DNA from: Laetmonice hystrix
Taxonomy: Eukaryota
DNA length: 64,000 nucleotides
Reading direction: 5' to 3'
NCBI GenBank assembly: GCA_965235115.1
Contig: OZ249446.1
Coordinates: 13,950,001 to 14,014,000 of the forward strand
The translations under genes were made by a program, and so were the position numbers. Under the pieces are notes generated by a model. It was not told the DNA's origin and made no database searches. It saw only the letters and a list, made by a program, of their open reading frames with translations. This document shows positions 1 through 64,000 of this stretch, piece after piece; position 1 is the first letter of the stretch; every line of letters begins with the position of its first letter.

Positions 1-723
1 TTCACTTTTACTCTTGTTTTTCACGTCCGACTTTCCTTGGCCATCGGATACATGTTTACAAATCAAAACAAGTCCTTACAAAATAAGTGACCTTACAAAA
101 TCGACACGAACCTCTGCTGGTGATAGTAGCAAAGGTCCCTCGATTTTCATTATTATTAGTATTCTTCACTTTTTTAATAATATTTTTTCCCGCTGGTGTA
201 GGAGTTTTATTTACCTACTTTTTACTGTTGATAATTATGTGAGTTGGTTTCAGAAGAGAAGTGGGGTCACTCTCGATACACAGTCATTGCCTACAGTTAA
301 TTTCCTAACTACTTACTCCCCACTAGTTTTCTCCTGTCACAAAGTCACACACACACACCAAGACATTTGAGCACTGCTTTCTGTTGAAATATAAAAGTCG
401 TCAGTTATATCAGAAAGGTCTTATTCCAAGTGGTTGACAGGAGCAGAACTGTCAGTAAAGATTTTTTTCGTTTTGTTTGTGTCTTGTTTCAAAGAACTAA
501 GTGTCCAAAACATGAACAGCGCCAAAACACCATATGACAGCATTAAAATGGTGAGGTCCTTTAGGGCTGGCGGTGGTGATTTTACACACCGCACATAGAT
601 GGCGCCATTATAGGCTATCGCTCAGTTTTAAAACGATTATTTAAAAAGATGCTGCCATGTGGGTTGGATCTGTTTTGGCCACTAAGGTCATTAGTTGGTG
701 AAGGAGCCATGTTCGTCGCCTAC

Positions 724-828
724 CGAAGTGCCAGAGAGTTGGAGCTGCCCCATCTGTGCGGCGAGTTGCGGCATCACTTGGTTGGGGTCCATGGTCGGAG
801 TCCCGGGGTGCATTCCCTGTGGCATCAC
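724..828 (-). CDS. RBMS: C-terminal exon (VMPQGMHPGTPTMDPNQVMPQLAAQMGQLQLSGTS)
   Basis: cttgtttcag|GTG ATG...ACT TCG|gtaggc; 105 nt, phase 0-0; LAAQMGQLQL resembles RBMS LAQQMSHLSL. Confidence 0.88.
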
Positions 829-894
829 CTGAAACAAGTCATCTTGAACCTTCATCATCCCGTCCCCCTACGTTATTCATCAGTCATTACAGAG

Positions 895-955
895 TTTATT
901 GGACACTTGCTGCAATCGATGGTCTTCTCCGGCTACTCCAGTTTCCCCATACGAA
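895..955 (+). mobile_element. SINE core fragment
   Basis: CTTGCTGCAA...GGTCTTCTCCGGCTACTCCAGTTTCCCC resembles the common invertebrate SINE motif GGTTTTCTCCGGGTACTCCGGTTTCCTCC; a related copy lies at 37488-37537. Confidence 0.45.
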
Positions 956-1144
956 TTGAACTACAAAAATAACGCCACCATCACTAACCAGGAAGTCGTA
1001 ACTAAAGCTCAAATGAGTTTGCTTCAAACTACGACAAACTAAGATTATGTAGTCTTTATAACAGTTACTGCCGGCTGATTTTCCTCTTCAAACCAACGCC
1101 ATGCAAGGCGTTGGTTTTTGAATGGTACTGTCAGTGTAACTCAC

Positions 1145-1301
1145 GTTAGTGACGGGTTGCTGCATGATGTACTGGCCCGTATGGTGGATCCAACCTGGCA
1201 TCTGGTAGTTAGACACTGGTGTAGTGGCCGCCGGCGTGTAACGGGACAGCACACTAGGGGGCGTCATCACTGTCGGAGCGACACTGTATGGCGAGACCAT
1301 A
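1145..1301 (-). CDS. RBMS: Low-complexity Pro/Thr/Tyr C-terminal exon (MVSPYSVAP...YIMQQPVTN)
   Basis: tttctgtccgcag|T ATG GTC TCG CCA TAC...ACT AAC|gtgagt; 157 nt, phase 2 to 0; SPYS and W..QYIMQ resemble the RBMS C-terminus. Confidence 0.9.
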
Positions 1302-2176
1302 CTGCGGACAGAAACGTCACTACGTCATTATGACGTCATCATAGGGTGGGAGGAGGGAGGGGTCAACCAGGGGTCACTGGGAGAACCAAGACTACAGATA
1401 CTGGCATAACAACTTTGCACTTGGCATTCAGCCTGGAATACAAGAGATAACCTTAATGAATGGAGCTTAATCACTAGGCACGTATTTAAAGGTCAGATGT
1501 CCACGTCACAGACAGGTTGTTTGGTTTTTGTATACTTTTCTTTGCAACGTGCAGACTTGTCTTTCCGGTCCATGAAAAAAACACGGAAAGGTAAAATAAA
1601 AAATATTCGGAACGCTCAGTTTTCATGAACATCCCAGATTTCGTTCAATGTACAAGAATCAATGAAATGTCAATTTTGACACATGTTACCAAATCACTAT
1701 ACAACCAGATGCTGTCAATTTGTATACTGCTACGACAACATCTTTATATCCAATCACGGTGATTATAACAATGACTTCTAATCCACCAATCAGTGCAACT
1801 GATACAAACTACTAATACATGTAAGACTAAGTCGAGACTGTGCAATAGACAAATAACAATATAATACTTAAAATACCAAACAATGTTGTCTACTACATGT
1901 ACTTTACAAATGAAAGCAAACTATCATGTAAAGTAGGCCTACTTTCATTGGCCGTGCTCTGGTAAAACATCTGACCATTTACTGCACATTTCTAATACAC
2001 TTTTTTCATACTGTTGGTTCAGATACATTTGGGACAAATAAATCGATATAAAACCATTGCTGACAACAAACTCCTGTTTTCCAGGAGTCTGGTGCCTCCC
2101 TTGAAATCTGATTATTGCTGCACGCTACAGTGCCTTCCACTTTCTCAGATTTGCATATCTTAGTTCTGTGACTTAC

Positions 2177-2230
2177 TCGTAGATGGCAGCACTCATAGGT
2201 GACCTGTAACCGTCTGACTGGTGCTGCCAT
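2177..2230 (-). CDS. RBMS: 54-nt symmetric (phase 2-2) probable cassette exon (WQHQSDGYRSPMSAAIYD)
   Basis: ttgattttgtttaattctag|A TGG CAG...TAC GA|gtaagt; open in the required frame, and skipping keeps the frame (QNG|MVSPYS). Confidence 0.75.
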
Positions 2231-3107
2231 CTAGAATTAAACAAAATCAATGGGGAATGAAAAGGAAGCCAAAATAATGTAGTGTGACGTCATGGAGCAA
2301 ACAGGAAGTTAGTTTTAATTACAGGTGAAGAGAGAAATAAAGAAATAAATCAGAAATGAGGCAAAGATAGTCGTTAAGGTTTCCATGAATTAAAAATGAA
2401 ACTAAAAGCGGGGATGTGGTGTGGGGAAGTAGAGAGACGTCGGGTGATGTAGCTGTTAACACAAGATAGAAAACAACAATCATACATATATTAAAACGAC
2501 TGATATACGGATGTCAAAATAAGACGAAACTCAACGGCCATGACAATAAAATACAAAAAACTGATATTAAAAACGGTGGAAAGCCACAGCACACGACACA
2601 CTTCCTGTGCCAGCAAACCGTTTATACACACCTGTCGTGTCTAGAGTTCACCCTACAGGTGGGGGGAAAAACAACAACCCGCTGTCAAAATATTGGTACA
2701 CATTGTTTTCTTTTAGTATTCAACACAAAGAACCCAAATAAAGGGTGCGGTACCTGAGCCACACTGTCTATAGTACGAACAATCTACCTTGGTCACCACC
2801 GTCCTTGACCAATCCTAGCCCTCACAGGGAACATGATGCATTCTGGGACGGCCGCTACATCCGGCACGCCCCCCACGACGTTAGCAATTCACCACAATGC
2901 ACCACCCTTGACCTTATACCGTGTATGACAAGCCATCTCTACATAAAACAGGGTGCCTCCACGCCGTCTCACCAACCCATCGTCCTACACACGGTTAGTA
3001 ATAATAAGAATGCAACTTTTTTGGTGTGTGTGTGTGGAGGGGGGGGGAGGTGAAGAAAAAGTGGGAGAGGGGGGCCCTCGCTGGTGGATCCGAGTTCGTC
3101 ATTCCTT

Positions 3108-3227
3108 CCACTAGGTGGCGCTATCTGTAAACCTGTTGTACCTGCTGCCACCAGTTGGTACCTCTCCTCATCACCAGGGGGCGCTTACATCGCAATCCTG
3201 GCGCACATTATTCCCGCTAGGTGACAC
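3108..3227 (+). promoter_or_regulatory. CTCF-like motif cluster
   Basis: CCACTAGGTGGCGC (3108), TCACCAGGGGGCGC (3171) and CCGCTAGGTGACAC (3214), all in the same orientation. Confidence 0.55.
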
Positions 3228-3942
3228 CCTGACCAGTGCAGAGAGGAGGTCGACTTGTCAGCTGGGAATAAGGAAGGTGGGATTGGGAGGTCGGTGGGGA
3301 GGGGTTCTAAAGAGGTCCAGTATGTTAATACTAGTAGTAGTCGCCATGGCCATGGCATGTTATGCACCGATTGGAAAGATATTCTGGACACACACAACAA
3401 AAGGAGGAAATGGTGCCGCTAACAGAACAATAATACTCCTGATCTTACTCTACCTGAAATTGATCCTAAAAATGTCAAATAATTCACACAATATATGTTT
3501 GGTTAATCCACTACGGACCTTGCGCTCTGCGTCAGCCAAGTATACTCTGCACAAAATGTTTTTTTCCCTACCCCTCTGCACAAAGTGGTTTATTCCCACC
3601 CTGTAGTTTATGTTGATATAGATGTACATGTATTGTACTAAGAACAGCACGTTTAAAAAGGATGGGAGCAACTTGTTTGAGGAGAGTATACATAGCACAC
3701 AGGTGACACACATTTCTACGTGACATGTGATAATGACCGTTAGGTCATGTCCATACGATATTATTATAAAAGTCTATTCAATCTTTACCTTTCTTCTTCC
3801 TCTTTTCAATATTTACGCCGAAAACAGATTTCCTATGGCATGGTTTCATCTTTTATGTGTTTTTTTTTTCAAAATTTATTCCTCACAGGTACAGTTAATG
3901 GTTTGGATAATAAAAGACATAAAATACCAAATGTGTACTCAC

Positions 3943-3986
3943 CCGTTTTGTGGTACCGAGGGCTGGTCATAGCCCATTCCCATACC
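3943..3986 (-). CDS. RBMS: 44-nt exon (GMGMGYDQPSVPQNG)
   Basis: cattttgcag|GGT ATG...AAC GG|gtgagt; phase 0 to 2; resembles vertebrate GMTLTYDP...IQNG. Confidence 0.88.
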
Positions 3987-5472
3987 CTGCAAAATGTATT
4001 TAAAAAACACGTGAAAACAGACACATATATTGAAAGTCCACCCTACAGCGGTTCGACCCAAACCGGCCGGACCAAAGGAAATGACAGAGCAGTTTCTGAG
4101 GTCAATACTGACTACCACATTACCGGGAAGATCAACATTTCAGAAAGGAAGTAAGGACTTTTATTATTCGGTTCTACACAATATTGAAATGGGACCTTCA
4201 GGTAGGTATATTTCCGTATTACGTTATCACCTATGGGATCACTGATAATATACATCCTCATCTCAACACAAATATCAAAGGAAGCTACAGGTGTGACAGT
4301 TAGGCCCTAGTTAACGCATGCCAGACGGTCGCCCAAGTCCAAGTACCACAACTAGGTTGTTAATGACGACGAAAAACGTCTCCAAATGCACGACTCATAT
4401 CTCCGCCCTTTCCACCAAGGTATTAACTACTGTCTCGGTTGTAGCTTTAATAAATGCCACCAACCGGTATATCTGATACACGCTCTGGGTACAATAAGTA
4501 ATGTTCTAATCCAAATAAAGGGCATAGCTCTACAATATGACGTATCATTCAAAGTTTACATACTCGATAAACTGGTTCTCAAACCTAAAACTACGACTAT
4601 AAGGTATGCATGTTATGATGTAAGTGTGGTGATGGCTACCACATGCTGGGTGACATACCAGAAACATTTCATGTTATATTCTCCACCATTCGTACAGCTC
4701 TGACTGTCCGTCGTGTAGACTAGGGTTGCTCACCCAGTCAGTCTGGGAAGACATATCTACGCTCCTCTACCGGCTCATTCAGCACCAATAACAGAGTTCT
4801 TTTAGCAGACTCAGATTTCTGCTGGCCGCGAACAATGCTGCAGGACTCTACCATTGTTTATATAGGGTGTGGACTGACTACCATATGGCTGGCATTGTAT
4901 TGACCTACTGACGTTTGGGGTGGGGGTGGGGGGTGGGGTTGTCTTGGGAGTCATGTGACTGCCACGTCCTCCTCCCCATGAAGTCTGTCGGGCTTTCTCA
5001 CTTCTCAACATCGTGGAAAACCCTCACCCACCTTTAAAATGACCTACCATCCCGTATATAACGTATTTATTGTAAGGAATTCAAATATTTCATTTGATTT
5101 CAGAGCAGAAGGGACGGAAGACCGGATACCTTATCCGAGTCCCTTTCTACTGGAGCCAAGTTATGTTAATCCCTCCAAAATTTAAAAATTTAAAAATCTC
5201 AATATTTTAAATCTGTTTGCCATCGTAGATCATGGAAAACTTGAAAGGATAACGTCGTGATACAATGAGACACACAGACAGATCGTCTGCTACTGTTAAT
5301 CCACCCGACCTGATCGTAGTCATTAAATTGTCCTTATAATCCACCGTACCACTACCCAACTCGGCGATTCGACTACCAAGGAATAATTCTAACACCACTT
5401 ACGTAGGTTATTACGCTTGGAATCACAAAGACATCAGCTATCAGACTACAAACCTGACCAGTAACTACTTAC

Positions 5473-5561
5473 GTCTTGCGGCCTGTCAACCCATTGGCGG
5501 CTCTGGTTCTTCTTCTTGTTTCCTCCATCAGCAAATTTCACAGTTAATGTTTCCTTCCAGC
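5473..5561 (-). CDS. RBMS: End of RRM2 and basic segment (GWKETLTVKFADGGNKKKNQSRQWVDRPQD)
   Basis: gattgtag|GC TGG...CAA GAC|gtaagt; 89 nt, phase 1 to 0; KFADGG motif of the RBMS family. Confidence 0.95.
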
Positions 5562-5803
5562 CTACAATCACAACATACACCCTTACATCACCATGACTGC
5601 CAGTCGGCAAACCGTACATTAACACAGGCTATCAGATTATATTCTCTACAGTCATCATTTTTACTCCGATCATCGTCAAATAACCATTTTTTTTGTCAAC
5701 AGACGTGCGGACATACGTAAGGACGGAGCAAATTAGAAGCGTCTGCTGCTCCTAATGGCCGGAGACTAGAATGATAATATTTATGTAAATTCTGGACCGG
5801 TAC

Positions 5804-6023
5804 CTGGCATACACTTTCCGTTGTAATCCTCAATGATTTTCTCACAGGCATCCTTTTGTTGCATACGACAGAATCCCACCCCTCGACTGATTCCGTTAGC
5901 GTTCCGTAATATACGCGTGGACACTACTTGACCGTAAGGTGAGAACATTTCGTCGAGGTCGTTTTCTGACATGTACATGGGAAGGTTAGCGATGTAGAGG
6001 TTCGTCGGGTCTTGTTCTTGTTG
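5804..6023 (-). CDS. RBMS: RRM2 exon ([15 protein letters not shown]...RGVGFCRM...GKCMP)
   Basis: ttgcag|CAA CAA GAA...ATG CCA G|gtaccg; 220 nt, phase 0 to 1. Lies within ORF 5781-6029. Confidence 0.97.
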
Positions 6024-6044
6024 CTGCAAGTAAACGTGATCCGG

Positions 6045-6162
6045 TCAGTAGAGGGCAGCACTGACAGTACAGTCAGCGGTCGGTAGGGGGCAGCACCCAC
6101 AACCCCTACAGCATAGGTTGGCGGGCACCCGGATACAATCAGTGGTCAGTAGGGGGCAGTAC
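6045..6162 (+). promoter_or_regulatory. Three tandem CTCF-like motifs
   Basis: TCAGTAGAGGGCAGCAC (6045), TCGGTAGGGGGCAGCAC (6080) and TCAGTAGGGGGCAGTAC (6146) fit CCASYAGRKGGCRS apart from the first base (plus one further mismatch in the 6080 copy). Confidence 0.5.
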
Positions 6163-6606
6163 ACACAAAATACATGACAATAAATATGTGTTGGGAAAGT
6201 GACACAAACTTTAGATTTTCAAGTTCCTTCCAATAGAAGCTTGACGCCACACAAATCTCCCCGAACTTGCAGAGACGAACCGACCAAACCTTCCCACAAA
6301 AAAGACGGAGGGGATTCGAACCCCAGAAGTTAGAGATCCTTTGGTCAGTGATCACGAAATATAAACTAGAGACCCCTGGGCGACTGTGGCACTCCGACAG
6401 AACCCTCAAAATGTTGAACTTACAACTTGAAAAAAAATAAACAAAACAACCTGTTGACACAGGAGAAACCCGGCGACTCCTCGCGTATAAACATACAGGG
6501 CAGAACCCGCCATTATGTGCTGAGTGCGAGCATGTTGGAATGTCGGTGATATTTTTTATTCCCGTCCGACATTACCGATTAACTGCGGGTGCGCCAGGCA
6601 AGGACG

Positions 6607-8915
6607 CCGGTCATAGGGGACCGCTCCTACCGACGGCACACCGGTCATAGGGAACCACTCCTACCGACGGCACACCGGTCATAGGGAACACCTCCTACCG
6701 ACTCTAACAGCGGCACCCCGGTAATAGGGAACACCTCCTCCCGACGGCACACCGGTCATAGGGAACACCTCCTCCCGACGGCACACCGGTCATAGGGAAC
6801 ACCTCCTACCGACGGCACACCGGTCATAGGGAACACCTCCTCCCGACGGCACACCGGTCATAGGGAACACCTCCTACCGACTCTAACAGCGGCACCCCGG
6901 TAATAGGGAACACCTCCTCCCGACGGCACACCGGTCATAGGGAACACCTCCTCCCGACGGCACACCGGTCATAGGGAACCCCCTAACGACGGCGCACCGG
7001 TCATAGGGAACACCTCCTACCGACGGCACCCGGGCATAGGGAACACCTCCTACCGACGGCACACCGGTCATAGGGAACACCTCCTACCGACGGCACACCG
7101 GTCATAGGGAACACCTCCTCCCGACGGCACACCGGTCATAGGGAACACCTCCTACCGACGGCACACCGGTCATAGGGAACACTTCCTCCCGACGGCACAC
7201 CGGTCATAGGGAACACCTCCCGACAGCACACCGGTCATACGGAACACCTCCTACCGGCGGCACACCGGTCATAGGGAACACCTACCGACGGCACACCGGT
7301 CATAGGGAACACCTCCTCTCGACGGCACACCGGTCATAGGGAACACCTCCTACCGACGGCACACCGGTCATAGGGAACACCTCCTACCGACGGCACACCG
7401 GTCATAGGGAACACCTCCTACCGACGGCACACCGGTCGTAGGGAACACCTCCTCCCGACGGCACACCGGTCATAGGGAACACCTCCTCCCGACGGCACAC
7501 CGGTCATAGGGAACACCTCCTACCGACGGCACACCGGTCATAGGGAACACCTCCTACCGACGGCACACCGGTCATAGGGAACACCTCCTCCCGACGGCAC
7601 ACCGGTCATAGGGAACACCTCCTCCCGACGGCACACCGGTCATAGGGAACACCTCCTACCGACGGCACACCGGTCGTAGGGAACACCTCCTCCCGACGGC
7701 ACACCGGTCGTAGGGAACACCTCCTCCCGACGGCACACCGGTCGTAGGGAACACCTCCTACCGACGGCACACCGGTCATAGGGAACACCTCCTCCCGACG
7801 GCACACCGGTCATAGGGAACACCTCCTCCCGACGGCACACCGGTCGTAGGGAACACCTCCTACCGACGGCACACCGGTCATAGGGAACACTTCCTCCCGA
7901 CGGCACACCGGTCATAGGGAACCCCCTAACGACGGCGCACCGGTCATAGGGAACACCTCCTACCGACGGCACCCGGGCATAGGGAACACCTCCTACCGAC
8001 GGCACACCGGTCATAGGGAACACCTCCTACCGACGGCACACCGGTCATAGGGAACACCTCCTCCCGACGGCACACCGGTCATAGGGAACACCTCCTACCG
8101 ACGGCACACCGGTCATAGGGAACACTTCCTCCCGACGGCACACCGGTCATAGGGAACACCTCCCGACAGCACACCGGTCATACGGAACACCTCCTACCGG
8201 CGGCACACCGGTCATAGGGAACACCTACCGACGGCACACCGGTCATAGGGAACACCTCCTCTCGACGGCACACCGGTCATAGGGAACACCTCCTACCGAC
8301 GGCACACCGGTCATAGGGAACACCTCCTACCGACGGCACACCGGTCATAGGGAACACCTCCTACCGACGGCACACCGGTCGTAGGGAACACCTCCTCCCG
8401 ACGGCACACCGGTCATAGGGAACACCTCCTCCCGACGGCACACCGGTCATAGGGAACACCTCCTACCGACGGCACACCGGTCATAGGGAACACCTCCTAC
8501 CGACGGCACACCGGTCATAGGGAACACCTCCTCCCGACGGCACACCGGTCATAGGGAACACCTCCTCCCGACGGCACACCGGTCATAGGGAACACCTCCT
8601 ACCGACGGCACACCGGTCGTAGGGAACACCTCCTCCCGACGGCACACCGGTCGTAGGGAACACCTCCTCCCGACGGCACACCGGTCGTAGGGAACACCTC
8701 CTACCGACGGCACACCGGTCATAGGGAACACCTCCTCCCGACGGCACACCGGTCATAGGGAACACCTCCTCCCGACGGCACACCGGTCGTAGGGAACACC
8801 TCCTACCGACGGCACACCGGTCATAGGGAACACTTCCTCCCGACCGCACACCGGTCATAGGGAACACTTCCTCCCGACCGCACACCGGTCATAGGGAACA
8901 CCTCCTACCGACTCT
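6607..8915. repeat. 34-bp minisatellite (CCGGTCATAGGGAACACCTCCTACCGACGGCACA), roughly 65-70 units, with a 943-bp higher-order duplication
   Basis: Period 34 read directly (6786, 6820). The rare variant CCCCTAACGACGGCG recurs at 6983 and 7926, and identical ORFs 7606-7806 and 8549-8749 are offset by 943. Confidence 0.97.
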
Positions 8916-8919
8916 CAGA

Positions 8920-9307
8920 GCCGGTGTCGGCATGATATTCCTTCCGATCCTCCGACCGCCCGAGCTTCCGACGATCGGAGGTAAATCGGGGGTCAGGTCG
9001 AAGCGTTCTCATCAGTACTCTCGCGTGCTCACACGAACCGACCGCGTTATCAGACGAACCGATCGACCAACGAACTCACACTATCCAAGAACCCCCGATT
9101 TACCTCCGACTGCCCGATGATGATGATCGATGAAAAGTCTGACACTGTCAAACTTTCCTCGGACTCACCGACCCTCCGATATTGCTCCGACCATCATTAT
9201 CACACGGCACGACCTTGTGCTCACACGGCCCGATATTTGGTCCGATCTCTCTCCGATGTCGGGCGGTCGGAGGATCAGAAGGAAATATCGTGCCGTGTGA
9301 CACCGGC
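8920..9307. mobile_element. Non-autonomous DNA transposon (MITE), about 390 bp, inserted in the minisatellite
   Basis: Imperfect ~45-bp terminal inverted repeats (TIRs): GCCGGTGTC..GGCATGATATTCCTTCCGATCCTCCGACCGCCCGA vs TCGGGCGGTCGGAGGATCAGAAGGAAATATCGTGCCGTGTGACACCGGC. Internal inverted pair TCGGAGGTAAATCGGGGG / CCCCCGATTTACCTCCGA. Target-site duplication (TSD) not resolved. Confidence 0.85.
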
Positions 9308-9310
9308 TTA

Positions 9311-9808
9311 AGAGCGGCACACCAGTCATAGGGAACACTTCCTACCGAGTCTAAGAGCGGCACACCGGTCATAGGGAATCCCTCCTACCGACTCTAAGAG
9401 CGGCACACCGGTCATAGGGAATCTCTCCTACCGACTCTAACAGCGGCACACCGGTAATAGGGAACACCTCCTACCGACTCTAACAGCGGAAAACCGGTCA
9501 TAGGGAACCCCTCCTCCCGACGGCACACCGGTCATAGGGAACACCTCCTACCGACGGCACACCGGTCATAGGGAACACCTCCTATATACCGACTCTAACA
9601 GCGGCACGCCGGTCATAGGGAATCCCTCCTACCGACTCTAACAGCGGCACACCGGTCATAGGGAACACCTCCTACCGACTCTAACAGCGGCACACCGGTC
9701 TTAGGGAACACCTCCTATATACCGACTCTAACAGCGACACACCGGTCATAGGGAACACCGCCTACCGACTCTAACAGCGGCACACCGGTCATAGGGAATC
9801 CCTCCTAC
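9311..9808. repeat. Continuation of the same minisatellite, dominated by the ~42-bp variant (extra CTCTAACAGC)
   Basis: Units CCGGTCATAGGGAA(T/C)(C/A)CCTCCTACCGACTCTAA(C/G)AGCGGCACA seen directly. Confidence 0.93.
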
Positions 9809-10869
9809 CCCCTGCCGTAGCCCCCAACCCCACTCCTCCCCACAAAGAGCAGAGTTACGACGTGGACCCTCGCAGCCACTTGAGGCCAATATTTACTCAC
9901 TTCAGTCTCAAACTTTGTACTTCTGGTCACGTTGCCAGTATCAGCTGACTGAACCGTCAGCTGCGGCCAGTCGGACTGGCATGCCACAGCGATGTGTTTG
10001 CTTTCTCCGCCGTCAACTTTGGCGCCGCTCCTGTTTCCTTTTAAGCAGTACCTACAATTTCTGTTTATTCCTGTGTGGTCCTCCAAACGACGACGTGGGC
10101 AGGCTTTCTTACGAAATTCTCTGCAATTTCCATTTCCCGGGTAGTGGTGTCTCGAGGGCTCAGCCAGCCGACAGACGGTGGAGCCCCCCCCCCCTCCCCT
10201 TTTTAATCCAGGATCAGTTAGGGCGAACAGAACGGTGAACACAGACCCTAGCACTGTTCTCCAGTGGTTTACATACCTGAAGATTATACTTAATAAGAGT
10301 GGCAGCTTCACCCCATAGCACCAAGATATCGTGGAGGGGTCTGCTGGTAGGGAAAGAGGATGCCCCCCGTGTCTCTTGTACCTTATTTATATATTCTCCT
10401 TGTTTTTGTAATTTACCTCATATACCTGCGGTTACAGTGGGGGTAGGAGCCAATTTTGGAGTAAAGTTCCCCCTAGACCTTTCTGAATTGACCATGTTGG
10501 ACCACCCCAATTGCCAGATTTCCCTCAGTTTCCAAAATCACTTTCCAAAATCCTGGACTCGTCCCTGACATGTGTCGGACAGACTTCCGAGATGGTCCAA
10601 CAAGTAGCACGTCCTGGACACGTTCTATCCGAAGTGACAAGTCGCTGTCACATGCGACAGATGAGATGTCATCAACAAGTTGACGGTCTCTCTTCTTGAC
10701 ATTCATCAAGACAAGTCTGTTGGCAACTTTTCTGTCAGACAATATTCCCTGTCACGACAACGTGTTGGCTCCGGGTTGGTTCTTGGTAGAGTGTTGCTGA
10801 CTGGCTCTGGGTTGTGTGTCAAGTCTCCAGGGTTTCCTGAAGGCCCGTTTTGTGTGTGTGTTATTTAAG

Positions 10870-12331
10870 GGGATTTGTGTGTTTGCCCTGGGTTGTGTTA
10901 TCCTTGGGTGGTGTGTTTGCCCTGGGTTGTGTGTTGGCTCTGGGTTGTGTGTTAGCCCTTGGTTGAGTTAACCTTAGGGCTTGTGTTTGCCCCGGGTTGT
11001 GTTTTGGCTCCGGGTTAAACACGACGTATATCAGCCCTGGGCTGTGTTAGCCTTGGGTGGCGTGTTTGCCATGGGTTGTGTGTTAGCCCTGGGTTGTGAG
11101 TTAGCCTTGGGCTGTGTGTTAGCCCTGGGTTGCGAGTTAGCCTTGGGTTGTGTGTTTGCCCCAGGTTGTGAGTCAGCTCTGGGTTACACACGTATCTCAG
11201 GCCTGGGCTGTGTTAGCCTTGGGTGGCATGTTTGCCCCGGGTTGTGAGTCAGCTCTGGGTTACACACGTATATCAGGCCTGGGCTGTGTTAGCCTTGGGT
11301 GGCATGTTTGCCCTGGGTTGTGAGTCAGCTCTGGGTTACACACGTATATCAACCCTGGGCTGTGTTAGCCTTGGGTGGCATGTTTGCCCTGGGTTGTGAG
11401 TCAGCTCTGGGTTACACACGTATATCAGGCCTGGGCTGTGTTAGCCTTGGGTTGTGTGTTTGCCCTGGGTTGTGAGTCAGCTCTGGGTTACACACGTATA
11501 TCAACCCTGGGCTGTGTTAGCCTTGGGTTGTATTTTTCTTTTGAAATGCACGGGCATCAGGGGTAACCCAATTACTTTGACAATGTCCCTAAAGAGAAAA
11601 GTTGTATAGTCCTCTACAGGAATCGAACCCAGGCCCTAAGATTACTGCACCCATTCGCATAGCATAAGGTGTCGACATCCATGCCCACTAGGCCACCGTG
11701 TTTGCCCCGGGTTGTGAGTCAGCTCTGGGTTACACACGTATATCAACCCTGGGCTGTGTTAGCCTTGGGTTGTGTGTTTGCCCCGGGTTGTGAGTCAGCT
11801 CTGGGTTACACACGTATATCAGGCCTGGGCTGTGTTAGCCTTGGGTGGCATGTTTGCCCCGGGTTGTGAGTCAGCTCTGGGTTACACACGTATATCAACC
11901 CTGGGCTGTGTTAGGCTTGGGTTGTGTGTTTGCCCCGGGTTGTGAGTCAGCTCTGGGTTACACACGTATATCAACCCTGGGCTGTGTTAGGCTTGGGTTG
12001 TGTGTTTGCCCCGGGTTGTGAGTCAGCTCTGGGTTACACACGTATATCAACCCTGGGCTGTGTTAGCCTTGGGTTGTGTGTTAGCCCTGGGTTGTGAGTT
12101 AGCCTTGGGTTGTGTGTTTGCCCTGGGTTGTGAGTCAGCTCTGGGTTACACACGTATATCAGGCCTGGGCTGTGTTAGCCTTGGGTGGCATGTTTGCCCC
12201 GGGTTGTGAGTCAGCTCTGGGTTACACACGTATATCAACCCTGGGCTGTGTTAGCCTTGGGTTGTGTGTTTGCCCCGGGTTGTGAGTCTGCTCTGGGTTA
12301 CACACGTATACATATCAGGCCTGGGCTGTGT
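10870..12331. repeat. Composite satellite: ~18-bp units (GTGTTTGCCCTGGGTTGT) grading into a 76-bp higher-order unit, interrupted at ~11532-11697
   Basis: Period 76 between 11701 and 11777; 18-bp subunits visible at 10870-11160. Confidence 0.92.
11595..11670 (-). mobile_element. tRNA-derived SINE head fragment
   Basis: Pol III B-box GGTTCGATTCC on the minus strand (11619-11629); no complete cloverleaf. Confidence 0.4.
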
Positions 12332-13244
12332 CTATCCGAGAACCACTTGAGCCTCACGTGTTGCTCATCTAAAGGTGACGTTGACTTTTATTTCCCATTC
12401 GTTTTTATAGACTACAATAAACACGGAGGTAAACGTCACAGTTGATGAAGGCCTGGACCTGAGGGTCGAATCTCTATCAAACTACTGCCCACCGACACCG
12501 TGTCACGTTATGGTCCATAAAACCTACTTTATGAGACTGTATATTGACAGGTCAGGGGCTGGCCCACACTGGCATTGACAGGTCAGGGGCTGGCCCACAC
12601 TGGCACCTAAACCAAGGTTAGAGTTCACAGCTACCTCGCCACGTGACGTGGTACGATAGAGTTTAAAACGAGCACAGACATGGCCTGGGCGTTCACCCAC
12701 CTTCATCTAGATAATAAATCTCCATATTTCCTCCCCGTGATCTTTGTCCTATACAGAACTATCCCCTTCAACTCAATTTACACCAACCCTCTTCAGTAAA
12801 CGGACGTTCAATAGAGTAATAAAGCTACACCCCCAATTAATACCCTAGGTAACTCATTATCGGCTACTCCAGCAGAATCCTAGAAGTTATTTCATACTTG
12901 CAGGCTCCCTAAATTTTTATCTTAGTTCTTTATAAGCACTCTCCGCTTATCTCGTGCTAGAGTTCCAGATTTTACATCTGTAACTAAAAACCTCCACCAA
13001 ACTTGTTTCTGGTCTCTACTCAAGACCTTCACCAAACCGATGTTTCAGCGCAAGCCCCAAGTTACTTCCTTATCACTAAACAGATGTATTTTGCATACAG
13101 GACCGCGTGAGTGATCTCAGACATAGTCTTGTACATAATATGTACAAGTGTGTGAGCGATAATAGGTGATATGACTTCAACCTTGGTTTCTGGTTGGAGG
13201 GGTGGGGGGGGGGGTCGTCCACGACGAACAGGTGGCGCCATCTG

Positions 13245-13370
13245 GGCCCGGTTCACAAACAAAGTCAAGTCAATTTTAATTGACTTGAAGTCAATTTTAC
13301 TTGAATCTGATTGGTTAAAATGGATTTCAAGTGAATTAAAATTGACTTGACTTTGTTTGTGAACCGGGCC
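13245..13370. mobile_element. 126-bp MITE, PIF/Harbinger-like
   Basis: Perfect 37-bp TIR GGCCCGGTTCACAAACAAAGTCAAGTCAATTTTAATT, flanked by a 3-bp CTG duplication (13242-13244 and 13371-13373). GGC termini with a CWG 3-bp TSD fit Harbinger. Confidence 0.9.
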
Positions 13371-15260
13371 CTGGACGTGGTCCCACACTACACCGGACGG
13401 GAGAGATAAAAATCTGTCCAGTAACGACCGACCTGCCACCTGGTGGTTACAACAAACCCTCTCAAAACGACACGATTCGGGCCCAAACATGGCGGCCTGG
13501 CTGTTCAAACATTGTTTTTTCCCCACTGTGACCATCTGGAAGTAATTGAAGTCATTCCTACACCGTTATGATCTCTGCAGGGAGGGATGATTGTTCCACG
13601 GCCACCATTGAGCGACTGTCGGCTCGGTGACTGGCTACATGACGGCCTCACAATGAGCAAAAACCTCAGGACCTTTGACACCAACCAAACAACGTGCACG
13701 GGTCAAAGTCACCTACGTCTTATTCACGTTCCCTTTTCTTTTTTACAGTAAAAAGACTGCCAGTCTGTAGTACATGTGTTCATGATCAAATCTGATGATT
13801 ATCGCCAAAAACAACAGCTTCTGCGACGAAATGCGCCCACAACTCGTGAGACTGATTTAAAACAAGGATTTCCTCTGGCTGCCACATCAAACGGTAAAGT
13901 TACTCTATTTCACACATTTTAATAAAAGTCGTGTGCAAGTACATTGAGTATTTTGAATAATTTGAGACCATAGTCAGAGTCGCTTGGGGTCTGGCTCCCA
14001 TCAAACGACCACGGAGCAGACAGTCTGGCGGCTGAGAATCGTACAACTCTACTCGACCTTGACCTGCTAGAATCCCGAACCCGGCGACTACAGTACATGT
14101 GTGGGAGGAATAACTTTGGCAGCCATGTTAGGGACCCAAGTAGTTAACTACCTTTAATAACGCCGCCCCGAGAGGGGGGCACTGTCCATGAAGTAGCCCT
14201 ATGCTATGGCACTTCACATTAATTTTTCAGTGGCGGTCAATACGCCCATTGCTTTGGTCAGACAGACTGTCGATCAGTAGATCGATAGATTGATGGACTG
14301 TCCTTCCAGTAAACCTTAGTAATCCTGCGTCTGCAATCTCACTGAATCATTTCCACCCAAACTTGTGTCACACCCCCTCCATTCCAGGCGTTACCTCAGC
14401 TAATGATCAAACAATACCATCTCTCTCAGGTGTGGCAAGCGCAACAACGCCCCCTTGTGGCGAACAAATTACTAAATCTGAGGACAAAGACAGGCGCTCA
14501 AGACTTGTCACTCGAGGAGTGGGAGTGAGAACGGAATGATCCCGAAAATAAACCGCATCACACAGGCCCCCTGTGTATCCAAAAATACCTCCGACCAGGT
14601 AACATTCTGCCGCACAAAAGGCCGCTTGTATTCTAGAAAATCTAAACGACCTAAGCCACAACTAGCAGCCAGACTACTGGAAATTGAAACAGCTCTAATA
14701 ATCCATGTAATTTCCTGTCCAGACATTATGCCGCCCTGCTCAAGTGCATTTTGAGGGTCTTATCTTGTGAAATGCTGGCGCGATTCTCCGTTTTCTTTCA
14801 GTAAAGCTTGGAGCGATTTGATCTCCAGTTCGTAAATCAGCGTGCCGAGATTGTGACGTCACCTAGCAACATCTCCGCACGACGTCACATCATGGACCCT
14901 GATCAAGGCATTCATTTCACGGCTAGCCCTACTTTGGCTCAAACTGCTGCCTATCAAAAAACATTATGGCATACAGGTCTGTGTAAATCGGCCATATTAA
15001 AACTGTACCAGCTAACCATGAAATATTTCAAGTACAATGTATAATGTTTCACCCATTTATAAGGTGGATGGTGATTAGTAAGACACACTAAATAAAGGAT
15101 TGGACATTTTCTACATTAAATAAGTCGTAAATACAGCACAAATTAGGATTTACTGGAGATTATATCACTGATCAACTACCGGTATCCTAGCGACACTTAG
15201 GTCATCATAATTATATAATTTTTTCCTCAAATCTTTCCAACAATATGACAAAAAAATTAA

Positions 15261-15474
15261 CCCCTTCAAAGCCACAATTCAGATTTGCTCATGACATGAA
15301 ATATACGTGAGAATTTTGAATTCGGAACAGCACCTGATGAAGATTAAATCTATATCCTAAAATTAGGACCAATGGATTTCGGATGGTCATGATTTTCACT
15401 GTTAATTTCCAATGAAACGAGCAAATTTCCGTGCAGACTGTCGGAAAGCCGCATCGGTTATGGTTTCTCTGGGG
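15261..15474. mobile_element. Possible piggyBac-type MITE, 214 bp
   Basis: TTAA|CCCC...GGGG|TTAA (TTAA at 15257-15260 and 15475-15478); TIRs match only weakly beyond the CCCC ends. Confidence 0.45.
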
Positions 15475-15528
15475 TTAAAGAAGAGGTTTATGAAAGTAGT
15501 GCTAGTAGTAAAGATGGCTTACATGTAC

Positions 15529-15620
15529 CTTAGCCATTTGAGCCTGGACGCCTTGGGACTGGAGGGCCTTCACGGCTGACTCGGCCGCCATCGGGGATTC
15601 AAAGTCCACGAATCCATAAC
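15529..15620 (-). CDS. RBMS: RRM1 RNP1 and linker exon ([31 protein letters not shown])
   Basis: gtcgttgcag|GT TAT GGA TTC...GCT AAG|gtacat; 92 nt, phase 1 to 0. Missed by the ORF track. Confidence 0.96.
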
Positions 15621-18600
15621 CTGCAACGACACAACATAATATTTGGGGGTCAATACGACCAACTACTTCCATCTAAACTCAGTTCACGATTTCTAGGAAA
15701 TTACTACAAATCTGTTCTGTGAAAGATTTATAACACAATGCCACTCTGAATTGACTTGTGATCAATTGTATGTGCCCCTCAAACTCTCCCCAGAAACAGT
15801 CACTTTTACAATTTCTTGGCTATCTCGCATTTTCTTCAGTTTGGTGAACGCACACTCAGAGCTGCCAATGTACGGCGGCTTGGAGTTAAATCAAGAGAAA
15901 TAATTTCCAGCTTTCCCGCGATCAACCATCTACGAAATTCTAACCGATACGTTTACACCAAACTACTTCCATTTTTTCACTGGCTGTTCGTACTAGGTGT
16001 TTATGACAGTGCTGACACAGCGGATCGGTTGTTCTAAATACCACTGAGCTCAGCAGTAAATGGTATGTCAATGGGCGGATAATGATAAGGCATGCCGCCT
16101 TGTATAACAACCTATGTCAGCACTTCAAATATGTGATACTAAACGCCAATGGCAGTCACATATTATTTTTTTAAATCTATGTTGACAGTCCTACTCGACT
16201 GTTTTACGCTTCCTTATTCTCGACTGACATGATCTAAAATAATGTTTATTCCTCCTGCACCCCTTGGCTACAAGTGTTCCATAATAGGTCTTGAATCTGA
16301 ACAGTTGAAATTAAAAAATTCAGTACACTTGAACCTTCCAGTTTAATATACATCCAAGGCGAACACTGGTCCTGTCATAATATCCAGTCTAGAATCTGCC
16401 ATTCTGAAACGTCTTTTTTGGTACGTAACCAAGTAACTATGTACATACAGGTCCATGATGACTCGAGGGGTCAAACAATCAACGCTAGTTGACACCGCCC
16501 ACGGCGCTCACTAACTAGGCCGGTGAATACCCCAGTCAGTCCAGCCCAGATTGTTACATAATAACCTGCTCCGTCTCCATGGTAACGACGGTTGCTAGGT
16601 GACACCTGGTTCAGGTACTGGAGCCTGGTACTGTCCGCAGGCTGGGCTCACTGACCTCTATCTGACTCAGGCAATGGCTATCGACCTTTATCTGACCTAC
16701 AGACTGCCTGAGGAAATCTTACTGTCTACTACCGCCTTCCCGGCCAGTTTACAACCAGTTCGTCATGGCTTCCTACACGACTCAGTCCTAACGTAGTTTC
16801 TGTTCGCCTTCCAAACTGGTAAAACAACTTTCACTTCCCAGTTCAAGAAAACACGTCGCTCCGACCAGTTTTCCATATTCATGAAAGGCAAGGATCGACA
16901 TATTTTTTTAATTATCTGAAAGTGTTAATTATGATTCCAAAATAAAGAATGTGGGTATGCGAACAGGTTGGCATTAACCGGTAAAACCCAAGATTTTGTT
17001 TTATACCTTTAAACGTTTACCAGGACGAAAAAGTAAAAATCTTTATGCTGTTTGGCTCCCGACTCGAGGGGCTCGACCTGCGTGGGCCTGTGAGCGTATG
17101 TCCTGGTCATATATTTGTTGTACATGTATACGGTCCAGACTCTTACCACTGACCCGCCCACCTCGTGCGACATTCCTCCCATAACGCGAATGCCATTGCC
17201 GGTCTGTGGTACACGACGCTAGTCCCGACAACGCCCGGCCTCATTGCCTGACCATTTACATGGCAACATTTCTATATGGCAGAATGCACAGTCTGAATCC
17301 ACATTGCCTACCCTTGATGTACACCTCGGGAAATACATGTTAACTCACTGTGCGGAATCACGACTGCCTTCTTCACATTGAATGTTAACAAGAAATTGTA
17401 TATTTGATTATTTCACTCAAACTGAACACCCATGTTTACTTGGTTTAACTGTTACCACCATATCAGATTTTTCTTCCTCTATATCGAATAAGCTTGGGGT
17501 GAAAAATCCTCTTTTCCCAAAATTTACAAGTTACAAAGTAACACCTAAATGACGCCCGACAGGCATTAAATCCGAATCTGTCAAGACATATTCAGAATAC
17601 CTTGGAGCGTACGTGCACGGTAAAGTCACTCGTCTGCACCAAATCCACCCTCTCCCGAACGTTTTTGCCCCGGGGCGTTTGTACACTTAGAAATTCAAGA
17701 TATGTACCTTCCCATTTGTTTCACGGGTTGCAAGTCACTCAATTTTCATTTTTTCTAGGAGTATGGAATTCTGCGAAGCTGACATTGAACATATGTTGAG
17801 TGCCCGCTTCCCACCCCCACCCCCGCCTTGGACGCACGCGTGTTTGTAAAAGTAATCGGCTGGCCCGTGTTGTCTTGTGAAGAGGAGAGCACCGATCATT
17901 CCCCCACCACGTCTCCCTCCCACTTGAGATTGGGACTGGAGACTCGCACCACAAAATACCTGCACGCCCTATCACTTCCCAACGACCGACGCTACGACCA
18001 ATCGACCACCCCCACAGCCTAGGCCGATCATCCGACTGACCACCCCCAGCCCAGACCAATCATCCGACCGACCGGCCAACCAACCCACCAAACCTGGTTG
18101 TACAACCAACCTGCCCACTGACCCACCGATCCACCCTGCCTTTCACGTCGGCTGGAAGTGGACCCGGCCCCCAAACATTCACCACATCTCTCATCTGAAA
18201 GCCAAGTGTACTTCTTTTTTAACTCAGTTCCTTTCCTATTTCCTGTCATCACTATTTCTTTTCCTCTCCCACTTTTCCCATCTTTTTGTCATTCGGACTA
18301 TGTGAATAGTGAAAAACGAAAATACGGCTCACCTACAAAATGAACATACTACTACTTTCTGCTTCCATCCTGAAAAACCTTCCAGCAATCCAGGGCAAAC
18401 AGGTAACAAAGATCAGAAGGTGTTTACTGGCCTCTGCTTTGAACTAAACCGTGTTTAAACAGCAGTTTGGTTTCACTGTCATTAATCAATGTAGATACAG
18501 CCTCGTCAGCCCGTGACGCGAGGATAGAAACTGGTAACGAGACTGGTAACTGCGCAAACACAAAACCAATCCGTTCTTCACTTCCTGAGAAATTACCTTA

Positions 18601-19550
18601 TCATAATCCACAATCAGGAGATTTTCAAACTGAGTCCCCAATAAACTGACCTCAAGGCCCTGAAGCAGGATTTCGAAAATACATCGCTCATCTGCCTCTT
18701 TCTCACAAGTTTTCATCACAATTTGTTCGAACGAAAAGAAAATATACCTGCAAGGAGCGCAAGAAAACAGGAAGTCGTGTCTCCGAGGCTTCCGTTCAGT
18801 GTCTGCCCATCCCGGTGCGACACTTATACTCTTGTATTTGGTCAGACTTCGGTGCAGTGGTTATTTCTTGAACAGAGTCTCTTCCAGACAGTGTAAGACT
18901 ATCTCCATTAGGACAGGGATAGTTTGGAGGGTTGAGGGGAGGAGCTTGTAGGGGGTACGACAGGCGGGTTTATTATCCCACCAAACCAGTTACTCAACCC
19001 TCAGTTTGTTCTAGGTACCGCCCGGGGTTCTGCAAGGTTCTTCACTCTCTCCTACCTTATTCCTATGTTTTCACTAAAGTTCATTGACTCTACAAATGTG
19101 GCAACATCCTAAAATGGTCACAGATGCTCTCACACGCCTTTTTACCTACATGCTGGCCAGAAGGGCCTGTAGAACTGGCGGATAATGTAGAAAAAGGAGG
19201 AAGAAAGGAGTAAGTCATTCGTCATGGGTAGAATATTGGGGACTATGGCGTGAGGGAATTACTAGTCCGGACATGTCGTTTAGATGTGTTTGTCGTACAG
19301 ATCGGCCATCGCTTTCACCGTCACCACTGAATGGCCACTGATTTTTTCGCTTTCTCAATATTGGCGAGCATATGGCTGAAAGTTGGTCCGCAACACGGGT
19401 CTGTTTGTGAGCATTCCCATCAGGTACACAACTCGATAAGAGTAAATAAAAACACGCACGCACAAACTCTGTATCTGAGGAGATACATTTAGGAGTCATG
19501 AAGAATTGCCTTTCAGACCCCCCCCCCCCCCCTTCTCCCTATGCCCAGCT

Positions 19551-19648
19551 AAAGGCCCAGATACACAGACCGATTTACGACCGATTTTGAGATACGGCCG
19601 ATTTTTCTCCATAGGAAAACTATGGTCTGTGTATCTATCTGAGTCCTA
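19551..19648. mobile_element. Degenerate short MITE-like inverted repeat
   Basis: AAGGCCCAGATACACAGACC vs GGTCTGTGTATCT(ATCT)GAGTCCT. Confidence 0.4.
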
Positions 19649-20262
19649 AGACACTCGACAGTGCAGTCAGGACAGAAATCAAACAGAACACGTTGTCACG
19701 AGGTTTCAGCAAGTGGGTCTAATTTAGATTTCCATCCCGACCAGACAGGGGCGACTGTCTAGACGCGCTATCGCCAGTACCCCACCCCTTTCTAGGGGGC
19801 CCCCACCCAGAGTTTCCATCTGCCACAATGAGGTCAAGGTCAAGGGTCACACCCTGACACGAACCACATGGATCCACTGCCGCTCCCCTGTAGATTCCCC
19901 ACCCCCACCCCCAGCCCACACTCGGGACAGGAAGGTCTCTTCTTCATCAGACCAGCACCAGATCAGACCATGGAACGGCTCGGAAGGAGACAACCTCCTA
20001 TCCACAATACCCTGGTGATAACAGACACACATTCCTACCCTTCAATCTTTTTATTTAGTTTATGGGGGACATTTTTATATACCTTGGTTTAAATAGACTC
20101 GATCAATGTCAGTTTTCAGTTCCAGCAAAGTGAAAGAAATACTACCATTAATCCCATCTGCCACAAAGAAGCCGGTAATTTATGACAAGTCCAACTTTTT
20201 ACACACACCCGGTACTTAAATTATGACAGGAACGCTCCTAGCTTCTTAAAGCAGACTCTACC

Positions 20263-20343
20263 AGGGTGAACACACTCCAGTGTGAACACACTCCAGTGTG
20301 AACACACTCCAGTGTGAACACACTCCAGTGTGAACACACTCCG
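20263..20343. repeat. 16-bp tandem repeat (CACTCCAGTGTGAACA) x~5
   Basis: Seen directly; lies about 50 nt downstream of the 20394 donor in transcript direction. Confidence 0.93.
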
Positions 20344-20393
20344 GCTCGTATGAGACCAAAGATAAAAGACAAAAGGCGAATCACCAAACTTAC

Positions 20394-20452
20394 CTTTACA
20401 CTTGTTTGTATTCTGGTCTATGATTGCTTTTGTTGATGTGATTTTACCAAAC
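20394..20452 (-). CDS. RBMS: RRM1 middle exon (FGKITSTKAIIDQNTNKCK)
   Basis: tgtttcag|G TTT GGT...TGT AAA G|gtaagt; 59 nt, phase 2 to 1; resembles RBMS YGKIVSTKAILDKTTNKCK. Confidence 0.96.
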
Positions 20453-23400
20453 CTGAAACAGAAGAAATATAACACACATAAGAACGGTTGATTCCTCTCG
20501 TGTACATTTTGTACTATGACATGTAAAAAACAAACACTTCAGTCCGTAAAATGCCTCGATCTTCACACATAAAATAACTGCGGAGATATATTTAAATCAT
20601 TCATCGTAAGTAATGTGTTGTTTCCTATTGACTCTTACATCTCCGTCAGCGTGACGCCAATGCCGGAGTCCTTTTATTTGAGGTAAAAAGATATCACTAT
20701 GTCAGGAAGATAATTTTGTATCAAGGCAGGAATCTGACAGCAACGACTGGCTCTTGTTTACCGCATTAGGTGGACAAAAACACAAAACTACGGTCGTTCC
20801 TAGGGGCCTGCTTGCCTGGGACACTGTAACTGTCTACCGCTAAGTAATGCCCACTAACGTTACCAGCTTCTAAGTACAAAATTCTACAATTTCAAAGAAA
20901 GACAAGTAAAACTCGTGGACATTCAACCAAATGGTACCAGTTTTATCTTAGTGACTGTCGTCTTATCACGTCATTACTTTCAGATACCGTTGAAATCTGA
21001 AAGCTCGGAGAGATACATCAACGCGGGGGTAATTGAATTAGATTTCGGGGTCATAGGTCACCCAAAGTCAAACTTCTCCTTCGTTCATGTTCCCTTCTAA
21101 CTACCCACCCCACTACCACGCCCCCTGGCGCCCAATGACGGCTTATCAAGACGTCTACGTGCCAGCAGTCGTCATTAAAGTAATCGGGTTCCTATTGTGT
21201 CTCCATGTTGCAATCGGCATCGTGGGGGTCACATTCCTCGCGACTGCTAACTCGTAAGTAAGTCACGCTGTGAGGGCCCGTACCCAGGCACGTGTCGGGA
21301 CAATCGTTGAGTGGGTGCATCTATTTGACACCGATCACGTCAGAGACCACAGACACGGCACTGCCTTCCAAACCTTCAGACATCTCCCTAAATGTTCAAC
21401 TTCCGGTCTATATTTTCTGCCTACTTCAAACTAATTGCAACCTCCCTTTATACAGCACCGCGTCCCACCTACAAAACGTGCTATAATGATCCCAGCTGCG
21501 ACGTTTCGACAACATGACGTGTATGTCTAAGTGAGTGAGTAAGTGAGTGTTAGTCATTTTCCGCCGTATCGGTGACTAAGGACACGTTGAGGACACAAAC
21601 AAGATTAGAACATGGCCAGGTTAAGTGTCGGAAACGTTTTCTTCCACATGTAGCTTCTATTCCTGATTATAACCATGGAGAGTGACGTTATGTGCAGGTA
21701 TCTGTCCATATAGAATGGAAGCTACCGATACCGTCAAAACAAGGCCAGGGAAACAGGGGCTGAGTCCTTAATGGATAGTCCTGGGGGGAGCTGCACTAAA
21801 GGTCCTAGAATTGAATTGAGTTAGGACCAACCTTTAACCTTCATTAAAACCCTCATGTCTAAGGCTAAAAATGTGTATTGACTCATTTTCTTACTTCTTC
21901 AGATAAAAGACACTATCAAAGACCTATGAATGATACAAGATAATTATAACCTTCACCATTCGTCTTGGAGAATTCTTTCAAATCTGGCCCAGTCCTACAT
22001 AGGACTAGTCCTAACGTTAGTGCAACGCCCTCTAGGGTGTGGAAGTTTTGGAGGCAGTTCCCCCGACCCTCAATCTCCCGCTGTCTGCCATACTTCTCAC
22101 AGTGAGAATACGTCCGGGTTTTGATCGTGTGTTATCAACAACCACTCCAACCCTCACACTCCATGGTAACACTTTCAATAATTGGCCTGGGGCTCATATC
22201 ATACTGCTCCCCGAATCTTTAACTACCAGATAACAACCCCTGCTGTGTGAGGCTATAATGATGGTAGTGACGGCACCTCAACATTTCACGATCACAACCC
22301 CCGAAAACCGGCCTGCTCCGTCATACAATCGGTAAATCACAATTCTAGAGTTCCCTCTCAAATAATACCACTACATGGCACGTCAATGCTGACACTGGAA
22401 TCAGGTTTACAAAAGATTACACTACCATCTGACCGACTTCTGAAGCTAACCCTCATTTTCTTTCCGAGAGAGCGAGAAAAAAATCCTATAATACTTGCCC
22501 GGCCGGCATGATTAGAAGAGCCAAGCGACTAGGGCTCCTGTGTTAGTCAACACTGGCCCCAGGAAAGCTGAACATAATGTTTGCCCATTGACAGGATACA
22601 CTGCTAACCAACCCGACATCTGCTGCTATCTACCGGCACGACTACCAGCGCATCTGTTTTTGGAGGTAATTTCCTCCCGACCAGTCCCGTTGCCAATGGA
22701 AACGAAGCCCATGAGTTGGATCCCGGACTTTCAGCCTCAGTCCCCTGGGCCAAAGATCCGCTTACCAGCCGCCAGTGCCAGGTTTTTTATTTAAAAGTAT
22801 GCTTCCTGCCGCAATATGTAAATTTATAGGTCCGAACACTGGGCCGGGCTGTTGGTGGAGTCTATCCATGTGTTTGTGGAGGGGAAGTAAGCACCAATGT
22901 GGAAATGATCAGTGCTGGGTGGCCAGCCATGTATCCCGCCAGGGGGCGCTGGCGAGAGGTCAGCGGGGACAGTCCCACCGGATGCCAGTCTTTTGATAAT
23001 ATTTCAATGTGTGTGTTGGACTTTCAGGAGTTTCAAACCTCCAGTATTGGCATGCCAGACGTTGGGAGAAGTTATACATTGACAGAATGTCATGACTAGC
23101 TGTACGGTCGCTGGGCGGAGTTTCAGTATCTGACTCCGAGCCGGTACTCAAACGTCGCTGACCCCGAGAAGCAGGGATCCGTGGCGCGATACGAAGCCAG
23201 CCCCCACCACCAACCCCACCCTGCTGGACACCTTCATTTACGACATGAACAATCCCCCTGTATGTTCCCCCCTGATATTTGGTATTGGCACGTACAGCCC
23301 CGGTGTGAAGTGTTTAACTTGAGGCTGTGGAGGCCAGAAGTCATGGAGGGAGCTGACCCCGATTCCTGAGGTCGTCAATAGTCATTTACCTTTGACCTTT

Positions 23401-26277
23401 GTGGTTAAAATACTTTCCCTAAACTACAAAACCAGAAACCACCTGCCTTCACTCGTAACCCATTGCTTCACCCCGACCCCAGAATCTGGTTTAGGAGGAA
23501 AAGTTCCTGCACAAGATGACTGAAAAAAAAGTCAAAATGGACCAGAATTTTATTGCGACATTTTGAAATCTCAAATATCAAAATATCTGATTCCGAAAGG
23601 TAGCACGAACCATGTTATGTTTTCATGATGTATAGCTGTGACTGGCAAATATTAGTTGCCAGATCTCTCGCACTCACAGTGTCCCGCTGTGGGAGTGACG
23701 ACGACTCACAGGGCGGGCCTGGGTCAGCTACCCGAAGAAAAGAATCCATATTTTGCACGTACACGATGATAATATAACTCTGGGACTTTCTAAAACACTC
23801 ACGATTTCTGGCTTTGTATACGATCAAAATCTAAAATAACGTACACCATCAGAAATACAGAAAAACTCTGCTCGTCAAAAAAGTCAATATCGTAATAAGA
23901 ATGGCTTGCGGGAAATCTAAGTATGCAAAGAATGACGCACGGTCTTACTTCTTTTTATAGATAAATTGGGCATTGTGTTTTCTAGGAGGCTACGCCCACA
24001 CCCACGCTCAATCTGTTGTCCGTCTCGGCAGACATATAATAAATATACCGACAAAACGAGAGTTGATACTGAAGGAATCGGAGCCGAAATGGTCTGCTTC
24101 GGTGAACGAGTGGCCCGGATGTAACCACATAATTCATCTTCAACCAGACTCAGCGAGTCCAGATACACGACGTCTGCCGAGTAGTGACGTCACAAACAAA
24201 GCGCACTCACTGAACCCACTCACTGACCTGGGGTGGTGGCCACGCGGACACCATGGCAACTGATCCTGTGGTTATCTCATTCACTCACAGAGGGCGCTCG
24301 TGTTACAATGATACATTCTTGTGGAACCAACTGCACCTTGTCCAGCCCCCCCCCCCCCCCCACAACAAAACTTTCTAGGCGTGTCATAGGCTTGCGTCCT
24401 TGGAATATGTGTAATGGGACACACGGCGGTAACTAATGCCTCCTTCTTGCCCTTTTTATTCCGGGTAAATTGACATCTTTACCCGGTTCTCGTCCACTTA
24501 CTGTGGGAGACCATGTTTCGTGCCGTCAAGTCATATCTCTCGTTGCTACCCACTGTGTTCACCGGGTGGTTAAGTATTGTTTATCGTCCCGTTATGTTCT
24601 CCAAACGTCACGCAGACAATACAGCGGAGCCGGAGCACACATTCTGCCCGTCATAACGACCGTCAGTAGTGATTATTTACTGGGTCAATCTGATTCCATC
24701 TTGGAGTGGAGCACTGGATGACATCCACCAACCATACAAGTCTCTCCACCACCAACCCACCCCTAATCAACCACTCAACATGACCCGTTTACCAATCGCT
24801 GTGGAATAAATATTTGAGGCGCCTTTTTTCGAAGTGGAAGGGGGGGGGGTTCTGAGAATCCTGCATGCTGGCTAGCCTCCCGGGCGAGTTACGGCCTTGC
24901 TCACAGGAGCGACGTCTGTATGGTGAACAATTCCACTGTTAATTGTTTGCCGTTACGTAGCAGTGGGGGCGTGAGCAGTGTGGACCCAGCGACCCGCCCG
25001 CCTAGCCAGCTTTCCCCGGCTTGATAAACAAAGGCAGTCATTATTATGTATTACAGTCTAATCGTGTTCGATCCGCTTACAATGGGGCCTGTCCGCTTTA
25101 TACAACCACCACCAACCGCCACTCTGCTAGGCCAGAGTTTTAACATCGTCTCCTGACCATTCCTCATGTCAATTCTGAAATTACATGAATACATTGAGAG
25201 TTGGAAGGGCTCTCGAATTCGAAACGTTGAGAGGTGTAATCCTGTTACGGCACACTGAGTTTGGTCGGGTTGGACCCTCAGCTTCACTGTTGATCATGAT
25301 GTCATGATGTAATGTTTCCAGGAATTAAGCTCTTCAATCAATGAGCTCTTCAATGGATCGGAATCAGTAGTACTTATTCAACACAAAGTTCATGGGGTCA
25401 GACGGTTTCTCTGGAACCATGCCGAGTTGTGGTATAACCCATGCACGACAAGTGACCCTTTCTTAGACTCGGTGGGGAAACTTTACCCCACGAACAGGTC
25501 GGGGGAAAGGTGTCTGTAGTAGTCAAGGACTTTAGGGTATCCTTGTCAAGGGTGGCTAAAAATGGGGAACAGGTGTGACTCACCCCCGCCCCCACCCCCA
25601 CCCCACCCCTCCTACAAGTCTGCTTACATTCCTTCTGTCGACAGCCAACCTGTTGCTACGCCACCGTATCAAATGCTTCATAACCACCGACACCCACGGG
25701 TTTTTTTTCTTTCCTTTTGGTTCGTTTTTCTCCGTTCTTTCTTTTCTCAGCCAAATGCCTACCGCTGTCTACATAAACTTTCGGCAGACTAGGATATCAA
25801 ACACGAATATAAGAGCCCTTATGTTTTTCTGTTTATACAGAAAGTGGTGCGTTTCCATGACAACTGGCATGTACAACATGAGTGTGTCTTTCTGGCAGAG
25901 GGACTGGAACGAGTTACAGCCAGACCGCTGACTCCCTGTCTCTTGATCTGTGAACAAGTAGTCAGGCCAACAGTTGGGGTAACGTTCCAAATAACCCTCC
26001 CCCCTCGCGCCCACTCACAGGGTGTGTGGCTTGGGGTTTTCATATCTATTTCCCACGATCAAACCTTGTGAAAAGTAAGAAAAAACACAAGCTTTGCTGA
26101 ATTTTGGGTGCCTGGTAAGTCGGAACAGAACGACTCTCTGTGTGATCCTGGAAGGAAATGTACTTTTCTACCTTGCCCTCAATACACATGTAGTAAGTAC
26201 ACTTCTGCCCCTAACAGTCGTGTATCTAATGAGAACCAGCGTTATTTCAACAGAGATCAAGACAAGGTGATACTTAC

Positions 26278-26444
26278 TGCGAACATAGATTTACAAGGTC
26301 CTTGTCTGTCGTGTTGGGCGTTAGTCCTCGTATATAAAGGTTGGTTTTACTCAGCTGTTCATTGCCCGACCCACTTTGGTTGCTGGAATGGCTACTGTTG
26401 CTTGCTGTCGCCGACGGCATTGTGCTACGACCTGGTGTGTACGT
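26278..26444 (-). CDS. RBMS: Exon encoding the Ser-rich N-terminal region and the start of RRM1 (RNP2 LYIRGL)
   Basis: ctcttcttttccag|ACG TAC ACA...[57 protein letters not shown]|gtaagt; 167 nt, phase 0 to 2. Confidence 0.96.
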
Positions 26445-26467
26445 CTGGAAAAGAAGAGCAACAATTT

Positions 26468-26715
26468 AACTCCCTGCCGCTTCAATAGATAACGATACTG
26501 TATAAAAACTCCCTGCCGCTTCAATAGATAACGATACTGTATAACAAACTCCCTGTCCCTTCAATAGATAACGATACTGTATAACAAACTCCCTGCTGCT
26601 TCAATAGATAACGTTACTGTATAACAAACTCCCTGCTGCTTCAATAGATAACAATACTGTGTACTTCAATAGATAATGCTGCTGTATACCCTGTCACTTC
26701 AATAGATAACGCTGC
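26468..26715. repeat. ~40-bp tandem repeat (ACTCCCTGCCGCTTCAATAGATAACGATACTGTATAACAA) x~6, degenerating
   Basis: Unit starts at 26470, 26509 and 26549; abuts the acceptor of exon 26278-26444. Confidence 0.92.
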
Positions 26716-26856
26716 TATAGAACAGAGTCAGATATTACACAATGCAAGGAGAACGTTTATGGTCCTCCATTCTGCATAAACTATTCTTTTATTTCTGGTC
26801 CTGATGGAATGTCCCGAGGTTGTTAATCCGGGATCGTTCAGACTTGAGGCACTTAC

Positions 26857-26883
26857 TGCCAGATTTAAACCATCCCCTGACGT
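26857..26883 (-). CDS. Candidate 27-nt in-frame microexon (TSGDGLNLA)
   Basis: catttaatgtgtttgcatcag|ACG TCA GGG GAT GGT TTA AAT CTG GCA|gtaagt; phase 0-0, no stop, inside a phase-0 intron. Splice signals only. Confidence 0.35.
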
Positions 26884-29800
26884 CTGATGCAAACACATTA
26901 AATGTGACTTTTGTTCAAGAGAACGTCATTCTGATAATCGTATAAACTGGGTAACTCTTTCCTGAACCTACGCCTTTTCATTTCATTTTAGAAAACACCA
27001 TAAGTCACGCCTTAACACCCAGTCCCGTGACTTGTTCAATCCCTGACTGCCACGTTCGACTGGTAGGACCCCCAGTGTAAGAAACATGACTCAGTGTCTC
27101 TCACACTCTCTCTCTCTCACTCTCTCTCTCTGTCCATCTCTCTGTGGTCCCGTTTTACATAACAAACAGGAACAACTTTCACACCTCTTCCTTCCGGCCA
27201 ACGTCCAGCTGTCAAGTCAGGAGAGGAAAATGTTCATGACTTCCGACGCTTTGAACTTCCTCTGTCCTTCCCTTCAGGAACAGATGTCGTCCACAAGTTG
27301 CTGAGAGAGTGTGAGAGAGACCATGAATCGCCCAAGGCCAGGTCTAACTGTGTCTGATCTCCCGAGCGGCGGCAGCACCAGAGTCTACCAACCATTCTTA
27401 CTAATGTCCGCAGGCCTTAACCTCATTTCATTTCTCCTGAACCTACACACAAAAGAACTCGGGCTGTGGAAGGCCTTGAAAAAGAGGCATTCTACTTGGG
27501 GTGACCCAAGGCCCTGGTTTTTAGTTTGCAAACCGAGTCTTAATATTAAAATCTTAAGATTGAACTCTTGTTTCTGAGCTTCTGATTGGTCCTTCAAATG
27601 AAGTCAGCCAATGAGAGACCATAACACAAGTCAGTCTTAAAATTTCAGTCTAACGATTGGTAAAATGACGAACTTAAAACCGGGGCCAGGTATGAAATGT
27701 AAGAATTCTCCCGAAGCTATTTCCAAATGCTTTCCACTAGGACACCCGCATTTTTTTTAAACAATTCACTCCAGCTCTGCACGTATTTAAAACTAACCTA
27801 GACGCAGAACTTCCTAAATACGGGACCTTGGGAACTGTTGTGTGCGTGACTGATCTTGAATTTACTGGCGGATGATTATTTTTTTCAGTTTAGATTAAAT
27901 AAATAATGAGCACGTCGGACTGTACAACGTGCATACGAGGAGAAAATTACTGCATGCTGAAACTGATGTAACGAAAGCGGATATGACCCAACATCCCTAC
28001 GAAACCGAGGCATGGGCCTACGGTTATTTTCCATTGTAAATTTCCCACGGTTTTGGGAAGGGGATTAAGGGCAGGGCAGGGGTAGGGCTAGGCAAGGAGA
28101 TTTCCTTTTCTTCTATATCTGGGCGGTGTGTGGGTTACTTACTGGAATAGGAATAGTGATAAATTTTAACAATTTTATCCCAATATTTCGGGGAAATGTC
28201 AACACGGGGGCCGAGTCCCGTCTTGGGCCGGGAATCGTGACCGACTTTACTTCCTCCCATCACATGTCATCGGATGTTACCGTGAGGGTGTGGGAGGGGT
28301 TGTTTATACCAAGACGTGTGTAGAGTTTGTTTCTCATCGTGATACTCGACTTCACAAACAGAGGCCGACGGCAGGGCCAGGGGGGTACCTGCTGGGGGGT
28401 GTGCCTGCTGGGGGGGGGGGGTAACCTGCTGGGGGTGCCTGCTCGGAGCGGGGTGCTGATCTGAGGCCGGGTGTTGTCAGGATATCCCACCCTCGTACCG
28501 ACCTCCCCCCCCCCCCAGCCCCAGCCCCACACACCTCCAATCTGGGTTACTGAAGTCCACGGCACACCGGGATCACAATCCCTCTTAAATTATACAAGTT
28601 ACAAGGGCATCACGATGTGTGATGTAACACAGCTACCTCCGCCCACACAGCAACAGCTCATGGGTCCACACCAACTCACTTCGTAATCTCCTTCATTTTA
28701 CTTCACAAATGGCGAGATCCTGACGGTGAGGATACTTTGGTCTTGTGTCTGGATATTATTTAGAAACATACAGAGGATGATACGCGTACCGGGTTTTCTT
28801 TTTCTCAACCTGATAGACCGGCAGATACGTTCACAACAGACGGCCACATCTCTCCCAACATATTGTCAACCCCCCCCCCCCCTTAATTAACCAATCCTGT
28901 TATTTCATTTATGGGTCAGTCTTCTGTTTCTTACGGTAGTCCTCGTCTTATATGAGAATATTTACAAAGAATATAAATGGGGCAGTCTGAATCTGATGGG
29001 GGGGGGGGGGGTTCCCGTTGAGAATTTGCTCAAATACCACAGAATTCACCCCCCCCCCCCCCGCTCCCGCCCGTGTTAACTTCCCGGCACCGACCGTCTG
29101 CTAACAAACGACATACAGGTGACTGAGTGGCCATGAAATATTTCCGTGAGAACCGCTCGCCAGACAAACGTCTGTGTGTTATAGACGTCACACCCCATCT
29201 CCTGCAGCAATTAGTCCCTGTGTGTCTGCCCCACATATATGGGCGTGTGTGGGTGCGTGACTTGTGTCATTTATCATGGGTTGTAATGATGGCCATGACT
29301 AGCTCATCATAATACCACTAATATACTCCCATAGACGGTCATTAGTGGCGTTCAGTGTTCCTTATACTCGACACCCGCTTACCTAACAACGTGACCGTGT
29401 ATTTATGGGCGTTGTATATTTTTCCATGTCCGGTGATGATGTTTAGGTGATACGGGGGGAAACCTTCACAATGTTGACAAAAGTCCATGTATTACCCAAT
29501 AAAAGAAGTCAATCCATACAAGGTAAGAGACCTACACGGTAAGCGCTATCAGCAAGGTTTCTAACACTGGACGTAATCAAGACACCACACCACGCGTTAT
29601 CAGGAATTCTACCCCGATGTATCATCAGTCCTCCACCCTCTAAACACAAAAGGGTTGGTATAAACACCCCAGACTGTCTATAAATAGTCGGCCTTGGGTT
29701 GGGGGGGGGGGCAGATTGCAATGCGCAGTCAGTCAGCCTATCAGTAGGGTTGACACAGACAGGGTTGGGGGTTAGTTTAGTTTAGCCTCTGAGGGCAGTG

Positions 29801-32800
29801 GGGTTTCGGTATGAAATCTGACCTCGGCCCTAACCCTTCAACCCTCAACCCCTAAACATGTAGCCAGGATGTCAGCGGGTGGGCTGGAGGCCGGGGTGGG
29901 GTGTCTGCGTGAAGAAACGGGAGAATCTGGGTCAGTTATAAATACTGTCTGTGAACAACTGACCCATGTTAGCTGCCACCCCTGCCGCCGCCCTTTGATA
30001 CACACACACGTGATTCCCAAACCTCTCCACCCACCCTACACAGGCTCCCTGTGAACCCCTCCCACCTGCCAGTATATTGGCAGTAACCGTAGAATGAAAC
30101 CCCCCTCCACCATCCTCCAACCACGAAAAACTAACCTGACTATTCATCTTTACAATATTATAACCCCATATAATCTGATTACAGCATAGTAAAACATATA
30201 CATATTCAGTTATTGAAAGTGGAAATTTACAAATACACTTACCGTACTGTAAATAATGTTTGCTATCCCAATAATAACAATCTATTTATCGATGTTATTA
30301 CATCGGTAACATGCAATGTCGACCAGACTCTGTTCACTCAACTCATTCAATATTCAACCATGCCACCGACATAATGGCAACCAGGTTCGTAATTAGCTGT
30401 GACCCCATTTCGCTTTACCGCTTTGAAACAAAATGACAGTAATTTGCTTCCTTCTTTTCATCAGCTTTGTTAAAATCTTCGATATAAATCTATAATTTGT
30501 ACAATGCTAATAAGACTGCACATCCAGGTGCACTCGTGAGTCGATGGATTTTTTTGTGAGGGTGTAAGGAGGTCTTTGGAAGCCTCCGAAACCAAGCCTC
30601 CTGGGGTTGGGGTCCGGGTACGTCATGGAACCGCTCCGTCCCGTTTCATTTTTTTCTAACGGATGTACCTCCTAATAACAGAACCCAGGATCATTGAGTT
30701 TCAACTTCCAACTCTCTGGTACAAATTATTCCACAACACTACGATATGCGCCAGGAAGAACACCAATAGTGAGAGAATTCTAAGAGAACATTATAAATCG
30801 TATTATTCGAACCCGTGTATCTCCACAGATGTCATCAATATGTGACTTACGGTGGATTTAACGGGTTTCCCCGGCTAGTCTCAAGTACCAGTTGGTTAAT
30901 TGAGGGATGATAAAAACGGTTGATTACAGGGACGCTTGCCGAGACTGAGTCCGAGTGACACATTTCCCTAGTTCCAGGATCTCCCCCCGGCGACCAGCCT
31001 CCCCCATCTAATGGTGACCCCCATACCCTGAGTCACGGAGAACTGACCCAGTTATCAGCCAACCCAAATCGCTATCACTTTCCTCATCTAATATGCCTGT
31101 CATGTAGGCACTTATTGTTGAGAGCCAGACAGACTGTAACGTTCCCTCCCTGGCCTAGGGTTTCAGTTCACTGGGTCTGGGCGTCTACCAATGTTCGGGT
31201 CAGGGGTGGGGGGTGGGGGGTGGGGGGTGGGGGTTAGTTATCGGGGTGTATGGGTACCACCCCCACTGTTCAACTTCTAGGGACAAAGCTGACTTGTTAC
31301 CTGAGGTGAGGGTAACGACCCAGGGTAACACTCTGACCCCCAGCTATGAGCTAACGGGGTGGGTGGGGCGGTGTACAAAGGGGTACATAAAGGGGATCAC
31401 ATAAAGCCGTACTCCCGACCATGTATTAACGTCAGGGTTGTATACAAACATAGACCGTGTCAGCGGCATTGAAATATCCATTCTGGGAACCTCATGGCCC
31501 CACTCTTACCCAACCCTTACCCTCTCTAACCAACCCTGACCATACCCTCCCGTGTACTGCTGTCCTTACCCTATCCTTCATTACCTGTGTTGACCCCTGT
31601 GTTGACCAATCACGCACATCAACCTGTCGCTACACGTTTATGAGGTCACAAATCCAGCTGTGTTTGATATTTTGATTGATATTTTCTCACCCTCTCCCCT
31701 CCCCCAACTCGACACGATATCTGTGGTGTGGACCGAACCGTGTGGACCTACCGTATGATCACGGTCCGTCCCCCTGACGGCGAGTCACGAATCACGCCCA
31801 GTGTGTCACCGTGACAACACTTACCACTGACACACAGCTGAATGGTATAGTCCTATCGGTCGACGATAGACCCGCGGTACGGTCAGTATACGTCCGTCTA
31901 CCACCCTGTGAATGGAGTCCCAATCGTAAATCCAACCATGTAATATGTTCCCGTTACGAGTACTCGCTGCGTGGCGATCTCTCGGCGACCATCAGTCGGT
32001 GTGGTGGTGGTGTGGGGGTGTGTTTGGGTGGTGGTAGGGAGGCTAGCCTACTCGGGTCGCTGTCAGCAAGCGATGCGAGAGTCACTGAAGCATGTTCGGT
32101 CAGGCCAACTGACTGAGCCGCACTGACTCGGTGCTGTGTGAGAGCGCGGGGCCGGCGGGCTGAGAGAGGGAGGGCGGGAGGGAGGGAGGTCCCAGCTGGA
32201 CGTGGAGGAGTGGGAGGGTGTGGGCGGGGGGAGGGCTGCCATCACGATCGACCGACCGTCAGTCAGTCTGTCGGCGAGTGGTACCGTCCAAGTCAGATCT
32301 CAAGGCGCGCGGGCGTGTGCCGACACCCCCCCCTCCTCCACCACCATACACCCTCCCACCCACAGCGTCCAGCTCAGGAGGAGGCCATGGACCTGGAGGG
32401 GACCAGCCCCAGACTGGAGGAGCCCCGCCCGGAGGTCTGGGTAAACAAACGGCCGGCGTCTCCTGGCCAGCTGCTCCATGCCAGTGTCTGCCCTGCCTGG
32501 AGGAACCAGCGGCCTGGAGTGTGGTCTCCATACACGGCTATAACTGTACTCTGTGGTGGCCAGGGGGCGGGGGGAGGGGGAGGGGGCGGGGGGAGGGGGC
32601 AGGAGTTCCTCAGATCCCGCGCTGCCTGCAGGGCAAGCATGAACATGTACCCCGGCCCGCGCAGGGTCCCGCTCAGACAGGACACGTAGGGCTCCCAGAC
32701 AATCAAACCCACTGTACTCCGGTATGCGCACCCACCAACCCCTCCCCGCCCCTCCACCCCTACCAACACCAACATAATACACGCTTGTCTGTATATTATT

Positions 32801-33337
32801 TGATCGTATCCACACTCCACATAAATCCCTCATTCCGACTCCGCACTCGTTAAGACTAAACACACCTGTCCCCATGTGACCTGACGTTTCTGTGGCAACA
32901 ACTGGACATCATGAGTTGCGACCCCCTACATGTCACTAGGGTCACGGGGTGGAGGGCCCCGCCCTATTCCACCCCACCCCCACCCATTCCAGGGGCGGGG
33001 TTGGGTGCGGTGGTGGGGGAGTACGCGAGGACGTTCCCTAGGGATAGAGGGCTATGATTGGTCAGCCGTGACTGCCCACTACCAGGTCCCATTCCGGGTC
33101 AGTGGACCGTGACGACCCCCTCCCCCCGGTCTGGTCGCCAGCTGTGATCACCATCCACAGGTGCCGTCCACACCACACCAGCCAACATTCTCAACATCAA
33201 AGTGCTGGAGGTCGGAGCCGCCACAACCCTCTCCCACACAGTCGTTACCTAACCACCTCACCCTCTACCCTCCCGTCCTCGTACACTAATCCTCTATACT
33301 TGAAAATAATAACACTAATATATCAAATTAACAAGCA

Positions 33338-34435
33338 GATAGAGTTAACAAGGTGTTAACACTGTGGTCTGTTATACAAACTGACGTACATGTATAGATG
33401 AACGTGATCTACAAACAACGAAAGTCTAGTTACGTTAATATGGCCCCTTCCCGCGGATAGAGTTAGCAAGGTGTTAACACTGTGATCTGTTATACAAACT
33501 GACGTACATGTATTTAAACCCTGCCCAGTAATACACGAACGTGATCTACAAACAACAAAAGTCTAGTTACGTTAATATGGGCCCTTCACGCAGATAGAGT
33601 TAGCAAGGTGTTAACACTGTGATCTGTTATACAAACTGACGTACATGTATAGATGAACGTGATCTACAAACAACGAAAGTCTAGTTACGTTAATATGGGC
33701 CCTTCCCGCGGATAGAGTTAACAAGGTGTTAACACTGTGATCTGTTATACAAACTGACGTACATGTATAGATGAACGTGATCTACAAACAACGAAAGTCT
33801 AGTTACGTTAATATGGGCCCTTCCCGCAGATAGAGTTAGCAAGGTGTAAACTCTGTGATCTGTTATACAAACTGACGTACATGCATTTAAACCCTGCCCA
33901 GTAATACACGAACGTGATCTACAAACAACAAAAGTCTAGTTACGTTAATATGGGCCCTTCCCGCAGATAGAGTTAGCAAGGTGTAAACTCTGTGATCTGT
34001 TATACAAACTGACGTACATGTATAGATGAACGTGATCTACAAACACCGAGTCTAGTTACGTTAATATGGGCCCTTCACGCAGATGGAGTTAGCAAGGTGT
34101 TAACACTGTGATCTGTTATACAAACTGACGTACATGTATAGATGAACGTGATCTACAAACAACGAAAGTCTAGTTACGTTAATATGGCCCCTTCCCGCGG
34201 ATAGAGTTAGCAAGGTGTTAACACTGTGATCTGTTATACAAACTGACGTACATGTATTTAAACCCTGCCCAGTAATACACGAACGTGATCTACAAACAAC
34301 AAAAGTCTAGTTACGTTAATATGGGCCCTTCACGCAGATAGAGTTAGCAAGGTGTTAACACTGTGATCTGTTATACAAACTGACGTACATGCATTTAACT
34401 CTGCCCAGTAATACATGAACGTGATCTACAAACAC
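33338..34435. repeat. 118/137-bp satellite, 9 units
   Basis: Unit starts at 33338, 33456, 33593, 33711, 33829, 33966, 34082, 34200 and 34337; the long unit carries TTAAACCCTGCCCAGTAATACAC. Confidence 0.96.
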
Positions 34436-35071
34436 GAACAGAAACTGCCGAGTCACAGTGACAGTTATCTTATGTTCTCATGACCATTCCAGGATCCCCC
34501 ACCTGCTGGGATCAGAGTTGGGAGAAGGCCAGATGTTTCTGTCTGAGCTTGTAGCCATGTGAAGGATGTTTCAACTCGGACTCATCCTAACCTCCGCAAA
34601 TTAATGACCTTCGCCCTCATTTCGCAAGGTCACATGAGTCATCAACGTCGCAGAAACCATCATCAAAAAATCGTGAAGAATATGTCACACGTATGCAACG
34701 TTACAAATATCCTTTTAGTTTCGAGTTGCTTATAAATTCAACTTGGGAAGGCTTTGCGCTCAGTCATCCGACCATTTATTTACATGAGCACTCCCGAGCG
34801 CATAACTGACATGTGGTCAACTCGCCGTGGCGTTCCTGGACACCTGGCCTGCTTGCATGACCCTGAAAACTTCCCGTGCCAGGTATGCGGGAAAACTGTT
34901 CTGGGGAGACTGCCGTGTGAGGAGGCACGAGTCAGTGGAGCGTGGCCGCCAGTCTACGGTCGGTGGGGAGGTACTCAGCCATGGTAGAGAACACAGTCCA
35001 CTCTCCCAGTGTGAGGGGGTCAGCTGTGCTCAGACCCCGTCACAAGGCATGGCTTGTTACGTAACGGATCA

Positions 35072-35277
35072 CTCCATGCTGGGGCTGAGTGGGGCAGATA
35101 TCTGTCACTGTGTATCTACAGTGAGTCGGCCCATGCTGAGGGTAACCAGGGCAGATATTTGTGTATCTACAGTGAGTCGGCCCATGCTGAGGGTGGGTGG
35201 GGCAGATATCTGTGTATCTACAGTGAGTCGGTCCATGCTGGGGCTGGTTGGGACAGATATCTGTGTATCTACAGTGT
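35072..35277. repeat. ~50-bp tandem repeat x4
   Basis: CCATGCTG...GGCAGATATCTGTGTATCTACAGTGAGTCGG units. Confidence 0.88.
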
Positions 35278-36229
35278 GCCATTCCCGTCAATGACAACCT
35301 ACATTGTAACAGTGAGAGCACCGAACCACAAGGATGACCAGGAAATGCCCCCCCCCCCCCCGCCGTGCCAAACGGCCCCTGGTCAATCTGGTTACAGGTG
35401 ACACGGTCAAGTCAGCCACCCCCCCCCCCCTCCACCTCCCCGACCGAATTCTCACATGACTGTGTGCACTACCCAGGCTGGCCAAACACCACAATCTGCC
35501 GTGAGCCCTAAACGTGGAATTCACGCGTGACAACCGACCTGGTTACCATTGAATTCCTGGAGATAAATTCATTACACCTACAGCCATTCTCTGGCTTTTA
35601 CACCGCCGACCAGGAAACAGTGGCAGCGTGTGGTTGGGTGCCGCTGACTGTCTAAATAACAGGTCTGTGAAAAAATGGCCCAACAAATTGGTTACAATCT
35701 TTCGATTCCTTCTCCCAACTCATCCAATACACTGATCTTTTAATTGATACAAACAATAGACAATTGTTTGCCGAGTCGGTGGGGGTACGACTCGGTGTGA
35801 TTTCTGGTCAGCCCGTCACTGAAGTCCAGGTTTATCTGACTTAAGGAAACATCATCGGCCTGACCTTCATTCATCAAGGGCAGTGTTTGCAGCAGATTCT
35901 GACGTGCAGTTATCCACACGCGCAATCTAGAGTATCGCTTTTGGACACTCCCCAGTGTACGGGAATCTTGGTCCAATACCAGGGTTCAATATTGACAGAT
36001 ACAATTGACACTTCCTCCTTGGCTGCCAAACTAACAGAATAACATTGCTATATGTTTATCCTTTCTGAAAGTGGTATATTCCTTCTATTGAGACCTGGAG
36101 GGCCTAGCAACTGGACACCAAGTCGACGAGATATTCCTCCTGTACGTACCGGACACCTTGTCACCTAGCGGTAGCTATCCCAGACTGACTGACACCTCGA
36201 TACTCAGTCGACGACCTCCCTAGACTCAT

Positions 36230-36500
36230 TGACACCTGACACGACATTCCTGCTGTACATACCCTACTCACTGCCACCTTGACACGACATTCCTGCTGTA
36301 CTCACTGCCACCTGACACGACATTCCTTCTGTACATACCCTACTCACTGCCACCTGACACGACATTCCTTCTGTACATACCCTACTCACTGCCACCAGAC
36401 ACGCCATTCCTGCTGTACATATCCTACTGATCGACACCTGACACGACTTTATTTCTGTTCATACCCTAGAATCATTGACACCTTGACCCATTCCTTCTGT
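36230..36500. repeat. ~42-bp degenerate tandem repeat x~6
   Basis: CACCTGACACGACATTCCTTCTGTACATACCCTACTCACTGC units. Confidence 0.85.
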
Positions 36501-37487
36501 ACATACACTAAGACCCATTGCCACCTCTTCCAATACTACCATCCTATGTATAAACCTCCCAGTGACTGACACTTAATTTAATATGTACGTATACATACAG
36601 TATTTCAATACGTCAGACCCCCCCCCCCCCCCCCCCCCCCGTCAATCTGCCAGCGATGGTTTTTGACCACAATCATCCATCTCCATTCACCAAACATCGT
36701 TCTGCGCTGAAATAAATGCCAGGTGGCGCTGGTGTTATAAAAAACGATCTTATTCAGAGGTCACACTGCCTGACCCCGAGTGACTGCAATAAATCAGTGT
36801 CTCGTCTGACGTGAACTCAGGGCTAGGCTCGGTGGCGCCCCCTGTGTTGTCCACAGAGATCACTGACGATCAGTGCCTGATCCCACCAGGTTGAACAATC
36901 TCCACTGGGAGTCGTACTGACAGGGCCGTATATACGCTGCCATACTGTTTCTAATGTTCCTTTCATCCTCAGTGAAAAGACCGCAAAACAAGAGATCTTT
37001 TGTATGCCACTGCATACACATCAGACAAAAGGTGATCGCTCAAGTACAGCCCACCTGCTGGAATCACTGACCATTCTTTACCTTGCGATTATCAGCTCGT
37101 GAATGATCAGGTTTCTCTATAGATTCCAACCTCCTTACACCGCCGACCTATTATTTCTACTAACAATGCTCGGAACTGATCACCTCCACTGGAATGGATC
37201 ATAATGATCCCCTGGGATTATCCTTTCCTTAATTGTTATACATGGCCGACATTACTCTGGTTTATAATATTTATATGCAATCTTTGGATTCAAGAGACAG
37301 ATGGCCGATAAAACAAAGTCGGTAATATTCACTTGGAGGGCTATCAATTCTCTCCGTCCACTCTCAACTACATGTACCTAATTCAGTAAAATGACGTATC
37401 CATTTCGTGTCCTTTCACAGACTGTCAAAGAGCATCAGTATGTTTTAGTGACTTTGAGGTTTAGATCAAAGTGTTAAGTTACAAGTA

Positions 37488-37537
37488 GAGGAAACCGGAG
37501 CACCTGGGAAAAATAACAGAACTTGCAGCAAATAACT
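37488..37537 (-). mobile_element. SINE core fragment, same family as 895-955
   Basis: Minus strand reads TTTGCTGCAAG...TTTTTCCCAGGTGCTCCGGTTTCCTC. Confidence 0.45.
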
Positions 37538-40500
37538 ACACAACCACGCCCGCAAAAACCATAGACATGAACTGATTGCAACCATTTGATATAAAGCCAT
37601 TGTTACTGAGATTAACTCCTCAAGTACAAACAGCCACTGTTTCTACCACAATGGCTGAGTGAGACAGACATGGCTGTAAGCCAGGCTTCATCCCCACATG
37701 CCGGCCAGTCGTCCTCCCACCCACCCCGGCTATTTCTGGTCCTCCCCACGCCCACTTTCTGATGCCGTTGTTAAAAAGCTTTCGTTCTGTGCAGACAATA
37801 CACGTCAGAAACATCAATTGACCGCCTGCCCCTTTTTCCCCGAAAAACCTGGGAATGACATCTCAGTGTTAATATCACACCTGTAGTTTGTACCGCGCAC
37901 TTAGTATCAAACACATGGGCCATTCTCTGGTCACCAGTACCATTACCTTACTTAATGGATCCCTACAGATCCTCATAAACTGGACCCTGCCTCGAGAGTA
38001 GGCGAGTAGTTATATAGTGACTGTTGGCTGGCTCCGTGCTATAGTCACCTCGTACCTGGCCGCCCGTAATCTCTCCATCGTAAAATTCCCATCAACCTGG
38101 AGGTAGGGGTTAGTGGTAGGGGAGAGGGATTCGCTTTTTTTGTTGGGGGGGGGGGGGGCGGCTGAGGCCCAGAGGGGTCAGGAATAGTGAGCGAGCAAGT
38201 TACGTGTCGATGTTACTGTAAGGACTGGTCCCCAGTGTCAGGTGGACGTATCCCGGCTGATACATGTAACCTCACTCACCTGGCCTCACTAGGGACCGAC
38301 TGTGCCCACCTGTCAAACCCATGTTTACCTGACGCCGACCTCTTGCGGTTGGCCCGAGTTGGATTCTATGATACGCTCGGAGTTTGAGACTAAAAGTGAA
38401 CTACATTATATTTTAACAACACCCTTTACGTATTTGAGAGATTATAACACACCCATAGACTGTTCCATACTGGAGAGTTTCCATACAATCAATCCGTATA
38501 ATATCTAGGCCTATCGTGTGGGGAAATGCCCCTGGTTTCATTCATTCCGCCCTAAATGTCCGGGAACAGTGCAATCACCTTTCAGCACTCAACATGTTCG
38601 TGAACTGACCTTTGACTCAGACACAGGAACTTTTTCCGACCTGACAATTTAACATGCTATTTCTGCCACATGCCAACATGTCCCTGAATACACTGATTCA
38701 AGTTCACTACTGGCTGTGCTGGGCCTGGTCTGCCAGTCAGAGCTAGTGTACCGGGAACTCTAAACGAAGGGGGAGGAGCAAACTTCCTGGGAACCAAACA
38801 ATTTAAACCATTCCCTCTTTCTGTGCTATTGTCCCATTTCTACAATAATCCAATAATCACCCCATCCTTCATCCATATGTCAGTCTTGCCATGTACCGGT
38901 GAAACTGACTGGTTATCCACCCCCACCCCCACCCCGGCCGTCGCAACATTTCTATGGGATAGGGGTAAGGGTTCGGGTTAGGACCAGAATAGCCATATGT
39001 ATTTTTACGAGCGGAGGGAGAGGTCCCAGACCCGGGGTTCGGGTAGATCAGATCTTACAACCGGTTCACCCCACTACAATGAACGAGTAGTGACTTTCCC
39101 ACTGGTACCTGGCGTCAGGTAGCAGGCCCAGTGACCTGCCTTGACGGCCAGGTAAGGTAAGGTGGTGGTAGGGGGGGGGGGTCATCCAAAGTTTCTATTC
39201 CTACCGTCAGTGTTCATGACTCACATTTGATACCGACCTGTCTCTCAAAGACCCACCACATAACTGTCGTCGTCGTCATCACCATAAATCGGTTCAACCT
39301 CGACAGTTCTTTTTTTACTTGGTGAGCAATCTGTGAAAGGAAACCTTTTCTTGACAGGGGTTGTCAGGGGGTCAGCCTGGCCTCATGGTTTCGTGACCTT
39401 CCCATTGTTTGCATGCAGTGATCCTGCACTGTGACATTCTGGGATATATTTACACTCGCCCCACTTACCACTCAGTGACATGGTACTACATATAGTCCGT
39501 ACTGTCCATAACGAACAACACCAACACGTCAATAAATTATACATTAATATATTATATAATTAATCACGTACAAATACTGATTATCGTATCCAATAAACCA
39601 CCTAGACTATCCGCTAACAAAGACCGAGACAGTCGGATTCCAATAACCTTTTAGAGACACACAGGTATACATTGGGTGTGAAAGGTGCTGCAGAAACTGA
39701 ATGTAAATGACAGGCATCACGGCATGAGAAAACACAAATTATGTTTCTACCGTTTACACCTAGGGTGACGATTCGTTCCCGGAGTCTAGGAAAACCACCG
39801 CCTGTCTCCGGCCGGTACTTTTCTTTGGACCAAGCAAGGAAACTTTCCTGGTAACAGGAGAAATCTTTTCTTTCACCACACACAACTAAAACAAATACAT
39901 CATCTCTCCGACGTGGGCAGTCTGTCAACCCGTCTGAAGTAACACACCCCCACCCTGCCAAATAATTTTCATTCCGCAAATAACTGACAGACAATTTTCT
40001 TGAAATGTCCGGGGGAAACTCTTCCGTCCGCGAATTAACACTGCAGACCCAGAGAATTATCGAATAAAGGTTATTTTATCTGATTTGTGTGGCAATAATG
40101 ACTTCAAAAAGTAACGAACTTGGGTAAAAAGTAACGAAGTAGTCTCCCGAGTCTTTGAACACCAGTCATCAATTTGTCTCGTTTACTGAAGCATAGAGCC
40201 AGTTCCACCATTGTCATGGCAACGGGGCAACAAAACACTGTGGGACCTGGTCTGTCATAAATAAGATCCCCCTCAAAATACGGTGTCACAGTTAAAACAC
40301 GCCCTTGCAATATCTCAATGTGAACGGTAATTTACAGACTTTATTGTAAGGTCATCCGTCCGTAAGGGTACAATAGTTTCATTAAACAACCATAAACCTC
40401 ATTGTAACTTGTCATCAATAAGTAAATCTCAACGTTGAAAAAGAATTTAAAATTAATTTATCTTCTCGTCTTGCTGTTCAGAAACCAATGGCCAAACTTT

Positions 40501-41591
40501 GTTCAGAACAGCTCTTTCTCAATTTTCGCTGTGTAACTGTTGTAAATTGTTTTCGGAAGGTTTGCAAAATTGAAAGCCGTATATTTGGATTTAGAACGCG
40601 AGTATACGGCGACATGTTGAGAGACTGACAGGTGAAGGAGTCATGAACCCAGTGTTGGAAGGAAACCTACCACAAGGAGATAACCAACCTATTTACCCCC
40701 AGGTGTCCGGCCTACAGGTGAGACAGGCCATTCCACATGTCAACAGCGCCTCCCCTGGGACACCAGCTGGCCCAATGGTCTCCGTCCTGACAAACTCCAA
40801 CACATCTGGGTCAAACTAACCATGTATATGTCCGTTGTCTGTTCTTTGCTGAGAGCGACAATTCTTTGACTTGTCTTTATGTAACATGTATGTCACATGA
40901 TTCAAGGCATCACTAAGATATGTTAAATAACAAAGGCTTTGTATGGAAATGTTCGGGATACAATAGCACTCGGCTGAGGTGTATGATGTCGGTGAGGTAT
41001 TCAAAGGACATTGTTATCAAGAAGAACTCAAGCACCCTCCCCACCAATCTCCCTTACCCAGTTTTCCCTCATGTTGCCGATAATAATCCGTTTCTATGGG
41101 AGCCTGTCACTCACTGTCACAGAGTGTGTACCCCCAGGGGGTGTCTTCCTTACCTTGGCCCTGACCTCTCCTGACCTCAACCTCTATCATTAGCTGACTT
41201 TACCTCATACCCTCAAACCCCACCCCATAACCATAAAACCACTACACAGCACAGGTCCACCAATTCTGGTCAAAGCGAGGCTCCAAAACACCTCCGAAAC
41301 CGATTCCTATAAACTGCACAGAATGCAGGTCTCGCCACGGAAAATCTACTGCCTGACCAAAATTCGGACGCCGGTAGAGAAAACAACTTAGAGTTCATCG
41401 TGCGCAGTCAATCTACCTCTACCCCTCCCGCACATACCAACAGTTCACCTGTCAGACCTCCAGCTCACCTGTCAGAACCACTGATCACCTCTCCCTCCCC
41501 ACTTGTCCAGAGTCCTGCCTGGAGGGGGCGGACCCTGGAGGCCGGGATCAAAGACTTGTCAAACCTGTCCATCAAAGGTCGTTCTGCCAAC

Positions 41592-42290
41592 TTCTCCCAA
41601 TCCGGACTCAGTCAGTGCTCCACTCTCCCAATCCGGACTCAGTCAGTGCTCCATTCTCCCAATCCGGACTCAGTCAGTAATCCATTCTCCCAATCTTGCC
41701 TGCTAGGCTCAGTCTCCCAGTATATCAGGAGCCGTTGCTAGGCTCAGTCTCCCAGTATATCAGGAGCCGTTGCTAGGCTCAGTCTCCCAGTATTTTAGGA
41801 GCCGTTGCTAGGCTCAGTTCCCCAGTATGTCAGGAGCCGTTGCCAGGCTCAGTCTCCCAGTATATCAGGAGCCGTTGCTAGGCTCATTTCCCAGTATATC
41901 AGGAGCCGTCGCTAGGCTCAGTCTCCCAGTATGTAAGGAACCGTTGCTAAGCTCAGTCTAACAGTCTCCCAGTATGTCAGGAGCCGTTGCCAGGCTCAGT
42001 TTCCCAGTATATCAGGAGCCGTTGCTAGGCTCAGTCTCCCAGTATATCAGGAGCCGTTGCTAGGCTCAGTCTCCCAGTATATCAGGAGCCGTTGCTAGGC
42101 TCAGTCTCCCAGTATATCAGGAGCCGTTGCTAGGCTCAGTCTCCCAGTATTTTAGAAGCCGTTGCTAGGCTCAGTTTCCCAGTATGTCAGGAGCCGTTGC
42201 TAGGCTCAGTCTCCCAGTATGTCAGGAGCCGTTGCTAGGCTCAGTCTCCCAGTATATCTGGAGCCGTTGCTAGGCTCAAACCCCCAGCAT
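41592..42290. repeat. ~31-bp repeat x3-4 followed by a 35-bp minisatellite (TTGCTAGGCTCAGTCTCCCAGTATATCAGGAGCCG) x~17
   Basis: Period 35 (41701, 41736) seen directly. Confidence 0.95.
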
Positions 42291-43221
42291 ATCTGGAGTT
42301 TGCTGGTATGTTTCAGCCTGTCAGTGTGTCAGGGGCGGTTCTCGGCACTATCTTCCTCCTATATATGTCATTTATATCACGAGTACCCGCTGGCTTTACT
42401 CGTCGAGTACATGTATATTCATAGCCTGCGTACATATAAAAGACATTATCAAAGTCCGTCTAGAAGAAGCCCAAAGCCCCCCCCCCCCCCCCCCCAGCCG
42501 ACCGGGCCAACAGTCCGGTCTCACTTTCTCATCAGTAATAGTCTACATACCCACGGCTTACACTAAGTTACAGCCAGGATTCCTACTTTGAATCTCTCCA
42601 ATTCAGCACAGGATTTCCTTTTGACTCTTCTGTTTGTCGCTCGGACATTTCAAGTCATATTATTGTATTGTAACCCAATCAAGAGACCAGAACCATCAAA
42701 GTATATGGGAAACTGTATCAAAGTACAAGGCCACCAAAAGATGTTTTAGGTCAAAGGTATTATATATACAGAATATATTAACACCTTGTGTTCAAGAGAT
42801 TTTTAACCCCATCCTTTTCAAAAACAAACATCAAAATAATAATTTATATATTCAATCTTCCGCACCACTCGTCCTGTTTTCAATATTTACACGAAATAAC
42901 CAGACTACTACTATACACCCAAAAGAACACTGAAGAGGTTTCTGACCTCCGTCCTACCGTAACGCTGACCTTGGAATGACCATGACTCGACCTCTGCGGC
43001 CAGTGTCACCAGTCCAGGTGTCACCATCCTGTGACAGTGACACTGTGACAGGATGATGAATGGTGACACTGGACTGACACGACACATACTCAGCCCTCAC
43101 ACATCTATCTACTCCACCTCAACTTTACATAAATTAACATTCTGTCTCCCTGACCAATTTTGGCATCCATTTTAAAACTGGTCCTCAGAATCCTTATCAC
43201 AGACAGAGGTAGGTAACTTAC

Positions 43222-43263
43222 CATCCAGTTGTCTTGACTGTACCCATAGTAACTTGGACTTAC
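43222..43263 (-). CDS. RBMS: 42-nt phase 0-0 exon (VSPSYYGYSQDNWM) that starts with GTAAGT
   Basis: Branch point CACTAAT, then T7CTTCCAG acceptor, and ATG|GTAAGT donor. Open in phase 0 and Tyr-rich like RBMS N-termini. The next exon starts in phase 0. Confidence 0.8.
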
Positions 43264-46200
43264 CTGGAAGAAAAAAATACAATTAGTGTCATGTTCAACA
43301 GGTCTCGGTAAGTATAGCAAGTAAATGAGACCAATCAATCAATCAATCAATCAATAGAATCACACATACCGTACATAATGTAAGAATGCTATACTGGCTA
43401 TTGCTATTGCTCAACATTTACCATTACCGGTAAACCAAATGTGGACAAACCAAATTTGGACAAAATGAATAGGTAACCACCCAGATATTGCCATGGAGAG
43501 AGTCGTACGACACCTGTTACTACGGACGTTACCATGGTAACAGAGTACCAGTAAATGTTACCAAGTACCTAGAAATCTATCATAATAAACACCACGAGGG
43601 AATGTGAAATGACCAGCAGTGGGCAGTGACGCCAGCAAGGTCACTGCCAACATTCAATGTCAACCATCAAGGTCACTGCCAACATTCAAGGTCACACCAT
43701 CCAGGTCATCACAAAAGTCCCCCCGATCAAGTCCTGTGGATATAAAACACACGGATTTGCTGTTACAAGTCTATTTTCTCTCCAGTCGAAAGCTATCAAA
43801 ACAGAGCGCCATATTTTCCAATTTCGCGGTCGGCTGTAATTCAATTTCACGGGTCAAGCTACTATTTACAGTTAGGTGCGGGGACCCAGGGCACTCACTC
43901 TCTCCTGAGGACCAATGTCTGTGTGCCACGTCGATAACGTCTCAATTAATGAACACGTTATTCACCTTGTGTAGATAACAATAATCTGATAACGCTAACT
44001 TGTCAACGGACCAGGGAGAGTAGACTGTCAATAAACTAGACTGTCCCGATTGTCTGGCTGTCGGCGGCCAAATGTGACTCATCCAAATACTGACTTCTCC
44101 CTACTGCTGAGTCAGCATAACCGCTAGGGGACAAGAGAGAGAGAGAGAGAGAGGGGGGGGGGGGGTTACAGCAGATCCTGATGGGGGCTCTCTCTTGATG
44201 GAACTCTCTCTCTCTTGTTGAACGCAGAGATAGGAATGAGCCAAGAGTACTGCCAAGGTCCACTCCGACAAACCACATCCTCAACCTCAGAAATACTTTA
44301 ACTAGCTAACTACCAACGTACTCGGATATCTCCGTAAAATACTTTTGAACTCACATCATCATTAGTGTATATCACAAAACATAATGTATTATGACATTAT
44401 TGTCCTTTTATATAATGATTTCCATTTAGCGCATCCCTACGGTTCCGTTACGGTATCCGTCAAACGTATCCCTATAATTGCTTCACAATTCACTAATTCC
44501 GTTGACGGGGTACAATGTCAATTTTACGCCGAATATTGACGTATCTCTCAGTGCAGGACCCTCACGAGGACAGACTCGGTTAGCTGGAAAAACATGAACA
44601 CTGGCAAACCACAGCTTCCAGTGAACCACTGAACTACCACATTCCACTGTGTTATCAATAACCGACTTTCTCGGTATCAATGACAACGAGTCAATAATAT
44701 ACGGTGCCCCATTTGCCCACTTAAATTCTCCACAATGCCCCTACCATAATTTCCATATGCAGCGGTAAGACTGCATCTCCAGCCTGCGTTACAATCACCG
44801 GATTCCGCGGAGCTCCCCCCCCCCCCCCCCAGTTGAAACCCTCCCCGTTCATGATACAGGGCATTAACAGTTAAATTGAACAAGTCGCTGACTTTACACG
44901 CCGGCCGGCAGAGAGCGCTGCAGGCGTCGCGACAACTGCTCGCCGGACCAGGAAATACGTCACTTTCTGCTTTACTAACCGGACATGATTACATCCCCTA
45001 ACACTGACATTAGGACGTCTCAAGTCCCCTAAACCCGATACCGACCGCTCTGATGAGCCAACCAACCACACCACGCCGGTCACTTTCACTTGAAAGTGGA
45101 CCCCAAGCGTTGCCTAGCAACCGAGGCAACAACACTTCCACACGGGATAAGAATTAGTCATGCTTTAGCCGATAGAAGATTTTCGAATAATTTGATCTGA
45201 TAGGCTAATGAGCACACAAACAGCCTCCTCTAAGGCTTCAAAACAAGGTCCACTTCCAGCAAGATGGGATCTCGATAACATGGGCCTGTGTGTCTAATAT
45301 AAACAATGTTAGCGTTGGGTATAAAGAACAGACGACTCATACAGTTACTGTATATGACTCATGTTCCGCGAATCCTATATCCTGAAGGCTTCTTCCACAG
45401 ATTGAACTGACTTTTCGGTCAACGGTTATTAGGCATTACAAGTGCACTCTATGTCATTGGGTCATTTTTTCTTACACCACATCCCCCCTCCTCCACTTCC
45501 CTGGCCTTAACACGGTCAGGTGTAATCCCATCACTAGCTCTCCACTGTTTTTTATTGTGATCACCTCATTCCGTTTAACAGTATGTAATTTTACTAACCA
45601 AATTAAGGTGCTTAGATTATGGAACCCGTCTGACCATACTAACCACCTGAACCACCAAACAGGCCCTGGACAATGTCATCCAACCAATCAATTATAGACC
45701 CCCACCAGACATAGCAAAACCACCTAACCACTCGCAGACAGGAGGCCAATATAATGTATGCTCTCTGTTTAAATCCCACTCTACTGGATAAAGGGATACG
45801 TCATGCTGGGAGAAGGAAAACTTTCCATAAGGTTGTTCGACTAAACCAGCCACAAAATATTTCATACTTCAATCTCTAAGTCCTGCCAAGACGATGTCAG
45901 CCGGTACACAACTACCCATTGTTTGGGCCGAGTTATATTTGTTGTTACATGCTGCCGTCAGCCTGCACCCAGTGTGTCAACCTCCCCTCCCCCCCCTAAT
46001 TCCGTTATTTGGGGACATTACAAGTGATTCACACCCACACCCGCATGATTCACATCTCCCACCATTTTTTGCCCCTTCCAATCTCATGTTCAGCTTCCAT
46101 TTCATGCATGGGATGAACAATAGAACAAAAAGTTGATTTAACACAAAGTAAAAAGTCAAATCATGGCTACTTTACTGAGACCCGTCAAACCGTGCAGGTT

Positions 46201-47208
46201 CCGTACGTTAGACCAAGGTAATACCCACTCAGTACTGACACGCAAGTATTATGATCATACCTAATATGGTTTCTACTGTGTTTTTAAGGTCTGGAACATC
46301 TCAGACAGTTACAGACAGTCTCACATTGTCACATTCCTAGAATGTTCAATATGAGCATCCCTACAAGTGGTCTAACGTCTGTCAGCCAGGTCCAACACTT
46401 CCACTACTATCCTGTAGTCACAGCCATGATTTCATGTCTCCTTCAATATGGCAGATCTGAATTCCTTCTCATCTCATCGATTTTATATCTCACAGTCATA
46501 ATACTATCTGTGCTTTATTATTTTACACTTTTCACAAACACACAATGTGCAATGGCTTATAACAGCCGACATATAACGACACACAATGTGCAATGGCTTA
46601 TAACAGCCGACATATAACGACACATCTGTTTCTGCCACATGGTAATCAATTATACAATGTACTTAGTTAATTTCTCCTTAATGAGCGCCATGACTTATTG
46701 GCCCGCATGTCGTTAACCAGATCAACCTAACATGAGGGACAGCATACTTGAGTTGGTTGGCTGCATGCTCCAACATTCCAGTCTACACACCTTTTTCATA
46801 TCAACTCACTAATGGAGTTCCAAAGGGCAATGTGACACAGTCATGATTTCAATCACATCCGAATATACAAGTTTTTCCCACGCCATACGTAATAGCTATG
46901 TAAACTTTACCAGTGGTATGGAATCCGTACACTCTCCCTTGGTTGTCAGATACGCTCCGGGAAACCAATTGTAAGTTGCTTGAACTTTGAACCTGTGGAG
47001 TATCATTGTGTATTCTGTGTGCTGCAAGGTCTGGTCTCAGTTGGGATGATGGGAGATTTCTCCAAGTGTTTCTGATACAAAAATCCCACAGACAGCATTA
47101 CCAAATCATGTCATATCACTACTCAAGTCAACGTATGCAAGGGATGATGATCAGTAACAGAATGACATTCTCTGACGAGGCGCGAGTCTCTGCCATCGTA
47201 CTGTGTGC

Positions 47209-48146
47209 AGTGGCCATGCACAGCCATGTTCTGTGGCCATGCATAGCCATGTTCAGTGGCCAGGCACAGCCATGTTCTGTGGCCATGCACAGCCATGTTC
47301 TGTAGCCATGCACAGCCATGTTCTGTAGCCATGCACAGCCATGTTCTGTGGCCATGCACAGTCATGTTCTGTGGCCATGGACAGCCATGTTCTGTGGCCA
47401 TGGACAGCCATGTTAAGTGGCCATGGACAGCCATGTTCTGTGGCCATGCACAGCCATGTTCAGTGGCCATGGACAGCCATGTTCTGTGGTCATGCACAGC
47501 CATGTTAAGTGGCCATGCACAGCCATGTTCAGTGGCCATGGACAGCCATGTTCAGTAGCCATGCACAACCATGTTCAGTGGCCATGCACAGCCATGTTCA
47601 GTGGCCATGCACAGCCATGTTCAGTGGCCATGCACAGCCATATTCTGTGGCCATGCACAACCATGTTCAGTGGCCATCCACAGCCATGTTCAGTGGCCAT
47701 GCACAGCCATATTCTGTGGCCATGCACAGCCATGTTCAGTGGCCATGCACAGCCATGTTAAGTGGCCATGGACAGCCATGTTCAGTGGCCATGCACAGCC
47801 ATGTTCTGTGGCCACGCACAGCCATGTGCTGTGGCCATGCACAGCCATGTTCTGTGGCCATGGACAGCCATGTTCAGTGGCCATGGACAGCCATGTTCTG
47901 TGGCCATGCACAGCCATCTTCAGTGGCCATGCACAGCCATGTTCTGTGGCCATGCACAGCCATCTTCAGTGGCCATGGACAGCCATGTTCTGTGGCCATG
48001 CACAGCCATGTTCTGTGGCCACGCACAGCCATGTTCTGTGGCCATGGACAGCCATGTTCTGTAGCCATGCACAGCCATGTTCAGTGGCCATGGACAGCCA
48101 TGTTCTGTGGCCATGGACAGCCATGTTAAGTGGCCATGGACAGCCA
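47209..48146. repeat. 23-bp minisatellite (TGGCCATGCACAGCCATGTTC(T/A)G) x~41
   Basis: Seen directly; produces the many spurious CSVAMHSH / MATEHGC ORFs. Confidence 0.97.
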
Positions 48147-51100
48147 CATCTCATTCCCAGAGGATATTCCTTCACTCCAGGAATATTACATAACACTTGG
48201 CACCACAGGTACCAGCACGCTTCAGTTTACCGGTTACCCCCCCCCCCCCCCCCCCCCCCCCACACACACACACAATCAAGACGCCAATCGCTCATTGATT
48301 GCAAACCCAATTCAAACGAAGTCAGATTTATTCTGGCACTCAATATCCGCTTCGACCGGATAACTTTCCCGATTCATCTTGAGATTGTTTTACTAAGCGT
48401 CAAAACGTAATGGTATCAACAAAGCAGCATTCTATTGATTGTCCAAAGCTTTAGACTAGTCTGGTGGATAACGTCCCAGATCGGAGCCCAGTCAATCTGT
48501 AGGACACCTATTGAGAGCATCTCCACTGTAACATTTACAGTAAAGACTCCAGCGCTATTAGTGACCGCGGACTCTACAGGTTGGTATGATGAGACAGAGT
48601 GGACGTTTTACCGGACAAGTCCTAACGGTTCTGTCACTGGTTCAGTGACTGAGAGAGACTGATGGCTGGACAATGGACACGGCATGTAACCCTGCTCTGG
48701 GACGGACGATACTAAGGAGACCACAAGGGTTAACGTCCAGTAAACACTTTCTATTTGCCCCCCACCCCCCACCCTCCACCCTCCACAGACTTACTAACAA
48801 GCTTATGAGTGACCACCATCACACACTGTATGCACAGATAACGTGTGGCCATATGTTCTCATCCCTGCTTCACCATCATCAGACAGCGATATTTTTTTTC
48901 TTGTTAATTGCACTAGCTGCCCACGTTCCACGGCACCTTCCATGATAAATACCGAGATAATAGAAGGTGGGACTGACTCCGAGCGGGCGGGACAGCTTGG
49001 AACATTCCAAGTTTCCTGGTACTGATCCCAATTTGTACCCCTCACATCACAATGTACACTGTCCCTCACTTCCCCCACCTTCACATTCCATCCCCAGTGT
49101 TGGCTGGCTGGTCGGCTGGCTGGTCGGCTGGCTGGTCGGTTGGCTGGTCAGTCAGTGAACACGATCCTGGAATGTGTACCAGATGTTTGTGAACCTTAGC
49201 GTACCGGACTGACTGACTGGCGAGCTGACCAGAGCTGACCACTGTCCCCAGGCTGCCTCCTCCCCCTCTCTACTCTAACACATATAGATATATATACGCA
49301 GTGAATGAACACACACTAACCATGTAGAAAAACTGTCCGCAGGGAATCCTCGGTAAAAGATCCAGGTCGGCGTCAGCTGAGCGTACAAATTTAAGTATAT
49401 CCGTGGTATCCTTGGAGTGTATTCCAGTTTTTTGGGTGTTACTCCTTTTTTAAAAGAATTAAGTAAGAGATGTTTAAAAGACACGAGCGATTCACGGCAA
49501 GCTTTGTATACCTCGATCTTCGGGTGGCTTATGGTGCGTATCCCGGTGTGGCCACTCGGGGACTGACGTCCCTCGGCCGGTGGTGGTGGTGGTGGTGGTG
49601 CCAGGCGGTGGCCCACCACGCCCGCGAGCGCCACCACACCGCCACAGGCTGACCCAATCGGCTATGGCAAGCCATCGAGGCATTATTAAAGGCCCAGCCC
49701 ATTGAGGACTTCTCCCGGCTAATACCCGGGTCAGTGGTGGTGAGCTGGTATCTTCACATACAGCTCACCACAACTGACCCAGGTATAAACCTTATTTTTT
49801 TGGGTGGGGGGTGTATTAAATTTTGGCGATTGTTTGAACTTCCGGTTACAGATAATGGGTAAAGCTGATTCGTACTCAGCAGCGTATCACTTTATTAGCA
49901 TACAGACACCCATGGGGAAAAGTTCCAACTCACTCAAACCAGTCGGAAAACAAAACTTCAACTTTTGTTGCATCACAGAGCACGAGATGGTAATCGATTA
50001 CGCCCAACCAGATTAAGTTTCTGATTTCTTTCTATAAGTAGACTGTGCCTTTTCTTTGACCATGATATAAGAAGAGCCATTATCAGACCCACTTAATGTA
50101 CGATCTGCTAATTCTACATGCACACTACGAACGATTGAAGTCTGACATAAACATTCATTCACACAATTCCCCTCTCCCCAAAACACCCACAAGGAGACGT
50201 GGTGTAAATGAAGCTGGAGAAGTGACTTATTATCTAAAGTCGAGATTTTACTGTCATACCTGCCTGCTTCCATCAACATCATTCATGCGGTCAGACGCAC
50301 AGTATCGTTTATCTCCGCTGCTAACTGTATCGAGAACTTTAATATCTGCGTAACGTTAGAAATGACATCTGACGCGGACACCATGGCATATACTGGACAG
50401 ATGGCTTCCCATAACCCCCGGTCCTGTCCCCCACCTCCAGCCGCCGGCCGGCCGGCACACCGACCACATGATCGTGAATGGATGGTTGGGCCATCCTGGG
50501 AACGGACCATGTCGTCCATGGCTGGTCGGTATATTGGTATGACCACTGTCCAACTGTCCTGTATAATATATGCGGGGAGGGGGGCGGGGGTTGGTTAATG
50601 GATCACTGCGCCGCCATGACAACGACAAGTGGTGGCCATGGCAACACACGGCGCCCGCGGCCATGGGACCGGCGCGCTGGGATAGGGGACAGGGGGCCAT
50701 GGGACAGCGGGCCATGGGACAGTGGCCCGCCCTGACAGCTTTTCTACCGTCCGCCGGTACAGCCAACTCCGAAAGCATTAGGAAAACGTCGCCGAAGTAA
50801 CAGGTTATCATGGCTGGGTAGAAAGAAGGAGCCCAATTCGTTGTCAGCTAAAGGTGCAGGCTGTGACAATGCTCACAATTAGACACGGCCGATCATGACT
50901 GCCACTGCTCCTAGTGAAATGACACCGTTTCCAGTGAACTCACTGACTCTAGCCTAGGGCCACCAAGCTTCACATATTTCTATTATACGACTCCCCTCGG
51001 GCTACAACACATATGTAAAGTGCACCTACAACAGAAGCGAAATGTCACCAAATCCCCTAGAGGTTTTCATCTTATTGTGAAAGTATTTCTACATGTTAGA

Positions 51101-54100
51101 GAAATAGCCTTTATTTAGTCAAAGTTTATGCCACCCACTCCTTCTCCGATTACTATTCTACATGTACCGGGGTAGACGGAACGTGTAGACAGATTGGTGG
51201 TCTGAGACCATGGGGTATCAATGTCAGGCAAACAATATACAAATTATAATCATTCACACCCGCACATAAATATGCACCAACATGGATTTCAACATTAAAC
51301 CCTCAAACCAACGACATAACTTTATGAAATTTAAGCTGCACAGACCACTAATGACGACTAAGTTCTCAATATCATAATGATAATGTTAACACGAAAACCA
51401 AGGCCGAACAGCAGACACAAACTGGGATCGTATGGCACCAAGGCCGGTATACCAACATCCAAAACCACTCTGTCCTGCGAGCTGAACCGAGTGGTAGGCC
51501 TATGCCCACTCCAGCCATACCCACTCTCAGCCTTCCCGACCTTTCTAACAATTCTTCAATCAAATACAGCCCTAGGACCTTGAAGCGTTCTTTGAACGCG
51601 GCTTGTAGACAGATTCTTTCTTTTTTTCCACTCCAACCTTGTGACCTAGATTTCTAATTAGAGTTTGGCGACCTTTAAGCTGTTAAGCTGCAGACCTGCT
51701 AACCCCTGACCTCAAAACGGCCCCATGTTGTGCTTTATGACTTCAGATAATGCCTGTTACATAGATGAAAACAAACCAACCGACTTTTTTCACCCCCCCC
51801 CCCAACACCAATTAAAAGAAATCACGCGGGAATCATGCCCCATTCTGGACGTGCGTGTTCGTCCTACATAACCACGTGACCACCAAGGTCACTCATTCTC
51901 CTACCGCGAGAAGATGTTCGTTATTAATGCCAGTCTCCGCTGAAATTGTTTAATAATCCTCGCAGTCCTCTCCAATAACTGCATGGACATTAAAACAACT
52001 CAGACGTTTGGCGTCGTGCAGCCTTCAATGCCCGCCACATTATTAGTTCCTTCTACACTTTTCTCCCGGTGATCCGTTCAGTTTTCAAACTTTGCCAAAT
52101 GTTTATGGTCTGTATATTTTAACTCACCGTAGGTTGGACAGGATTCAAAGGATTCCAAACGTTGGAATCATTCAAGGTAGCCTCTTCCAGGCGCTAGGTA
52201 CGGATCTATGACTCATTCTTTTCAAATGTCTATTATAGGTGCTTTAATATGAACTCCTTCGGAAGCTTGAATCCAAAAGTAGCTCGAAAAAAATCTAATG
52301 CACTACTGCCATGTCACAAAAAATCCTCTATGTCCATGAATGAATCTGTGCCCGGACATTTCAATAGAAGAGAATGTTTGAAAACGTTAGTTTACCTATG
52401 GGAATGGAAAATTTGAAGAAGAAAATACTGCTAAAAGGTCATTGAACTCTATACTGCAATTTGTAGAAAAACTAGCAATTTCTGAAAGCATTGGTTGGAA
52501 ATAGAATAGAATTAAAGAACAGAGAAAGGTCCATTGACTCATGGACCCACTGAGGGCTACTTCTCTCTGGACGTGCTCTTTCTCTGGGTTGAACATCTTT
52601 CTAAACGCCATACCTACTCCCCCCCCCCCCTACCTCCGGCTGACAATGCCGCTAAGTCCTATTGCTGAACTTGATGAGTTCAAGCACCTCATCCAAGTGG
52701 AACTCATCTTTAATACAGCACTCCACACACACGTTCCAGCCGGTTCTCTAACATTTATTGCTGAGGACAGACAAATGTCCCCCATGAATTTAACTTAACG
52801 TCTGATTCTACACAGACATCCCGACTGCCTCGAAAATAACAGTGGAGATGTCACTTCATTTTATATTAATAATTCAGGAGTAGATTTTCAAAATTCACTT
52901 CCACGGGAACGGCAAGAAAACTCTTTGATGAGTGTGGCTAGAAATATAGGAAGAATCCGCCCACATCTTAGCGCCGGGACGGAGTCAGCTGTGCTAATGC
53001 GGCACGCCCATAAATTATGCGTACCGGTGACATCCCGACTGCTGCACCAGTTGCCACTAATGACCCAAATTAAGTCATTAAGAAGAACACCTCATTACCA
53101 GTAGGAAGCTAGGATTGTACCAAGAAAATCCTCACTATGGATCTAGATTGTTTTTTTTTCTACCACATGGTTCGTCTACGTCACATCAGAACTAGGCTGA
53201 TTACCAACATTGATAAATAGTATAGTATTTTTACAGCCCCCCCCCCCCCCCCCAAAAAAAAAGAAATTCCGATTTGTGATAATTTTTGTATCTGTAAGTT
53301 TTGCGACCCATCCTTCCAGGAGGACTGCCAAGATACATTTTAAGTTCTTAAAAAATGGAAAACTTAAGTGTCCGCAAAAATGTACCGGTGGGGGGGGGGG
53401 GCATTCACTTTGGTGGGCCCCTTTCTGTTACGGTGAACACGGTATATGAACGGATCTTTTGTTCCCGGTTTTCGTTTTTTGTTTGTTTTTGTTCGCTGTC
53501 TGACGTTTGCTGCTGATCTAATCTATAGTGGTAAGCTGATGTCGTCACTTTATATCTACCCCACCCTGTCTAATCTATACACTGCAACTCTACTCTGTAT
53601 ATCCCGTCTGCTCTAATCTATACCTTCTTGCCATTCTTACCGACCCTGTCAAGACTGTGTTCTATATTTTACTCCGCTATCTAGCAACCTTTGACTCAAT
53701 CTACAAAACTTTCCTGCCAGTTTGTTGAATTCATTAAGAGTCGTTTTGTAACTTAGATTGTCAACCTTGTCGTTACCGGTAATCACTGCTCGTGAGCTTT
53801 TGCTACGGTCACTGATATGACTGATAATATAACTGTGGCTCGCTTGCTGCTACTAAACCTGCCCCAGTAATCCTCTTTCCATATAAAGTCTGGCCCCTAA
53901 GCTTTTTCATTTCATTCCCCCAAAGCCCAACGGTAGAACCGGCAACATACTTTTAGATCTTCTTTCATAAATTTAAGTCGTTCAACGGGATGTTCCAAGT
54001 GAACTCAGAAAGGCCAGCCACTTCCAAAGAAAATACCAGACATACTTTGGTACCTGAGTGGAGTTATCGACAGCCATCGACTGTTCTCGGAAACACTGCC

Positions 54101-54574
54101 CGAGGTCTCGTCCGTACCTGTATTGGAAGGTGTGTGTGTGGACGGGGGCAGTTTCCAGGTGTAACAGGCCTGGACAAATGTCCCCACTCCTTCCGATCAT
54201 ACATCCAGCACATGCCAAAGTCATTGAGGTGCGGTGTTTCTGAAAACCTACTTCAAATAACCAGAGTCGGGTGGCGCCTCTAGGAGGAAGCTGTTTGTGT
54301 ACTGGCATGACCTGCCACCGCCTCCCCTCATGTTCTCAAGGAGTCGCAGATTTACACACCTGTAATTTACCGTTTTACATATCAATTAGTACTTCTCTTC
54401 TACAGATGATTCCGTGTATACTTAAGTCTTTTACCTCAAGACAAATGTCATGACCTCACCGTTGGCACAAGTCCCTTTTTGAGCAGAATTCGCACCATCG
54501 ACTGTTTTTAAGGTGAGGTTGTTTTAAAGTCCGTCGTGACAAATATCACATATTTCATTCATCATTCTACTTAC

Positions 54575-54586
54575 CTCGGTACTCAT
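54575..54586 (-). CDS. RBMS: Putative start-codon exon, coding part (MSTE); exon may extend 5' to the acceptor at 54722
   Basis: Minus strand reads GCG TAG GAG ATG AGT ACC GAG|GTAAGT: in-frame stop just upstream, G at -3, and a perfect phase-0 donor compatible with the next exon. Upstream acceptor CACTAATGATTTTCAG at 54723. Not supported by homology. Confidence 0.6.
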
Positions 54587-55149
54587 CTCCTACGCTCTTT
54601 TCCTGGTAAGAACTTACTTGGTCGGTACCTGACTTTGTCTACGTTCTCTCAAGATTGCTGCGGCCATCAATAAACCAATTTTAGTTAACGAGGGATGACT
54701 ATATTGCAGCCTACCACAACCACTGAAAATCATTAGTGAACCAACTAAAATCTCACCATGAATTATACTGCGTTTCACTGCGCCTTCGCTCTATTGGTGT
54801 TGACGCGCATGTCTATTGTTTGGTGCAAAATCAAAAAACAATTCAATAAATATCTAATCCTATCTTCGTGCAGCTTGCGTCGTATCAGGCAAGGTCAAAT
54901 CTTTTTGTCATTGATGATTTCCTTAACACCAGAGAATGTGGTACTTGGTATCAGGCTCTGACACCACGTGACCTGTCACGTGATCACCCCGGCGTTCCTC
55001 AGCCGTCTGTATCCGTACAGCGGAACATTTTTAGAGTTCTCTAGAAAAAAAACCACCTTGAAATCCGACTCTGTTCAATTCGTGTTAGGGCTAACCAACC
55101 AGAACCTTGTCCAAAACGACGACCCGATGGAGACAGGAAAAATCACTTC

Positions 55150-55560
55150 AAACTCACCTCACAAAACATGCATGCTTCTTTTTCACACATACTCCGCTCT
55201 CCTTGGCCCTTTGAATTATCAACAAGGGAACCTAACCCTTAAAAAGGTCTTTCAGAATTAAGTTTTTTCTATTAGCAAAGTTCTCACAGCAAGAAGAAAT
55301 GCTACACCACTTCGATTCCATTATAGGACATAGAGTCTATAACTTAAAAATACCAACATGTGCTGCGTGGCGCGCGGACAGAAAGGAAAAACTGATAAGA
55401 AATCGAACTCAACTTAAAACATCATTTGGGACCTTTTTCTAAACAAACCCCTCCCCCCCCGCCCGGCATCAAATAAACTGAAAACTCGATTCAAGATGGC
55501 TAGAGGGCCGCGTTCCACAGACACGACCCATTCAATGTCCTAAAGGCCAACCTAAACTTC
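55150..55560 (-). promoter_or_regulatory. Candidate 5'UTR exon donor (GAG|GTGAGT, 55152-55157) and GC-rich promoter-like region
   Basis: Strong donor 435 nt upstream of the 54723 acceptor. Nearby motifs are GGCGCGCG, a GC-box CCCCGCCC and a YY1-like CAAGATGGC. Motif inference only. Confidence 0.3.
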
Positions 55561-56589
55561 CCAACCGCACGTTGCATGACTGTATCAATAAATGAGACAC
55601 GCATGCACGCTACGCAGTCCCAACTGCCGCAGTCACAGTTATGACCTTGTCATGGAATTCTCAAACTTTACGACATTACTGAATACAACACTTATCACGA
55701 CACTGATCGACACTTAAGGACGGAGTCGCAAAAAAGCTAAGTTCTACACATGGCTACTATTACATTATACCAGTGCACATCATAACTACTGCATGCAGTC
55801 TCGTCATGTCCCCATATCATTCCTCTTGGCGTGGTTTCTGTGTTCTACATTTTTTTATTTAAATTCCTGTCAAAAATAACGTCCTTCTGAATGGTGCCAG
55901 CGCCCATTCTGTATGCGCAGTGTCTCTGGCCAGACTGGGTGATGATAAAATCTGCATTAATTAGCTGCCGCCGGACATTCGACCGTCCACCAGTTGTAGC
56001 AGACGACTTTCCGTTTGTAGAACAGACGTCAAAACGCGGACCTGTGGAGCCGCCTGGTGGTCAGACTGTCCGGTTTGTGTTCTGTCGAGTTCCACGATCA
56101 AGGTGAACGATTAATTCACCTATGACGACGTTTTTTTTTTGGGGGGGGGGGGCGTGTATAATCATCCAATTTTAACTGTATATATATTGAGCAAGGACGA
56201 ATATTCCAGCACCTCACTTAAACTTGCTGCTCGGAGGAACTTTCCAACAGAGTCTGAGACTTGGTCAGGACAACAGTTGCGTGCAATAAAATTCACGGAC
56301 ATGCGCGGAATCAGCTGGTTGAACTTCTACCGTGACGGAACTTTCCGAATGTGTCACCGGCTCAGTTTCCTGATATGCGGGAAGCCAGGTCCACCAGGCC
56401 CAGAATCGGACAATGTGGACATGATATCAGCGCAGGGGTTCTACCACATCAAAGGGTGCGCAACATGTTCACTAGTACACCTCCGAATCGCGGCGGCGCT
56501 TGACAGGTCAGCAGGAGAAAGGGGGGAGAAGAATGCTAATTTTGTTTCTAAGGTCATGGTAATCCCATTTTATATGGCCACCAGGGAAC

Positions 56590-57822
56590 AACACCCATAC
56601 CCCATCCACCCAACACCCACACCCCATCCACCCCACACCCACTTAGTGACCTACAACACCCACACCACATCCACCCCACACCCACTTAGTGACCTACAAC
56701 ACCCACACCCCATCCACCCCACACCCACTTAGTGACCTACAACACCCACACCCCATCCACCCCACACCCACTTAGTGACCTACAACACCCACACCCCATC
56801 CACCCCACACCCACTTAGTGACCTACAACACCCACACCCCATCCACCCCACACCCACTTAGTGACCTACAACACCCACACCACATCCACCCCACACCCAC
56901 TTAGTGACCTACAACACCCACACCACATCCACCCCACACCCACTTAGTGACCTACAACACCCACACCACATCCACCCCACACCCACTTAGTGACCTACAA
57001 CACCCACACCACATCCACCCCACACCCACTTAGTGACCTACAACACCCACACCACATCCACCCCACACCCACTTAGTGACCTACAACACCCACACCACAT
57101 CCACCCCATACCCACTTAGTGACCTATAACCCCCACACCCCATTCACCCCACACCCACTTAGTGACCTACAACACCCACACCACATCCACCCCACACCCA
57201 CTTAGTGACCTACAACACCCACACCACATCCACCCCACACCCACTTAGTGACCTACAACACCCACACCACATCCACCCCACACCCACTTAGTGACCTACA
57301 ACACCCACACCCCATCCACCCCACACCCACTTAGTGACCTACAACACCCACACCACATCCACCCCATACCCACTTAGTGACCTACAACACCCACACCCCA
57401 TTCACCCCACACCCACTTAGTGACCTACAACACCCACACCACATCCACCCCATACCCACTTAGTGACCTATAACCCCCACACCCCATTCACCCCACACCC
57501 ACTTAGTGACCTACAACACCCACACCACATCCACCCCACACCCACTTAGTGACCTACAACACCCACACCACATCCACCCCACACCCACTTAGTGACCTAC
57601 AACACCCACACCACATCCACCCCACACCCACTTAGTGACCTACAACACCCACACCCCATCCACCCCACACCCACTTAGTGACCTACAACACCCACACCAC
57701 ATCCACCCCATACCCACTTAGTGACCTACAACACCCACACCCCATCCACCCCACACCCACTTAGTGACCTACAACACCCACACCACATCCACACCACACC
57801 CACTAGGTGACCTACAACAACG
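56590..57822. repeat. 43-bp C/A-rich minisatellite (CACCCACTTAGTGACCTACAACACCCACACCACATCCACCCCA) x~28
   Basis: Period 43 (56641, 56684). Confidence 0.97.
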
Positions 57823-59009
57823 CCACCCTCTATCCCTACAACACAGAATCCCTGTCATTCTACACATACAGCCAGGTCACCAATAACAGTTAGCACATAT
57901 TTTTGCTGACCTACACATTTATGTACATACCTGACCTACATTTCCCGGACACAATGTACACACGGCACGCGACGCTGACTTGTCTAAAAATCTTCCATGC
58001 ATAGCATATCTCCTGTTTTGAAGTCCAAGTCAATCTCTGAATTTCATTTATACGATAATTTTCCGAGATACAGTAGACGAGAACCTTATCAGAATTTTAA
58101 CAACGAATTTTAGCAGTCACTGGACTCTACAAGATATTACCGACCATTTTTAGTATAATGAAATATAACTCAGAGTAGTACCTGTTGGAATTTTAACAAA
58201 GTGTAAATTGGTTACTGCTCTGGTTATTATTTCCAAAAGTCACATTCAAAAATTCTACGAAACTGAAAAATATTTCAGATATGGAAATTCATGCAGAGTA
58301 ACAAAATAAAAAAGACCGACTGCAGTTAATTTAGTCGACTGAAGGGACCAATAAATAAACTGAAAGCTATAATTTACGTGCTGAGGCATTTTGTGTAAAA
58401 AACAACAAAAAAGTGTCTTTTTAACTTGTGCACCAACTACCAACTGTCACTCAGCATGAAAGTCACTTTCTTTGAAAAGGGGGCGTGGCAAAATTTTAAG
58501 ACGCCCCTTATACTTTTTTCCATAGTATGTGTTAGTCTTGGAGTGTAGCCAATGTGGCAAAAGCTGACATCGCACACAATCTCAGTAATGAGGTCAAGTT
58601 TGGCTGTCACAGCTGCGTAGCAAAATGTAAATTTTGAGCGTAATTATTCGTTTGAGGCCACTGAATCTAATCTGAGGGCATACGTGATCAGAAAACACCA
58701 CAGAATGCTTCCTCTCGCAGTACTACAACATGGACCGTCTCCTTCTCTAAAATGTATCATTTCAACGAGAAAAACTGGGGGTTTCTTGAAGCTAGTGAAA
58801 GCACCTTTAACTAGAGCACAGGGTCCCGTGATGTCAAGTATAGGCGGAGACCATGTCACATGAACCGGGAGGGTCATGTGACCGTCAAGGGTCCACACGC
58901 AGCGAGAGTCTGAACCTCTGAACCTCACACACCAGGCACCTTCTCCGCCGTTTCGGTTTCTTTCCCCCTGAGCAACTGCCATCTACCACGTCCCCATCAC
59001 TGCCCTTAT

Positions 59010-60190
59010 CTCTGAGACTTGGGCAGACTTTCTCTACGTGACAAACTGGTTGTCTTGGGCAAAGTTTCTCTACATGACAGACTGGCTGGCTCGGGCAGAC
59101 TTTCTCTACGTGACAGACTGGTTGTCTGGGGCAGAGTTTCTCTACGTGACAGACTGGTTGTCTGGGGCAGAGTTCTACGTGACAGACTGGTTGTCTGGGG
59201 CAGAGTTCTACGTGACAGATTGGTTGTCTGGGGCAGAGTTTCTCTACGTGACAGACTGGTTGTCTGGGGCAGAGTTCTACGTGACAGACTGGTTGTCTGG
59301 GGCAGAGTTCTACGTGACAGACTGGTTGTCTGGGGCAGAGTTCTACGTGACAGACTGGTTGTCTGGGGCAGAGTTTCTCTACGTGACAGACTGGTTGTCT
59401 GGGGCAGAGTTCTACGTGACAGACTGGTTGTCTGGGGCAGAGTTTCTCTACGTGACAGACTGATTGTCTGGGGCAGAGTTCTACGTGACAGACTGGTTGT
59501 CTGGGGCAGAGTTCTACGTGACAGACTGGTTGTCTGGGACAGAGTTTCTCTACGTGACAGACTGGTTGTCTGGGGCAGAGTTCTACGTGACAGACTGGTT
59601 GTCTGGGGCAGAGTTCTACGTGACAGACTGGTTGTCTGGGGCAGAGTTCTACGTGACAGACTGGATGTCTGGGGCAGAGTTCTACGTGACAGACTGGTTG
59701 TCTGGGACAGAGTTTCTCTACGTGACAGACTGGTTGTCTGGGGCAGAGTTCTACGTGACAGACTGGTTGTCTGGGGCAGAGTTCTACGTGACAGACTGGT
59801 TGTCTGGGGCAGAGTTCTAGGTGACAGACTGGTTGTCTGGGGCAGAGTTCTACGTGACAGACTGGTTGTCTGGGGCAGAGTTCTACGTGACAGACTGGTT
59901 GTCTGGGACAGAGTTTCTCTACGTGACAGACTGGTTGTCTGGGGCAGAGTTCTACGTGACAGACTGGTTGTCTGGGGCAGAGTTCTACGTGACAGACTGG
60001 TTGTCTGGGGCAGAGTTCTACGTGACAGACTGGTTGTCTGGGACAGAGTTTCTCTACGTGACAGACTGGTTGTCTGGGGCAGAGTTCTACGTGACAGACT
60101 GGTTGTCTGGGGCAGAGTTCTACGTGACAGACTGGTTGTCTGGGACCAACTATCTTTACTTGACAGACTGATTGTCTGCGACAGACTGGT
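59010..60190. repeat. 33/36-bp minisatellite (TCTACGTGACAGACTGGTTGTCTGGGGCAGAGT[TTC]) x~34
   Basis: Both unit lengths are multiples of 3, which gives long ORFs on both strands. Confidence 0.97.
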
Positions 60191-60794
60191 TGCCTAGAGC
60201 AGACTTTCTTCACAGATGAGTTGACTGTCTCCAAGACAACCTGGCAGTCTCCAGAGAGAGTTCTATCCATGACGGACTGTCTTATACGTCCCTGACCTCA
60301 CCCCTCTCACTGCCACTCATGCAGTAAAACTCCCCTGGCACAGGATGTCTGCCCGCAAACCTCCCACACTTCTCGGTTCTGACAAGTCACAGACCCCTGT
60401 CCGCTCACGTCAGCTCTGGCCTGTCCTTCACGTTTTGTTTAATTCGCCCTCTTGTCCTCATCATGCAGTCTTGTCACAGGAAGCACAACCGTGGAACCGA
60501 TACGGAGGAAAGCCTTTCCGGCGAAGCGCCAGTCAACACCTACCTCTAGGTTTTTAAGGCTACACGTATACACTGGAGCACATGCAGCGTTCTGATCTCT
60601 AGTCTAGGAGGGGAGAAGGTTGCTACTTCCGGAGAAACCCGACACCAAGGTTTCCACTGAATTAACCTCAGGAAGTCCCAGGGCGCCAGTATGGATTGAA
60701 CAACGCCCGAGGTAGCAGTGGAGCCGCGAGGCGGGAGGGGTCCCTCCTGATCTGAGCCGCATTGTTCACACTCCTGATCCAAAGGTATCTTGCC

Positions 60795-61090
60795 ATAGAG
60801 CCTCCAGATCCAAAGGTCTCTTGACCTAGGGCCTCCGATTCAAAGTTTTCTTGACCTAGGACCTCCCAATCCGAAGGTCTCTTGACCTAGGGCCCCCAAT
60901 CAAAAGTTCTCTTGACCTAGGGCCCCCAATCAAAAGTTCTCTTGACCTAGGACCCCCAATCAAACGTTCTCTTGACCTAGGGCCTCCCGATCCAAAGTTC
61001 TTTTGACCTAGGGCCCCCAATCAAAAGTTCTCTTGACCTAGGGCCCCCAATCCGAAGTTCTCTTGACCTAGGACCTCCCAATCCAAAGGA
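60795..61090. repeat. 30/31-bp tandem repeat (TCTTGACCTAGGGCCCCCAATCAAAAGTTC) x~10
   Basis: Seen directly (60851, 60882, 60912). Confidence 0.93.
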
Positions 61091-64000
61091 CTTTGGGCGA
61101 AGAATCTTTTGACCCGAAAGGGCTTCCACAACCTGGATTCTGCATTGCTCGATTATAGCAACTTTTCGATTACACATCTGTACCTCCCTCCATAATACCG
61201 GTAGTTGAGTGACAGGACATCACTTGTCATCGTCTATGGTACGACACGAGAAATAAAGTGTTTTCATCGAAGTTTTCCTGACTGAATCCAGTCCTGTCTC
61301 CACAACAGTGAACTGATTCTTTATGCAGACGAACCGAACATACATATGCATGGCAACAACATAATCACATTGGAAACTTCCGCCAACTGTCCGTTAAAAT
61401 ATTCGGTCTGTGTGTGAGACACGACATCGTCACGTTCCCAGTAATCCGACGTGTCACTCCCGCTAAACGTGCCATGTTAGGTCAAACTCCGACTGAAATC
61501 TAAAACTGGAGGATGTCCGGCCGAACTCCTACATCATAACGGTAAAGAATAGAACCTCACAGGTTATCAAGTCTAGGATACATTACGTACCAAGGTTTGG
61601 AGATCAGCTGTTTGTATTAGTAGGATTCCCATACACTAAAGGACGCCCAGAGCTTTATACTATATAGGAGTCTCTTTTCAGGGCGGGGAGGAGTCTCCTC
61701 CTCCTCCTCCTCCTCCTCCTCCTAAAAAAAAAAAATAATAAAAAATAAAAAGATATCTTATTACCATTGAACGTTTTACTCCTGAGTCCATCCACAGCCA
61801 GCGGAAGGCAAGAGTCTATCCCAATAGGCCTGGACCCGTTAGAAGACATACTCATCGTGACCTTTAATTCAGGTTTGAGAGTTCAGTGCAGTCGATCTTG
61901 TTGACGCAGGTAATAAATGGCAAAGTGTGTGCCGGTCCATTAATTTGGGCGTATAATACCTAGCAAGTTGGCACTGCCAGGAGGTCAGGCCATGACAGCA
62001 CATTGACTCCTTGACCCACATATCAACCGGCCCGGACCGCCACACCTGGATCCATACCAAACTCTTACATCGGTCTAATGACTTCTGTCATTGAAATCCG
62101 ATTACTACAAGTGAATGTGTGAACCTTATTGTCCGGTCCTCACCCCGACTTAACTCCACCCTAATACAGATTCTATACCCCCTGCCCTCCTCCTACAGAT
62201 ACCGACACAACACTTCACTTGGAAAAACAAACTCAAGGATTTTCAAGCATTAAATGTGTCATGAATGTCATGTATATATTTCACATTGCTGTACATGGGA
62301 ACAAGAGCGTAAAAATACCCCCTCCCCCCAAAAATGCTGCAGTCCTATACAATTTACATAACAGACATAAGATGTAGAATAGGCCATAACTTGGCTCATA
62401 TCTCGACTCTGGGCCTTAATGTAAACTAAGCCCCCCCCCCCCCTCATCCCCTCATATATAGCCTGTCCGCTATTTATACATTTATCTGGCATTTATCTAG
62501 TGCATGCACACCGTGCCCTGATCTGGTGGCCCATCGAAAGTAGGACAAGACTATCCAAGTACGGGTAGCAACCAGAGCAAGATCTCAGGGCAAACTTGTA
62601 TAAAATTCAACTCCATACGTCTGTACACGGCACAGGTATACATACATACCTACATATAGCATATGGAATGTACGATCGCGGTCAGAGTATTAGCATACCT
62701 GGCGGGGAATCACGTTGAATGGCGGTCAATGGCCCATATGATTCAAGTTCCCTTGAAGGCAGGGTGGGGGTCGGGGTAGCATATGAATGGAACGGTAGGG
62801 ATTAACTATTCCCCCCACCCGCACCCCCACCCCCACCTCCACATGGACTACTGCCAGCGTGGCTACAGCTGATGATGGTGCAGTTCTTGTACCAGTCCAC
62901 GTTTACCAACTCCAGTCTGCCACCAGAAAAACATATACACCAACTCTCCCCCAACCCTACCCCCTTTCTGTCCATCCAACTTGTACCGCTTGTCTTCCGG
63001 TACCAGGGGTACACACCCCCCTAATCAGGTTTCTCTAACCACCAGGCCAACCCTGAGCCGGGTAAATATACACGAGCACTGATATATGGCAGGGATATAG
63101 TATCTGTGTTGGTGGCCTTCTTCACTGATATTGCTCCTAAAGGTAGTTTTATTTCGTGCTGGCAGTGACCATACTCGGGCTGTTACAGGGCACGACATGC
63201 ATTCCTTCCTATGTCGTGTGCTGGCCTGTCTCCGCGCCAACCTCCTAAACACACCTCCCCACCGTGAGAGCTCCAAACGTCCCCTGCCAAAACCGACCAC
63301 CATGCATGCAGGCCCAAACTCAGATGACCCCACAACCCATACTGGTGACACACACCCGACACACACCCAACACACACACACACTGATGGTAAAGTCAGAA
63401 GTTGGTATACATACTCCGGTTGAACCCACCTTTCTGAAGCGGTTTTGGTTTTGGTAACGTGGTGGTAGAGGTGTAGCGTTCATCATGATATAATACTATG
63501 GTCGTGTCGGCGACCAGTCCCAGATACTGCCGCCGAGTCGGGGACACGTCACAAATCGTCGTCAGTGGCTACGTGCACCACCACCACCACCACCACCGAG
63601 CACCGCTAGGGACGTCACGGTACTGGTAGCGGGCGTGGGGGGGCCGGGGGGCCGGGGGGAGTGAGGGGGGAGCCCTGAGAGAGAGAGTTTACTCGGGACA
63701 CGGGCCAGCGACCGAGTGCTGCTATAACGTCTGGCGGTTCAAGTGAGAGTAGCGTTGAGAGAGTCCAATAAAACACCACAAGTCTGCTCTCTCTCACTCC
63801 CCGACAGACGGCCCGGCCACCATTGCCATGTCTGGTCCATGGCCCACAGCAAGCCTCAGTGAACATAGTGCAAAGTGCACACATGTATACACACATATAT
63901 ATATATGTACGATACAATACATACTGTAGTATAATACATACTGTAGTGTAGAGACATACTGATCCACTGCACTAACTCGTTTGGCAGAATGAATTCAAGG

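What the first reader, a model, noticed from the sequence alone, without database searches (positions are those of the whole stretch)
43216..43290. In-frame recursive-splicing-type exon: inclusion rebuilds the upstream donor
Seen: the 42-nt exon has one of the best acceptors in the gene (CACTAAT branch point, T7CTTCCAG). Its first six bases are GTAAGT, and it has its own ATG|GTAAGT donor. The putative upstream exon ends CCGAG|GTAAGT, so splicing it to this exon recreates GAG|GTAAGT. Established: AG|GT ratchet points followed by a short exon with a competing 5' splice site mediate recursive splicing in long introns of Drosophila and vertebrate genes, and such exons often carry stops. Inference: this exon is coding and frame-neutral (VSPSYYGYSQDNWM), so the two competing donors would switch a Tyr-rich 14-aa N-terminal peptide in or out while splitting a ~28-kb intron into 11.3-kb and 16.8-kb steps.
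Basis: partly seen in the sequence, partly recalled or inferred. Interest (0 to 1): 0.8.

Follow-up and report, generated by a model that had tools for sequence, protein, structure and literature searches.

The report
Expressed recursive-splice-type microexon in RBMS gene
A 42-base protein-coding mini-exon of an RNA-binding-protein gene (RBMS/alan shepard type) is real and present in RNA. It is built so that joining it to the previous exon re-creates a splice donor, a known "recursive splicing" design, but whether that donor is ever used remains unproven.

Summary

The gene is an RBMS/alan-shepard orthologue with two RRMs, probably from an annelid or other lophotrochozoan.

New here:
- A spliced RNA contig (run X3) joins the exon's own donor (43222) to the next exon (26444). 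The exon is therefore real and included in that sample.
- A conserved upstream coding exon, U, lies outside the window, 73.2 kb upstream. The intron is therefore about 90 kb, not 28 kb.
- Either upstream exon ends in AG, so the junction re-creates (C/G)AG|GTAAGT, at least as strong as the exon's own donor.
- Two more AG|GTAAG sites sit in the same intron.
- Genome-wide, 16 of 38 other strict pyrimidine-tract-YAG|GTAAGT sites have a donor 36-79 nt downstream, against 0 of 18 controls.

Not shown: any skipped isoform, intermediate or lariat, or conservation of the site. The one RNA contig suggests inclusion predominates.

Verdict: a putative expressed RS-exon (Ubx mI/mII or "annotated RS-exon" type), a new member of a known kind. 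The scan flagged ratchet-like sites in other long introns of this genome.

The parts
43282..43288 (-). Candidate branch-point motif CACTAAT. The CTAAT core matches yUnAy, with the branch A at -20 from the exon.
   Evidence: Sequence read. Position counted by hand. Not tested experimentally.
43264..43277 (-). Pyrimidine tract T7CTTC plus the CAG acceptor.
   Evidence: The 3' splice-site score (13.7) is among the best of the gene's exons.
43222..43263 (-). 42-nt microexon, phase 0-0, no stop, encoding VSPSYYGYSQDNWM.
   Evidence: At least its 3' 33 nt (43254-43222) are in RNA contig 17 of run X3, joined to exon E2. The peptide resembles the conserved PAAYGSYxQ motif.
43258..43263 (-). GTAAGT at the exon's 5' end. 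After ligation to an exon ending in AG it forms a regenerated 5' splice site (RS-5ss).
   Evidence: Score is 12.7 with exon U (CAG) and 11.6 with the MSTE exon (GAG), against 10.5 for the exon's own donor. Its use as a donor is NOT shown.
43216..43221 (-). The exon's own donor, ATG|GTAAGT.
   Evidence: Its use is shown by the RNA junction 43222->26444.
26278..26444 (-). Exon E2 ([16 protein letters not shown]...[21 protein letters not shown]), the start of RRM1. It is the acceptor partner of the microexon.
   Evidence: Run X3 covers only this exon in the 3-kb stretch and joins it to the microexon and to E3.
54575..54586 (-). Unverified.
   Evidence: Sequence only. No homology and no RNA evidence was obtained.
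20394..20452 (-). Exon E3 (FGKITSTKAIIDQNTNKCK), with donor AAG|GTAAGT.
   Evidence: tblastn. RNA junction E2->E3.
15529..15620 (-). Exon E4 (YGFVDFESP...QAQMAK), the end of RRM1.
   Evidence: tblastn. 80% DNA identity to the relative's contig.
5804..6023 (-). Exon E5 (RRM2).
   Evidence: Pfam RRM_1, E = 1.3e-16. Also.

Best explanation
The element is a genuine, expressed internal microexon of the animal's RBMS/alan-shepard orthologue, and it has the anatomy of a recursive-splicing exon (RS-exon). It sits 73.2 kb into a roughly 90-kb intron between a conserved upstream coding exon U (outside the window; it ends ...CCCCCTCAG|GTAAGG, phase 0) and exon E2.

Proposed mechanism:
1. The exon is defined by its strong branch point, pyrimidine tract and CAG acceptor together with its own donor 42 nt downstream.
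2. It is ligated to the upstream exon (U, or possibly the unverified MSTE exon; both end in AG). This writes a perfect (C/G)AG|GTAAGT donor across the new junction.
3. In the second step the 16.8-kb remainder is removed from one of two donors. Using the exon's own donor gives inclusion and adds 14 residues, VSPSYYGYSQDNWM, a second copy of the Tyr-rich motif that U already ends with. Using the regenerated donor gives skipping and yields the U-E2 arrangement seen in orthologues.

What is shown: the anatomy, the exon's reality, use of its own donor, the reading frame and the long-intron context.
What is inferred: that the upstream intron goes first, and that the regenerated donor is ever used.

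My odds: real exon about 0.95; physiologically relevant recursive use of the regenerated donor about 0.45.
For: Anatomy and frame.

RNA:
- Run X3 covers E2 but not its flanking introns.
- Its 2128-nt contig joins 43222 to 26444 and 26278 to 20452.

Gene identity: RBMS/alan shepard.

Long-intron context:
- Upstream exon U and the 90,018-nt intron.
- The regenerated donor scores 12.7 against 10.5 for the exon's own donor. Published work links this configuration to RS competence (PMC6224609, PMC8605326).
- The three best juxtaposed AG|GT sites of the intron all lie on the gene strand, at extended coordinates 94898, 72365 and 43263. About 0.26 are expected, P(>=3) = 0.005.
- The site at 94898 is followed by a 48-nt stop-containing stretch and AGG|GTGAGT.

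Genome-wide:
- The strict motif occurs 39 times, against 18-19 in controls.
- 16 of the 38 other sites carry a donor 36-79 nt downstream, against 0 of 18 controls (p = 5e-4). This genome therefore holds a class of RS-exon-like elements, and the 42-nt exon fits it.

Peptide homology to the PAAYGSYxQ motif: p = 0.0015.
Against: - No skipped (U-E2) isoform, RS intermediate, saw-tooth or lariat was seen or could be looked for. Read laying is capped at one call, and only contigs exist, not raw reads.
- The single RNA contig runs 33 nt into the microexon without breaking at the E2 junction. This suggests inclusion is the dominant form in that sample.
- The contig stops at exon position 10, so neither the acceptor at 43263 nor the upstream partner is directly confirmed.
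- Exons that begin with a donor-like sequence are common and mostly constitutive in deuterostomes (PMC6224609). The anatomy alone does not prove use.
- Conservation of AG|GTAAGT is untested.
- Orthologue proteins from other phyla mostly show no insert at this position.
- PWM scores and thresholds are approximate and were chosen after the fact.
Confidence: 0.5

Rival explanations
1. It is an ordinary cassette or constitutive coding microexon. The first two codons happen to be GTA AGT (Val-Ser). The regenerated donor is never used, either because it is repressed (for example by the exon junction complex) or because it is kinetically irrelevant. The exon simply adds 14 residues.
For: - The RNA contig shows inclusion and no break at the E2 junction.
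- Annotated exons that rebuild a donor are numerous and mostly constitutive in deuterostomes (PMC6224609).
- The peptide has homology support, so the exon sequence is constrained by coding.
Against: - A perfect CAG|GTAAGT that is stronger than the exon's own donor is the configuration reported to favour recursive skipping (PMC6224609, PMC8605326).
- The exon lies in a 90-kb intron with two further ratchet-like sites.
- It matches a genome-wide class of 36-79-nt RS-exon-like units.
- Orthologues generally lack an insert here, so a skipped form is expected to exist.
Confidence: 0.35
2. The exon belongs mainly to a 5' leader or alternative-promoter transcript, or uses a different 5' boundary. Examples are the MSTE exon or another first exon, or the weak AAG acceptor 11 nt inside the exon. 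Translation would then start at the exon's last codon ATG or at the ATG in E2, and the 14-residue peptide is not made in that form.
For: - The RNA contig begins at exon position 10, so the 5' boundary and upstream partner are unseen. A graph branch at exactly that point is what an AG-ended upstream exon joined at position 12 would give (my inference).
- The exon ends in an in-frame ATG.
- Many orthologue isoforms have alternative N-terminal exons joined directly at the E2 start.
Against: - The internal AAG acceptor scores about 0, against 14.7 for the CAG acceptor.
- A 31-nt exon would shift the frame for both U and MSTE.
- The peptide in the frame read from position 1 resembles the conserved motif.
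- A heterozygous SNP could equally explain the contig break. DNA contigs differ at about 1% of sites nearby.
Confidence: 0.12
3. It is a chance splice-site-like motif in an intron and not an exon.
For: None beyond the general frequency of splice-like motifs in long introns.
Against: - A spliced RNA contig joins 43222 to 26444.
- The expected number of such sites is 0.005 per intron.
Confidence: 0.01

Closest known systems
Drosophila Ultrabithorax microexons mI and mII (resplicing at exon-exon junctions; Hatton et al. 1998, as summarised in PMC8605326)
   Same: - A short (51 nt there, 42 nt here), in-frame, coding cassette exon inside a very long intron (about 73 kb there, about 90 kb here).
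- The exon begins with a donor sequence, so ligation to the upstream exon regenerates a 5' splice site.
- Inclusion or skipping would be decided by competition between the regenerated donor and the exon's own donor.
   Different: - A different gene (an RRM protein, not a Hox gene) and a different phylum (lophotrochozoan, by best matches).
- Resplicing is experimentally shown for Ubx. Here only inclusion is seen.
- Here the peptide duplicates a motif that already ends the upstream exon.
Vertebrate 'annotated RS-exons' repressed by the exon junction complex (Blazquez et al. 2018, PMC6224609; Sibley et al. 2015)
   Same: [quoted passage not shown]
- Strong 3' splice site, and an own donor weaker than the RS-5ss.
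- Included in mRNA.
   Different: - EJC dependence is untested.
- Their survey covered deuterostomes, Drosophila and yeast, not lophotrochozoans.
Drosophila intronic ratchet points with cryptic RS-exons (Burnette 2005, Duff 2015, Joseph 2018, as summarised in PMC8605326)
   Same: - The same pyrimidine-tract-CAG|GTAAGT motif with a second donor about 50 nt downstream, in a long intron.
- The neighbouring site at extended coordinate 94898 (outside the window) and 16 genome-wide sites look like this type.
   Different: - Fly cryptic RS-exons are out of frame or carry stops, are poorly conserved inside, and are absent from mRNA.
- This exon is open, in frame, has peptide homology and IS in mRNA.

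Membership tests
RS-exon (recursive-splicing exon; Ubx mI/mII type or annotated RS-exon) | The exon's first bases, joined to the upstream exon's last bases, reconstitute a 5' splice site. | tested here: met
   CAG (exon U) or GAG (MSTE exon) plus GTAAGT scores 12.7 or 11.6 respectively. The gene's real donors score 4.7-12.0.
RS-exon (recursive-splicing exon; Ubx mI/mII type or annotated RS-exon) | A downstream 5' splice site less than about 100 nt away that defines the exon. | tested here: met
   ATG|GTAAGT lies 42 nt downstream, and its use is shown by the RNA junction 43222->26444.
RS-exon (recursive-splicing exon; Ubx mI/mII type or annotated RS-exon) | Location within a long intron. | tested here: met
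   The U->E2 intron is 90,018 nt, made up of 73,199 + 42 + 16,777. It would be 28 kb if the MSTE exon is the partner.
RS-exon (recursive-splicing exon; Ubx mI/mII type or annotated RS-exon) | The regenerated donor is actually used: a skipped isoform made through an intermediate, lariats with their 5' end at the RS site, and saw-tooth nascent RNA. | not testable with these tools
   Only assembled contigs of one RNA-like run are available, and only one read-laying run was allowed. That contig shows inclusion only.
RS-exon (recursive-splicing exon; Ubx mI/mII type or annotated RS-exon) | Conservation of the AG|GTAAGT junction in related species. | tested here: inconclusive
   The relative's contig (ENA ERZ25767047 ctg38247) has exons 80-90% identical to the window's. 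It could be read only to 11.1 kb upstream of its E2, and no homologue was found there. In this genome the exon is 16.8 kb upstream of E2.
Cryptic '0-nt' ratchet point (fly type) | The RS-exon is excluded from mature mRNA and is out of frame or carries a stop. | tested here: not met
   The exon is open and in frame, and it is present in the spliced RNA contig.
RBMS / alan shepard family (host gene) | Two RRM domains with the family's signature sequences, and orthologue-level similarity. | tested here: met
   - tblastn of family members maps RRM1 and RRM2 exons in order.
- Profile search hits are named RBMS1/2/3 or alan shepard, with E down to 1e-120.
- Pfam RRM_1, E = 1.3e-16.

The most novel reading that the evidence does not exclude
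The 90-kb intron of this lophotrochozoan RBMS gene is removed in up to four steps, through ratchet sites at extended coordinates 94898 and 72365 (outside the window) and at 43263. The last ratchet has been co-opted as a coding RS-exon. Its peptide is a second copy of the conserved Tyr-rich PAAYGSY-like motif, so the choice of donor after the first ligation toggles one versus two copies of that motif in the protein's N-terminus. This would be the first RNA-supported recursive-splicing exon outside insects and vertebrates.
Probability: 0.3. Interest if true: 0.65.

Novelty: new member of a known kind. Interest (0 to 1): 0.45.

Why it matters
Recursive splicing is documented experimentally in Drosophila and vertebrates. 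The held literature has nothing on annelids, molluscs or the RBMS/shep genes.

A coding RS-exon with RNA support in a lophotrochozoan would extend the mechanism to the third bilaterian superclade. It would be backed by a genome-wide class of RS-exon-like units. It would also give a compact test case with a 42-nt exon, two near-consensus competing donors and a recognisable peptide read-out. That case could show how the regenerated-donor versus own-donor choice is made, by fly-type competition or by vertebrate-type EJC repression.

If the donor is never used, the exon is simply an unannotated microexon of a conserved RNA-binding protein.

Tried and rejected
1. Looked for the N-terminal exons inside the window with tblastn of orthologue N-termini. 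Nothing convincing lay above 43.3 kb. The exon was found outside the window by searching the window's own genome.

2. The look-up of sequencing runs on the 60-nt microexon stretch sampled only 3 words. Only the DNA runs were listed, so it was uninformative for RNA.

3. I laid E2 rather than the microexon. This showed the microexon-E2 junction but not the exon's upstream junction.

4. Orthologous loci from annotated genomes were not on record for P0174 (a Crassostrea isoform), P0185 (Branchiostoma floridae) and P0154 (Owenia fusiformis).

5. Walked a relative's 851-kb ENA contig by hopping between called ORFs.
   - Reached 11.1 kb upstream of its E2.
   - There are no further called genes to hop on.
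   - No microexon homologue was found in the stretch reached.

6. A search for small E2-containing ORFs in other relatives found only distant species.

7. The window's own protein, or a close relative's full-length protein, is not in the protein collection. No annotated isoform could be consulted.

8. The internal AAG acceptor idea for the contig break scores about 0, so it is judged unlikely but not excluded.

9. Literature searches linking RBMS/shep, molluscs or annelids with recursive splicing found nothing relevant.
Full report
**1. The observation**

- A CTAAT branch-point motif has its A at -20. It is followed by TTTTTTTCTTCCAG.
- The exon is GTAAGTCCAAGTTACTATGGGTACAGTCAAGACAACTGGATG (43263-43222). 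It is 42 nt with no stop and encodes VSPSYYGYSQDNWM.
- Its donor GTAAGT lies at 43221-43216.
- The putative upstream exon ends ATGAGTACCGAG|GTAAGT at 54575.
- The downstream exon begins at 26444 in the same phase.

AGGTAAGT occurs three times on this strand of the window and never on the other strand. The other two occurrences are ordinary donors.

**2. The gene**

Open segments and tblastn with family members place a two-RRM gene on the minus strand.
- Exons: E2 26444-26278, E3 20452-20394, E4 15620-15529, E5 6023-5804, E6 5561-5473, and further exons down to about 700.
- A library-wide HMMER search with the RRM2 exon and a profile search return RBMS1/2/3 and 'alan shepard' proteins. Pfam gives RRM_1.
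- The best named match over the RRMs is the annelid Owenia fusiformis (81%). The N-terminal region is most like molluscan proteins.
- Earlier notes of the scan also call this genome annelid or lophotrochozoan (I did not test this independently).

**3. Is the exon real?**

Two searches for sequencing runs found four runs from one sample and study. I laid all four on window 25000-27999.
- X1, X2 and X4 cover the whole stretch, so they are DNA.
- X3 covers only E2 (bins 26200-26499) plus a high-copy repeat.
- X3's 2128-nt contig aligns to 26276-26445 and has loose ends on both sides.
- The downstream loose end is window 20421-20450, which is E3.
- The upstream loose end is window 43223-43252, and base 43222 is absorbed into the alignment.

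X3 is therefore RNA-like. The junction from the microexon's donor (43222) to the E2 acceptor (26444) exists in RNA.

The contig carries 33 nt of the microexon and ends at exon position 10.
- The acceptor at 43263 and the upstream partner are therefore not directly seen.
- The contig does not break at the E2 junction, where a substantial U-E2 or MSTE-E2 isoform would create a branch in the assembly graph. I infer that inclusion predominates in this sample.
- This is an inference about assembly behaviour, not a measurement.

**4. Coding support**

Orthologues from molluscs, a brachiopod, nemerteans, a hemichordate and amphioxus carry a conserved motif, P-x-P-A-A-Y-G-S-Y-x-Q. It lies immediately before the residues that correspond to the start of E2, TY(T)PRSMPAASP.

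The microexon peptide (SPSYYGYSQ) resembles this motif. Tested against 20,000 random stop-free 14-codon windows of the same intron, the empirical p is 0.0015.

**5. The upstream exon and the true intron**

Nothing in the window above 43.3 kb encodes the conserved N-terminal region.

A search of the window's own genome found it at G000:C12:14066463-14066651.
- This is on the same strand, 73,199 nt upstream of the microexon and outside the window.
- It has an acceptor (ttgttgcag|).
- It encodes ...KRNAMSPTATAP...RYSTPNTATVYGSYRPPQ.
- It ends CAG|GTAAGG in phase 0.

Its 3' end is the better match to the conserved motif. U-E2 therefore reproduces the canonical orthologue arrangement, and U-microexon-E2 would carry the motif twice.

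The intron between U and E2 is 90,018 nt. I have no evidence for or against it. A separate first-stage note (s1-319988) concerns its donors.

**6. The recursive-splicing anatomy**

Scores below use approximate splice-site PWMs. The frequencies come from my own recollection of published consensus tables, so the scores are indicative only.

| Site | Score |
|---|---|
| Microexon acceptor | 13.7 (among the gene's best) |
| Regenerated donor with U (CAG\|GTAAGT) | 12.7 |
| Regenerated donor with MSTE (GAG\|GTAAGT) | 11.6 |
| Microexon's own donor (ATG\|GTAAGT) | 10.5 |

A regenerated donor stronger than the exon's own donor, together with a strong acceptor, is the configuration linked to recursive skipping in published work.
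- Blazquez et al. state that the strength of the RS-5ss determines whether an RS-exon is constitutive or alternative, and that EJC-sensitive RS-exons have a stronger 3' splice site and a weaker 5' splice site (PMC6224609).
- Joseph et al. show donor competition in flies (PMC8605326).

[quoted passage not shown] This exon meets that definition.

**7. Context in the intron**

On the gene strand of the 90-kb intron, the three best juxtaposed AG|GT sites are as follows.
- 43263.
- Extended coordinate 72365 (ttgcag|GTAAGG).
- Extended coordinate 94898 (ttacag|GTAAGT), followed by a 48-nt stretch with an in-frame stop and then AGG|GTGAGT. This is the layout of a cryptic fly-type RS-exon.

These sites would cut the intron into 21.6, 22.5, 29.1 and 16.8 kb.

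Order-2 Markov simulations expect 0.26 such sites, with P(>=3) = 0.005, and 0.005 sites as strong as 43263. The thresholds were chosen after seeing the sites. The antisense strand has nothing comparable.

**8. Context in the genome**

- The strict pattern Y10-N-YAG|GTAAGT occurs 39 times in 627 Mb. The same pattern read backwards occurs 19 times, and a scrambled hexamer control 18 times.
- I fetched the 38 other sites and the 18 controls.
- 16 of 38 have a donor scoring at least 8 at 36-79 nt downstream. This compares with 0 of 18 controls within 80 nt (Fisher p = 5e-4) and 2 of 18 within 120 nt (p = 0.02).

This genome therefore contains a class of acceptor-donor ratchet motifs followed by a short exon-defining donor, and the 42-nt microexon fits it.

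The scan's earlier notes flag ratchet-like sites in other long introns of this genome, in ephrin, srGAP, Eph and TCF genes.
- One follow-up (s1-310938) reached a similar conclusion and stated that no RNA data exist.
- One search shows that run X3 behaves as RNA, which may help those cases too.

**9. Conservation**

A protein fragment 93% identical to E5 led to an 851-kb eukaryotic contig in an ENA metagenome assembly.
- Its exons are 80-90% identical in DNA to the window's exons. The introns do not align. That is the right evolutionary distance for the test.
- By hopping between called ORFs I reached its E3 and E2, and 11.1 kb upstream of E2.
- No homologue of the microexon lies in that stretch. 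In this genome the exon is 16.8 kb upstream of E2, and the relative's E2-E3 intron is twice as long. The test is therefore inconclusive.
- The relative does have an RS-exon-like unit 6.6 kb upstream of its E2: cccag|GTGAGC, then 46 nt, then CAG|GTATGT, with scores 10.5, 11.0 and 9.7. It is not homologous in sequence and not a multiple of three.

Proteins of more distant orthologues mostly have no insert between the motif and E2. An amphioxus isoform carries a 16-residue Tyr/Ser-rich cassette (ILDVWGSTRSYSPSYM) at exactly this position, and mussels and oysters carry other small inserts there. This junction is thus a recurrent site of alternative microexons in the family.

**10. Conclusion**

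Shown:
- The sequence anatomy.
- The exon is real, and its donor is used in RNA.
- It is in frame and has homology support.
- It lies deep in a 90-kb intron.
- The junction with either candidate upstream exon rebuilds a consensus donor.
- Similar units recur in the intron and in the genome.

Inferred, not shown:
- That the upstream intron is removed first.
- That the regenerated donor is used at all.
- That a skipped isoform exists.
- That the peptide is translated.

I rate the RS-exon mechanism at about 0.5. An ordinary microexon whose donor-like start is silent rates about 0.35, and a leader or alternative-boundary reading about 0.1.

It is a new member of a known kind (Ubx mI/mII, annotated RS-exons). 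Its interest is moderate, mainly because of the phylum and because RNA support exists.

Noticed in passing
outside the window: G000:C12:14044898 and 14022365 (minus strand), 21.6 and 44.1 kb downstream of exon U: Two further juxtaposed acceptor|donor sites lie in the same 90-kb intron: ttacag|GTAAGT and ttgcag|GTAAGG. The first is followed by a 48-nt stretch with a stop and then AGG|GTGAGT, like a cryptic fly-type RS-exon. With 43263 they would split the intron into 21.6, 22.5, 29.1 and 16.8 kb.
   Followed up: partly
genome-wide (loci L020-L057, against controls L058-L075): 16 of 38 strict pyrimidine-tract-YAG|GTAAGT sites have a good donor 36-79 nt downstream, against 0 of 18 scrambled-hexamer controls. 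This suggests a class of RS-exon-like elements in this genome. Nine of the 16 have lengths divisible by three.
   Followed up: partly
window 43254 (exon position 10): The RNA contig of run X3 ends 9 nt short of the microexon's 5' end. A branch in the assembly graph at exactly this point could be a heterozygous SNP at the third base of the Pro codon. It could instead reflect use of the weak AAG acceptor at position 11|12 with an AG-ended upstream exon. Unexplained.
   Followed up: partly
outside the window: G000:C12:14066463-14066651 (minus strand): A conserved upstream coding exon of the RBMS gene (...KRNAMSPTATAP...TVYGSYRPPQ) has its own acceptor. At least one more 5' exon must therefore lie still further upstream, and the gene spans more than 116 kb.
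   Followed up: partly
L019, + strand coordinate about 15770 (relative's contig ENA ERZ25767047:ctg38247), 6.6 kb upstream of its E2: The related species has an RS-exon-like unit in the equivalent intron: cccag|GTGAGC, then 46 nt, then CAG|GTATGT. It is not sequence-homologous to the microexon. Its E2 acceptor is a NAGNAG (ttcag|cag|ACG).
   Followed up: partly
window 27500-27700: A short repeat is extremely abundant. Summed contig word depth is about 300,000 in the DNA runs against about 30 in the flanks, and it is also present in the RNA-like run X3.
   Followed up: no
window 58900-60300, 6600-9700 and 10900-12300: Long tandem arrays lie inside the gene's introns. Translated, they give repeated units such as CPRQPVCHVEL, EVFPMTGVPSGGGVPYDRCAVGRRCSL and HSPGLIYVCNPELTHNPGQT.
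   Followed up: no
whole window: Strand composition is strongly asymmetric. On the + strand C is 17,068 and G is 13,493, so the gene's sense strand is G-rich (skew about +0.12) and slightly T-rich. Part of this may come from the tandem arrays.
   Followed up: no
window 3935-3989 and 2171-2268 (minus strand): Two further blocks are 85-86% identical to the relative's contig. They lie between E6 and the C-terminal exons and are probably additional coding exons that my protein-based model missed.
   Followed up: no
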